This document shows positions 1 to 64,000 of a stretch of DNA of 64,000 nt, one piece after another; within the stretch, counting starts at the first letter, position 1; each line of letters starts with the position of its first letter. Source of the DNA: Anaeramoeba ignava BMAN. Lineage: Eukaryota > Protista > Anaeramoebae. Where the stretch lies: NCBI GenBank assembly GCA_028826165.1, contig JAPDFW010000044.1, forward strand, positions 310,001 to 374,000, in the 5' to 3' direction. The position numbers and the translations under genes are program-made. The notes beneath the pieces were generated by a model that was not told the origin of the DNA, made no database searches, and saw nothing but the letters and a program-made list of their open reading frames with translations.

Positions 1-131
1 ATTATCAATTAAATGAAAGTTCAATAATTGATTTATTTTTGGATGATTTAAAATCAACAAAAAAAATATTTTGATTTTAATTTTTAATTTTAATTTTAAT
101 TTTAATTTTAATTTTAATTTTAATTTTAATT

Positions 132-1894
132 TTAATTTTGATTATTAAATTTTTTAATTAATAAATCAAATAAATTTGGATTTGTTTGATTTAATTGAAA
201 ATAATCAATTCCAATTTTGAATTTCATCAATTATTTCTTGTGTAATCTCAATTCCTTCCTTTAATTTGATTTGAATAAATCCAATATTCTAATATTTGGA
301 ATGATTTATTACTTAATTCACTATAATCTGTAACTTTATTTGATTTATCTTCTGTTACAGATAAAAACATTCCTCGATATAATTCACTTCTCATTATTAA
401 TATTAATTTAGGAAATTTATATTGTTTTTCTTTTCTTTCAATTATAAAATCTTTTTCATTTTCATTTTCATTTAAATAAATTCTTTTCATTGTTTCTTCA
501 ATTTTTTCATTTGAATTTATAATTTCTTTAATTTCAGAATATAATATTGGATTTATTTTGGAATTGTTTGAATAAATCATTTCAAATATTTGATTTGATT
601 CTTTAATTGATTTATTTGAAATAATTTCTTGAAGTTTTTCAATTTGATTTTCATTTTGATTTAATCTATATTTCAATATTAATTTATGAGCTTCAATTAT
701 TTCTCCATTTTTGGTTTTAAATGAAATATCACAAAATTCTTTTCTTCTAAATAGTTTTATCAAATCTTCTTCAAGATTGGAAAAAGAAGGAGAATAATAA
801 AGAAATGATTTGTGATATCCACAAGAAATATGATAATTAGAAATATTTTCATTAAATCTTAATTTAGGAAGTTCAATTTGAATTTGGATTGATTTATTTT
901 TTGTATCTCCAGTTCCTAATTGACCATAAAAATTATATCCAAATCCTATCAATTTTGAATTAGAAGTTAAAATCAAAGTATGAGAATATCCACAAGAAAT
1001 CTCAAGAATATAATCATCTTCAAATAAAGATGATTTGATTTCAGTAAATTCATAAGTATCTTCATCTTCTTTACCAAGTCCATTACATTCATAATCTCCA
1101 CATGAATAAAGTTTTCTTTTTTGATTTTCATTTTCAATCAACATTATTGAATAAGAATATCCACATTGAATATCGATTATTTTGCCTTTTGGAATATTTT
1201 GGATTTTAGTTAATTTTTGGATTTTTGTTTCTTCTTTTCTTGATTCTCCTAATCCAACTTGAGCATATACATTATCACCACATCCAAATAATTCTTGATT
1301 TGAATTTAAAAGAAAAAAATGATTTGAAGAACTTCCTGAAAATATTTTAGAAACATTTTTCATCATTAAAATTGGTTTTTCTGTTTCATAAACTATTGTA
1401 GAATCAATACCAAGTTCACCATGCAGATTATCTCCAATTCCATAAACATTTTGATTTGAAGTTAATAAGTAAATTGTATTCTCTCCAGAAACAATATCTT
1501 GAATTATTCTATCATTTGTATCTTCAATTAATGATGAAATATTGATAAATTCTTTTGGATTTTCTGGATTAATATAGCTTCCTTTGGCAAATACATTTCC
1601 TTCTATTGTTAAAATAGCTTCATCCCAATTACTAACAGTTACTTTTTGAATATCTTCAATTTGGATTTTTTCAGGATTTTGATTTGAATCATCTTCTTCA
1701 TTTAAATATTCTATTGCTTTTCCATTTTCAAAAAGGAATATTGTTGAATGACTTCCTGTTGAAATTTTTTTAATTTGTTTTTCATTTTCATTTTCATTTT
1801 CAAATTTAAATTGAATTGGTTTTGTTATTGAATCTGGTTCATTTTTGAAAAGTTTTGGATATTTATTTCTTCCAAAAAATATAATTTCATTCAT
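132..1894 (-). CDS. RCC1-repeat + BTB/POZ-like domain protein (family member 1); apparent 1-nt frameshift near 255
   Basis: ORF 248..1894 has RCC1 motifs (ISCGYSHTLIL, GYNFYGQLGTG) and BTB motifs (FCDISF...IEAHKLIL; ILIMRSELYRGMF). The family C-terminus (ITQEIIDEIQNWN.../GIDYFQLNQTNPNLFDLLI...NNQN*) continues in another frame to a stop at about 132. Confidence 0.85.
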
Positions 1895-1980
1895 TTTGAA
1901 AAAGAAAAAAATGAAAAAATAAATTTTTGAATTTAAATTTAAATTTAATTTTAATTTTGAATTTGATTTTAATTTTAATT

Positions 1981-2285
1981 TTAATTTTGATTTTTAAATT
2001 TGTTAATTAATAAATCAAATAAATTTGGATTTGTTTGATTTAATTGAAAATAATCAATTCCTGTTTTTAATTCTTCAATTATTTCTTGTGTAATTTGAAT
2101 TTCATCTTTAATTTGATTTGAATAAATCCAATATTCAAATATTTGAAATGATTTATTACTTAATTCACTATAATCTTTAACTTTATTTGATTTATCTTCT
2201 GTTACAGATAAAAACATTCCTCGATATAATTCACTTCTCATTATTAATATTAATTTTGATTTAGGGAATTTATATTGTTTTTTTT
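1981..2285 (-). pseudogene. 5'-truncated RCC1-BTB fragment (C-terminal BTB part only)
   Basis: Near-identical to the family C-terminus (MRSELYRGMF...NKFKNQN*). Homology fades at about 2285 (KQYKFPK) with no upstream RCC1 part. Confidence 0.75.
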
Positions 2286-2363
2286 CCCTTTTTTATTTCT
2301 TTTTTTTCCTTTTTTTTTATTCCTTTTTTTTTCAATTCATTTTTTTCTTTTACTTTTAGTAAA

Positions 2364-9156
<6,793 letters not shown>

Positions 9157-9322
9157 TTCAATCAAATTCAATTCATTTCAACTTTTTTTTTTAATTCAAT
9201 TCAAAATTCAAAATTCAAAATTAAAATAAAAAATTAAAAATGAAAAAAATAATTTTGGATTTTTGGTTTTATTAACATTAATTCTAAAAACAATTTCTTT
9301 TCAATTATTTTGATTTTCCTGT

Positions 9323-12300
9323 TTAAATAATACTTTCTTCTCCATTTGCAATTCTTTTTAAATGAGCTTCAGTTTTTGGACCAGTTTTATGAACAAGTTT
9401 AGATAATAAACCATTTGGATTTTGAAGTAAAAGAGAGGGTTTATCAAATTCCTTAATTTTTCCATTTTCTAAACACATAATTCGATCTGAATCCATAATT
9501 GTATGTAAACGATGAGCAATTGTTAAAACTGTACAATCTTTAAATTGTTCTCTTATTGTTTTTTGAATTAATGAATCAGTTTCAGTATCAATAGAAGATG
9601 TTGCTTCATCCAAAACAAGAATTTTTGGATGTTTTAATAAAGCTCTCGCTAAACAAATCAATTGTTTTTCTCCTGCTGAGAAATTATCTCCTCCTTCTGT
9701 TACTTTTGTTTCTAATTTCTCTTCCAAACCTTGAAATTTTTCATATAAATGAACTTGCTCCAAAATTTCCCAAATTCTTTCATCACTATATTCATTAGTT
9801 GGATCTAAATTCTCTCTGACTGTTCCTGTAAACATTACAACATCTTGTGGGATAATTGCAAGTTTATCTCGAAGATCCTTAAGTCCAATTTGGGAAATAT
9901 CAATTCCATCAATTTCAATTTTTCCTTTATAAATTTCCACAATTCTAAATAAAGAAAGCATTAAACTTGATTTTCCTAATTTTAATAAAATTAATTTTAA
10001 AATTATTATTGATTTTGTATTTTAATTTTAATTTTGATTTGAAACTTACCACTTCCAGTTCTTCCAACAATTCCTACTTTTTCTTGAGGTTGAATAGTTG
10101 CTGATACTTTTTTTAAAACTGATGGAAGTCCTTCTCTATATCTCATACAAATTTTATCAAATTGAATTTTCCCTAAATTTGGCCAATTTTTTGGAGGTTG
10201 ATGTTGAGGAATAATTTCAGGTTTTTCTGATTCAATTGAAGAAAATTCAACACATCTTTCAACAGAATTCATATGTTGCTCAAGCATTGCGCCATATCTA
10301 ACAAGCCATGTTAATAGAACTGTAACTTCTAAACTGTATGTTAGACCAAGAGCAGCAAAGGATGCATTTATCTTTCCTTTTTGTATGATAATCATAAGAG
10401 AAGTAAAAAGGACAACAATAGAAGAAATTGCCTCTACCCGAATCCCAAACCATCTATTTGAAGCAAAATTACAATAAATTGCATTTGTATTTGCGTCCAC
10501 TCTTGTGTCATTGATTTCAATAAATTCCTTTTGTTTTTGAAAGGCTCGAATTGTGGATACACCTGTTAAGGTTTCTGAGAAGTTATTATAAATGGGAGAT
10601 CTTGATATTGATTCCAATCTTTGAAGTTCTCTTGATGTTGAACGATAATACTGCATGAATTTGTAATAAATGTAGAGAATAATAACTAAAGGAATTAAAG
10701 AATAAGGAGCAACACTTGCAATCACAAGTAAAACAGCCAGCAAATATATCCCTGTTGAAATAAAATTTTCAAAGTGACTCATAATAAAAAGATCAATATC
10801 TAGAATATCTTTCGAAAATCTGTTCAATATCCTCCCAATAGGTGTTGTATCAAAAAATCTTGTTGGAGCTCTTGTTATTGCAAAGAGTAAATCATTATGG
10901 ATTCTTTTCGAAGCTTTGAGAGATCCAAATACCCAAACCCCAGAGAAAATAAATGCAAATAAAAACATACCAAAAGAAATTGCAACATAAACCCCAATAT
11001 AAAATCGGTCTGTTTTTTCATGGAAAAATGTTCCATCAGTCCAAATAGCGAGCCAATAATCTGATGCAACTCGAAAGGATTCTCTTAAAGAAGCAGCAGC
11101 GATTACAAGAAAAAGAATACAACAACCTCCTGCAACTTTGATGTAATGCTTATAATAAAAAGAAGCAACAGCTCCAAATTCTCTTTCTTCTTCTTTAACA
11201 AGTTCTCCTTTTTTGATTTCCATTTTTTTCTTTGAAATCTCTTTTTCTTTTTTTCCATTTTCTTCCAATTCAATATCAATTTCCATTTCAGAATTATCTC
11301 CAAAAGAATCTGATTCTGTTTCTGGTTGGATATCAATCCATTTTATTTTTTCCTTTTTGTTGTTTGTGTTTAAATTTTCGTTTAAAAAATCATCATCTGA
11401 TGTTTCTGATTCATCAACTCTTTTTTCTTGATCTCCTAATAAATTGGAGAAATCAACTCCTTTATGAATCAATTCTTCAAATGTTCCTTTTGCAAATACT
11501 TCTCCGTCTTTAATAACAATAATAAAATCTGAACGAGAAAGATATTGGAGTTGATGAGTAACAAGAATTCTAGTTTTGGTTTGAAGAACTTTTCCAAGAA
11601 TAGCTTGATCAAAAATATGTCTTCCAACATGTGAATCAACAGCACTAAGTGGATCATCAAAAAGAAAAATATCTGCATTTGAATAAATTGCTCTTGCAAG
11701 AGATATTCTTTGTTTTTGGCCTCCTGAAATATTTACTCCTTTTTCTCCAATTTCTGTTGAATCTCCTGCTGGCAAAACTGCGAGATCAGGAATGAGAGCA
11801 CATGATTCAATCACTTGATTGTATCTCTTTTTATCAAACACATTCCCGAACAGGATATTTTCTTTAACAGTCCCGTTTTGAATCCAAGCTTCTTGTGAAA
11901 CATAAGCTATTGAACCTTTGATAGTTGTTTTCCCTTGAAGTTGAACCATTTCTCCTAAAATTGCAGCTAGTAAAGAAGATTTACCAGAACCAACAGGACC
12001 AATAATCATTGTTAATTTTCTTGGTTCAAAATCAAGAGAGATATTTTTGAGTAAAACTTGCTTTTGTGATTTTTGTTCTTCCAAAGGTATTTCTTTTTCA
12101 AAATCAATTTTATTATTATTTTGATTATTATTAGTATCATAAGTAAAAGATCCATTTTGAATTGTGATTTGAACTTCATTGGAATTTGGATCAACTCTTT
12201 GTCTGTGAATTTCTCTGTTTTCTTCTGGAATTTCTGGAGATAAAAGAAATGTTTCAATTCTCTTCAAAGAAACCTTGAAATTTGAAAGTGCAACAAATCC

Positions 12301-13494
12301 CAAAGGAAGAAAAAAAAGTTGGATTCTAATCAATTCAAAAAGAGCTATTGAAGTAAACACTTTTTCAGCTGTTAATTTTTTTCCTGTTGAGCCATAAACA
12401 GCAAAAGTAGCAATAGCGGTTAGAAGAGGAAGCATTGTGAAAATGATAACTAAAAGCATTCTAAGTATCAAAAGGAATTTCAACAGAGAAATTTCCTTAT
12501 TTCTAAGATCAACAATTTTTTTTCTGAAATTGGCTTCCCAAGCATAAAACTTGATTACTCTTATTCCTTGAAGTAATTCATTAATAATCTTGATTCTTGA
12601 ATCTGATTGATCCATGAAAAGAACATTTTTCTTAGTAAATTTCTTAAAAATGATACCATTAAATGGAAAAGAAAGAACCAAAACACCAAATCCAACAAGA
12701 GCAGATGGCCCAAGTAAGTTGATTAATAAGGCTAAAGCCACTACCACTTGGAGAGAAGATGACCATAGAAAATGGAATGAAGAAGTAAAATCTTGAATTT
12801 TAGTTAAATCAGATGACATTAAATTGACTATTTGGCCTGTACTTGATAAATTTGATTTGTTTTGTTCTTTTTCTTTCAATTCTTCTGGTTGAATTGAAAT
12901 TTTTCTGTTGATTAATAAAGATTTTCTGTAAATCAATGAAGTCAATCCTGAACGTGCTCTGAATCCCACTTTTTGAACTTGATCCATTGATAGATTATCA
13001 GAAATTGTCCGAAAGATTCCAATAAAAAAAAGGAAAGAAGTAAGGAGAATTCCTGTTGATTGAGATGCTGAAGAATCATTCATAAACTTGATTAATTGTT
13101 GAAGAAGAATAGGAGTTAAAACACTACACACATCTGAAAAAAATTTTGGAATTGCTGCTAAATAAAAAGGTTTTTTGAATTGTTTCTTCAAAGAGTTTAA
13201 CAATTTGGGTCTAATAATGAAAATAATAATCAAAAGAGAAAAGTCAATGATTTTTTGATTTATTGATTTTCAATTTTACTTGGTTTTTTTCTTTTCTTCA
13301 TTCCAATTTCCTTCAAGTTCTTCTGTTATTTTCGAACAGAAATCTTGTGGTCGAAGTTCAAATAAATCATTTTGGATAAGTGGTCTTTTAGATCCAATTT
13401 TAGCAAGAGAAGTAAACCAAGAAAATGTTAATCTTGAAAAAATATTTGATTTAATTTCCTTGTTTGAAATGTAATTAATTTTTTCTTTTTTCAT
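9323..13494 (-). CDS. ABCC: ABCC/MRP-type ABC transporter (TMD1-NBD1-TMD2-NBD2), 2 introns (13211-13279, 9976-10049)
   Basis: Lasso motif [12 protein letters not shown]; Walker [10 protein letters not shown]; signature ISGGQKQR; DDPLSAVD; [17 protein letters not shown]. The second Walker A GRTGSG|KSS is joined across an intron; FSAGEKQL and LDEATSSID follow. Confidence 0.95.
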
Positions 13495-13642
13495 TATTCA
13501 AATTGATTCTAAAGAAAAAAGAACAGAAAAATTAAATGAGAAAATGAAAAAAATTATCAAAATTTTTTTGATTAAAATAAATTGGATGACATCATTCCAA
13601 AAAAAAAACAATTTTTATTTTTCATTTTTTTTCTTTTCAAAA

Positions 13643-15414
13643 ATGAATGAAATTTTATTTTTTGGTTCAAATCATTCACCAATTCTTTTAAAAAATAAAT
13701 CAGAAAAAATAACAAAACCAATTCAATTTAAATTTGAAAATGAAAATGAAAATGAAAATGAAAAACAAATTAAACAAATTTCATCAGGTTATTTTTCAAC
13801 AATTTTCCTTTTTGAAAATGGAAAAGCAATAGAATATTTAAATGAAAATGATTCAAAACAAAATCCTGAAAAAATTCAATTTGAAGAAAATATTCAAAAA
13901 GTAACTGTTGGTAATTGGGATGAAGTTATTTTAACAAAAGAAGGAAATGTATTTGCCAAAGGAGAAAATATTAATTCAGAAAATCCAAAAGAATTTATCA
14001 ATATTTCATCATTAATTGAAGATACAAATGATAGAATAATTCAAGATATTGTTTCTGGATTTGGTTCAGTTTACTTATTAACTTCAAATCAAAATGCTTA
14101 TGGAATTGGAGATAATCTGTATGGTCAACTTGGTTTTGATTCTGAAACAATTTATGGAACAGAAAAACCAATTTTAATGATGAAAAATGTTTCTAAAATA
14201 TTTTCAGGAAATTCTTCATTATCGTTTTTCTTTTAAATTCAAATCAAGAATTATTTGGATGCGGATATAATTATTGTGGTAAACTTGGATTAGGAGAATC
14301 AATAAAACTCTTGAAAATCCAAAAATTAACCAAAATCCAAAATATTCCAAAAGGCAAAATAATTGATATTCAATCCGGTAGCTACTATTCAATAATGTTG
14401 ATTGAAAAAGATGATGGAAAAAGAAAACTTTATTTAACTGGATTTAATCAATATCAAGGCCTAAGTAAAAATTCCAGAGAATTTACTGAAATCAAATCAT
14501 CTTTATTTGAAAATGAAAATAATGATATTATTGATTTTTCTGTTGGAGGAGAGCATATCTTGATTTTAACTTCTAATTCAAAATTGATAGTATTTGGAGA
14601 TAATGAACATGGTCAATTAGGAACTGGAAATACAGAAAATCAATTCATTCCAATTCAAATTGAACTTCCTAAATTAAGATTTAATGAAGATATTTCTAAT
14701 TATCATATTTCTTGTGGTAATACAAAATCATTCCTTTATTATTCTCCTTTTCTTTCTTCTTTTTCCAATCTTGAAGAAGATTTGATAAAATTATTTAGAA
14801 GAAAAGAATTTTGTAATATTTCATTTAAAACAGAAAATGGAGAAATAATTGAAGCTCATAAATTAATATTGAATTATAGATTAAATCAATATGAAAATGA
14901 AATTGAAAAACTTCAAGAAATTATTTCAAATAAATCAATTAAAGAATCAAATCAAATATTTGAAATGATTTATTCAAACAGAATAATAAATCCAAAATTA
15001 TATTCTGAAATTAAAGAAATTATAAATTCAAATGAAAAAATTGAAGAAACAATGAAAAGAATTTATTTAAATGAAAATGAAAATGAAAATGAAAAAGATT
15101 TTATAATTGAAAGAAAAGAAAAACAATATAAATTTCCAAAATTAATATTAATAATGAGAAGTGAATTATATCGAGGAATGTTTTTATCTGTAACAGAAGA
15201 TACTTCTAATAAAGTTACAGATTATAGTGAATTAAGTAATAAATCATTTCAAATATTTGAATATTGGATTTATTCAAATCAAATTAAAGATGATATTCAA
15301 ATTACACAAGAAATTATTGAAGAAATTCAAATTGGAATTGATTATTTTCAATTAAATCAAACAAATCCAAATTTATTTGATTTATTAATTAACAAATTTA
15401 ATAATCAAAATTAA
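13643..15414 (+). CDS. RCC1-repeat + BTB protein (family member); frameshift at about 14225
   Basis: ORFs 13544-14236 and 14311-15414 are contiguous parts of the same family protein, starting MNEILFFG and ending NKFNNQN*. Confidence 0.85.
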
Positions 15415-15803
15415 AATTAAAATTAAAATTAAAATCAAATTCAAAATTAAAATTAAAATTAAAATCAAAATTAAAATTAAAATTAAAATTAAAATCAAAT
15501 TCAAAATTAAAATTAAAATTAAATTTGTTTTTTGTTTTTAATGATCACAATATTTGAGTAAATCATTACTCATTCTTTTAAAAAAAAATTTTTTTTTTTC
15601 TATTCTTCTTTTTTTCATTTTTTTTCTTTTTAATTTCAAAAAAAAAAGTAAGAAAAAATAGATTGAGAACAAAAAATTAATTAAAAAATTAATTAAAAAA
15701 TTAATTAAAAAATTAATAAAAAAATTAATTAAAAAATTAATTAAAAAAATTAATTAAAAAATTAATAAAAAAATTAATAAAAAAATTCAAAAGCAAAACA
15801 AAA

Positions 15804-18491
15804 ATGAAAACAAATCTTTTCTTTTACTTCTTGATTATCAATATTTTCTTAATTCAATCAATTCAAAATCAACAAAAATCAATAAAATCATTAATAACTT
15901 CATTAGAAACAGAAACATCAAGATCTTATTCTTCTCTGAATGAAGCTTGGATTTGGAGTTTATTAGACGAATTTTCAGGTTTTTCACCACTTTTTGGATG
16001 GAGTGTTTCAATTTATGAAGATGTTATTGTTATTAGTGATTATTATGCAGCTCAAGTATTTGTTTACAGATATAATGGATCAAATTTGATTCAAGAACAA
16101 ATTTTGAGTGTATTGGTCCCATATTTTGGATGGAGTGTTTCAATTTATGAAGATGTTATTGTTATTGGTGATTATTATATAAATAAAACATTTGTTTACA
16201 GATATAATGGATCAAATTGGAATCAAGAACAAATTTTGAGTGAATCTGCCTCGAAATTTGGATATTCTGTTTCAATTTATGAAGATGTTATTGTTGTTGG
16301 AGCTTATAGTTCAGCTCAAGTATTTGTTTACAGATATAACGGATCGAATTGGAATAAAGAACAAATTTTGAGTGTATTGGTCCCATATTTTGGATGTTCT
16401 GTTTCAATTTATGAAGATGTTATTGTTGTTGGATCTTATGGTGAAAGTCAAGTATTTGTTTACAGATATAGTGGATCGAATTGGATTAAAGAACAAATTT
16501 TGAGTGAATCTTCTTCATATTTTGGATATTCTGTTTCAGTTTATGAAGATGTTATTGCTATTGGATCTTTTGGTGGAAATCAGACATTTGTTTACAGATA
16601 TAGTGGATCAAATTGGAATAAAGAACAAATTTTGAGTGAATCTTCTTCATATTTTGGATATTCTGTTTCAGTTTATAAATATGTTATTGTTATTGGAGCT
16701 TATGATTTAAAACAAGTATTTTTTTACAGATATAATGGATCAAATTGGAATAAAGAACAAATGTTGAGTGAATCTACTTCATATTTTGGATATTCTGTTT
16801 CAATTTATAAGAAATTTATTGTTATTGGAACTGTTGGTGGAAATAAAGCATTTGTTTATGAATTTAATTTCAATACACAAGCTAATATTCTTAATTGTTC
16901 ATCTTTGTTCTCATCATTTGATTGTTATTGGAATAAAATTGAATTTCCTTCACCTTTGGAATATCAAATTAATTATGGATATGATTGGATTGATATTGAT
17001 TCTCCAATTCTTAAAGATGAGAATGTTTATTATCAACAATTTAATTCTTCAATTTATGATAATATTACTGGAAATGAATATTATTCAATTCAAATCAAAG
17101 TTTGTGATTTATCATCAATGGTGTGTGGTGAATCTTCTTCTTTCATTAATTTAACAACAAAAATTGATTCAGTAAAAGATTTCCTATTATCAAATCCTTC
17201 AAATTATTCAATTAATATTAAATGGAACTATCCTAATGTTCGAATTGATGAAGGAATTGCACATGTTGATCATTATAATCTTTCTTATTTCAAACAATTT
17301 GAACCTGATTCAATATCTTCAGTTTCAGTTGATAATTCTTCACTTGATTATTTTTTGAATAATTTGGAATGTAAAACTGATTATAATATTTCAATTTGTG
17401 GATGTAGAACACAAGAATGTGAAGGAGATGATAAAGGAGAAATAATTGAATCATCAGTCTCAATAATATTTGCAGAAGTTACAAACTTAACATGTTCAAT
17501 TTCATATTCATTAGATATTAATTGTAGTTGGAATCAACCAATTAATTGTTCAATTCCATCTTATTATAATTTTAGTTATCAATCAATTTCTCAAAATGAT
17601 TCTGGAAATTATCAATCAACATTATTAAATCAACAATTCACAGCTCAAATTCCAAATCAAGAATATCAAATCAATATATCAGCATGTAATTCAAATGAGA
17701 AATGTGGAGATATTAGAACAACTTCAATTACAACTAATAATTTACCATTAGCTCCAACAATTTATCAAATAAATTCTAAAATTGAAGAAATTGAAATTAA
17801 TTTCACAAAATTAACCAATGCTAATAATTATTTACTTTCAATTGATAATGGAACAAATTGGCAAAAATTTACATCACTTGATTTAAGTGGAAATGAAGTA
17901 ATTGGAATCATAAATGGAATAGCAGGAAATATTGAATATAATATTTCAATTCGAGGATGTTCAGATTTAAATTGTGAAACACTATATTTAGGAGAACCAA
18001 GTTCAATAATTTCAACAAGAGCAAAATTAGGAAATATTACTTCATTAAATTGTTATTCATTAATTAATGGATTTGTTTGTACTTGGGATGGGTTAAATCT
18101 ATCAACAGGATTAAAAGGATATTCATTTAATTACAACTCAAAATCAATTTGTTTAACAAATTCATTATCACCTTATTATTCAATTTCAGGATTAAATGAA
18201 GAATATTATTATGAAATTTCAGTTTATTCATCAGCTGATCCAAATTGTTTATTTAATGAATATTCAGGAATTAAATCAACAATATCATTTGAATCTTCAT
18301 TTCAATGTGGTCCATATCAAGGAAATGATAATTCAACAAACACAACATCAATAGTTATTGGAATCCTTGTTCCAATTATTGCTATTTTAACAATTATTTT
18401 TGGAATTATTTTATTTAAGAAGAAAAGAAAAAAACAAATTATTAAAGAAATTATAAAAGAAAAAGAACTTCAAACTGATCTAAATTTTTAA
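15804..18491 (+). CDS. Type I membrane protein: signal peptide, 7 FG-GAP-like beta-propeller repeats, FN3-like domains, TM helix, short basic tail
   Basis: ~44-aa repeats FGxSVSIYEDVIVxG...FVYRYxGSNWxxEQILS; FN3-like W/Y/YxISI patterns; TM IVIGILVPIIAILTIIFGIILF followed by KKKRKK. Confidence 0.85.
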   Translation: MKTNLFFYFLIINIFLIQSIQNQQKSIKSLITSLETETSRSYSSLNEAWIWSLLDEFSGFSPLFGWSVSIYEDVIVISDYYAAQVFVYRYNGSNLIQEQILSVLVPYFGWSVSIYEDVIVIGDYYINKTFVYRYNGSNWNQEQILSESASKFGYSVSIYEDVIVVGAYSSAQVFVYRYNGSNWNKEQILSVLVPYFGCSVSIYEDVIVVGSYGESQVFVYRYSGSNWIKEQILSESSSYFGYSVSVYEDVIAIGSFGGNQTFVYRYSGSNWNKEQILSESSSYFGYSVSVYKYVIVIGAYDLKQVFFYRYNGSNWNKEQMLSESTSYFGYSVSIYKKFIVIGTVGGNKAFVYEFNFNTQANILNCSSLFSSFDCYWNKIEFPSPLEYQINYGYDWIDIDSPILKDENVYYQQFNSSIYDNITGNEYYSIQIKVCDLSSMVCGESSSFINLTTKIDSVKDFLLSNPSNYSINIKWNYPNVRIDEGIAHVDHYNLSYFKQFEPDSISSVSVDNSSLDYFLNNLECKTDYNISICGCRTQECEGDDKGEIIESSVSIIFAEVTNLTCSISYSLDINCSWNQPINCSIPSYYNFSYQSISQNDSGNYQSTLLNQQFTAQIPNQEYQINISACNSNEKCGDIRTTSITTNNLPLAPTIYQINSKIEEIEINFTKLTNANNYLLSIDNGTNWQKFTSLDLSGNEVIGIINGIAGNIEYNISIRGCSDLNCETLYLGEPSSIISTRAKLGNITSLNCYSLINGFVCTWDGLNLSTGLKGYSFNYNSKSICLTNSLSPYYSISGLNEEYYYEISVYSSADPNCLFNEYSGIKSTISFESSFQCGPYQGNDNSTNTTSIVIGILVPIIAILTIIFGIILFKKKRKKQIIKEIIKEKELQTDLNF

Positions 18492-18585
18492 TTCCAATTA
18501 AAACAAATTTCAATTTCTTTTTTTTTTCAAATTCAAATCAAAATTAAAAAATCAAAATTAAAATTCAAATTTTTCTTCATTTTTT

Positions 18586-19224
18586 GATTTGATAAAATTA
18601 TTTAGAAGAAAAGAATTTTGTAATATTTCATTTAAAACCGAAAATGGAGAAATAATTGAAGCTCATAAATTAATATTGAAATATAGATTAAAACAAAATG
18701 AAAATGAAATTGAAAAACTTAAAGAAATTATTTCAAATAAATCAATTAAAGAATCTAATCAAATATTTGAAATGATTTATTCAAATAATTCCAAAATAAA
18801 TCCAAAATTATATTCTGAAATTAAAGAAATTATAAATTCAAATGAAAAAATTGAAGAAACAATTAAAAGAATTTATTTAAATGAAAATGAAAATGAAAAT
18901 GAAAAAGATTTTATAATTGAAAGAAAAGAAAAACAATATAAATTTCCAAAATTAATATTAATAATGAGAAGTGAATTATATCGAGGAATGTTTTTATCTG
19001 TAACAGAAGATACTTCTAATAAAGTTACAGATTATAGTGAATTAAGTAATAAATCATTCCAAATATTTGAATATTGGATTTATTCAAATCAAATTAAAGA
19101 TGATATTCAAATTACACAAGAAATTATTAATGAAATTCAAATTGGAATTGATTATTTTCAATTAAATCAAACAAATCCAAATTTATTTGATTTATTAATT
19201 AATAAATTTAATAATCAAAATTAA
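18586..19224 (+). pseudogene. RCC1-BTB copy lacking the entire RCC1 region (BTB half only)
   Basis: Begins abruptly at DLIKLFRRKEFC directly after the upstream sequence that precedes the ATG in the 22343 copy. There is no ATG at the ORF start. Confidence 0.75.
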
Positions 19225-19553
19225 AATTAAAATTAAAATTAAAATTAAAATTAAAATCAAATTTAATAATCAAAATTAAAATTAAAATTAAAATTAAAAT
19301 CAAATTCAAAATTAAAATCAAATTCAAAATTAAAATTCAAATTAAATTTGTTTTTTGTTTTTAATGATCACAATATTTGAGTAAATCATTACTCATTCTT
19401 TTAAAAAAAAATTTTTTTTTTTCTATTCTTCTTTTTTTCATTTTTTTTCTTTTTAATTTCAAAAAAAAAAGTAAGAAAAAATAGATTGAGAACAAAAAAT
19501 TAATTAAAAAATTAATTAAAAAATTAATTAAAAAATTCAAAAGCAAAACAAAA

Positions 19554-22241
19554 ATGAAAACAAATCTTTTCTTTTACTTCTTGATTATCAATATTTTCTT
19601 AATTCAATCAATTCAAAATCAACAAAAATCAATAAAATCATTAATAACTTCATTAGAAACAGAAACATCAAGATCTTATTCTTCTCTGAATGAAGCTTGG
19701 CTTTGGAGTTTATTAGACGAATTTTCAGGTTTAGGACTTTTTGGATGGAGTGTTTCAATTTATGAAGATGTTATTGTTATTGGAAATTTGGGTGGAAATC
19801 AAGTATTTGTTTACAGATATAATGGATCAAATTTGATTCAAGAACAAATTTTGAGTGAATCTTCTTCATATTTTGGATATTCTGTTTCAATTTATGAAGA
19901 TGTTATTGTTATTGGAGCTTATGATACAAATAAAACATTTGTTTACAGATATAGTGGATCAAATTGGAATAAAGAACAAATTTTGAGTGAATTGGTCCCA
20001 TATTTTGGATGTTCTGTTTCAATTTATGAAGATGTTATTGTTGTTGGAGCTTATGGTGGAAAACAAGCATTTGTTTACAGATATAACGGATCGAATTGGA
20101 ATAAAGAACAAATTTTGAGTGTATTGGTTTCATATTTTGGATATTCTGTTTCAATTTATGAAGATGTTATTGTTGTTGGAGCTTATAGTTCAGCTCAAGT
20201 ATTTGTTTACAGATATAACGGATCGAATTGGAATCAAGAACAAATTTTGAGTGAATTGGTTTCATATTTTGGATGTTCTGTTTCAATTTATGAAGATGTT
20301 ATTGCTATTGGAGCTTATGGTGGAAAACAAGCATTTGTTTACAGATATAGTGGATCAAATTGGAATAAAGAACAAATGTTGAGTGAATCTTCTTCATATT
20401 TTGGATATTCTGTTTCAGTTTATAAATATGTTATTGTTATTGGAGCTTATGATTTAAATCAAACATTTGTTTACAGATATAGTGGATCAAATTGGAATAA
20501 AGAACAAATGTTGAGTGAATCTACTTCATATTTTGGATATTCTGTTTCAATTTATAAGAAATTTATTGTTATTGGAACTTTTGGTGGAAATAAAGCATTT
20601 GTTTATGAATTTAATTTCAATACACAAGCTAATATTCTTAATTGTTCATCTTTGTTCTCATCATTTGATTGTTATTGGAATAAAATTGAATTTCCTTCAC
20701 CTTTGGAATATCAAATTAATTATGGATATGATTGGATTGATATTGATTCTCCAATTCTTAAAGATGAGAATGTTTATTATCAACAATTTAATTCTTCAAT
20801 TTATGATAATATTACTGGAAATGAATATTATTCAATTCAAATCAAAGTTTGTGATTTATCATCAATGGTGTGTGGTGAATCTTCTTCTTTCATTAATTTA
20901 ACAACAAAAATTGATTCAGTAAAAGATTTCCTATTATCAAATCCTTCAAATTATTCAATTAATATTAAATGGAACTATCCTAATGTTCGAATTGATGAAG
21001 GAATTGCACATGTTGATCATTATAATCTTTCTTATTTCAAACAATTTGAACCTGATTCAATATCTTCAATTTCAGTTGATAATTCTTCGCTTGATTGTTT
21101 TTTGAATAATTTGGAATGTAAAACTGATTATAATATTTCAATTTGTGGATGTAGAACACAAGAATGTGAAGGAGATGATAAAGGAGAAATAATTGAATCA
21201 TCAATCTCAATAATATTTGCAGAAGTTACAAACTTAACATGTTCAATTTCATATTCATTAGATATTAATTGTAGTTGGAATCAACCAATTAATTGTTCAA
21301 TTCCATCTTATTATAATTTTAGTTATCAATCAATTTCTCAAAATGATTCTGGAAATTATCAATCAACATTATCAAATCAACAATTCACAGCTCAAATTCC
21401 AAATCAAGAATATCAAATCAATATATCAGCATGTAATTCAAATGAGAAATGTGGAGATATTAGAACAACTTCAATTACAACTAATAATTTACCATTAGCT
21501 CCAACAATTTATCAAATAAATTCTAAAATTGAAGAAATTGAAATTAATTTCACAAAATTAATCAATGCTAATAATTATTTACTTTCAATTGATAATGGAA
21601 CAAATTGGCAAAAATTTACATCACTTGATTTAAGTGGAAATGAAGTAATTGGAATCATAAATGGAATAGCAGGAAATATTGAATATAATATTTCAATTCG
21701 AGGATGTTCAGATTTAAATTGTGAAACACTATATTTAGGAGAACCAAGTTCAATAATTTCAACAAGATTAAAATTAGGAAATATTACTTCATTAAATTGT
21801 TATTCATTAATTAATGGATTTGTTTGTACTTGGGATATATTAAATCTATCAACAGGATTAAAAGGATATTCATTTAATTACAACTCAACATCAATTTGTT
21901 TAACAAATTCATTATCACCTTATTATTCAATTTCAGGATTAAATGAAGAATATTATTATGAAATTTCAGTTTATTCATCAGCTGATCCAAATTGTTTATT
22001 TAATGAATATTCAGGAATTAAATCAACAATATCATTTACATCATCTTCATTTCAATGTGAACCATATCAAGGAAATGATAATTCAACAAACACAACATCA
22101 ATAGTTATTGGAATCCTTGTTCCAATTATTGCTATTTTAACAATTATTTTTGGAATTATTTTATTTAAGAAGAAAAGAAAAAAACAAATTATTAAAGAAA
22201 TTATAAAAGAAAAAGAACTTCAAACTGATCTAAATTTTTAA
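19554..22241 (+). CDS. Tandem paralog of the FG-GAP propeller/FN3 membrane protein
   Basis: 895 aa, near-identical to 15804..18491 outside the propeller loops. Confidence 0.85.
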   Translation: MKTNLFFYFLIINIFLIQSIQNQQKSIKSLITSLETETSRSYSSLNEAWLWSLLDEFSGLGLFGWSVSIYEDVIVIGNLGGNQVFVYRYNGSNLIQEQILSESSSYFGYSVSIYEDVIVIGAYDTNKTFVYRYSGSNWNKEQILSELVPYFGCSVSIYEDVIVVGAYGGKQAFVYRYNGSNWNKEQILSVLVSYFGYSVSIYEDVIVVGAYSSAQVFVYRYNGSNWNQEQILSELVSYFGCSVSIYEDVIAIGAYGGKQAFVYRYSGSNWNKEQMLSESSSYFGYSVSVYKYVIVIGAYDLNQTFVYRYSGSNWNKEQMLSESTSYFGYSVSIYKKFIVIGTFGGNKAFVYEFNFNTQANILNCSSLFSSFDCYWNKIEFPSPLEYQINYGYDWIDIDSPILKDENVYYQQFNSSIYDNITGNEYYSIQIKVCDLSSMVCGESSSFINLTTKIDSVKDFLLSNPSNYSINIKWNYPNVRIDEGIAHVDHYNLSYFKQFEPDSISSISVDNSSLDCFLNNLECKTDYNISICGCRTQECEGDDKGEIIESSISIIFAEVTNLTCSISYSLDINCSWNQPINCSIPSYYNFSYQSISQNDSGNYQSTLSNQQFTAQIPNQEYQINISACNSNEKCGDIRTTSITTNNLPLAPTIYQINSKIEEIEINFTKLINANNYLLSIDNGTNWQKFTSLDLSGNEVIGIINGIAGNIEYNISIRGCSDLNCETLYLGEPSSIISTRLKLGNITSLNCYSLINGFVCTWDILNLSTGLKGYSFNYNSTSICLTNSLSPYYSISGLNEEYYYEISVYSSADPNCLFNEYSGIKSTISFTSSSFQCEPYQGNDNSTNTTSIVIGILVPIIAILTIIFGIILFKKKRKKQIIKEIIKEKELQTDLNF

Positions 22242-22342
22242 TTCCAATTAAAACAAATTTCAATTTCTTTTTTTTTTCAAATTCAAATCAAAATTAAAAA
22301 ATCAAAAATCAAAAATCATTTTTTCATTTTTTTTTTTCAAAA

Positions 22343-24129
22343 ATGAATGAAATTATATTTTTTGGTGAAAATAATTATCCAAAACTTATCAAAAATGAAA
22401 CAGAAAAAATAACAAAACCAATTCAATTTAAATTTGAAAATGAAAATGAAAATGAAAATGAAAATGAAAATGAAAATGAAAATGAAAAGCAAATTAAAAA
22501 AATTTCAACAGGAGATTTTTCAACAATTTTCCTTTTTGAAAATGGAAAAGCAATAGAATATTTAAATGATTCAAATCAAAATCCTCAAAAAATCCAAATT
22601 GAAGAAAATATTCAAAAAGTAACTGTTGGTTTTTCAAATGAAGTTATTTTAACAATAGAAGGAAATGTATTTGCAAAAGGAGAATATATTAATTCAAAAA
22701 ATCGAAGAGGATTTATCAATATTTCATCATTAATTGAAGATAAAAATGATAGAATAATTCAAGATATTGTTTCTGGTTCTCATGTAGTTTACTTATTAAC
22801 TTCAAATCAAAATGCTTATGGAATTGGTTCAAATAATATGGTCAACTTAGTTTTGATTCTGAAACACTTGATAAAACAGAAAAACCAATTTTAATGATGA
22901 AAAATGTTTCTAAAATATTTTCAGGAAATATTTCAAATCATGTTTTTCTTTTAAATTCAAACCAAGAATTATTTGGATGCGGATATAATGAATATGGCCA
23001 ACTTGGATTAGGAGAATCAAGAAAAGAAAAAAAAATTCAAAAATTAACCAAAATCCAAAATATTCCAAAAGGCAAAATAATTGATATTCAATGTGGATAT
23101 TCTTATTCAATAATGTTGATTGAAGATGATGATGAAAAAAGAAAAATTTATTCATGTGGACATTATCCATTAAATGGACTTGGCAAAATACTTGAAAATA
23201 CTTATGAATTTACTGAAATCAAATCATCTTTATTTGAAAATGATGATAATATTCTTGAGATTTCTTGTGGAAGAGTTCATACTTTGATATTAACTTCTAA
23301 TTCAAAAATGATAGTATTTGGATATAATTATTATGGTCAATTAGGAACTGGAGATACAAATGATCAATTAATTCCAATTCAAATTGAACTTCCTAAATTA
23401 AGATTTAATGAAAATATTTCTAATTATCATATTTCTTGTGGATATCACAAATCATTTCTTTATTATTCTCCTTCTTCTTTTTCCAATCTTGAAGAAGATT
23501 TAATAAAACTATTTAGAAGAAAAGAATTTTGTAATATTTCATTTAAAACCAAAAATGGAGAAATAATTGAAGCTCATAAATTAATATTAAAATATAGATT
23601 AAATCAAAATCAAAATCAAAATCAAATTGAAAAACTTCAAGAAATTATTTCAAATAAATCAATTAAAGAATCAAATCAAATATTTGAAATGATTTATTCA
23701 AACAATTCCAAAATAAATCCAAAATTATATTCTGAAATTAAAGAAATTATAAATTTAAATGAAAAAATAGAAGAAACAATGAAAAGAATTTATTTAAATG
23801 AAAATGAAAAAGATTTTATAATTGAAAGAAAAGAAAAACAATATAAATTCCCTAAATTAATATTAATAATGAGAAGTGAATTATATCGAGGAATGTTTTT
23901 ATCTGTTACAAATGATACTTCTAATAAAGTTACAGATTATAGTGAATTAAGTAATAAATCATTTGAAATATTTGAATATTGGATTTATTCAAATCAAATT
24001 AAAGAAGAAATTCAAATTACACAAGAAATAATTGATGAAATTCAAATAGGAATTGATTATTTTCAATTAAATCAAACAAATCCAAATTTATTTGATTTAT
24101 TAATTAACAAATTTAATAATCAAAATTAA
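22343..24129 (+). CDS. RCC1-repeat + BTB protein (family member); frameshift at about 22835
   Basis: ORFs 22343-22894 and 22894-24129 form one family protein. One base is missing in GSNxYGQLxFD. Confidence 0.85.
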
Positions 24130-24700
24130 AATTAAAATTAAAATTAAAATCAAAATTAAAATTAAAATTAAAATTAAAATTAAAATTAAAATTAAAATTC
24201 ATTTTGAATTTAAAATTAAAATTAAAATTCATTTTAAAATTAAAATCAAAATTAAAATTAAAATTAAAATTAAAATAAAATTAAAATTAAAATTAAAATT
24301 AAAATTAAAATTTAAAATTAAAATTAAAATTAAAATTAAAATTAAAATTAAAATTAAAATTAAAATTAAAATTAAAATTAAAATTAAAAATTAAAATTAA
24401 AATTAAAATTAAAATTTAAAATTAAAATTAAAATTAAAATTAAAATTAAAATTAAAATTAAAATTAAAATTAAAATTAAAATTAAATTCAAAATTAAAAT
24501 TAAAATTAAAATTAAAATTAAAATTAAAATTAAAATTAAAATTAAAATTCATTTTGAATTTAAAATTAAAATTAAAATTCATTTTAAAATTAAAATCAAA
24601 ATTAAAATTAAAATTAAAATTAAAATCAAAATCAAAATCAAAATTAAAATTAAAATTAAAATTTAAAATTAAAATTAAAATTAAAATTAAAATTCATTTT
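24126..24700. repeat. (TTAAAA)n hexamer tract
   Basis: Direct inspection. Confidence 0.9.
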
Positions 24701-24861
24701 GAATTTGGTTTTGTTGTTTTTTATGATTTTGTTCTTCTTCTTCTTTTGTTAAATTGGAAGGAATTTAAGAGAGAAAAAAAGAAAAGAAAAAAGAAAAGAA
24801 AAAAGAGAAAAGAAGAAGAAAAGAAGAAGAAAAGAAATAAGATTTTAAAAGAATGATTTAA

Positions 24862-27800
24862 TTAATCTTCTTTCTTTTGAGCTTTAGATTTCTTAGGTAA
24901 TTGAGAAGCTTCAATTGGGACTTTAATTAAACGGAAAACATATCTCAAAGGAATAGAAGCAGCACCAATAGAGATTGAGATAATCCACTCATCAAGAGAA
25001 AGAGGGGTTGTTGAGAAGAATTTCCCACCGAAAGTAACGACAAGGAATTGAACAGCAACAATGAAGATCAAGATGCCAATAAAGATGGCGTTTTTGAACA
25101 ATCCTTGGAAAATATTCAATTCATCATGAATCTTTCTTGAATTGAGTTCGTTGAAAACTTGGCATAAAACAAACGAGTTAAAGAGAATGGTGTATAAATG
25201 GACTTGTTGTTCGGGGATTGAGATGTCATAGTGGAAGAAAGAACCGCCGAAATAGAGGATGAAGAACAAGACAGAAAGCTGATATGCTCCCTGAGTGAGG
25301 ATGTTGCGGATCATTTTGTTAGATAATAACGAATCCGTTTTCGCATATGGTTTACGATTCAAAAGATCGCGTGTCGGGGGTTCTGTTCCAAGCGCAAGTG
25401 CGGCTAATGTGTCCATGATAAGATTCACCCAAAGCATCTGTACTGCCTTGAGTGGTGAGCCTTTTTTCGTGATTGCGGAGACAAACGCTAAAACAAGTGC
25501 GACAAAATTGACTGTTAATTGAAATTGCAAGAATTTTCGGATGTTGTCATACACACATCGTCCCCATAAAACAGCGTTCACAATGGACTTGAAATTATCA
25601 TCCAAAATAACAATTGCACTTGCTTCTTTGGCCACATCTGTGCCTGTGATTCCCATACTAAGTCCGACATTTGCTTCCTTAAGTGCTGGCGCATCATTGG
25701 TTCCATCTCCGGTAACGGATACAATCTCTCCCATTTCTTTCAAGGCTTTGACTAAGATTAATTTATCGTTTGGTGACGATCTTGCAATCACTTGAAGTTC
25801 GGGAACAAGTTTTTTGCGCTCTTCATCGCTTAAGTTTCTCCATTGATATCCTTCAATTGCTTTTCCATCAGTCAAAATTCCGCATTCTCTTGCAATATGA
25901 CTTGCTGTTTCAATATTATCACCTGTTACCATTCTAACAGTAATTCCTGCGTTTTGGCATTCTTTCACTGCTCTTGGAACTTCTTTTCTCACTGGATCCT
26001 TGATTCCAACAATTGCAATGCAAATCAAATCCTTTTCGAATTGATCGGGTTCGTCGAATGTTTCTTTTCCTGTTTTTGTAAAGTCTTTATAAGCTAATGT
26101 TAATGTTCTTAATCCTGAACTTGCCATTTTTTGGATCAATCCTTTGATCTCATTTTCCTTGCTTTCGTTTAATTTTTGAGCTCCTCCTTCTTTATCCATA
26201 AAATGACTGCATTTTCCAAATACAATTTCTGATGCTCCTTTCATGTGCATTCGGTAATTTCCGTTTTTTTTAACGATTGTTGACATTCTTTTTCTTGCAC
26301 TGCTGAATGTGAATGTTTTCACAATCTTGTCTTCATTTTCTTTTTGGAATTTAATGTATGGATATTTCAATTTCATTAAGAGATTGACAAGTGCGCATTC
26401 TGTTTGTGATCCAACTGCTTGTTTTCCATCCCAGAATGCTTTTGAGTTTGTTGCGACTCCTTCTCCGAAAATTTCCATAATTTTATCATCAAATTTTTCA
26501 GGAATTTCTTTGTAGTAATTATCGAGGAAGTATCCAGCAACAACTGTCATTTGATTTTCTGTAAGAGTACCTGTTTTATCACTGCAGATGCCTTAATAAT
26601 TTTTATAAAATTAAAATAAATTAAAATAAATTAAAATAAATTAAAATAAATTAAAATAAATTAAAATAAATTAAAATAAATTAAAATAAATTAAAATAAA
26701 TTAAAATAAATTAAAATAAATTAAAATAAATTTCAAATAAATAAATTAAAATAAATTAAAATAAATTAAAATAAATTAAAATAAATTTAAATAAATTTCA
26801 AATAAATAAATTAAAATAAATTAAAATAAATTAAAATAAATAAAAATAAATTTAAATAAATTAAAATAAATTCAAATAAATTTAAATAAATTAAAATAAA
26901 TTAAAATAAATTAATTAAAATAAATTAAAATAAATTAAAATAAATTTAAATAAATTAAAATAAATTTAAATAAATTTTATTTCTTATTTCTTCCTTACTT
27001 GTTACATTTCCCATTGTTTCACATGATTCAAGTCTTCGAACAAGATTCATATCTTTCATCATTTTCTTCATTGAATAAGCTAAAGAAATTGTAACAGCAA
27101 GTGGAAGTCCTTCAGGAACAGCAACAACAATAATGGTAATTGCAATAATTAAAAAGTCAACAACTTCAACAAAACTTTCAAAAGAAAATCCATTTTCCAT
27201 TGCCACTAAAAAAATTTATTTTAATTTAATTTTTAATTTATTTTATAAATTAATTTTTAATTTAATTTAATTTAATTTAATTTTTAATTTAATTTTTAAT
27301 TTAATTTTTAATTTAATTTAATTTAATTTAATTTTTAATTTAATTTAATTTTATAATTTAATTTTTAATTTTATAATTTAATTTAATTTTTAATTTTTAA
27401 TTTAATTTAATTTTTAATTTAATTTTTAATTTAATTTATAATTTAATTTAATTTAATTTAATTTAATAATTTAATTTTTAATTTAATTTAATAATTTAAT
27501 TAAAATTTACTGTTCTTCAAAACCCATTGAATAACAAGAACCAATAAAGTTAATCCAGCAGAAACTGTTCCAATAATTCCAATTAAATTGGCTGTATCTG
27601 TAAGTTTTAATTGAAGTGGTGTTGGATCAGGTGGTTTTGTGAAATTTTTTCTTGCATGTCCCCATTGACTTTTGATTCCAACTCCAGTAATAACCATTCT
27701 ACCTTCTCCAGTCATAACTTTTGTTCCTCCATATAAAATATAATTTTCATTTTTATTCTTGTGGATTGCTTTTGGTTCTCCAGTTAATTCTGATTCATTA

Positions 27801-29377
27801 ACCTCAAGTTCTTAATTTTAAATTTAAAAAAAAGAAATGAAAATTTTTAAATTTTAATTATTTTAATTAATTTAATTTAATTTTTTACCATTTGCAAAAA
27901 TAACTAATCCATCAGCAGGAATTTTAGCACCAGCTGAAAGAAGAACAATATCTCCAACATTAATTTCATGAATTGAAACATTAACAGCTGCAGAAAGACC
28001 TGGTTCAGTTTCACGGAAAACCTAAATGAAAAAAAAAAAGAAAATAAAATATTTGAAAATATTTGGAAATAATTTTAAATTTATATTTAATTTTTTATAT
28101 TTTTAATTTAAATTTAATTATTTAATTAATTGTCAATATTTGAAAAATTTAAAATTTAAATGAAAATTTTTAATTTTTAATATTTTGAAAATAATTTAAT
28201 TTAATTTTTAAATTTATATTTTATTTTTATATTTTTAATTTAATTTTTAATTAATTGTCAATACTTGAAAATATTTGAAAATAATTTAAATTTAATTATT
28301 TAATTAATTGTCAATAATTGAAAATATTTATATTTTTAATTTAAATTTACCTAATTGTCAATATTTGAAAATAATTTTAAATTTAATTTTTAATTAATTG
28401 TCAATATTTGTTAATTAATTGTCAATATTTGAAAATAATTGAAAATAATTTTAATTTAATTATTTAATTAATTGTCAATATTTGGAAATATTTGGAAATA
28501 ATTTTAAATTTATATTTTATTTTTAATTTTTATTTTTAAATTTATTTTTATTTTTATATTTTTAATTTAATTATTTAATTAATTGCCAATATTTGAAAAT
28601 AATTTTAAATTTAATTTTTTAATTAATTGTCAATATTTGAAAATATTTGAAAATATTTTTAAATTAAATTATTTAATTAATTGTCAATATTTGAAAATAT
28701 TTGAAAATAAATTTAATTATTTAATTAATTGTCAATATTTGAAAATAAATTTAAATTTTATATTTTAATTTAAATTTAATTATTTAATTAATTGTCAATA
28801 TTTGGAAATAATTGAAAATAATTTTTATTTAATTATTTTAATTTTTATTTTTAATTTAATTTTTTATTTTTTTTATATTTTTTATATTTTTTTATTTTAT
28901 TTTTTTATTTACAGGAACTAAAACATCATCTTTAACTTTATTCAAAGCTCTAAATTGAAGTTCTTTTTGATAATCATTAATAGCAGTAACTAAACAAACA
29001 ATAACAACAGCAGCAAGAATAGCAGTTCCTTCAATCCAACCAGTTCTTGGATCTTCAACAGTAACACCCAAAACCAAAGAAACAACAGCAGAAATCATTA
29101 AGATAATTAAAGTTGAATCTTGTAAAGCCTCAAAAACAAGAGTGAAAAAGCTTTTTGTCGGTTGTTCTGGAAATTGATTTTTGCCATATTTTTCTCTTCT
29201 TGTTTTGAATCCTGATTGTGTTTCTGAAAGTCTTAATCCTACTTTTGGATCTACACATACTTTCTTCATAACTCCTTCTATTCCTTCTTGATCTTCTAAT
29301 CTTTTTTTTAATGTTGGTTCACCAATTTCAAGTAAACCAAACAATTCATCTTGATTGATTTCAAAATTTAATGCCAT
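24862..29377 (-). CDS. PMCA: P-type IIB (PMCA-like) Ca2+-transporting ATPase; exons 29377-28913, 28021-27889, 27810-27511, 27205-26999, 26591-24862
   Basis: [13 protein letters not shown]; S|[10 protein letters not shown] phosphorylation motif joined across an intron; ESELTGE; KGASE; MVTGDN; [13 protein letters not shown]; [15 protein letters not shown]. Confidence 0.95.
26605..26975. repeat. Intronic 10-bp tandem repeat (TAAATTAAAA)n
   Basis: Direct inspection, inside a PMCA intron. Confidence 0.9.
28100..28815. repeat. Intronic minisatellite with core TTAATTAATTGTCAATATTTGAAAAT
   Basis: The core recurs more than 10 times at irregular spacing in PMCA intron 1. Confidence 0.85.
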
Positions 29378-29459
29378 TCTTTTTATATTTTAAAACAAAA
29401 ATAAATTTATTTAAATTAAAAAATTAATTAAATTTTTTTTTACCCCTTTATTTTAAATT

Positions 29460-29730
29460 AAAAAAAATGTTATTTTAATTATTTAAAAAAAATGTTATTT
29501 TAATTATTAAAAAAAATGTTATTTTAATTATTAAAAAAAATGTTATTTTAATTATTTAAAAAAATTTAAAAATGTTATTTTAATTATTTAAAAAAATTGT
29601 TATTTTAATTATTTAAAAAAATGTTATTTTAATTATTTAAAAAAATGTTATTTTAATTATTTAAAAAAATGTTATTTTAATTATTTAAAAAAATTTTAAA
29701 TTGAAAATGTTATTTTAATTATTTAAAAAT
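29460..29730. repeat. ~25-bp tandem repeat AAAAAAATGTTATTTTAATTATTT upstream of the PMCA start
   Basis: About 10 copies seen. Confidence 0.85.
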
Positions 29731-29826
29731 TTTATTTTAAAAAATTAAAAAAAAAAAAAATCATCAAAAATATTTTTTTTTTCTTCTTTTTATTATTTTT
29801 AAATTTTTCTCCTTTTTTTATTATTT

Positions 29827-32800
29827 TTAAATTTTCTTTAAAAATCCTTCAAATTCTTTTATATACTCATTAATTTCTTTTGTTTTTGTTTTCTTTTTTT
29901 TCAATAAAATAATTCCATATTCACAAATTTGTTTTTTCACTTTTAAATCAAGACTAAATCGATCTCGATCTTGACAACAATCACTAACAAATTCATATAA
30001 ATTTAAACTTGAAAGTCTATTGAAATATTTCTGATATTTTTGAAACCGATTCAATGCAAGATCTGTTGGAATTTGTCCACTAAGTAAATTTGTAAGAAAA
30101 ATTTTAAAAACAAGACTTTTTGTAATTTTTTTGCCTGAAATAATTTTAAAAAAGTTCGCAATTTCTGAAATTTGTTCCACATTTTTCTCTTCAACAATTC
30201 GGATCAATTCTTCTTCTACATTTTCAATTAAATTCTTGTAATTATGCTGAGGAGAAATATTTTTGATTGTTGTTAACATTTTCAAATGGACAAGAAGTGT
30301 TTTTTCTTCTTGAGTTGGTGTGTTTTGTTCAACTCGATTTTTAGCTTCACATTCAATTAGTAATTTATAGTAAATTTGTAGTTTTATATGCGATGTTCCT
30401 TTTAAAATTGGGAAAATTGTTCTTACAAATTTTTGTGTTTTTTCTGCATTTTCCAAAAAAATTTCCTTGTTGTCATTTATAAATGTTCCTAATAAAGATG
30501 AGCCAAATTCTTTTCTAGATGCCAAAAAGGCTGTTTTCAAAAATACAAGGAGAATATCCAATTTCGAAATTCCCATTTTATCTCCAAAATCTGTCATTTT
30601 TGATAATAATTGCAAATTTGGTTTCTCAAAAAGTTTCTCTAAAATTTCCTTCCGATATTTTTCATTCAAAAGAAATTCATCTGCATTCATTTCCAAATCC
30701 TTCTGATTTTTTGGGAAAACTTCTGATTTTTGCAAATCTGAGAAGAACTTCTTGGCTTCTTCTGTTTTTTGTTGTGTTTGATTGAAAAATCCCTCTTTAT
30801 TTAATAATTCCTCTGTTTTCGAAACTAAAATATTTTCTCCATCTTTTTTCATTTCTGAAATTTTTTCAACCAATAAATTTCTTGCAACCTCAACATCTCC
30901 AATTGATTTTATTCTTGAGAAATCCATCTTGTTTATCAAAAGTGCCTTGATTACAAAATAAAATCTTGCAAAATGAACAATTTCTTGGTTATTTTGTGTT
31001 TTGGAAAGTAAATTCTGCAAAATTTCAAAACTTTTTTCAATATCATCAGGAACTGAAAACAAAATGAATAATCCAATCGAAAAATCCTTTGAGATTTCTT
31101 CCTCAGAAATTTCATAAATTGTTTCGTTTAAGACATTTTGCATTTCTTTTGAGGAATGCATTTCTTCATCCATGTTTTGAATAAATTTCAAAATGGCAAA
31201 ATTATTCTCTTCAAATTCAGAATATGTTTTGCGGTAAAATTGGGATAAATAGAACGAATAAATTCCAATCAAATTGTTCTTTAAATTTGTTTCTTTTGGT
31301 AAATTTTCAGTTTCAAAATGCTTCAAATCTTCTGTTTTTTCTTTTTCATCCGTTTTTGTTTTTTCTCCAATAAAAGAAAATTTTGGTTTAAAGCTCTGGA
31401 AAAATGATCCAAACAATCCTGATTTCTTTTCTTTTTCCTTTTCCTTTTCCTTTTCCTTTTCTTTTTCTTTTTCATTTGATTGATTATCAAATAATTGTTG
31501 GATCTTATTTGATGAAGTTTTTTGTTCTGTTTCTTTTTTGATATTTTGTGTATCATGAAAAAGAGTTTTTATTTTTTCATTTTGATTTTCTTCTTCTTTT
31601 AATTCCATTTTCTCGTGAATTTGGTTCTTTTGAGAAATGATTTGAGATAATTTTTCCTTTCCAAAAAAATGTTTCTCTTTTAGAAGTTTTTTATGTTCTT
31701 GTTCTTTGATTTGAGAAAAATATCCTTTTTCAATAAATGTGATAATTTTCATTTCTTGGATAGATGCTCTGACTAATCCCAATCCAGGTGAAAACTTAAT
31801 AATAAAATTATGTAAATCCTTGATTTGATTGAGAGATAAACTCTCATCTTTTGCCATTTGGTAAAGTATATTGAAAATATCAAAATCATTTTCTTGAATC
31901 GGATTTTTTAAAAGAAAATTGACTATAGGTCGTTTTTTCATCATTTTTGATAGAATTTCATAAGCTTCTTCAATTTCTCCATCTTGGAAAAGAGAATATA
32001 TAATTCTAAAATTAAGATGAATTATATTTTCATAAGAGTTCATTTGGAAAATTTTCAATGTTTGCGTGATAATATTTTCATTTCTCAAATCATCATTATC
32101 TTTCAAAATATTGCAAATCAATTCAATTCTATTTTTAGAATTTTTAATATCAATGGGACGATATTTAATTTCGAAATTGTCAAACAAAAAACTTGTTGTT
32201 TGTAATAATAATTTTTCTTGTTGAATTTCTTGATCTAATTTCAATTCTTCTGAAATTTCGCAGAAAGAAATGATTTGTTTAGCAAAAAGAAACTTCTCAT
32301 CACTTTCTGATAATGAGTTATTGAATGAATCTCTCACAATTCTTAAAATTATTTCTTTCATGATCTGAAAAGGAACTTTTGATTCTTTTTTAAAGTAAAA
32401 TTTGCTTGCAAGTTGGAATTGTAAATTGAATAACAAACTTTCAAAGTGAGTTTGATAGCATAAATCAATCAATTTTGTTTTCTCTTCATTTTTTTGTGGG
32501 ATGAAAGTCTCAATCACAAAAAGCATATCATGAAGAAAATCAATCCAATCTTGATCAATTGATTCTTGTTTTTCAAATATTGAATTTACTGAATCAGCCA
32601 TATTTTTGATTAAGTTCCCAATTTCAACTATTTTTTGCTCATCTTCTTTTGCTTGGAAATCCAATAGGAATTGTTGATACGGCTTATTGAATAAAAAGAA
32701 AGCAAATGATTTTTCAATTCCATATTTTTTGCAAATTTGTAATACTTTGGCATGCATTTGAAAAATTTGGATTTGGGTTTGAAGTTTTGATGCATCTTCA

Positions 32801-35499
32801 ACTTCTTCTTTTTCAAATTTTTCTTGCTCCAAATTTGGCAAGCATTGCTGAATAACTTGAACTTGATCATTCACATTTTTTTGAGTGTTCAAATATAAGC
32901 ATTCCAAAGTTATTGAAACAAGATCTGAAACTTTTTCAATAATTCTCAATTGAGAAGGAAGTGAAATGGCACTGTTTTGAACAATCAATGCAAGAAGATC
33001 AATATTCTCCACACTTTTTCTTCTCATAAAATCAAGGAAAATGCTTTTGGTTTGTTTGTTTTGGAAAATTTCCTCTTTTTTCCTTTTTAAAAACTTGATT
33101 ATTTTGCCAACAGAAAGTGAATTCAGAAAAAGTGAGAGTTTCTCTTCATTTGTCATTTGAATATAATCTTGAAAACTAAACAATTCAAATTGTTTTTGTG
33201 AATAAATCAACGTTTCAATTTGCTTCATTTCAAAATGAAATTGTTCCAGATTAGGAATATTTTTCTTCATCCCAATTTCAATAAGTTGTTTTGAGTATTC
33301 AAATAATCCTGTAAGTGAATCAATTTCACAAGCACGCTTTAGATACCATTCGCAAATATGCTTTTCTTCTTCAACACTTAATTTCTTTTCCAAATCCAAA
33401 GGTGGAAGAATTACTTGATATTTTTCGGGATTTTCACTTTCAGGAATTGCTTCCAAAATTTTGAATTGTTGTTCTAAATTGATCACATAAGGCATTTGTT
33501 TTAAAACAATAGAAATACTTGAATATTTGCATTTTGATCCCCATTTGACCATTTTTTCAGGAAGAAAACAATTATGGAATTTAAGAAATTTTTCTACATC
33601 AAATTGCTCTGTTTTGTTATCATTATTCTTTCTGTTTTCCAATTCAATTTGTTGGAAAATTTGTAATCTTTGTAGGAATCCAGAAAACAATTTTGTAAAT
33701 GATTGGAATTCTTGATTTTCTTGATTTTCTTCTTGAGATAAATTCAATCCAAATGAAAAAATTGTTTGCATAATTTCAAAATCATTAATCGCCGCTTCTG
33801 AAATTTTTTGAAGAATCCATTTGCGGTCTTTAATTTCTTTAATGCATTGATCCAATTCTTTGAATAGTAACTGCTTTTCATTTTGATCAACAGCATTTAA
33901 ACTTGAAATTTTGTTCATTTTTTCAATTACTTTTTCAAATTTCCTTTTTCTATACAATTCTAATGGGATGTTGTATTCATGAAGCAACTTGAAATTATCT
34001 TTTTCAAAATCCAAATGTTCATTTTTGCGAAGAAAATCTTCTTGATCCATTTTTTTAATAGTCAATATGCGAATCAATGGAATCAGAGAATTTTCATTAT
34101 CTTCATCAATCTTCTGGAATTGAGTATTTTGACTCTCACCAAAACTAAGAGATTGAAGCAAAAAAAGAGTGTTTTGTGGTGATTCTTCGATTGAGGATTT
34201 CCAAACATGAATATCATAAGAATTGAGTCTTAAATGTTCTTGCGAAAATTTTTTGAATTTTTCCATACTTGTTGAAAGATCAATATTTTGCCATTCCTCA
34301 TTTGATTTGTGAAGAGATTTAATTAAAATTTCTGTTATGGAACCCTTTTCATCAAAGGCAACAATCTGTTCATTTCCCCACAAACTGATATTCGCAACCC
34401 ATTCTTTTTGCTTACTTAAATCCCAAAAATTTCGCAATTCAATTTTGTCTTTTGTTTCAAAATCAAAAATGAACAAATTCCCCAAATTATCAAGAAAAAC
34501 AACAGTTTTATCGGGATTATTAAAAGTGAAAATTTGCTTGCAATAGTTGTGCTGTTTATTTTTCAAATAGCTGAGTATATTCTTCTTTTTTTTAGCTTTG
34601 GTTTCTGGATCATGAGTTGAGAATAAATTAACAAATTGAAAATTTGCATCATCAAATTTCCAAATGGAAAAATTAGCATTATCAACATTAGCTTCTTGAT
34701 CTATAGTTTTTGCTTTTTGAATTGGGAATTGTTTTTTGGAAGTGCATTCTCCTCCGATTATTAAGAGTTTGGAATATAAATTAAAGTGTATTTTTGTAAT
34801 ATAATCATGATATTTTGCAAAAGTTTGGAAATCACTCATTTGATTTGGAAAATATGCTCCATATTTGGATTGTAATTTGATAATTTTCAGAATTCCATCA
34901 ACACGAATTACACATAAAATATCAGAATCAATGAAAAAAGCACTAATTACAAATCTTTTTTTGTCTGAATCAAATAATTGTTGATTTGATAATTTCAAAA
35001 CTAAAATCCATTCCATTTTTTGCATTTCTTTTTGTTTTTCAATATCATTTTCCAAAATATCATTTAAAGAGATTAGTCGATGTTCAAACATTATCACATG
35101 ATCATTTGTGGTAAAAACAAATTCTTTACTATTAAAACTCCATGAAATTTTTCGAAAATTACTCATTGGATCAAAAGGAATTTTAATCAATAATTCTGGT
35201 TTTTCAAAATTACTTTCTTCATTAAATAAACATAAATAATGACAAGTCATTAAAACTAAAAATTTTTGATTTGGAGAAATTGAGAAAATAAATTCTTGTT
35301 TTTGATTTTCAGTTTCTGTTTGTTTTGGAAAAAGAAAATTTGGAATTAAATTTTTTGAAATTTTAATTTTTTCATTATTCTTTTCATTTTCTTTAAAATT
35401 TGTTTCAGGAACATTATTTAAAATTATAATAGGAATATTTTCTTGAAGGAATTGATGAGAAGTCCATTGAGAATGAAATTTAAAATCAAAGAAATTCAT
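29827..35499 (-). CDS. NBAS: NBAS/Sec39 (NRZ/Dsl1 ER tethering complex subunit), intronless
   Basis: DPMSNFRKISWS, ILEAIPESENPEKYQVILP, WYLKRACEIDSLTG...LIEIGMKKNIPNL and IFPILKGTSHIKLQIYYKLL match recalled NBAS motifs. 1890 aa. Confidence 0.85.
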   Translation of the reverse strand: MNFFDFKFHSQWTSHQFLQENIPIIILNNVPETNFKENEKNNEKIKISKNLIPNFLFPKQTETENQKQEFIFSISPNQKFLVLMTCHYLCLFNEESNFEKPELLIKIPFDPMSNFRKISWSFNSKEFVFTTNDHVIMFEHRLISLNDILENDIEKQKEMQKMEWILVLKLSNQQLFDSDKKRFVISAFFIDSDILCVIRVDGILKIIKLQSKYGAYFPNQMSDFQTFAKYHDYITKIHFNLYSKLLIIGGECTSKKQFPIQKAKTIDQEANVDNANFSIWKFDDANFQFVNLFSTHDPETKAKKKKNILSYLKNKQHNYCKQIFTFNNPDKTVVFLDNLGNLFIFDFETKDKIELRNFWDLSKQKEWVANISLWGNEQIVAFDEKGSITEILIKSLHKSNEEWQNIDLSTSMEKFKKFSQEHLRLNSYDIHVWKSSIEESPQNTLFLLQSLSFGESQNTQFQKIDEDNENSLIPLIRILTIKKMDQEDFLRKNEHLDFEKDNFKLLHEYNIPLELYRKRKFEKVIEKMNKISSLNAVDQNEKQLLFKELDQCIKEIKDRKWILQKISEAAINDFEIMQTIFSFGLNLSQEENQENQEFQSFTKLFSGFLQRLQIFQQIELENRKNNDNKTEQFDVEKFLKFHNCFLPEKMVKWGSKCKYSSISIVLKQMPYVINLEQQFKILEAIPESENPEKYQVILPPLDLEKKLSVEEEKHICEWYLKRACEIDSLTGLFEYSKQLIEIGMKKNIPNLEQFHFEMKQIETLIYSQKQFELFSFQDYIQMTNEEKLSLFLNSLSVGKIIKFLKRKKEEIFQNKQTKSIFLDFMRRKSVENIDLLALIVQNSAISLPSQLRIIEKVSDLVSITLECLYLNTQKNVNDQVQVIQQCLPNLEQEKFEKEEVEDASKLQTQIQIFQMHAKVLQICKKYGIEKSFAFFLFNKPYQQFLLDFQAKEDEQKIVEIGNLIKNMADSVNSIFEKQESIDQDWIDFLHDMLFVIETFIPQKNEEKTKLIDLCYQTHFESLLFNLQFQLASKFYFKKESKVPFQIMKEIILRIVRDSFNNSLSESDEKFLFAKQIISFCEISEELKLDQEIQQEKLLLQTTSFLFDNFEIKYRPIDIKNSKNRIELICNILKDNDDLRNENIITQTLKIFQMNSYENIIHLNFRIIYSLFQDGEIEEAYEILSKMMKKRPIVNFLLKNPIQENDFDIFNILYQMAKDESLSLNQIKDLHNFIIKFSPGLGLVRASIQEMKIITFIEKGYFSQIKEQEHKKLLKEKHFFGKEKLSQIISQKNQIHEKMELKEEENQNEKIKTLFHDTQNIKKETEQKTSSNKIQQLFDNQSNEKEKEKEKEKEKEKEKKSGLFGSFFQSFKPKFSFIGEKTKTDEKEKTEDLKHFETENLPKETNLKNNLIGIYSFYLSQFYRKTYSEFEENNFAILKFIQNMDEEMHSSKEMQNVLNETIYEISEEEISKDFSIGLFILFSVPDDIEKSFEILQNLLSKTQNNQEIVHFARFYFVIKALLINKMDFSRIKSIGDVEVARNLLVEKISEMKKDGENILVSKTEELLNKEGFFNQTQQKTEEAKKFFSDLQKSEVFPKNQKDLEMNADEFLLNEKYRKEILEKLFEKPNLQLLSKMTDFGDKMGISKLDILLVFLKTAFLASRKEFGSSLLGTFINDNKEIFLENAEKTQKFVRTIFPILKGTSHIKLQIYYKLLIECEAKNRVEQNTPTQEEKTLLVHLKMLTTIKNISPQHNYKNLIENVEEELIRIVEEKNVEQISEIANFFKIISGKKITKSLVFKIFLTNLLSGQIPTDLALNRFQKYQKYFNRLSSLNLYEFVSDCCQDRDRFSLDLKVKKQICEYGIILLKKKKTKTKEINEYIKEFEGFLKKI

Positions 35500-35660
35500 T
35501 TTTAAAAAAAAAAAAATGAAAAAAAAAATAAAAATAAAAATTATTATAAAAAATGAAATTATTAGTAATTTTTTTATTTTTAACGAATATTATTAAAAAT
35601 TAAAATTAATTTTTAACGTAAAATTTAATTCATTTTTCTTTCTTTCCTTTTTAAAAAATA

Positions 35661-36900
35661 ATGAATCAAAATCGAACAAATAAATCAATTTTAAAATCAA
35701 TTTTATCTAAATTTACAGTTAATCAAATTTTAAAATTTTCAAATCAAAAATATGGAATTGAAGATTTTTCAATAATAAAAGCAAGAACAAAACAAAAAAC
35801 AATTGAAAAAACAATTAAAATGATTTTACAATATAATTTAAATAAAAAAAATGAAGAATCAATACAAGAAGAAGATATTGGATTTGCAGATTTATTTTGT
35901 AATTAATTTTTTTAATTTAAATTTATTAAATTAATTTTTAATTTTTGTTTTAGTTTGGATGAATAAAAATCCTCATAGAAATTGGAAAGTTTTAGAACTT
36001 TTTGGTTCAAAATCTAGTTTTGCTAATTTAAAATCTCCAGAAAATTTAAAATCAAAAATTTCTTCCGAATTGAAAATTTTCTTTCCAAAAAAAAATTATC
36101 AACAAAATTCTTCTTTATCAAATTCTTTTAATATAAATATTGGAATTCAAAATTCAAGATTTTATATAAGAATTTCTTTAAATCAACTTTATTCATCAAA
36201 AAATCCATTAGTTATTTATTTAATTTGTGCAATTCCCAAATTTGTTTTAATTTCATTTCCAAATTTTCAAAAAAAAGAACTTAGTAACATTTTTCAACAT
36301 ATTATTTCAAATATTTTTGAATGTGAAAATGTTAAATTTATGGCTCTTTCCAATCGAGATTCTGAAGAACTTTTCAATTTGATTCTCAATCGGAATTCAC
36401 AAGGAATCATTTCCAATTCAAATGAAAAATCAAATGAAAAATCAAATGAAAAATCAAATGAAAAATCAAATGAAAAAGATGATCAATTTCTTCATATTGA
36501 TCTTGATCAAGAAAATCAAGAAAATATTGATTCAAATGAAACTGATGAAACTCAAATGGAAAAATCACTTAGAATTTTTGGAACAGGAAAACAACCAAAA
36601 TTAAACTCTATTGTTTTTCATATTCAACATCCAAATCAAGAAGAAAATTATTCAAATTCTTCCAAAAAAAGAAAAGATGAAACTGAATTACCAAATTTAT
36701 CAAATAATTCAAGAAGAAAAATTTTTCCTTCTAAAAAACCAATTCAAAATTTAAATTGTTCTGTTAAAATATCTGGAAATGATGTTTTAACTGGTTTAAG
36801 AGATATGGTTTTAAATGGAGTTATTAAATCTCCAATTCCTGAATATCTTTCTCAAATTCCTTCTCTTTGTTCGAATAATTTAAATATCAAATTTCAATAA
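35661..36900 (+). CDS. CENPN: Centromere protein N (CENP-N/Chl4)-like; intron 35899-35953
   Basis: Splice keeps frame (ADLFF|WMNKNPHRNWKV). The C-terminus FGTGKQPKL...CSVKISGNDVLTGLRDMVLNGVIKSPIPEYLSQIP..N.LNI resembles the CENP-N C-terminal domain. Confidence 0.7.
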
Positions 36901-36913
36901 AAAAAAAATGATT

Positions 36914-38270
36914 TTATTTTTGATTATTAATTTTTGAAAGAAAAAAGATTATTTTTGTTTTTCAATTTCCATATTTTCATTTTGATTTGTATTTTGATTT
37001 GAATTTTGATTTGAATTTTGATTTAAATTTAAATTTTGTTCTCCTAATTCCCATTTCTCTTTTTCATCAATTTCTTCTATATTTTTTTGTTCAACAATTC
37101 CATTAAAAGTTTTTCTTAAATCTAAATATAATTAAAATTAATAATAATCAAAAAAAATTAATAATTAAAAATAAAAAAACACAAACATCCATGAGAAATT
37201 GCAGATTCACAATTTTTAGAAATTGATAATTTTCCTTTTTCAAATGGTAAATCAAATAATGTTCCTCTTTTTTTTTTTGGAATTTTTGTTTAAGATTATA
37301 AAATATCAAAAAAAAAATAAAATTATTTATACAAATTCATAATATCATAAGGTCCTCTTAATTCCATTAAAGAAGATGTTCCACTAGAAAAAATAATATT
37401 CTTTCCTTTTGTATATTTAATTATATTTAAAATATTATTCATTGCTTTTCTTCTAATTTGAGTTTCTAAAAAAATAAAAAAATTCATTTTTTTCTTTTGT
37501 TGAAAATTTAAATTGTTTTCCTTTTTAATTGAATTTCACCTCCAAGTAAACTTGAATAACGAATTTCAAAAAATATTCCATTTCTTATTGCTTGTTTAAT
37601 CTAAATCCAAAAATTTATCCAAATTTTTTTTGATTTAATTTCAATTTTGAATTTTAAATTTAAAATTTAAAATTATTTTATACTTGTTTATAAGATAATT
37701 GAAAATCAATTTTCTCATTTAAATCAAAAGTAATAATATCAATATAAGAAATTTCACAACATTTATCAAAAAAAACTTTTGTTTTAGGTTCAATTGCAAC
37801 AATATCAAAAGTTTCAAGAATTTGAGAAGAACGATTCTTTTTTTTTTTTTTTTTTTATAAATTTAAAATCAATTCAATTTAAATTGACAAAAAAAAAATA
37901 TACTAAATAAACAAAATCATTATTTGATGAAGGAATATAAGTCATTCTTGAAAGTTGTTTAAATCCTTTTTTTCCATCTGAAATTAATCTTAATGTTGAT
38001 ATTTTTTTTGTTGAATTTTCTTGATCTTTTTTTTCATTTAAAATTATTGGTTCAAATGTTGATTTTTCTGTTATTTTTCCTGTAAAATTTTGATTAAAAG
38101 CAACACAATCATAATTAACTAAATTTTTTTATTTTTAATTTTTAATTTTTAATTTTAATTAATTTTTAATTTTTTTGAGTGAATAAAATACGTTTAATTG
38201 CCATTGCAATTAGTTTTTCCATTTGTTTTTTATTTTTGGGATTATATTTTAAATAAAGATCACAAAACAT
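36914..38270 (-). CDS. RPP30: RNase P/MRP subunit p30 (Rpp1/RPP30), ~7 exons; absent from the ORF track
   Basis: Reverse-strand exons: MFCDLYL..., YDCVAFNQ, KQLSRMTYI, FDIVAIEPKTK..FDKCC..YIDIITFD, AIRNGIFFEIRYSSLL, KGKNIIFSSG...LRGPYDIMN, RKTFNGIV. The 3' end is approximate. Confidence 0.85.
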
Positions 38271-38339
38271 TTTTTTTAAAAATGAATGAAAAAAAATGAT
38301 TTTTAATTTTTCATTTTTCATTTTTTTTTAATAAATAAA

Positions 38340-39428
38340 ATGAATGAAGTTTTATTTTTTGGAAAAAATCAAACAGAAAAAATAACAAAACCAATTCAAT
38401 TTGAAATTGAAAATGAAAATGAAAATGAAAAACAAATTAAACAAATTTCATCATCATATTTTTCAACAATTTTCCTTTTTGAAAATGGAAAAGGAATTGA
38501 ATATTTAAATCCAGAATTTTCAAATTCAAAACAAAATCCTCAAAAAATCCAAATTGAAGAAAATATTCAAAAAGTAACTGTTGGTTATTTAAATGAAGCT
38601 ATTTTAACAAAAGAAGGAAATGTATTTGCAAAAGGAATTGATATTAATAAAACTGAATTTATCAATATTTCATCATTAATTGAAGATGAAAATGATAGAA
38701 TAATTCAAGATGTTATTTGTTCTTCTCGTTCAATTTACTTATTAACTTCAAATCAAAATGCTTATGGAATTGGTTTTAATGATTTTGGTCAAATTGCTGT
38801 TCAATCAATCCAAAAAACACAAAAACCAATTTTAATGATGAAAAATGTTTCTAAAATATTTTCAGGAAATTCTTCAACTCATGTTTTCCTTTTAAATTCA
38901 AATCAAGAATTATTTGGATGTGGATGGAATCAATATGGTCAACTTGGATTAGGAGAATCAATAAAAGAAACGAAAGTCAATAAATTAACCCAAATCCAAA
39001 ATATTCCAAAAGGCAAAATAATTGATATTCAATGTGGAAATATGCATTCAATAATGTTGATTGAAAATGAAAATCAAAATCAAAATCCAAAAAGATATCT
39101 TTATTCATGTGGTTATGGTTCTTTTAATGGACTTGGCGAAACTGAAAATACTTATCAATTTACTGAAATCAAATTACCTTTATTATCTGAAAATGATAAT
39201 ATTCTTGATTTTTCTTGTGGATATTCTCATAATTTAATTTTAACTTCAAATTTTCAATTAATTGGTTTTGGAGATAATGATTATGGCCAATTAGGAAATG
39301 GAAATACAAATTTTCAATTTATTCCTATTCAAATTGAACTTCCTGAATTAAGATTTAATGATTATCTTTCTAATTATCATATTTTTTGTGGATTCAATAA
39401 TTCATTTCTTTATTATTTGAAATTTTAA
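38340..39428 (+). CDS. RCC1-repeat-only member of the RCC1-BTB family (stops before the BTB)
   Basis: Full RCC1 propeller, ends SFLYYLKF* where paralogs continue SFLYYSP..SNLEEDLIKLF. Confidence 0.85.
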   Translation: MNEVLFFGKNQTEKITKPIQFEIENENENEKQIKQISSSYFSTIFLFENGKGIEYLNPEFSNSKQNPQKIQIEENIQKVTVGYLNEAILTKEGNVFAKGIDINKTEFINISSLIEDENDRIIQDVICSSRSIYLLTSNQNAYGIGFNDFGQIAVQSIQKTQKPILMMKNVSKIFSGNSSTHVFLLNSNQELFGCGWNQYGQLGLGESIKETKVNKLTQIQNIPKGKIIDIQCGNMHSIMLIENENQNQNPKRYLYSCGYGSFNGLGETENTYQFTEIKLPLLSENDNILDFSCGYSHNLILTSNFQLIGFGDNDYGQLGNGNTNFQFIPIQIELPELRFNDYLSNYHIFCGFNNSFLYYLKF

Positions 39429-39539
39429 AAAAACCAAAATTCTTTTATTTCTCATTTATTTTCTTTTACTTTTTATCAAATCAATTTTTTCATAATTAAT
39501 AAATAGGAAAAGGATCAAATTTCAAAACATTCTAATATT

Positions 39540-40300
39540 AAGCATAAAAAACAAAAATAAATTAAATATTTTATTATTAAAATATTTTACATAAAAATAT
39601 AAAAAATAAAAATAGATTTAATTTAATATTTAATTTATAAATTAATTTAAAAATATAATTTAATATTCAATTTTATTATTAAAATAATAATTTATTGTTT
39701 TAGATTTAAATATTTTATTATTTAAATATTTAACATATAAATATAAAAAATAAGAATAGATTTAATTTAATATTTAATTTATAAATTAATTTAAAAATAT
39801 AATTTAATATTTAATTTTATTATTAAAATAATATTTTATTGTTTTAGATTTAAATATTTTATTATTTAAATATTTTACATATAAATATAAAAATAAGAAT
39901 AGATTTAATTTAATATTTGATTTATAAATTAATTTAGAAATATAATTTAATATTTAATTTTATTATTAAAATAATAATTTATTGTTTTAGATTTAAATAT
40001 TTTATTATTTAAATATTTAACATAAAAATATAAAAAATAAAAATAGATTTAATTTAATTAAATAATTTTAAATAATTTAAAAATATAATTTAATATTTAA
40101 TTTTATTATTAAAATAATATTTTACAATTTTTAGATTTAAATATATTTTATTTTTAAATATTTTACATATAAATTTTAAGAATTTTCAATTTAATATTTC
40201 TTTTAAAAATATTTTAAATTAAAATTAAATTGTTTAAATTTATGTTTAAAATATTAATTTATTGTTTTAGATTTAAATATTTTGTTATTTAAAAATATTT
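39540..40300 (+). repeat. ~144-bp AT-rich tandem repeat array A (4-5 copies)
   Basis: aatagatttaa anchors at 39611, 39755, 39898, 40042; marker ttattgttttagatttaaat. Confidence 0.9.
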
Positions 40301-40596
40301 TCAATTTATTTCTTTATTAAAAAAATTTTTAAGTTTTATAATTGATTTGTTTCACTAATATTTTATATTTTATAAAATATTTTACAATTAATAATAATTA
40401 ATATATATTTTTAATTTTTATATATTTTTGATTTTCTTTTTTTTCAATTTAATCTTCTTTTTAATAATATTTTTAAATTAAAATTAAATTGTTTAAATTT
40501 GGATTTGTTTCTTATTTATTGATTTGAAGAATTTAAATTGATTGAAAGTAAATGAAAATTGAATTGAATTTTGAAAAAAAAATGAAAAAAAAGTTT

Positions 40597-43500
40597 TTAA
40601 ATGAAATAAGTCTCAAGTTCATCAACAACCCATTCATCATAAGAACCAGCTAAATAACTTTTAGCTTCATTTGTTCCATCGTGAATTCCATTAGGTAGAT
40701 TATAAGTAAAACCAAAATCTGAAAGAGCACTTTGTAATTTAGAATCTATCCAAATATCACCTATAAATATTTTAATAAAGATAAATAATTAATTTTAATA
40801 ATAATTAATAATAATTTAATTTAAAATTAATTTTATTTTAAATTGAAATAATAATATTATTTATTATATTAATATTTTGGATTATTTATTAATTTAATTT
40901 TAATTATAATAATAAATATTTATTAAATATAAATTATTTACCATCTATTTTAATAAAAATAAATAATTAATTTTAATAATAATTAATAATAATTTAATTT
41001 AAAATTAATTTTATTTTTAAATTGAAATAATAATATTATTTATTATATTAATATTTTTGTATTATTTATTAATTTAATTTTAATTATAATAATAATTATT
41101 TATTAAATATAAATTATTTACAAACTATTTTAATAAAGATAAAAAAATTAATTTTAATAATAATTAATTTTAATAATAATTTAATTTAAAATTAATTTTA
41201 TTTTAAATTGAAATAATAATATTATTTATTATATTAATATTTTAGATTATTTATTAATTTAATTTTAATTATAATAATAATTATTTATTAAATATATAAA
41301 TTATTTACTCTCTATTTTAATAAAGATAAATAATTAATTTTAATAATAATTAATAATAATTTAATTTAAAAATTAATTTTATTTTAAATTGAAATAATAA
41401 TAATATTATTTATTATATTAATATTTTGGATTATTTATTAATTTAATTTTAATTATAATAATAAATATTTATTAAATATAATTTATTTACTCCCTCTATT
41501 TTTAATAAATATAAATGATTAATTTTAATAATAATTAATAATAATTTAATTTAAAAATTAATTTTGATTTTTAAATTGAAATAATAATAATATTATTTAT
41601 TATATTAATATTTTGGATTATTTATTAATTTAATTTTAATTATAATAATAAATATTTATTAAATATAAATTATTTACCATCTATTTTTAATAAATATAAA
41701 TGATTAATTTTAATAATAATTAATAATAATTTAATTAAAAATTAATTTTTTTTTTATTTTAAAAATTTCCTAAAAAATAATAATATTATTTATTATATTA
41801 ATATTTAGATTATTTATTAATTTAATTTTAATTATAATAATAATTATTTATTAAATATAATTTATTTACATTCTATTTTAATAAAGATAAATAATTAATT
41901 TTAATAATAATTTAATTTAAAATTAATTTTATTTTAAATTGAAATAATAATATTATTTATTATATTAATATTTTAGATTATTTATTAATTTAATTTTAAT
42001 TATAATAATAAATATTTATTAAATATAATTTATTTACGTTCTATTTTAAATAAAGATAAATAATTAATTTTAATAATAATTAATAATAATTTAATTTAAA
42101 ATTAATTTTATTTTAAATTAAAAAATAATAATATTATTTATTATATTAATATTTTTGGGGGGATTATTTATTAATTTAATTTTAATTATAATAATAAATA
42201 TTTATTAAATATAAATTATTTACATTCTATTTTAATAAAGATAAATAATTAATTTTAATAATAATTAATAATAATTTAATTTAAAATTAATTTTATTTTA
42301 AATTGAAATAATAATATTATTTATTATATTAATATTTTGTATTATTTATTATATTAATATTTTGTATTATTTATTAATTTAATTTTAATTATAATAATAA
42401 ATATTTATTAAATATAATTTATTTTACATTCTATTTTAATAAAGATAAATAATTAATTTTAATAATAATTAATAATAATTTAATTTAAAATTAATTTTAT
42501 TTTAAATTGAAATAATAATAATTATTTATTATATTAATATTTTTGTATTATTTATTAATTTAATTTTTAATTATAATAATAAATATTTATTAAATATAAT
42601 TTATTTACAAAGCTATTTTAATAAAGATAAAAATTAATTTTAATAATAATTAATAATTTAATAATTTAATTTAAAATTAATTTTATTTTTAAATTAAAAT
42701 AATGATATTATTTATTATATTAATATTTTAGATTATTTATTAATTTAATTTTAATTATAATAATAAATATTTATTAAATATAAATTATTTACAAACTATT
42801 TTAATAAATATAAATAATTAATTTTTAAATTATAATTAATAATTTAATTTAATTTAATTTAAAAATTAATTTTATTTTTAAATTAAAATAATAATATTAT
42901 TTATTATATTAATATTTTGTATTATTTATTAATTTAATTTTAATTATAATAATAAATATTTATTAAATATAATTTATTTACTCTCTATTTTAATAAAGAT
43001 AAATAATTAATTTTAATAATAATTAATAATAATTTAATTTAAAATTTAATTTTATTTTAAATTGAAATAATAATATTATTTATTATATTAATATTTTGTA
43101 TTATTTATTAATTTAATTTTAATTATATTAATAAATATTTATTAAATATAAATTATTTACCAACTATTTTAATAAAATAAATAATTAATTTTAATTATAA
43201 TTAATAATAATTTAATTTAAAATTTAATTTTATTTTAAATTGAAATAATAATATTATTTATTATATTAATATTTTGTATTATTTATTAATTTAATTTTAA
43301 TTATAATAATAAATATTTATTAAATATAAATTATTTACCAACTATTTTAATAAAATAAAATAATTAATTTTAATAATAATTAATAATAATTTAATTTAAA
43401 AATTAATTTTATTTTAAATTGAAATAATAATATTATTTATTATATTAATATTTTGTATTATTTATTAATTTAATTTTAATTATAAATAATAAATATTTAT

Positions 43501-45333
43501 TAAATAAAAATTATTTACTAGCTATTTTAATAAAGTTAAATAATTAATTTTAATAATAATTAATAATAATTTAATTTTAAAATTAATTTTATTTTAAATT
43601 AAAAAAATAATAATATTATTTATTATATATTAATATTTTGGATTATTTATTAAATTTAATTTTAATTATAAATAATAAATATTTATTAAATATAAATTAT
43701 TTACTAGCTATTTTAATAAAAATAAAAATTAATTTTAATAATAATTAATAATAATTTAATTTAAAATTTAATTTTATTTTAAATTAAAATAATAATATTA
43801 TTTATTATATTAATATTTTGGATTATTTATTAATTTAATTTTAATTATAATAACAAATATTTATTAAATATAATTTATTTACTATCTATTTTAATAAAGA
43901 TAAATAATTAATTTTAATAATAATTAATAATAATTTATTTTAAAATTTAATTTTATTTTAAATTGAAATAATAATAATAATAATAAATATTTATTAAATA
44001 TAAATTATTTATATTTACATCCTCCAAAAATTGGACCAAAATATGAATCATAATAAATTGCATATTGTTCCATTCCTTTTTTAATTGTAAACTTCTCTGG
44101 TTTTCTATCTCCTTTATCATTTCTTAATGAAAAAATAAATGCATTTGAATCAATAATATTGCCATTACTATCATTTTTATCCTCTTCTCTCCATTTTGAT
44201 TTATCTTTTGTCCATCCAACTTGAGTAAATCCTCCAAAAATAAAATTATCTTTTGTTTTGATAATAACTAATGTTTTTCCTTTCCTATCAACTGCTTTAT
44301 GCCAATTTTGAGAATCAAATCCATCTCTTTTTGCTGAAAATCCTTTTTTCATTTTATAAAAAAAATCATTATCATTTATCCATTCTTGTAATTTCTTAAC
44401 ATATTCAATATCTTTAATAATTTCTGAATCTGATAGAAATCTTGATTTAAAAATGAATGAATTTTGATTTTCTTTTTGAATTAATTCAATGAATTCAATT
44501 AATTTTTCTTTATCATTTTGAAGTAGTTGTAATTGAATTAATTTTTGTGAAATTTGGTTTGGAATTATATCTTCTTTCAAAGTATCTTCAAGTTCTTGGT
44601 TTGTGAAATCAATAAATCCGATTTTACCAACAATATTTGAAATTTGATTTTGTAATTTTTCTTTTTCTTCTTTTTCAAGTTTTTGATTTTCTTTTTCTTG
44701 ATTAATATTTGATTTATGTTTTCCCCATTTTATTATTGATTGAAACATTTCAAATTCATTTGGTGGAATATAATCATTTGATAAAATTGAATTTAAATGA
44801 TTTTCTTCAAGTTCAAGAAAAAAAGGAGTTTTGATAAATTCTTCAAAATTTTCAAAAATAAATTTATAAGAAGAATCAAATAATTCATTTAAGTTCATTG
44901 ATTCAGATAATTTAAGAACATCAACAACAGTTTCAAATTGTAAATTCTTTTTGATAAATTTTGAAGAAATTTCAGTTAATTCATCAATTAAATATTTTGA
45001 TGAAAAAAATAAAATTCCAACTGCATTTTCTAAATTAATTTCAATTTTTCCTGAATAAAAATAATTCAAAATTGAAGATAGAATTGAACTTGAAACATCT
45101 TTTAGAATCATTTTATTTTCTTGATATTCTTTCATTTTTGAATTGAAAAGAGATTTAAAATATTGACTTCTTGAAGAAAGAATTGATTTATGAGTTTTAA
45201 ATGAAGTTTTGTTTTGTTCACAAATTATTTCAAAATCAAAATAACTTTCTTCTTCTTTTTCATTTTGGTTTTGATTTTGAAATAAATTTTTTAAATCATT
45301 TGAAAGTTTTTTTAAATTTGAATAAGTTTTCAT
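40597..45333 (-). CDS. BTB-BACK-TLDc protein; exon 1 45333-44019, micro-exon array, last exon 40760-40597
   Basis: BTB (FKTHKSILSSRSQYFKSLF), BACK and TLDc (FSAKRDGF, GKTLVIIKT, IFGGFT, AFIFSL, GPIFGG). The last exon DIWIDSKLQSALSDFGFTYNLPNG...YLAGSYDEWVVDELETYFI* completes the TLDc in phase 1. Confidence 0.9.
40761..44018 (-). repeat. Array of 18 ~180-bp GT-AG intron units separated by 17 variable micro-exons
   Basis: Each junction on the - strand reads ttattaaaatAG-NNN-GTaaataa. NNN in order: ata cta cta ttg ttg aga ttt cttt aat aat aac aat atg aggga aga ttt atg. Confidence 0.85.
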
Positions 45334-45439
45334 TTTCAATAAAAATTTGAAAAGAAAAAAATGAAAAAAATGAAAAAATGAAAAAAAGCAAAAAAATTAA
45401 AAAAAAAGCAAAAAAATTAGAAAAAAAGCAAAAAAAAAT

Positions 45440-46430
45440 GAAAATAGATTTAATTTAATATTTAAATTTATAAATCAATTTAAAAATATAATTTAATATT
45501 TAATTCCATTATTAAAAAAATAATTTAATGTTTTAGATTTAAATATTTTATTATTTAAATATTTAACATATAAATATAAAAAATGAAAATAGTTTTAATT
45601 TAATATTTAATTTATAAATTAATTTAAAAATATAATTTAATATTTAATTTTATTATTAAAATAATAATTTAATGTTTTAGATTTAAATATTTTATTATTT
45701 AAATATTTAACATATAAATATAAAAATAAGAATAGATTTAATTTAATATTTAATTTATAAATTAATTTAAAAATATAATTTAATATTTAATTTTTATGTT
45801 TAAAATAATAATTTAATGTTTTAGATTTAAATATTTTATTATTTAAATATTTTAAACATATAAATATAAAAATAAGAACAGATTTAATTTAATATTTAAT
45901 TTATAAATTAATTTAAAAATATAATTTATTATTTAATTTTATGTTTAAAATAATAATTTAATTGTTTTAGATTTAAATTATTTTATTATTTAAATATTTA
46001 ACATATAAATATAAAAATAAAATAGTTTTAATTTAATATTTAAATTTATAAATTAATTTAAAAATATAATTTAATATTTAATTCCATTATTAAAATAATA
46101 ATTTATTGTTTTAGATTTAAATATTTTATTATTTAAATATTTAACATATAAAATATAAAAAATGAAAATAGATTTAATTTAATATTTAATTTATAAATTA
46201 ATTTAAAAATATAATTTAATATTTAATTTTATTATTAAAATAATAATTTAATGTTTTAGATTTAAATATTTTATTATTTAAATATTTAACATAAAAATAT
46301 AAAAATGAAAATAGATTTAATTTAATATTTAATTTATAAATTAATTTAAAAATATAATTTAATATTTAATTTTATGTTTAAAATAATAATTTATTGTTTT
46401 ATGATTTAAATATTTTATTATTTAAAAATA
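45440..46430 (+). repeat. ~144-bp tandem repeat array B (~7 copies) between the divergent BTB-TLDc genes
   Basis: Same unit and orientation as 39540-40300. Confidence 0.9.
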
Positions 46431-46820
46431 TTTTGAAAATTGATTTTTGAAATTAAAATTTTATCTTTTTTTTGAATTAAATTGAATTAATATTAATTTG
46501 AAAATTTGTTTTAAAATTTAAATTTATTAATAATTTTTAAATTCCAAAAAAAAATTAAATTAAAAATTAAATTAAAATAATTTTCCTTTTTTTTAATAAA
46601 AAAATTAATAAAAAATAATAATAATTTATTAATAAATTAATTTAAAATAATAAATTAAAAAGAAAATTAAATTAATTATTAATTTAAATTTATTCTTATT
46701 TTTATATTTTTATTTATTTTCAAAATCCACTTTTTTTTTCATTTTTTTTTTTTAAATTTTTTTTTCATTTTTTTCCTTTTTTTTAAAAAACAACAAAAAA
46801 CAAAAAACACAAAAAACAAA

Positions 46821-49800
46821 ATGGATAATAATAATAACAACCAAATTGAAAATGCAAACCAAAATCAAAATGAAAATGAAATGAAAAATTTAGAAAAAAA
46901 AGTAACAAAAAATTTAATTAAAGATTATTCAAACCTTTTAAATGAAAATTCATTTAAAGATTTTTCAATTTTTGTTGAGAATAAATCAAATCATTTTGAA
47001 ATTAAAGTTCATAAATCAATTTTATCTTCAAGATCTCCTTTTTTTAATGAGTTTTTAAAAGAACAAAAACATCCTAATTCTATTTCTTTAAATCAATTTA
47101 ATAAAAAAGAAATGGAATCAATTTTGAGTTATATTTATTATGGAAATATTTCTTTTGAGAATCAAGAAAATCTTATTCAATTATTAGAAATTTCAATTTA
47201 TTTTAAATTAAATTTATTGAAAGAAATTATTCAAAAAAAAATTTCAAATTCAATTAATTATTCAAATTTTTTCCAATTTTTATTCCAAAATCGAAATTTA
47301 AATTCAAATGAAATTGAAATAAAATGTTTTGAATTAATAAATCAAAATTTTTCCCAAATTCAGAATAATGAGAATTTATTCAATTTAACTAAAGAAGAAA
47401 TTATCAAATTTATTCAATTTAAACAAGAAAAAAAAGAAATTTTTCAATTTGATTTTTTTCAATTTTTAAATGAATGGATTAAAAAAAGACTTAAATCATT
47501 AAGATTAAAGAAATCTGAACACCAAAAGAATGAAAAGAAAAGATTATTTCATTCTTTTTTTTCATTATTTGATAAAGATTCAATTTCAAAACAAGATTTT
47601 GATAAATTAAAACAATTTGATTTTTTTCTTCCAAATTCTTTTTTAATTAATTTTGAAAGAACTATTTTTCAAATTAAAGATCAAAAAAAAGAAACAAAAA
47701 TCAAAGAAAAAGATGAGGAAATTCAAAATCTTAAATTATCATTTGAGAAAAAAATTGAAAAAGGGGAACAAATACAAGAAATTCACAATCAAAAGGAACA
47801 GAAATTATTGGAGATTTTACCTCAATTTTCAGATTCAGAAATTATTAAAGATATTGAATATGTTAAGAGATTACAAGAATGGATAAATGATAATGATTTT
47901 TTTTCTAAAATGAAAAAAGGATTTTCAGCAAAAAGAGATGGATTTGATTGTGATAAATGGCATTCGATTTGTGATAATAAAGGAAAAACATTAGTTATTA
48001 TCAAAACAAAAGATAATTTTATTTTTGGAGGTTTTACTCAAGTTGGATGGACAAATGATAAATCAAAATGGAGTGAAAAAGATAGAAATGATGATTATGG
48101 ATGTATTCCAGATTCAAATGCATTTATTTTTTCATTAAGAAATGATAAAGGAGATAGAAAACCAGAAAAGTTTATAATTCAAAAAGGAAAAGAACAATAT
48201 GCAATTTTTTATGATTTAAATTATGGTCCAATTTTTGGAGGAGGTAAATATAAATAATTTATATTTAATAAATATTTATTATTATAATTAAAATTAAATT
48301 AATAAATAATCCAAAATATTAATATAATTAATAATATTATTATTTCAATTTAAAATAAAATTAATTTTAAATTAAATTATTATTAATTATTATTAAAATT
48401 AATTATTTATCTTTATTAAAATAGATTGTAAATAATTTATATTTAATAAATATTTATTATTATAATTAAAATTAAATTAATAAATAATCCAAAATATAAA
48501 TATAATCAATAATATTATTATTTCAATTTAAAATAAAATTAATTTTAAATTATTAAATTAAATTATTATTAATTATTATTAAATTAAATTATTTATATTT
48601 ATTAAAATAGATTGTAAATAATTTATATTTAATAAATATTTATTATTATAATTTATATTTATTAAATAAATATTTATTTATTTAATTATAATTAAAATTA
48701 AAATTAATAAATAAATAATCCAAAAATATAAATATAATAAATAATATTATTATTTCAATTTAAAATAAAATTAATTTTAAAATTAAATTATTATTAATTA
48801 TTATTAAAATTAATTATTTATCTTTATTAAAATAGATGGTAAATAATTTATATATTATTATAATTAAATTTAAATTAATAAATAATCCAAAATATTAATA
48901 TAATAAATAATATTATTATTTCAATTTAAAATAAAATTAATTTTAAATTAAATTATTATTAATTATTATTAAAATTAATTATTTATATTTATTAAAATAG
49001 ATTGTAAATAATTTATATTTAATAAATAATTTATTATTATAATTAAAAATTAAATTAATAAATAATCCAAAAATATAAATATAATCAATAATATTATTAT
49101 TTCAATTTAAAATAAAATTAATTTTTAAATTAAATTATTATTAATTATTATTAAAATTAATTATTTATATTTATTAAAATAGATGGTAAATAATTTATAT
49201 TTAATAAATATTTATTATTATAATTAAAATTAAATTAATAAATAATCCAAAATATTAATATAATAAATAATATTATTATTTCAATTTAAAATAAAATTAA
49301 TTTTAAATTAAATTATTATTAATTATTATTAAAATTAATTATTTATTTTTATTAAAATAGATAGTAAATAATTTATATTTAATAAATAATTTATTATTAT
49401 AATTAAAATTAAATTAATAAATAATACAAAATATTAATATAATAAATAATATTATTATTTTAATTTAAAATAAAATTAATTTTAAATTAAATTATTATTA
49501 ATTATTATTAAAATTAATTATTTATCTTTATTAAAATAGGTTGTAAATAATTTATATTTAATAAATATTTATTATTATAATTAAAATTAAATTAATAAAT
49601 AATACAAAATATTAATATAATAAATAATATTATTATTTCAATTTAAAATAAAATTAATATTAAATTAAATTATTATTAATTATTATTAAAATTAATTATT
49701 TATATTTATTAAAATAGTGAGTAAATAATTTATATTTAATAAATATTTATTATTATAATTAAATTTAAATTAATAAATAATACAAAATATTAATATAATA

Positions 49801-51648
49801 AATAATATTATTATTTCAATTTAAAATAAAATTAATATTAAATTAAATTATTATTAATTATTATTAAAATTAATTATTTATCTTTATTAAAATAGGTTGT
49901 AAATAAATTTATATTTAATAAATATTTATTATTATAATTAAAATTAAATTAATAAATAATACAAAAATATTAATATAATAAATAATAATATTATTTCAAT
50001 TTAAAATAAAATTAATTTTAAAATAAATTATTATTAATTATTATTAAAATTAATTATTTATCTTTATTAAAATAGATGGTAAATAATTTATATTATTATA
50101 ATTAAAATTAAATTAATAAATAATCTAAAATATTAATATAATAAATAATATTATTATTTCAATTTAAAAATAAAATTAATTTTAAATTAAATTATTATTA
50201 ATTATTATTAATATTAATTATTTATCTTTTATTAAAAATAGATGGTAAATAATTTATATTTAATAAATATTTATTATTATAATTAAAATTAAATTAATAA
50301 ATAATACAAAAATATAAATATAATCAATAATAATATTATTTCAATTTAAAATAAAATTAATTTTAAATTAAATTATTATTAATTATTATTAAAATTAATT
50401 ATTTATCTTTATTAAAATAGGTTGTAAATAATTTATGATTTAATAAATATTTATTATTATAATTAAAATTAAATTAATAAATAATCCAAAAATATAAATA
50501 TAATAAATAATATTATTATTTCAATTTAAAAATAAAATTAATTTTAAATTAAATTATTATTAAAATTAATTATTTATCTTTATTAAAATAGATGGTAAAA
50601 TAATTTATATTTAACAAATATTTATTATTATAATTAAAATTAAATTAATAAATAATCCAAAATATAAATATAATAAATGATATTATTATTTCAATTTAAA
50701 ATAAAATTAATTTTAAATTAAATTATTATTAATTATTATTAATATTAATTATTTATCTTTATTAAAATAGATAGTAAATAATTTATATTTAATAAATATT
50801 TATTATTATAATTAAAATTAAATTAATAAATAATCCAAAATATTAATATAATAAATAATATTATTATTTCAATTTAAAATTAAATTAATAAATATTTATT
50901 ATTATAATTAATATTAAAATTAATAAATAATCTAAAATATTAATATAATAAATAATTTATTATTTAATAAATATTTATTATTATAATTAAAATTAAATTA
51001 ATAAATAATCCAAAATATAAATATAATAAATAATATTATTATTTCAATTTAAAAATAAAATTAAATTTTAAATTAAATTATTATTAATTATTATTAAAAT
51101 TATTTATTTATCTTTATTAAAATAGTTCGTAAATAATTTATATTTAATAAATATTTACTATTATAATTAAAATTAAATTAATAAATAATCCAAAATATTA
51201 ATATAATAAATAATATTATTATTTCAATTTAAAATAAAATTAATTTTAAATTAAATTATTATTAATTATTATTAAAATTAATTATTTATCTTTATTAAAA
51301 TAGTTGGTAAATAATTTATATTTAATAAATATTTATTATAATTAAAATTAAATTAATAAATAATCTAAAATATTAATATAATAAATAATATTATTATTTC
51401 AATTTAAAATAAAATTAATTTTAAATTAAATTATTATTAATTATTATTAAAATTAATTATTTATCTTTATTAAAATATTTATAGGTGATATTGTGTTAGA
51501 TTCTATATTACAATCTGGTCATTCAGATTTTGGTCAGAGCTATAATCTATCTAATGGAATTAAAAAAGGAACAAATGAAGCTGAAAGTTATTTAGCTGGT
51601 TCTTATAATAAATGGGTTGTTGATGAACTTGAGACTTATTTCATTTAA
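46821..51648 (+). CDS. BTB-coiled coil-TLDc protein; exon 1 46821-48243, micro-exon array, last exon 51485-51648
   Basis: BTB (IKVHKSILSSRSPFF) and TLDc motifs. The last exon GDIVLDSILQSGHSDFGQSYNLSNG...YLAGSYNKWVVDELETYFI* is in phase. Confidence 0.9.
48244..51484 (+). repeat. Array of 17 ~180-bp GT-AG intron units separated by 16 variable 3-nt micro-exons
   Basis: aaaatAG-NNN-GTaaata with NNN at 48425 att, 48611 att, 48836 atg, 49001 att, 49183 atg, 49361 ata, 49540 gtt, 49718 tga, 49896 gtt, 50076 atg, 50242 atg, 50421 gtt, 50592 atg, 50771 ata, 51126 ttc, 51304 ttg. Confidence 0.9.
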
Positions 51649-51939
51649 AAACTTTTTTTTATTTTTTTTTCAAAATTCAATTCAATTTTCATTTACTTTC
51701 AATCAATTTAAATTCTTCAAATCAATAAATAAGAAACAAATCTAATTTTAAATAATTTAATTTTAATTTAAAAATATTATTAAAAAGAAGATTAATTTGA
51801 AAAAAATGAAAATCAAAAATATATAAACATTGAAAATATATATTAATTATTATTAATTGTAAAATATTTTATAAAATATAAAATAAGAAACAAATCAATT
51901 ATAATTTATTATTAAAAAATTATTTAATAAAGAAATAAA

Positions 51940-53230
51940 TTGAAAATATTTTTAAATAACAAAATATTTAAATCTAAAACAATAAATTATTATTTTAATA
52001 ATAAAATTAAATATTAAATTATATTTTTAAATTAATTTATAAATTAAATATTAAATTAAATCTATTCTTATTTTTTATATTTTTATGTTAAATATTTAAA
52101 TAATAAAATATTTAAATCTAAAACAATAAATTATTATTTCAAGCATAAAATTAAATATTAAATTATATTTTTAAATTAATTTATTAAATTAAATATTAAA
52201 TTAAATCTATTTTTATATTTTTATATTTATATGTTAAATATTTAAATAATAAAATATTTAAATCTAAAACATTAAATTATTATTTTAAACATAAAATTAA
52301 ATATTAAATTATATTTTCAAATTGATTTATTAAATTAAATAATAAATTAAAACTTTTTCATTTTTATATTTATATGTTAAATATTTAAATAATAAAAATA
52401 TTTAAATCTAAAACAATAAATTATTATTTTAAACATAAAATTAAATATTAAATTATATTTTTAAATAAATTTATAAATTAAATAATAAATTAAAACTATT
52501 TTCATTTTTTATATTTATATGTTAAATATTTAAATAATAAAATATTTAAATCTAAAACATTAAATTATTATTTCAAACATAAAATTAAATATTAAATTAT
52601 ATTTTTAAATTAATTTATTAAATTAAATAATAAATTAAAACTATTCTTATTTTTTATATTTTATATGTTAAATATTTAAATAATAAAATATTTAAATCTA
52701 AAACAATAAATTATTATTTTTAATAATAAAATTAAATATTAAATTATATTTTTAAATTAATTTATAAATTAAATATTAAATTAAATCTGTTCTTATTTTT
52801 TATATTTTTATGTTAAATATTTGAATAATAAAATATTTAAATCTAAAACATTAAATTATTATTTTAATAATAAAATTAAATATTAAATTATATTTTTTAA
52901 ATTGATTTATTAATTAAATATTAAATTAAAACTATTTTCATTTTTTATATTTATATGTTAAATATTTAAATAATAAAATATTTAAATATAAAACATTAAA
53001 TTATTATTTTAATAATAAAATTAAATATTAAATTATATTTTTAAATTAATTTATAAATTAAATATTAAATTAAATCTATTCTTATTTTTTATATTTTTAT
53101 GTTAAATATTTAAATAATAAAATAATTAAATCTAAAACATTAAATTATTATTTTAATAATAAAATTAAATATTAAATTATATTTTTAAATTAATTTATAA
53201 ATTGAATAATAAATTAAAACTATTTTTATA
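51940..53230 (-). repeat. ~144-bp tandem repeat array C (~9 copies), inverted relative to A and B
   Basis: Marker atttaaatctaaaacaataa is the reverse complement of the array A marker. Confidence 0.9.
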
Positions 53231-53294
53231 TTTTTATTTTTTCATTTTTTCATTTTTCATTTTTTCAATTTTTTTTTTTGAATTAATAAAAAGA

Positions 53295-55114
53295 ATGTGG
53301 TATTTGTTTTTTGTTGTTGCAGCATTTTTTCTTCTTGTAACATTTTGTTGTTTAAGAATTGAACATAAAAAGAAAAGACCAGATATTCTTGAAATTTCAC
53401 CAACTGGTACATTTTTTACAATTATTATTCTTCAAGTAAATTTTCTTTAATAAAAATAAAAATAAAAATAAAATTTTAAATAAAAAATTTTTTCTTCTTT
53501 TTATTTAATTTTTTTTATAAATTAAAAAGATTATGTTTTTTATTGAATTTCAATTTGTTCTTGTTGGATTTGATACTTTTAATTATGAATTATTTACTTA
53601 TTCTCAATTATGGAATGCAAAAGAATTTCAATTTAGAACTGCAAGAGGTTTAATTACAACTTTTAGTTTAATTTTTTCAGGTTTATTACATACAATTATT
53701 TCAACAGCAATTCTACATAATGCAAGAAAAGTAAAAATTAAAATTCATTTTAAAATTATAATTAAAATTCATTTATAAAATTAAAATTAAAATTAAATTA
53801 AAAATTTAAATTTAAAATTAAAATTTAAAATTAAAATAAAAAAAATTAAAATAAAATTAAAAAAATTAAAATTAAAATTAAAATTAAAATTAAAAATTAA
53901 AATTAAAAAAAATAAAATTAAAATTAAAATTAAAATTAAAATTTAAAATTAAAATTAAAATTAAAATTTAAAATTAAAATTAAAATTAAAATTAAAATTA
54001 AAATTTAAAATTAAAATTTAAAATTAAAATTAAAAATTAAAATTAAAATTTAAATTAAAATTAAAATTAAAATTAAAATTAAAATTAAAATTAAAATTAA
54101 AATTAAAAATTAAAATTAAAATTCAAAATTAAAATTAAAATTAAAATTAAAATTAAAATTAAAATTAAAATTAAAATTAAAATTAAAATTAAAATTAAAA
54201 TTAAAATTAAAATTAAAATTAAAATTAAAATTAAAATTTATAAAATTAAAATTAAAATTTATAATTAAAATTAAAATTAAAATTTAAAAATTAAAATTAA
54301 AATTAAAATTAAAAATAAAATTAAAATTAAAAATCGGATAAAAACATTTTAGATGGCAGATTATGGTTTAACTTGGTTTTTCATTTATTTTATTATTGTA
54401 TCTGCTGTTACAAAAGAATTTCCTGATTCAGGAGCTTGGTGGGTTGCAACATTAATTTCTTTAATTTTAATGATTTTTGTTTCAGAACAAATTAGGTAAA
54501 ATATTTATTTAAAAAAATTAAAATTAAAATTCATTTATAAAATTAAAATTAAAATTAAATTTAAAAAATTAAAAAATAAAATTAAAATTAAAATTAAAAT
54601 TAAAATTAAAATTAAAATTAAAATTAAAATTAAAATTAAAATTAAAATTAAAATTAAAATTAAAATTAAAATTAAAATTAAAATTAAAATTAAAATTAAA
54701 ATTAAAATTAAAATTAAAATTCATTTATTAAAATTAAAATTAAAATTAAAATTAAAATTAAAATTGAATTTTGAATTTTGAATTTTGAAATTGGATAAAA
54801 GTTTGAGATTTGATTCAATGAGTTATTTAACAGCAGCAGCACTTGAAGAAGCACAAAAACAAACATCTAAAACAAGAAGAAAAACAATTAAAAGAAAAGA
54901 AAAAATCAAAGAAGAAAAAGAAATGAAAAAAATAGAAGATATTCCACCACCAGTTGAAAATATTGAAGAATTATCTGATGAAACAATAAAAAAAAACAAA
55001 GAATTATTGGATAAATTAAATCAATTTGCAGAATCAGATGATAAAAAAGATGATAAAAAAAGTGATAAAAAAAAAGATAAAAAAGATGTTTCATTAAGTT
55101 CAAATTCTGATTAA
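53295..55114 (+). CDS. Multi-exon multi-pass membrane protein of unknown function with a charged C-terminal tail
   Basis: Exons ~53295-53435 (MWYLFFVVAAFF...IIILQ), ~53531-53730, ~54353-54495 (MADYGLTWFFIYFIIVSA...) and ~54802-55114. The introns contain (TTAAAA)n. Confidence 0.65.
53760..54770. repeat. Two intronic (TTAAAA)n tracts (~53760-54335, ~54510-54770)
   Basis: Direct inspection. Confidence 0.85.
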
Positions 55115-55278
55115 AAAATTCCTTTTATTTTCTTTTTCAATTTATTCCACTTTTTTTTTTTGGAATTTTTTCTTTTTCTTTTTTCTTTTTGAAATTGTTT
55201 TTTTTTCTTTTAAAAAATCAAATAATAAAAATTTTTTTCATTTTAAATTTTTTTCATTTTTTTTTTTTAAATTGAAAA

Positions 55279-56468
55279 ATGAATTTCTTTTTATCATTTC
55301 TTTTTCTAATTCTTTTAATAAAAATTTCCATTTCAGATTCACAAAAAGAAAGTAAAAATAAAAATAAAAAAATAATTGAAAAAAATAATTGAAAAAAAAA
55401 TATATAAAAAAATATCAATAAATAAAAGGTGTATGTGATATAACAGCAGATGTAATATTTCTATTAGATCATTCACAAAGCGTATTACCAAGTGATTGGC
55501 AAGAAGTAGAAAATTTTGTAAATGATGGAGTTGATAAGTTAAAAATATCACCAAATGGAGCAAGAGCAGGAATTATACAATTTGCTGGCACAGCAGTTCT
55601 TACCATGTGCCTTACAGGTACCAAATGCGCCATTGAAATAGGGCTATCAAATCAGCCTACGATTGGTACCACAACAAACCTAGTCGAAGCCTTATCATTA
55701 GCAAAGCAAACTTTTGATCAACAAGGTCGTGATGGACAGAAAATTGCCATTCTTTTGACAGACGGAAATGACAATCACAATAGCGCAAGTGATATCATAG
55801 CCGCAGCAAACTCACTGAAGAATGACGATGTTGATATTTATTGTATTGGCGTTGATAATAATTCAACTAATAAGGAAGATATGATGAAGGCGTTGGAAGC
55901 AATTTCCAGTCAGCCACCTCAAAATTATGTCATATATGTCCAGCAAGGCTTCGCAGGTCTTACTGGCATGCTGGATGATCTTCTCAACAACTCGTGTGAG
56001 GATGAAACAAAGACAAGATGCCCTGCTGCACTCATCATGCTTGCTATTCTCCTGTTGTTGCACTTGTTCCACTTATTGCCGATTTTTCAAAGACAACCAA
56101 AAGTTCAAAAATACACTTATTGGGTTCATTATTTGGCTCTTTTCTTCACCGTTCTTTCTTTCATTTTAATTTGTGGAATGATTTCTACTAGCGATCCAAA
56201 AAAACAAAGTAAAATTTGCACTTCTGTTATTGTCTTCTTAAGTTTTGCTATTGCTGGTTCAATTGCCGTTATTTTTATTTTATGGAGAAATCAACGTGCT
56301 ATTGCTGCTCAAAAAGGTATCTCAAAAGCTGGTTTGGCTGCTCTTGAATCTGCTGATTCAACTCCTGCTGGAATGAATACTTTTAGAAAAGAAGAAACAA
56401 AAGTGGATCAACCTTATTCAAAAATAACGGATGATTTGGATTCCCATTTATTTCATGGAGATAATTAA
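55279..56468 (+). CDS. vWA (MIDAS) domain membrane protein with 3 C-terminal TM helices; probable short signal-peptide exon
   Basis: The frame upstream of ORF 55605 reads CDITADVIFLLDHSQS (DxSxS) ... ARAGIIQFA, then TNL..AL, ILLTDG, IYCIGV. Intron about 55352-55428; the start is approximate. Confidence 0.8.
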
Positions 56469-56631
56469 TTTGAATTGAATTGAATTGAATTGAATTAAAT
56501 TTTTTTTTTTTTTGATGAGAAAAAAAATTTTTTTACTTTTAAGTTCTTTTTTTTTTGCTTTTTTTCAAATTTAATTAAAAAAAAATTTTTTCATTTTTTT
56601 CATTTTTTTCATTTTTTTCATTTTTAAAATA

Positions 56632-58747
56632 ATGCTTAAATATAGAAGAATTCGTTATTTAAAAACAATTTCAGGAAGAAATTTTGATTTAGATTTAATT
56701 CAACATCCTTTAATTTATTTTACTTTAGAAACAAGTATTTTTTTTCATTTAAAAATTTTTAATAAAAAAATTAAAATTAATTTAACTTCTTTCATTTATA
56801 TTTAGTTGATTCATCAAATTCAAATAATGAAGTTAAATCATTTTATATTAGCGAACAATTATCAGATACTCTTGTAACTTTTAATTAATTTAATAGAGAA
56901 AAAATTTAAATGAAAATTTAAATTAAAAAAATTTTAAATTTAATTTAGAATCCAGATTGGTTACAATTAGATAATATTCCAAAAGAGAATTTAATTCAGG
57001 AAAACTTTAAAATTAAAATTTGGAGTAATAATGGAATAATTTATGAAGAAATTATTTATTTATCAAAATTACAATTTATTTGTAAAAATGTAAAAAACAA
57101 TTTTTTTAAAAATTTTTTATTATTTTTATTTAAATTTTTGTTTATTCAAAAAAGTTAAAAGAGTTAAAAATAAATTTTCCAAATCAATCCATTCTATTTG
57201 AATTATTGGATGGAATTTATGCAACTTCTAAAATTGTTGATAAAATTGTAAATAAAATTAAAATTAAAAATTAAAAATTAAAAATTAATAATTAATAATT
57301 AATAATTAAAAAATAGTCTGCAATTTATAAAGTTTGTCTTCCAAATAAGAAAATAGAAACAAATTCAAATGAAAATCTTTTAAAAATTATTGAGTAAAAA
57401 ATATATCAAAAAAAATATGAAAAAAAAAAAATTTTCTTATCATTAATTTAAATTTAGTTTTACATTTTCATGTAAAAAATTGAGAGAATTAAAACAAGAA
57501 CAAGAAGAAATGATGGGAAATATTGAAGAAAAATTTTCAAATGAAAGAGAAATTGTTTCCAAAATAAATTATTTACAAGAACAACATATTGAGAAAAAAA
57601 GACTTAAAAAAATTTTAAAATTTAAACGACAACTTTTAGAACAAGGTTTAAATTGAATAAATTTATAAAAAATATTTAAATTGGAAAAATTTTTAAAAAA
57701 TATTTAAATTGATTTAAAAAGAAAAAAAAAGATTTGAAGAGAAAAAAAAGGATATAACAAAAAGAACATCAAATTTAATTAAAGGATTAGAAAGTTTGAA
57801 AGAAAGTAAACAAAATTTAGTGATAGAAGAACAAAAACTAAGAAATATGTTGTAAAAAAAAAATAAATCAAAAAAAATAATCCAAAAATATTATTCAAAA
57901 AAAAATAATAATTCAAAAAAAAATAAATAATAAATAAAAATATAGTAAAGAACATCAAAAACTTATTAGTTGTATTAAATCAAGAAAAGAAACAATGCTT
58001 CAAGATATTCAAAAAATATTTCCTATTGAAAAACTTCCTGATAATAATGGATATTTAATTGAAAAAGTTGAATTTTTACATATTAATCATAATAATAATA
58101 CAGATGAAAAAATTTCAACTTGTTTAGGTTTTTTAGCACAAATTTTACATATACTTTCTCTTTATTTAGAAGTAAATTAAAAAGCAATTTAAAACGATCC
58201 AAAAAAATTTAATTTAAATTTTTATAAAAAAAAAAAAAGGTTCCTTTAAGATATCCTATTGAATTAAAAGGTTCTCGTTCAACAATTTGTGATGAAATTT
58301 CTTCAAATATTCAAACAAGGTTTTTCTTTTTAAAATTTAAAATTATAAAATTTATATTCATTTATTTATAAAAATAGTTTTCCACTTTATCTTAAAAATG
58401 TTTCAAGAGAAAAATTTCTTCTTTCAATTCTTTTTCTTAATACAAATCTTAAACAGGTTTATTTTTTTTTTAATCATTTTCTTTCTTTTTAAAAAAAATA
58501 TTTAATTTAATTTTTTTTAAAATTATTTTTAGATTATTTTTTCTCAACAAATTACATTAAATTCATTAAAAGAATCATTAGAAAATATTATGAAATTTAT
58601 GACATTTAAAAAGTAAATTTTTATTTTATTATTTTTATTCCACTTTTTTATTTATATTTTTTATTCCACTTTTTTTTAATTATTTTTTTATAAAATAGTT
58701 CATCAAAAGAAGATTCAAATGATAATATTAAAACAAGATTTGATTGA
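56632..58747 (+). CDS. UVRAG: UVRAG/Vps38 (PI3KC3 complex II subunit), intron-rich
   Basis: RRIRYLKTISGRN; FYISEQLSDTL|NPDW; ILFELLDGIY; ISTCLGFLAQILHILSLYLE|VPLRYPIELKGSRSTICDEI; FPLY...FLLSILFLNTNLKQ. Confidence 0.85.
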
Positions 58748-58882
58748 AAAAAGAAAATTTAATTGAAAAATTTATTTTTATTTTTTTTTAATAAATTATT
58801 TTTTTTCATTTTTTTTTTCTTCATAATTTTTTAAAATAAAAAAAAATTTAAAAATTAAAAATTTAAATTAAAAAAATTTAAA

Positions 58883-61646
58883 ATGGCAGCACCAGAACAT
58901 TTTGGTTAATTTTTTAAATTTATTTCTTAATAATTTTAAAAAGAAAAATTTAATAAAAAAAATTTTATTTAAAAAAAAAAAAAAAGATAAATCAAAAATA
59001 ATTGAAGAAGAATTTTCAATTTGGAAGAAAAATGCACCATTTCTTTATGATTTATTATTTACTTTTCCAATAGAAACAGAAATATCAAGCATTGAATGGT
59101 TTCCAATAAATTCAAAGTGAAAAAAAAAATAAAGAAAAGAAAAAAAGAAAAAAATTAAAAAATTTATATCAAAAAAAAATTTAATTTAGAAATTCAACTC
59201 AAAATTCAAAAAATATTCAAGAAATTGTTTTAGGATCAAAATCCAAAAAATTAGAAGATAATTTTCTTTATTTTTTATCAATAAATATACCTATTGATGA
59301 AACACAATTTGATTCACAAGAAAATCAAAAATCAACAATTCAAACAAAAAAGCAAAATTTAGAAGATCATCCAATGATTAGAATTGTTGATAAAATTCAA
59401 CATCAAGGAAATGTTAATAAAGTTAGAATTATGCCTCAAAATTCTAATATTATTTCTACAATTACAAATAAAGGAAAAATATTTATTTATGATATTTCCA
59501 AAATATCAAATACTTATGAAAATATAAATCAAAAAGAAAAACAAATTTTAAATAAGAATCCAATATTAGAATATAATATTTCTGAAGGAGGGTTTGATAT
59601 TTATTATTAAATATTTGATTTGGAATATTAAATATTAAATATTTTTTTTTTTAAATTAGAAATGGATTATCTTGGAATTATCAAAAAGAAGGATTTTTAT
59701 TAACAGGAAATTATAAAGGAGAAATTGATATTTTTAATATTAATGCAGAAAAAAAAGAAACAATTCAAAATAAGAAAATGGATTCAGAAATTAAAGTAAA
59801 AATCAATTAATAATTATATATTGATAATAATTGGATATAAATCAAAAAATTTTAAAAAAAGCATGTTTCTTGGCATAAAAAAAGAGATTCATTATTTGGA
59901 GTTACAAGTAAAAATAAAAAGTTTACTATATTTGATACAAGAGAATTAACAGGTCCTTTATATGAAATAGAAGGACATGAAGGAGAAGTTAATTATCTTG
60001 ATTTTCATCCACATTCTGAATTTATTTTTGCAACATGTTCTTCTGATCATGTATATATAAAAATTATATTTTGGATTATATATAAAAATTATATTTTGGA
60101 TTGAATTTAAAATTATATTTTGGATTGAAATATTAAAATTATATTTTGAATTGAATTTTTAAAATTATATTTTGAATTGAAATATTAAAATTATATTTTG
60201 AATTGAAATTATATTTTGAATTGAAATATTAAAATTATATTTTGAATTGAAATATTAAAATTATATTTTGGATTGAAATATTAAAATTATATTTTGAATT
60301 GAAATATTAAAATTATATTTTGAATATTAAAATTATATTTTGAATTGAATATAAAAATTATATTTTGAATTGAAATATTTAAAATTATATTTTGAATTGA
60401 AATATTAAAATTATATTTTGAATTGAAATATTAAAATTATATTTTGAATTGAATTAAAAATTATTAAAATTATATTTTTGAAATTGATTGAATATTAAAA
60501 TTATAATTTTGAATATTAAAATTATATTTTGGATTGAAATATTAAAATTATATTTTGAATTGAAATTTTAGATATTTTGAATTGAAATATTAAAATTATA
60601 TTTTGAATTGAATTTAAAATTATATTTTGAATTGAATTAAAATATTTTGAATTATAAAATTTATTTTGAATTGAAATATTAAAATTATATTTTGGATTGA
60701 AATATTAAAATTATATTTTGGATTGAAATATTAAAATTATATTTTGAATTGAAATATTAAAATTATATTTTGAATTGAAATATTAAAATTATATTTTGAA
60801 TTGAAATATTATTTTGAATATTAAAAATTATATTTTGAATTGAAATTTAAAATTATATTTTTGAATTGAAATATTAAAATTTATTATTTTGAAAATTAAA
60901 AATATTTTAAAATTATATTATTTTTGAATTGAAATATTGATTTGAAATATTAAAATTATATTTTGGATTGAATTTTAAAATTATATTTTGAATTGAAATA
61001 TTAAAATTATATTTTGAATTGAAATATTAAAATTATATTTTGAATTGAAATATTAAAATTATATTTTGAATTGAAATATTAAAATTATAAATTGAAATTT
61101 TAAAATTATATTTTGAATTGAAATATTAAAATTATTTTTTGAATTGAAATTTAAAATTGAAAAAAAAAATAGACTGTTAAACTTTGGGATATTAGAGTTT
61201 TACCAAAATATTTACATGTTTTATCAAAACATGAAGAATCAGTTAATTGTGTTAAATGGAATCCATTTATTTTAAATAGTACAATTTTATCAAGTTCAGG
61301 AGAAGATCAAAAAATAGCAATTTGGGATTTAGAAAAAATAGGGAAAATGCAAGAAAAAGATGATATAGAAGATGGACCTCCTGAATTATTAGTAAATAAA
61401 ATTATTTTTGAATTTGAATTTGAATTTGAATTTAAATATAAAAAATTTAAATATTTTAAAAATTGGAAATAGTTTTTACATGCTGGTCATATAAATAAAA
61501 TTAATGATTTTGATTGGTCTTATGGTGAATCTTGGACTATTGGAAGTATTGAAAATGATTTTCTTCAAATTTGGCAAATTACAGAAAATATTTATAATGA
61601 AGAACAAGAACAAATTGAAATTGAATCAAAATCTCAAATTAAATAA
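58883..61646 (+). CDS. RBBP4: WD40 histone-binding protein, RBBP4/7-MSI1-Hat2 family
   Basis: IEEEFSIWKKNAPFLYD; IQHQGNVNKVRIMPQN; GHEGEVNYLDFHPHSEFIFATCSSD|TVKLWD; EDGPPELL|FLHAGH..KINDFDW. Confidence 0.9.
60051..61152. repeat. 1.1-kb intron made of a ~26-bp minisatellite AAAATTATATTTTGAATTGAAATATT
   Basis: GT at 60051, AG at 61151-61152, tandem unit throughout. Confidence 0.9.
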
Positions 61647-61737
61647 AAATTTAAAAAATTTAAAAGAAAATTTATTATTAAATTGAAATTGAAATTGAAT
61701 TTGAATTTGAATTTGAAAATTTGTTTTGTCTTTTTTT

Positions 61738-62907
61738 TTATAATCCTGATAATTTTTCAATTAAAATAGTTTGTGATTCAATTAATTGAGATAAATAAGT
61801 AAGCATTAAAGAATCTTCAATATCATCACTTAATACTCTTTCAATTTCTTTTTCCATTAAATGTTTTTTTTCAAATTCAATAATTTCCATAAAAGAATAT
61901 TTAAATTTATTCTTCATTTGATTCAATTTTAATTCATCAAGAATAGTAACATCTAAATTATTAACTTGATTTTGAATTTTATCAATTTTTTTTTGAAGAT
62001 TTTTGACCATAATTTCAAGTTGTTTTTTTGGAGTTGATTTAACAATATTTTCAACTCCATGTTCATTTTGATCAGAAATTAACATAGATAAAGCATTTCT
62101 TTGATGATTTAAAGAAGAAAAGTAATGAGGGATTAAATTAAAATATGTTCCCAAAATTTCATTTGCAAACTGAATAACTTCAACTTGAAACACTTTGATT
62201 TGAGGATTATTTTCCTTAGTAAATTTTTTGGTATTAAGAGTCAAAGTAATTGGATTATTTGATTTCAAGGAATTATTGTCTAAGAAGTCCTTGATTAGAA
62301 TAGGTGATGGAGTTGTTGAATACCATCCAAGAATTTTTTCATTTTTAAATGTTTCTTTGTGAAACTTGAGCATTTCTAATAAAGATTTTATCTGATAATT
62401 TTTACTTCTAATATAATCACTTTCTAAATCTTGATTTGTTTTTGTAATGTTTTGAGAACTTTTTTCTTGGTCTTGTTTATCTTTATTGTTTTCAATATTT
62501 TTTTCTTGATTTAAATTTTCATTTGAATTTTCATTTGAATTTTGATTTGAATTTTGATTTGAATTTTCATTTTGTTTTTCTTCTTTTTTTCGATTTTTTT
62601 GAAAAAGTTTTTCTCGATGTTCAAGAAGTTCTTTTGTTTTTTCATCATTTTTATATGGAATAGGAATGCAATTTGTTATTTCCGTTATTGATAAATTTTG
62701 AGAGTTAAAATTTTCAATTAAATTTTCTTGATTTTCTGATAAATTTTTTCTTTTAAAACCAAGAAGAACTCCTATTGCTTCACTATTGGATCTTCTCATA
62801 TAATCTTCTATTATTGTTAAAATTACTAATGGATGAATTATTATTGTTTTTTTTTTTGTGTAATTTAATTGACTTGTTTTTTGTGTAATTTTATTTTTAT
62901 TTTCCAT
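61738..62907 (-). CDS. EIF3F: MPN- domain protein, eIF3 subunit F-like
   Basis: IHPLVILTIIEDYMRR..AIGVLLG, ITNCIPIP, NEKILGWYST and C-terminal DSLMLTYLSQLIESQTILIEKL. Confidence 0.75.
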   Translation of the reverse strand: MENKNKITQKTSQLNYTKKKTIIIHPLVILTIIEDYMRRSNSEAIGVLLGFKRKNLSENQENLIENFNSQNLSITEITNCIPIPYKNDEKTKELLEHREKLFQKNRKKEEKQNENSNQNSNQNSNENSNENLNQEKNIENNKDKQDQEKSSQNITKTNQDLESDYIRSKNYQIKSLLEMLKFHKETFKNEKILGWYSTTPSPILIKDFLDNNSLKSNNPITLTLNTKKFTKENNPQIKVFQVEVIQFANEILGTYFNLIPHYFSSLNHQRNALSMLISDQNEHGVENIVKSTPKKQLEIMVKNLQKKIDKIQNQVNNLDVTILDELKLNQMKNKFKYSFMEIIEFEKKHLMEKEIERVLSDDIEDSLMLTYLSQLIESQTILIEKLSGL

Positions 62908-63064
62908 TTATTTAATTATTATTTAAAAAAATGAAAAAAAAAATTAAAAAAAAAATTTTTAATTTAAAAAAAAGGAGAAAAAAAAAATAATTTTTCTTCT
63001 TTTCATTTTTCATTTTTTTTCTTTTTTTCTTTTTAATAAATTAAATTATGTATCAACGTAAACT

Positions 63065-64000
63065 TCAAAATCAAAATCAAAATCAAAATCAAAATACAAA
63101 TCAAAATCAAAATCAAAATACAAATCAAAATCAAAATCAAAATCAAAATCAAAATCAAAATCAAAAATCAAAATCAAAATCAAAATCAAAATCAAAATCA
63201 AAATCAAAATCAAAATCAAAATCAAAATCAAAATACAAAATCAAAATCAAAATCAAAATACAAATCAAAATACAAATCAAAATCAAAATCAAAATACAAA
63301 TCAAAATACAAAATCAAAATCAAAATCAAAATCAAAATCAAAATCAAAAAAAAATACAAATCAAAATACAAATCAAAATCAAAACAATACAAAACCAATT
63401 AAAAATCCAAGAAGAATTAATCAAAATACAAATCAAAATACAAATCAAAATCTTCAAAATCAAAATCAAAATCAAAATCAAAATCAAAATCAAAATACAA
63501 ATCAAAATCAAAATACAAATCAAAATCAAAATCAATTAAAAATCCAAGAATCAAAATCAAAAATACAAATCAAAAAAAATCAAAATCAAAATACAAATCA
63601 AAAATAAAAATAAAATCAAAATACAAAAAAAAAAATAAAAAATCAAAAAGAAAATCAAAATCAAAATAATTAATCAAAATCAAAATCACAAATCAAAATC
63701 AAAATACAAAATCAAAATCAAAATCAATTAAAAATCCAAGAAGAATTAATCAAAATCAAAAAAAAAAATCAAAAAAAATCAAAATCAAAATCAAAAAAAA
63801 AAACAAAATCAAAATACAAAAAAATCAAAATAAAAAAAAAAATCAAAATCAAAAAAATCAATTAATCAAAAATCAAAATCAAAAATCAAAATCAAAATCA
63901 AAAAGTCAAAATCAAATCAAAATCAAAATCAAAATCAAAATCAAAATACAAATCAAAATCAAAATCAAAATCAAAATCAAAATCAAAATCAAAATCAAAA
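63065..64000. repeat. (TCAAAA)n-derived low-complexity tract, possibly an intron after a tiny first exon ATGTATCAAC|GT at 63048
   Basis: Direct inspection; it runs off the window end. Confidence 0.75.

Follow-up and report, generated by a model that had tools for sequence, protein, structure and literature searches.

A tandem array of intron units separated by codon-sized spacers in a BTB-BACK-TLDc gene of Anaeramoeba ignava

What appears to be one long intron in a BTB-BACK-TLDc gene of Anaeramoeba ignava consists of 18 near-identical units in a row, each with the ends of a complete GT-AG intron of about 175 nt, and these are separated by 17 short spacers, mostly of 3 nt, which are probably one-codon exons. 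The gene, called gene A here, lies on the minus strand of a 64,000-nt stretch of DNA from A. ignava BMAN (GCA_028826165.1, contig JAPDFW010000044.1, positions 310,001 to 374,000), which is referred to as the window. At least 30 genes of this genome carry such an array at the same phase-1 site. Gene A is a degenerate member of this family, because reading through all of its spacers leads to a stop codon. The public protein model of gene A, P0001, joins the first donor to the last acceptor in frame (FGG-C-DIWIDS), a reading called skip-all below, in contrast to include-all, in which every spacer is retained.

Architecture of the array

The original prediction described an array of 17 micro-exons in gene A with the same intron unit and the same insertion point as in a paralogue, gene B, and this observation is confirmed, since every element of it is found in the sequence. 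Exon 1 ends with GGAGGAT, the intron starts with GTAAATATAAAT, and each of the 17 internal junctions has the form AAAATAG/spacer/GTAAATAA, until the last acceptor, AAAATATTTATAG, is followed by exon 2, which starts with GTGATATTTGG (Table 1). All 17 internal junctions thus have the AG and GT ends of a U2-type intron. Tandem Repeats Finder gives a period of 179, 17.5 copies and 87% matches. As had been predicted, only ATA, ATG and TTG are shared between the spacer sets of genes A and B. It is to be noted, however, that no two sampled arrays are collinear, so that a different triplet repertoire is ordinary between arrays and not peculiar to this pair.

Table 1. Features of genes A and B, with positions in the window
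Feature	Positions	Strand	Description and basis
Gene A exon 1	44019-45333	-	BTB-BACK and most of TLDc; ATG at 45333; ends in phase 1 with TTT GGA GGA T; open reading frame identical to residues 1-438 of P0001 (100% identity)
Gene A composite intron	40761-44018	-	18 tandem copies of a ~175-nt GT..AG intron unit plus 17 spacers
Outer donor	44002-44018	-	GTAAATATAAATAATTT; 6 extra bases (ATAAAT) compared with the internal donors GTAAATAATTT
All 17 spacers (candidate micro-exons)	40942-43885	-	Pattern census on both strands; each lies between AAAATAG and GTAAA
Spacer ATA	43883-43885	-
Spacer CTA	43705-43707	-
Spacer CTA	43519-43521	-
Spacer TTG	43339-43341	-
Spacer TTG	43161-43163	-
Spacer AGA	42982-42984	-
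Spacer TTT	42793-42795	-
Spacer CTTT	42609-42612	-
Spacer AAT	42428-42430	-
Spacer AAT	42224-42226	-
Spacer AAC	42038-42040	-
Spacer AAT	41870-41872	-
Spacer ATG	41678-41680	-
Spacer AGGGA	41491-41495	-
Spacer AGA	41309-41311	-
Spacer TTT	41122-41124	-
Spacer ATG	40942-40944	-
Last acceptor	40761-40778	-	TTATTAAAATATTTATAG; 6 extra bases compared with the internal acceptors TTATTAAAATAG
Gene A exon 2	40597-40760	-	GT completes the split codon (T+GT = Cys), then reads DIWIDSKLQSALSDFGFTYNLPNGIHDGTNEAKSYLAGSYDEWVVDELETYFI; stop TAA at 40597-40599; matches the C-terminus of P0001
Gene B	46821-51648	+	Divergently oriented paralogue; public model P0133 uses skip-all
Gene B exon 1	to 48243	+
Gene B array	48244-51484	+	17 units and 16 spacers
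Gene B exon 2	from 51485	+

A family of arrays at one site

The arrays are not private to the two paralogues described in the original prediction. The unit gives at least 905 matches in the genome at about 96-98% identity, and about 27 clusters of these were inspected. All of the first 22 arrays collected, on 16 contigs, lie at the same site (GP.FG(G)N-array-NTGAT) in TLDc genes, and 23 genic arrays were sampled in all, while 19 further regions, including about a dozen arrays, were not read. The outer donor motif GGAN/GTAAATATAAATMAT occurs 30 times in the genome and 0 times in the reversed control. The other copies inspected form a related satellite in intergenic DNA (locus L023), with a unit of ~167 bp and no AG/GT, in an array of 5.3 kb, and the junction type of this satellite occurs inside one intron array. 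When the window's flanks were scanned for unit-like or satellite-like sequence, nothing above low-complexity background was found. A scan of metagenomes for the junction motif gave 0 hits, and no Rfam model matched at E <= 1 over window positions 40400-51800. The two Anaeramoeba genome papers do not mention the arrays, and no description of tandem intron arrays with one-codon exons was found in literature searches.

Conservation of the internal splice sites

How well are the internal splice sites kept? An anchor-based census that did not require splice motifs found 248 junctions, of which 241 (97%) keep AG-N(2-5)-GT, and 227 of these 241 (94%) have spacers of 3 nt. The G of AG is non-consensus in 2.4% and the G of GT in 2.0%, while the neighbouring C column is non-consensus in 35% and the three spacer positions in 45, 22 and 62%. 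The original prediction, that variation is focused on the exonic bases, needs a correction here: the spacers are the most variable columns, but the four C columns inside the unit also vary by 18-53%, and only the A/T columns (mostly 0-3%) and the splice-site Gs are invariant. The variable C columns look like recurrent mutation, as each carries three alleles and they show almost no linkage with one another. So unconstrained G/C sites do decay here while the splice-site Gs do not, and the internal sites therefore look selected. Junctions that have lost the donor GT sit in damaged genes: one lies in locus L013, which has broken exons, and another in locus L022, whose array has no detectable end. 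Two more, in loci L023 and L029, are deletions that removed both AG and GT and fused two units into one longer intron. An explanation of the similarity of the units by special homogenisation, which would make them more conserved than exons, was considered and rejected, since the flanking exons have a dS of only about 0.08 and differ mainly at non-synonymous sites.

Reading frames and the state of gene A

All 11 arrays with only 3-nt spacers, gene B among them, are open on full inclusion (79 codons), and every one of their 2^n inclusion patterns is open, which in gene B means 65,536 of 65,536. In contrast, 8 of the 19 complete arrays, including that of gene A, contain a +-1 or +2 spacer, so that include-all is out of frame there. 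Five of these eight have intact exons in the stretches examined. As a criterion for coding micro-exons, a length that is a multiple of 3 and open in phase is thus satisfied in gene B and 10 other arrays and violated in gene A and 7 others, and this divided outcome does not settle the matter for the family. Spacers are not protected from indels, which occur at about 1.9% per base, at least as often as in the flanking intron.

In gene A, full inclusion translates to FGG-YTTIVEISLIITI*GKIYG-DIWIDS and ends at TGA, and dropping the 13th spacer (ATG) opens the frame, just as had been predicted. If CTTT and AGGGA were homopolymer errors of 3-nt spacers, the T/AA joins (CTT/AAT, AAT/AAT and AAT/AAC) would give TAA instead. 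Only 21,856 of 131,072 inclusion patterns (16.7%) are open. The array of gene A and that of gene B have among the highest indel loads per unit of the arrays sampled (7.5 and 7.7 gap columns, respectively; L029 has 9.1 and the others 0.8-4.4), and gene A holds 4 of the 5 AA-starting 3-nt spacers seen anywhere. dN/dS of gene A against paralogues is about 1.05-1.1. This value cannot show that gene A is functional, and the NG86 method is unreliable in a genome of 82% AT.

The interpretation offered in the original prediction is partly supported. Literal full inclusion cannot be productive in this gene, and the idea that this copy is decaying has support. That selective skipping with discard of non-productive products actually happens is not shown, and mis-assembly cannot be excluded for the +-1 spacers, although the architecture itself recurs from locus to locus.

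Position in the protein

P0001 carries the BTB (PF00651), BACK (PF07707) and TLD (PF07534) profiles as precomputed Pfam matches. An AF2 model of its residues 310-492 has a TLDc fold, with a pLDDT of 95.6, and Foldseek finds 6r82, 8ar6, 4acj and 7obp at E values of 1e-8 to 1e-9 and TM scores of 0.67-0.77. In this predicted structure the split codon is in a 4-residue turn between two strands. The corresponding segment is 8-19 residues long in nearly all other paralogues (a few outliers reach 28), with a mode of 10, while skip-all gives 8-9. Thus the site tolerates insertions.

Do the spacer-coded residues appear in any protein derived from transcripts? The protein searches, which used exon 1 and P0001 as queries (the skip-all and include-all readings were only translated), gave a single EukProt hit, P0106, which comes from an intronless paralogue. 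Another protein, P0004, whose loop looked micro-exon-like, is also encoded contiguously, and further protein searches found only genome-derived A. ignava models. No transcriptome-derived protein of an array gene is in the protein database. Loops of intronless paralogues showed no NNT codon signature of descent from spliced arrays, but with only 4 cases (T 9, A 9, G 1) this comparison is uninformative.

Interpretation

The 3.26-kb interval is best explained as a tandem amplification of one complete spliceosomal intron (175 nt, GTAAAT...AAAATAG) together with 3 exon bases, at a phase-1 position in a tight beta-hairpin turn (FGG-x-DI) of the TLDc domain, in a young, fast-evolving BTB-BACK-TLDc subfamily. 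In this view, each unit is a working intron that is recognised and removed on its own, and each spacer survives as a one-codon micro-exon. The added residue would be set by the last base of the previous spacer plus the first two bases of the next, and pairing of a donor with a later acceptor would simply drop residues. Arrays would change by unequal crossing-over, with gain or loss of intron-plus-codon modules, and by point mutation. Gene A would be a degenerate member, in which a full-length protein needs skipping, most simply from the first donor to the last acceptor as in the public model; otherwise the gene is on its way to becoming a pseudogene. What the analysis establishes is the architecture, its recurrence across the genome, the conservation of the internal splice sites, the consequences for the reading frame and the location in a loop, whereas the use of the internal sites and the arrival of the spacers in mRNA are inferences. 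We give this reading a probability of about one half.

Several points weigh against it. There is no transcript evidence of any kind, as neither excision of the units nor the presence of the spacers in mRNA or protein was measured here. Poly(A) RNA-seq of A. ignava BMAN exists (BioProject PRJNA634776, named in PMC11550330) and was not analysed here. All 13 public models matched to sampled arrays use skip-all, but this is weak evidence, since short-read aligners and gene finders cannot place 3-nt exons, and such models cannot distinguish the alternatives. The N-T-N pattern of the spacers and their freedom from stops follow from descent from the first three bases of exon 2 (NTG), given that T is mutationally stable. 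Order-dependent stop avoidance is weak, with 3 observed against 5.2 expected (P=0.16), or 1 against 3.3 without gene A (P=0.10). No merged spacer of 6 or 9 nt was seen among 241, so there is no trace of intron loss through spliced mRNA. The indels in spacers and the satellite without splice sites are to be counted here as well.

If the triplets are spliced in, this would be the most extreme micro-exon architecture that we know of, with up to 22 consecutive one-codon exons in the sampled arrays, each flanked by clones of the same intron, in at least 30 genes, and it would show that intron duplication can act as a module for growing a protein loop. It would also be a clean natural test of how a spliceosome pairs identical, closely spaced sites: does it use the nearest acceptor, or the outermost pair? 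If the triplets are never spliced in, how are 17 perfect internal splice-site pairs ignored, and why are they conserved? Gene A is the informative member, because include-all is non-productive there and its isoform spectrum, compared with that of gene B, separates the models directly.

Alternative explanations

Another possibility, less likely but the strongest of the rivals, is that the array is a pure intronic minisatellite, always removed as one intron. The internal GT/AG pairs would then be inherited passengers of a unit that duplicated as an intron plus 3 exon bases, and the variability of the spacers would be neutral decay of G-containing triplets under extreme AT mutation pressure. Indeed, skip-all is in frame in 19 of 19 complete arrays and gives a canonical TLDc turn, with a loop length within the range of the family, and it is used in all matched public models. 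The last spacer is NTG in most arrays, like the first three bases of exon 2 (GTG/ATG/CTG), with the middle T as the stable base. The variation of the other C columns, the indels in spacers and the intergenic satellite fit this view too. However, the internal splice-site Gs are 15-30 times less variable than other G/C or spacer columns, the variable columns behave as recurrent mutation, and unused decoy sites should decay or be selected away. Internal donors carry the same GTAAAT hexamer as the outer donor, so nothing visible tells the spliceosome to ignore 17 nearer acceptors. In addition, at spacer position 2, G (42) far outnumbers A (5), while at T columns inside the unit the minor allele is A or C and never G.

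It might also be possible, though we consider it unlikely, that the arrays serve programmed combinatorial diversification, which is the strongest form of the original prediction: stochastic or regulated choice among the 18 donors and 18 acceptors would yield many loop variants from one locus, and NMD would remove the non-productive ones. The full openness of 11 of 19 arrays agrees with this, and so does the location in a hairpin turn that is hypervariable in length and sequence across more than 200 paralogues. The flanking exons evolve with dN >= dS (0.152 against 0.084 by NG86), and the family is very large, with at least 150 TLDc matches in the genome. The openness of all patterns is, however, a by-product of N-T-N spacers in phase 1 and fails in gene A and 7 other arrays, RNA and protein evidence is lacking here too, the caveat on NG86 ratios applies again, and co-transcriptional splicing of identical strong introns would be expected to give mostly include-all and not a broad mixture. 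A broader picture, also unlikely but not excluded, is a heritable system of intron-plus-codon cassettes, in which each module adds one residue to a recognition loop of a putative cullin-3 substrate adaptor, unequal crossing-over lengthens, shortens and reshuffles the loop one residue at a time, and variable donor-acceptor pairing additionally yields several loop variants per gene. This would be a splice-based way of making a hypervariable protein loop in a free-living protist, with gene A as a natural negative control whose products depend on skipping and NMD.

An assembly artefact, in which the array or its triplets would be consensus noise or a collapsed or expanded repeat, is very improbable, for although the assembly is of 2017-era Nanopore reads corrected with Racon, Nanopolish and two Pilon rounds, short-read polishing is unreliable inside units that are ~98% identical, all but one of the aberrant spacers differ from a common 3-nt spacer by +-1 in a homopolymer run (GGGA, GA, TTTG, CTTT and others) and unit lengths in gene A scatter from 165 to 201, the same architecture recurs at 23 sampled loci on 16 contigs and 30 genome sites match the outer donor exactly, spacer strings differ from array to array, substitutions at the spacers involve all four bases and not homopolymer lengths, adjacent identical spacers, including TTTG TTTG, indicate real unit duplications, and A/T columns are mostly 97-100% consistent.

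Comparison with known systems

Introners and introner-like elements of Micromonas, Aureococcus and Dothideomycete fungi (PMC3879977, PMC3609843, PMC4457414) are likewise many near-identical spliceosomal introns within one genome whose copies carry their own splice signals. They are, however, dispersed as single copies into unrelated genes, while every copy sampled here is in a tandem array at one homologous site of one gene family or in a related intergenic satellite. No terminal inverted repeats or target-site duplications were identified, though they were not searched for systematically. The predicted fold of the unit pairs its 5' end with bases about 150-162, but with z = -1.86 and 8 of 200 shuffles as good it is not convincing, and the identity of neighbouring spacers (CTA CTA, TTG TTG) is explained equally well by unit duplication, so that these observations decide neither way. 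In intron gain by tandem genomic duplication (the Rogers model; the potato RdRp case, PMC4974935), duplication at the DNA level also creates extra splice-site pairs, and the added copy can be spliced out without harm. In that model an exonic AGGT segment is duplicated once and yields one new intron, while here a whole existing intron plus 3 exon bases is the repeat unit, amplified up to 22 times in the sampled arrays.

Micro-exons, such as the neural micro-exons of 3-27 nt in animals, very short exons in plants and the micro-exon genes of Schistosoma, are exons of 3n length that add a few residues to surface loops, with symmetric phase so that any subset stays in frame. They lie between long, unrelated introns, whereas here up to 22 one-codon pieces, whose inclusion in mRNA is unproven, are separated by cloned copies of a single 175-nt intron. 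Recursive splicing ratchet points of Drosophila and vertebrates also have juxtaposed 3' and 5' splice sites inside a long intron, allowing stepwise removal, but a ratchet point regenerates a 5' splice site at the junction and leaves nothing behind. Here 2-5 bases lie between AG and GT, and the joins of exon 1 with a spacer (for example T/ATA) do not recreate GT, so the arrays do not fit this class, and stepwise removal would leave the triplets in the mRNA. Stwintrons and duplicated sister introns of Hypoxylaceae (PMC8469720) are recently duplicated spliceosomal introns with high sequence identity, but they are nested, as an intron within a splice signal, or dispersed, and not head-to-tail arrays separated by codons. 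Finally, AT-rich satellite DNA of nucleosome length shares with the arrays a period of ~179 bp and tandem arrays evolving by gain and loss of units, and the intergenic satellite of this genome is homologous to the unit, but the junction of the genic version is a conserved AG-NNN-GT and the arrays sit in frame inside coding genes.

Architecture of the array in gene A

The gene in question, here called gene A, encodes a protein with BTB, BACK and TLDc domains, and its first exon is followed by 18 head-to-tail copies of a unit of ~175 nt that starts with GTAAAT and ends with AAAATAG. These copies are separated by 17 spacers, and exon 2 then runs to a TAA stop codon. Tandem Repeats Finder reports a period of 179 with 17.5 copies. 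If the first donor is joined to the last acceptor, the product reads FGG-C-DIWIDS in frame. If every piece is joined, it reads FGG-YTTIVEISLIITI*GKIYG-DIWIDS, and removal of the 13th spacer (ATG) opens the frame. A paralogue in divergent orientation, gene B, has the same unit at the same point with 16 spacers, and only ATA, ATG and TTG are shared between the two spacer sets. The observation made in the original prediction, including its list of spacers, is confirmed. Positions of these and other features are summarized below.

Positions of the features described in the text
Feature	Position	Strand	Remark
Gene A, end of exon 1	44019	minus	ends ...TTT GGA GGA T
Gene A, outermost donor	44002-44018	minus	GTAAAT-ATAAAT-AATTT
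Gene A, last acceptor	40761-40778	minus	AAAATA-TTTATAG
Gene A, start of exon 2	40760	minus	GT GAT ATT TGG
Gene A, stop codon	40597-40599	minus	TAA
Gene B	46821-51648	plus	16 spacers
(ATA)n microsatellite	2788-5666		2.9 kb, about 958 copies
Coding tandem repeats (two)	16004-16858 and 19751-20605		132-nt period, 6.5 copies each
AT-rich tandem repeat	39562-40293		144/287 bp, about 5 copies
Satellite in locus L023 (G000:C137:161000-170999)	about 3390-8800 in reverse-complement coordinates	minus	5.3 kb, about 30 copies, period ~167 bp
Satellite-type junctions in locus L018 (G000:C114:3000-12999)	reverse-complement positions about 2523, 3050 and 3575	minus	three CCAC junctions

Exon 1 is 100% identical to a 492-aa NCBI protein of Anaeramoeba ignava carrying BTB, BACK and TLD domains, and that model splices the outermost sites (...GPIFGGCDIWIDS...). 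The window has a G+C content of 17.6%, while the genome of the strain is described as 80.65% A+T with introns of 91.86% A+T, and was assembled from Nanopore reads corrected with Racon, Nanopolish and two rounds of Pilon (PMC11550330). Other repeats are also found in the window. The two coding tandem repeats are near-identical and lie about 3.7 kb apart, and their flanking simple repeats match as well, which indicates a tandem gene duplication. The AT-rich tandem repeat just downstream of the 3′ flank of gene A is not detectably related to the intron unit.

Distribution of the arrays in the genome

How widely is this arrangement distributed? One unit used as a query gave at least 905 matches at about 96-98% identity on many contigs, typically 3 bases apart. 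Twenty further loci (numbered with the prefix L) were retrieved, and all 22 arrays, or 23 with a later merge, lie at the same site of paralogous TLDc genes, ...GP.FG(G)N, array, NTGAT(A/T)TT... The outer donor motif occurs 30 times in the genome and never in the reversed control, and because several sampled arrays have variant outer donors, the family comprises at least 30-35 genes. More than 150 other TLDc paralogues are uninterrupted at this site. No two arrays are collinear, so that the largely different triplet repertoire pointed out for genes A and B in the original prediction is the rule. In nearly all genes, the outer donor and the last acceptor each carry 6 extra bases compared with the internal sites. 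The internal junction was therefore made once and then amplified. In gene A and in L013-L032, each of these outermost sites looks like a live site next to a dead copy of the internal-type site 6 nt away, and this holds in nearly all family members.

Conservation of internal splice sites

Across 181 units from 22 arrays, the consensus is 175 nt with 1.9% mean non-consensus per column, and the only variable columns inside the unit are its four Cs, at 18-53%. A census anchored on interior sequence, which did not require splice motifs, found 248 intron-type junctions, of which 241 keep AG-N(2-5)-GT: 227 with 3 nt, 10 with 4, 3 with 2 and 1 with 5. Non-consensus fractions are 2.4% for the G of AG, 2.0% for the G of GT, 45/22/62% for the three spacer positions, 35% for the nearby C column, and mostly 0-3% for A/T columns. 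The C columns each carry three alleles and are essentially unlinked, which is what recurrent mutation of G/C sites under strong AT pressure would produce. So the idea that variation is focused on the exonic bases is only partly right, since every G/C-type position varies except the splice-site Gs. This exception is the most informative result here, because it argues that internal splice sites are kept by selection. The junctions that lost the donor GT support this: one is in L013, whose exons are broken, one is in L022, whose array has no detectable end, and two others, in L023 and L029, are deletions that fused two units.

Reading frames

Skip-all, in which the first donor is joined to the last acceptor, is in frame in all 19 complete arrays. 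Eleven arrays have only 3-nt spacers, and all eleven are open on full inclusion (79 codons), as is every one of their 2^n inclusion patterns; gene B gives 65,536 of 65,536. This follows mostly from the N-T-N shape of the spacers, whose position 2 is T in 78-82% and G in 17%, depending on the sample, and in phase 1 this T is the wobble base. Such a shape has a simple neutral origin. Exon 2 begins with GTG, ATG or CTG, and the last spacer is NTG in most arrays. The repeat unit is therefore an intron plus the first three exon bases, with the Gs decaying and the T stable.

Is there any sign that the spacers are constrained as codons? An order-dependent test is weak: there are 3 stop-forming joins in 226, against 5.2 expected on shuffling within arrays (P=0.16) or 6.9 across arrays (P=0.05), and without gene A it is 1 against 3.3 (P=0.10). 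One residual oddity favours constraint: at spacer position 2, G (42) far outnumbers A (5), while T columns inside the unit mutate to A or C and never to G. Against constraint, 8 of 19 arrays carry a +-1 or +2 spacer, five of these have intact exons in the stretches examined, and the indel density in spacers is not lower than in the flanking intron. All but one of these aberrant spacers are homopolymer +-1 changes, and the assembly method makes such errors plausible inside near-identical repeats. Three array genes, L013, L029 and L032, have frameshifted or truncated exons as well as a 4-nt spacer, that is, 3 of the 8 arrays with aberrant spacers against 0 of the 11 without (Fisher exact P about 0.06, calculated by hand), and they are either pseudogenes or regions of local indel error. 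No 6- or 9-nt spacer exists, so there is no sign of intron loss through spliced mRNA.

In gene A, the units have among the highest indel loads, 7.5 gap columns per unit against 7.7 for gene B, 9.1 for L029 and 0.8-4.4 for the others, and unit lengths run from 165 to 201. Gene A also holds 4 of the 5 AA-starting 3-nt spacers seen anywhere, one 4-nt spacer and the only 5-nt spacer, and only 16.7% of its inclusion patterns are open. As claimed in the original prediction, include-all is non-productive, whichever way the +-1 question falls: as assembled there is a TGA at the ATG/AGGGA join, and if the long spacers were really 3 nt, the T/AA joins would give TAA. As assembled, the AAT AAT AAC AAT block lies in the stretch shifted by CTTT, where it reads TTA ATA ATA ACA ATA without a stop, although this is a single cluster and carries no statistical weight.

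Protein context

An AlphaFold model of residues 310-492 (pLDDT 95.6) has the TLDc fold, and in this model the split codon (C130 of the model) lies in a four-residue turn between strands 126-127 and 132-134. Between GP.FG and the LQ.G motif, other paralogues mostly have 8-19 residues, with a few outliers up to 28 and a mode of 10. Skip-all gives 8-9, which is short but within range. Flanking exons of 13 intact array genes, compared over 40 codons before and 53 codons after the array, are 87% identical, with dN (0.152) exceeding dS (0.084), although these NG86 values should be read cautiously at this base composition. The family is therefore young and changes mainly at the protein level, and this also explains why intron units look better conserved than exons. 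Variable residues cluster at a few positions between invariant motifs (FSLRNDKGDRKPEKF, YNLPNGI, SYLAGS, VDELETYFI).

Possible interpretations and a related satellite

What, then, are these arrays? The most likely reading, to which we give a probability of about 0.5, is that the units are individually functional introns and that the spacers are one-codon exons in the family at large, while gene A is a degenerate copy that yields a full-length protein only by skipping, or is decaying. The arrays and their reading frames are seen directly in the sequence, whereas use of the internal sites and survival of the spacers as exons are inferred, as RNA was not examined and no transcript-derived protein of an array gene is found in the databases. 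The public models do not help here because 3-nt exons are invisible to standard aligners and gene finders, and no description of the architecture was found in the papers searched. The interpretation offered in the original prediction, selective skipping, or decay or mis-assembly of this copy, is supported only in part.

The main rival, less likely but possible, is a purely intronic minisatellite that is always removed whole. It explains the N-T-N rule, the indels, the public models and the related intergenic satellite described below, but it does not explain the conservation of 17 decoy splice-site pairs. Programmed combinatorial diversity is unlikely and an assembly artefact very unlikely, though both remain possible.

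The intron unit can be compared with a satellite of the same genome. In L023, an intergenic tandem array starts about 200 nt after the stop codon of an array-bearing TLDc gene. Its interior is homologous to the intron unit, while its junction reads ...AAAATATTTATTCCACTTTTT..., with no AG/GT, so the intron unit has a satellite relative outside genes. In L018, satellite-type junctions are interspersed among intron-type junctions inside one genic array, and this suggests exchange between the two repeat types.

Follow-up and report, generated by a model that had tools for sequence, protein, structure and literature searches.

Arrays of candidate three-nucleotide exons within the TLDc domain of a protein family in Anaeramoeba ignava

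In a stretch of 64 kb of A. ignava DNA, referred to here as the window, a BTB-TLDc gene is interrupted by 17 near-identical introns that are set apart by 16 junctions of the form AG-NNN-GT. The question that this raises is whether the triplets NNN are exons of one codon's length and, if so, whether the diversity they encode arises in the DNA, through splicing, or by both routes.

The array, its neighbour and the domain they interrupt

The first-pass annotation listed 16 variable triplets, and on re-reading the same triplets were recovered in the same order, seven of them distinct: ATT (48425), ATT (48611), ATG (48836), ATT (49001), ATG (49183), ATA (49361), GTT (49540), TGA (49718), GTT (49896), ATG (50076), ATG (50242), GTT (50421), ATG (50592), ATA (50771), TTC (51126) and TTG (51304), where each number is the position of the first base. 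The placing of the array between a phase-1 donor after 48243 and a phase-1 acceptor ending at 51484 was also borne out (terminal AG at 51483-51484; see Table 1). The introns measure 162-183 nt, apart from two, of 222 and 352 nt, the longer of which has lost an internal junction. The description of the repeat as almost pure A/T outside its junctions is true for G, since 44 of the 46 G bases lie inside junctions, but not for C, of which there are 65, spread beyond them. In the window as a whole the junction pattern occurs 31 times, as against 0.38 expected.

Table 1 Features of the two array-bearing genes in the window
Feature	Position	Strand	Remarks
Exon 1, BTB-TLDc gene	46821..48243	+	ORF from 46821; ends in phase 1 after GPIFGG; public model P0091, 528 aa
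Array 1	48244..51484	+	17 cloned GT-AG introns (162-352 nt) and 16 three-base candidate exons; donor GT from 48244
First intron of array 1	48244..48424	+	Founder-type donor
The 16 triplets of array 1 (span)	48425..51306	+	
Last intron of array 1	51307..51484	+	Founder-type acceptor
Last exon, BTB-TLDc gene	51485..51648	+	TLDc C-terminal 53 aa and stop codon
Last exon of array 2 paralog	40597..40760	-	
Array 2, in inverted paralog	40761..44018	-	18 introns and 17 junctions
Exon 1 of array 2 paralog	44019..45333	-	BTB-BACK-TLDc; public model P0087 = KAJ5078882.1

The neighbouring inverted paralog carries a second array, whose triplet set is unlike that of array 1. Two of its junctions are irregular (one of 4 nt, and another that either measures 5 nt or has its acceptor shifted), and it includes stop-forming AAT, AAC and AGA units, so that reading it in order meets stops (AAT after a unit ending in T), though the exons of this gene are otherwise intact.

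The BTB and TLDc layout proposed earlier was confirmed by Pfam for exon 1 of the array 1 gene (BTB, E=1.5e-15; TLD, E=1.5e-14, 54.8 bits against a cut-off of 24.5), while a BACK domain is present in the array 2 paralog only. A BTB domain combined with a putative substrate-binding domain is the layout of a BTB Cullin3 adaptor. The predicted model of another paralog, P0060, matches NCOA7, mEAK-7 and Oxr1 (Foldseek E 4e-8; VIA Z 15-20, rmsd ~2 A), and modelling of the loop, as had been suggested, places it in the predicted structure as the coil of lowest confidence between two strands of the TLDc fold. It is probably a binding loop. In other paralogs its length runs from 1 to ~12 residues.

Coding logic and variability of the triplets

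Translation agreed with the first-pass annotation that all 16 triplets join in frame without a stop, as does the form that skips them all, and enumeration showed that every one of the 65,536 subsets of array 1 is in frame and stop-free, giving 16,236 distinct peptides. The wider statement, that any subset is free of stops, extends to 21 of 26 arrays (judged from any-pair joins of triplets) and fails in array 2; in-order translation is open in 25 of the 26, these array-level counts covering 26 of ~40-45 arrays. Including a single triplet yields a stop for six units of array 2 and for one unit apiece in four further arrays, ten in the family. As for the claim that skipping everything restores a canonical GPIFGGGDI, the translation is right, but the resulting loop is one residue shorter than usual: it has two residues between FG and D, as against three in 58 of 80 motifs among more distant homologues, and in the array 1 gene it is the inclusion of one triplet that restores the canonical TLDc length.

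The middle base of the triplet is T in 234 of 267 cases (88%) across the 26 arrays, and it is for this reason that almost any subset is stop-free. Splicing does not require it, as only 1 of 27 three-nucleotide exons in a phase-0 ankyrin gene (see below) has a middle T. At this base, which is the wobble position, T was counted 70 times and A 3 times, where codon usage would predict 32 A. Selection for stop-proofing was considered as the cause and set aside: the property is real, but ancestry also accounts for the excess of T, and the middle T may be an ancestral trait and not one that was selected. Stop-prone triplet starts (13 of 267) show no clear depletion, although outside array 2 none of them comes after a T in the order of the genome (P=0.047 by permutation, a post hoc test). 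The likeness of the encoded loops to antibody CDR3 is one of composition, D and Y making up 39% of junction codons, and goes no further.

Had the triplets varied no more than other repeat positions, the case for coding exons would have been weakened; instead they vary 5-45 times more than the introns in 16 arrays. In array 1 the substitutions per site are 0.023 for the intron and 0.56, 0.14 and 0.69 for the three triplet positions, and among 43 reciprocal nearest units the introns differ at 1.65% of positions and the triplets at 29.5% (Fisher p=5e-34, a nominal value because the pairs are not independent). The most variable positions are 1 and 3, which in phase 1 become codon positions 2 and 1, and the wobble base varies least. 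The G+C content is 27% in triplets and 4% in introns. This amino-acid-changing variation, together with the fixed 3-nt length, the ankyrin exons and two public gene models (see below), supports the view, at the level of sequence, that the triplets have the character of true coding micro-exons on which diversifying selection acts.

Occurrence across the family and in gene models

A genome search for further arrays of this kind, also suggested at the outset, found ~40-45 paralogs with the cloned intron, those that were read having 0-30 units; TLDc candidates in the genome as a whole number ~600. A looser first pattern gave no more matches than its control, while the exact pattern gave 375 junctions, of which 360 are of 3 nt, 13 of 4 nt and 2 of 2 nt, with none of 0, 1 or 5-9 nt in this genome-wide search. 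All 15 exceptions lie in short homopolymer runs. Frameshifts in homopolymers were also seen in some exons near arrays. In old arrays the 3-nt length and the flanking AG and GT are intact, even though the introns have drifted to 60-230 nt. Near-identical flanks on different contigs enclose different triplets; collinear units of sister arrays keep their triplet in 11 of 14 cases, and adjacent triplets are identical 46 times, as against 36.7 on shuffling (P=0.028).

In 25 of 27 genes the first donor is of the founder type, GTAAATATAA, most internal donors being GTAAATAATT, and the founder-type last acceptor is 6 nt longer than the internal ones and identical to that of the single-intron paralog L047. 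A specially strong terminal acceptor need not be invoked, as the donor that opens an array and the acceptor that closes it are no more than the two ends of the founder intron, as found in L047. Two further ideas on origins were discarded. A flanking 144-bp satellite aligns too poorly to be the source of the intron unit (score ~105 against 321), and intronless paralogs do not appear to be retro-copies of spliced mRNA, their loops carrying GGA, AAA and other codons not ending in T (the tree here is mostly unresolved). Inverted intronic units, as found in brown algae, were not seen in the A. ignava arrays.

The ankyrin gene, in L006, has 27 three-nucleotide exons in phase 0 with unrelated introns between them; AG stands exactly 3 nt before 26 of its 33 donors (shuffle mean 1.2), and its first ankyrin linker contains exactly three triplets, the number needed for the usual spacing.

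Two public models, P0115 and P0092, end in YCK* and FSK*, the endings that result when the first triplet (ATT and TTA respectively) is joined to exon 1. For array genes another 21 public models run from exon 1 directly into the last exon, although 3-nt exons are beyond what gene finders can model. No transcript-derived protein of the array family was found in protein database searches and cluster look-ups, for which the queries were individual exons, a paralog without introns, or proteins from the databases. Neither the genome paper and its supplement (PMC11550330) nor the literature searched mentions such arrays, and we found no published description of arrays of single-codon exons. The annotated introns of A. 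ignava have a modal length of 76 nt (PMC11550330 supplement), which suggests intron definition. Public annotation of the array genes, and of ankyrin genes with the same kind of exon, is probably wrong.

Competing explanations and related systems

The best explanation, to which we give a probability of about 0.52, is that the three-nucleotide exons are real, that recombination in the DNA diversifies the loop, and that leaky splicing adds a second layer. At the DNA level the diversification is plain, in the gain and loss of units, swapping of triplets and turnover of copy number, while the splicing layer we infer. Within TLDc, at the GPxFG(G) loop, a founder intron would have been duplicated in tandem as a cassette of intron plus one-codon-length exon; recombination and gene conversion would then have kept introns alike within and between paralogs, altered the number of units (0-30) and swapped triplets, with selection holding the amino-acid-changing bases diverse. 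The short introns would be taken out singly, by intron definition. As the internal splice sites hardly differ from one another, skipping of even 5-10% per exon would leave 44-19% of transcripts full-length, and every gene would give rise to a swarm of variant loops. Phase 1 and the middle T would make nearly all of these in frame, stop-free and furnished with new residues at new junctions. The product would be a putative ubiquitin-ligase adaptor, by analogy with BTB/Cullin3 and TLDc biology, with a target specificity determined by the variable loop and a plausible role in detecting foreign proteins, whether of prey, symbionts or viruses. That a unicell splices single-codon exons in combinations to make a large intracellular repertoire of recognition loops, from which stops are excluded by design, is a stronger statement, and one that we put at somewhat under even odds.

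The main rival is a fixed chain, in which all intact triplets would be spliced in order (16 extra residues here), diversity would reside in the DNA of some 40 paralogs only, and the introns would act as recombination spacers. It fits the sequence about as well, though we think it rather unlikely. Exon skipping is usually rare in short-intron organisms, which favours such a chain, as does the avoidance of a preceding T by stop-prone triplets once array 2 is excluded; the open in-order translations, the choice of the first triplet by both models that enter an array, the intron definition suggested by the 76-nt mode, the spacing of the ankyrin linker and the excess of identical neighbours point the same way. 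Against this must be set the in-order stops of array 2, loops that would reach 30 residues where other paralogs stop at ~12, the fidelity required over 16-30 identical units (skipping below 1-2% at each), and the 15 junctions of other lengths, which if real would break many of the ~45 genes but may be long-read errors. A further possibility is that the array is an intronic minisatellite: the whole 3.2 kb would be spliced out as a single intron, in one step or recursively, and the triplets would be absent from mRNA. The 21 models that skip the array would agree with this, as would the decayed junctions and the single-intron paralog L047, whose existence implies that a short loop is viable; but it leaves unexplained the fixed length and preserved AG and GT of old arrays, the excess of amino-acid-changing variation with retained G+C, the ankyrin exons and the two models using the first internal acceptor. 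Its recursive form meets the difficulty that recursive splice sites are zero-nucleotide AG|GT within very long introns (PMC13149111), whereas no 0- or 1-nt junction occurs genome-wide, and altogether we consider it improbable. An artefact of assembly or base-calling is a very slight possibility: the assembly was built from nanopore reads and polished with Pilon (PMC11550330), and it contains the frameshifts already mentioned, but sister arrays share their triplets, repertoires are gene-specific, and many contigs show the pattern, which is also found between introns unrelated to one another.

The likeness to Dscam suggested in the first-pass annotation needs separate mention. In Dscam1, exons for half or whole Ig domains are chosen strictly one per cluster by pairing of docking and selector RNAs; in both systems tandemly duplicated exons lie at a recognition surface, but there the alternatives are domain-sized and here they are of 3 nt. 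A choice of one or a few triplets, mostly a single one, would give the canonical three-residue loop, in 7 dipeptide variants here, yet many units would be redundant, the cloned introns offer no unit-specific handle, and single inclusion would produce the ten stops listed above; we find no support for this form of diversification and judge it still less probable than the minisatellite. Diversity-generating retroelements and NNT libraries vary codon positions 1 and 2 and hold position 3 at a fixed pyrimidine, thereby avoiding stops; what they have in common with the arrays is confined to coding logic, and neither a reverse transcriptase nor a template repeat is implicated here.

Closer parallels exist in other respects. 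The MEGs of Schistosoma have 10-20 very short exons in runs, mostly of 3n length (most are of 15 nt; the source gives a range of 6-81 nt in its text and of 3-81 in its abstract), with introns of 0.1-5 kb and several protein variants per gene (PMC10526429). They share with the present arrays the runs of many short 3n exons and the escape from automatic annotation, but here every exon is of 3 nt and in phase 1, codons are split across exons and the introns are clones. MEG products are secreted with signal peptides, and micro-exons encode most of a small protein, whereas here a single loop of a cytosolic folded domain is concerned: at most 16 of ~544 residues of the array 1 product derive from micro-exons, and its N-terminus is N/Q/E-rich followed by the BTB domain, with no sign by eye of a secretory type. 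The brown-algal families ROCO and NB-ARC-TPR (PMC3341825, PMC11378527), which are alternatively spliced and proposed to be immune receptors, likewise have tandem intron-exon cassettes in the binding domain of an expanded family, with intra- and intergenic recombination and diversifying selection, but each exon there is a whole 72-nt structural repeat rather than one codon's length. Isolated microexons of 1-3 nt in animals and fungi (PMC13149111), including 27 three-nucleotide exons in 26 genes of Coprinopsis (PMC12230235), show that such exons can be spliced, at about one per gene as against chains of up to 30 here. The TLDc proteins OXR1, NCOA7, mEAK-7 and TBC1D24 have the same fold as a protein-binding module; what differs in A. 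ignava is the ~600 candidates, the fusion to BTB(-BACK) and the hypervariable loop.

Chains of 16-30 such exons, at the lower limit of exon size, provide a natural test of how the spliceosome deals with adjacent splice sites, and RNA-seq of A. ignava already deposited (BioProject PRJNA634776) allows the question of splicing to be tested directly. Recombination between cloned introns and combinatorial skipping are the two leading mechanisms, and each of them would be a means, not described before, of diversifying a binding loop codon by codon. Should the combinatorial reading be true, ~16,000 loops would be possible from the array 1 gene, and the 26 arrays that were read would together allow ~12,600 loops of at most four units, a splice-based analogue of antibody junctional diversity carried on ubiquitin-ligase adaptors. 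A. ignava is a free-living, symbiont-bearing amoeba, and the finding bears on the question whether anticipatory, immune-like receptor repertoires exist in protists.

Arrays in the window and across the genome

The window (G000:C35:310001-374000) comes from a 42.8 Mb assembly of 147 contigs, representing an anaerobic amoeba, Anaeramoeba ignava BMAN, whose genome has an A+T content of 80.65% and 32,108 annotated introns with a modal length of 76 nt (PMC11550330). The triplets (candidate 3-nt exons, each at AG-NNN-GT), flanking exons and phase described for array 1 in the first-pass annotation are all present in the sequence, and 44 of the 46 G bases of this array lie within junctions. Over the whole window the junction pattern occurs 31 times, against 0.38 expected, the remaining 15 matches lying in an inverted paralog, which has an array of its own (array 2). 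It had also been claimed that any subset of the array 1 triplets would be in frame and stop-free; when all subsets were computed this held for 65,536 out of 65,536, giving 16,236 distinct loops.

Features of the window and of other loci in the same assembly (G000)
Feature	Position	Strand	Remarks
Exon 1	window 46821-48243	+	BTB and most of TLDc domain; phase-1 end
Array 1	between exon 1 and last exon	+	seventeen GT-AG introns, 16 triplets
Last exon	window 51485-51648	+	C-terminal 53 residues
Array 2	window 40761-44018	-	four AAT/AAC and two AGA units give stops after T-ending exon 1
Inverted duplication, ~5 kb	window ~39560-44430 and 47830-52700		89% identity; spans TLDc, array and 3' flank; copies joined to two different BTB N-termini
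144-bp A/T satellite	flanking both array genes, and between them (window ~45480-46420)
Two tandem 895-aa membrane proteins	window 15804-18491 and 19554-22241		44-aa repeats (132-bp period) varying at a few positions; fibronectin-III-like regions; interleaved with RCC1-BTB-like genes
ATA microsatellite	window 2788-5666		2.9 kb; G/C nearly absent
P-type Ca-ATPase-like gene	window 26550-29377	-	short A/T tandem repeats fill introns
Ankyrin-repeat gene	L006:2960-5740 (C2)	-	27 triplets in runs of 3, 10, 10 and 4 at inter-repeat hairpins; downstream of RING-like/kinase ORF
Intronless TLDc gene	L006:7260-8001	-	higher GC; base composition unlike paralogs
Run of six 3-nt exons	L005:3260-4080 and 4480-4790 (C1 end)		CCA CCT AAA GAA GAA CCA after BTB/low-complexity region; then ankyrin-like exon with two further triplets
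Armadillo-like repeats	L007:2650-4600 (C11)		one per ~125-nt exon; near-identical alternating introns; also a cassette-type array
Spaced near-matches to terminal acceptor motif, without final AG	C1:821671-822023; C88:60831-62758; C24:581855-582783		possibly decayed arrays or unrelated satellites

Genome-wide there are about 600 TLDc candidates, and genes carrying the array intron are marked by copies of its terminal acceptor, of which about 35 match exactly and about 10 nearly so. Twenty-six arrays were read (267 triplets, 1-30 units of intron plus triplet each), together with one single-intron gene, and every array lies in phase 1 at the same GPxFG(G)-loop within the TLDc domain. The gap in the exact junction motif across the genome is 3 nt in 360 cases, 4 nt in 13 and 2 nt in two, and never 0, 1 or 5-9 nt; each non-3-nt junction falls within a short homopolymer run, as expected for long-read slips, which occur also in nearby exons. 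The arrays on contig C1 retain AG-NNN-GT although drift has brought their introns to lengths of 60-230 nt. One paralog (L047) still has a single founder intron, 97% identical to an array unit, and the DNA shows that such an intron was duplicated as an intron-plus-triplet cassette, recombination continuing to alter unit number and content.

Triplet variation and coding constraint

In array 1 the introns show 0.023 differences per site and the three triplet positions 0.56, 0.14 and 0.69; the ratio of triplet to intron differences is 5-45 in all 16 of the larger arrays, and among reciprocal nearest-neighbour units (n = 43) triplets differ by 29.5% and flanks by 1.65%. Given phase 1, the variable bases 3 and 1 of a triplet form codon positions 1 and 2, while the middle base (T in 234 of 267) is at the wobble position. 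Splice-signal constraint predicts the opposite pattern, because it acts on the bases adjoining AG and GT. Triplets have a G+C content of 27% and introns 4%. In these respects the triplets resemble coding sequence on which diversifying selection acts. Units that share identical flanks but lie on different contigs differ in their triplets, and collinear units of sister arrays show multi-base swaps (e.g. ATG to GGG), both of which point to gene conversion. Because T-ending codons cannot be stops, no way of joining units creates a stop in 21 of the 26 arrays, a property that may be either selected or inherited from the founder unit. Residues read in order (n = 293) are chiefly D (66), Y (49), F (26), S (23), G (16) and V (16).

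Probable inclusion of triplets in the mRNA

Most likely the short introns are individually recognized and spliced out one after another, which would bring the triplets into the mRNA. For 16 equivalent units, the computed proportion of full-length transcripts is 44% at 5% skipping per exon and 19% at 10%, so that a mixture of in-frame loops would be hard to avoid. Leaky or combinatorial inclusion is the reading preferred here, with a probability of roughly one half; we lean towards partial inclusion because full inclusion in array 2 gives stops and loops would otherwise be very long. The same two points tell against a fixed chain of triplets, a rather unlikely reading for which it can be said that in-order stops are avoided outside array 2 (P = 0.047, post hoc). 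The stop-giving units of array 2 reflect either a decaying gene or the fact that not all units are included. Joining exon 1 straight to the last exon had been thought to give a canonical loop, but the product falls one residue short of the usual TLDc loop length; a single triplet makes up the difference, which speaks for inclusion of just one triplet from the set, on the whole a highly improbable scheme.

Independent evidence for the use of 3-nt exons comes from the ankyrin-repeat gene of L006, where 27 phase-0 triplets lie between unrelated introns of 54-91 nt and no satellite accounts for them; that the array is simply a satellite is improbable in view of this gene. AG stands exactly 3 nt upstream of 26 of its 33 donors (shuffle mean 1.2, maximum 6), and none of the 27 triplets is a stop; just one has a middle T, which shows that splicing does not depend on this base. 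An artefact can hardly be entertained.

A second independent line comes from public models P0115 and P0092, which end in YCK and FSK before the stop, exactly as exon 1 plus the first triplet (ATT and TTA respectively) with read-on into the next intron would do. This suggests that reads supported use of the first internal acceptor, although an ab initio gene finder may have chosen it instead. The whole array is skipped in 21 other public models (including P0091, the array 1 gene), weak evidence either way, since gene finders cannot represent 3-nt exons.

The loop and its possible significance

The AlphaFold prediction for paralog P0060 (pLDDT 91.6) has the TLDc fold, with the loop in the lowest-confidence block, flanked by strands 94-98 and 110-113; loop length in other paralogs runs from 1 to about 12 residues, most often 3. 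Counting from aligned anchor residue 329 with the 30-residue spacing seen here, an estimate rather than a residue-level alignment, residue 367 of mEAK-7 would presumably fall within the equivalent loop or directly beside it. In the mEAK-7 TLDc domain Tyr367 contacts V-ATPase subunit E1 (PMC9263379), and the estimated mapping suggests that the loop may lie on a binding face. From the domain content, these proteins could act as Cullin3 adaptors with variable target specificity.

Isolated 3-nt exons are already known (PMC13149111, PMC12230235). No published description of 3-nt-exon chains, cloned intron-codon cassettes or split-phase codon assembly was found in an incomplete coverage of the literature, and the A. 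ignava genome paper and supplement do not mention such arrays. The A. ignava arrays work like schistosome micro-exon genes (PMC10526429) and the exon-shuffling receptors of brown algae (PMC3341825, PMC11378527), but they lack some of the features that define each of these, and likewise some of those that define Dscam clusters and recursive sites. The arrays are an extreme form of exon-cassette diversification, and proof of combinatorial splicing would put them in a category of their own.
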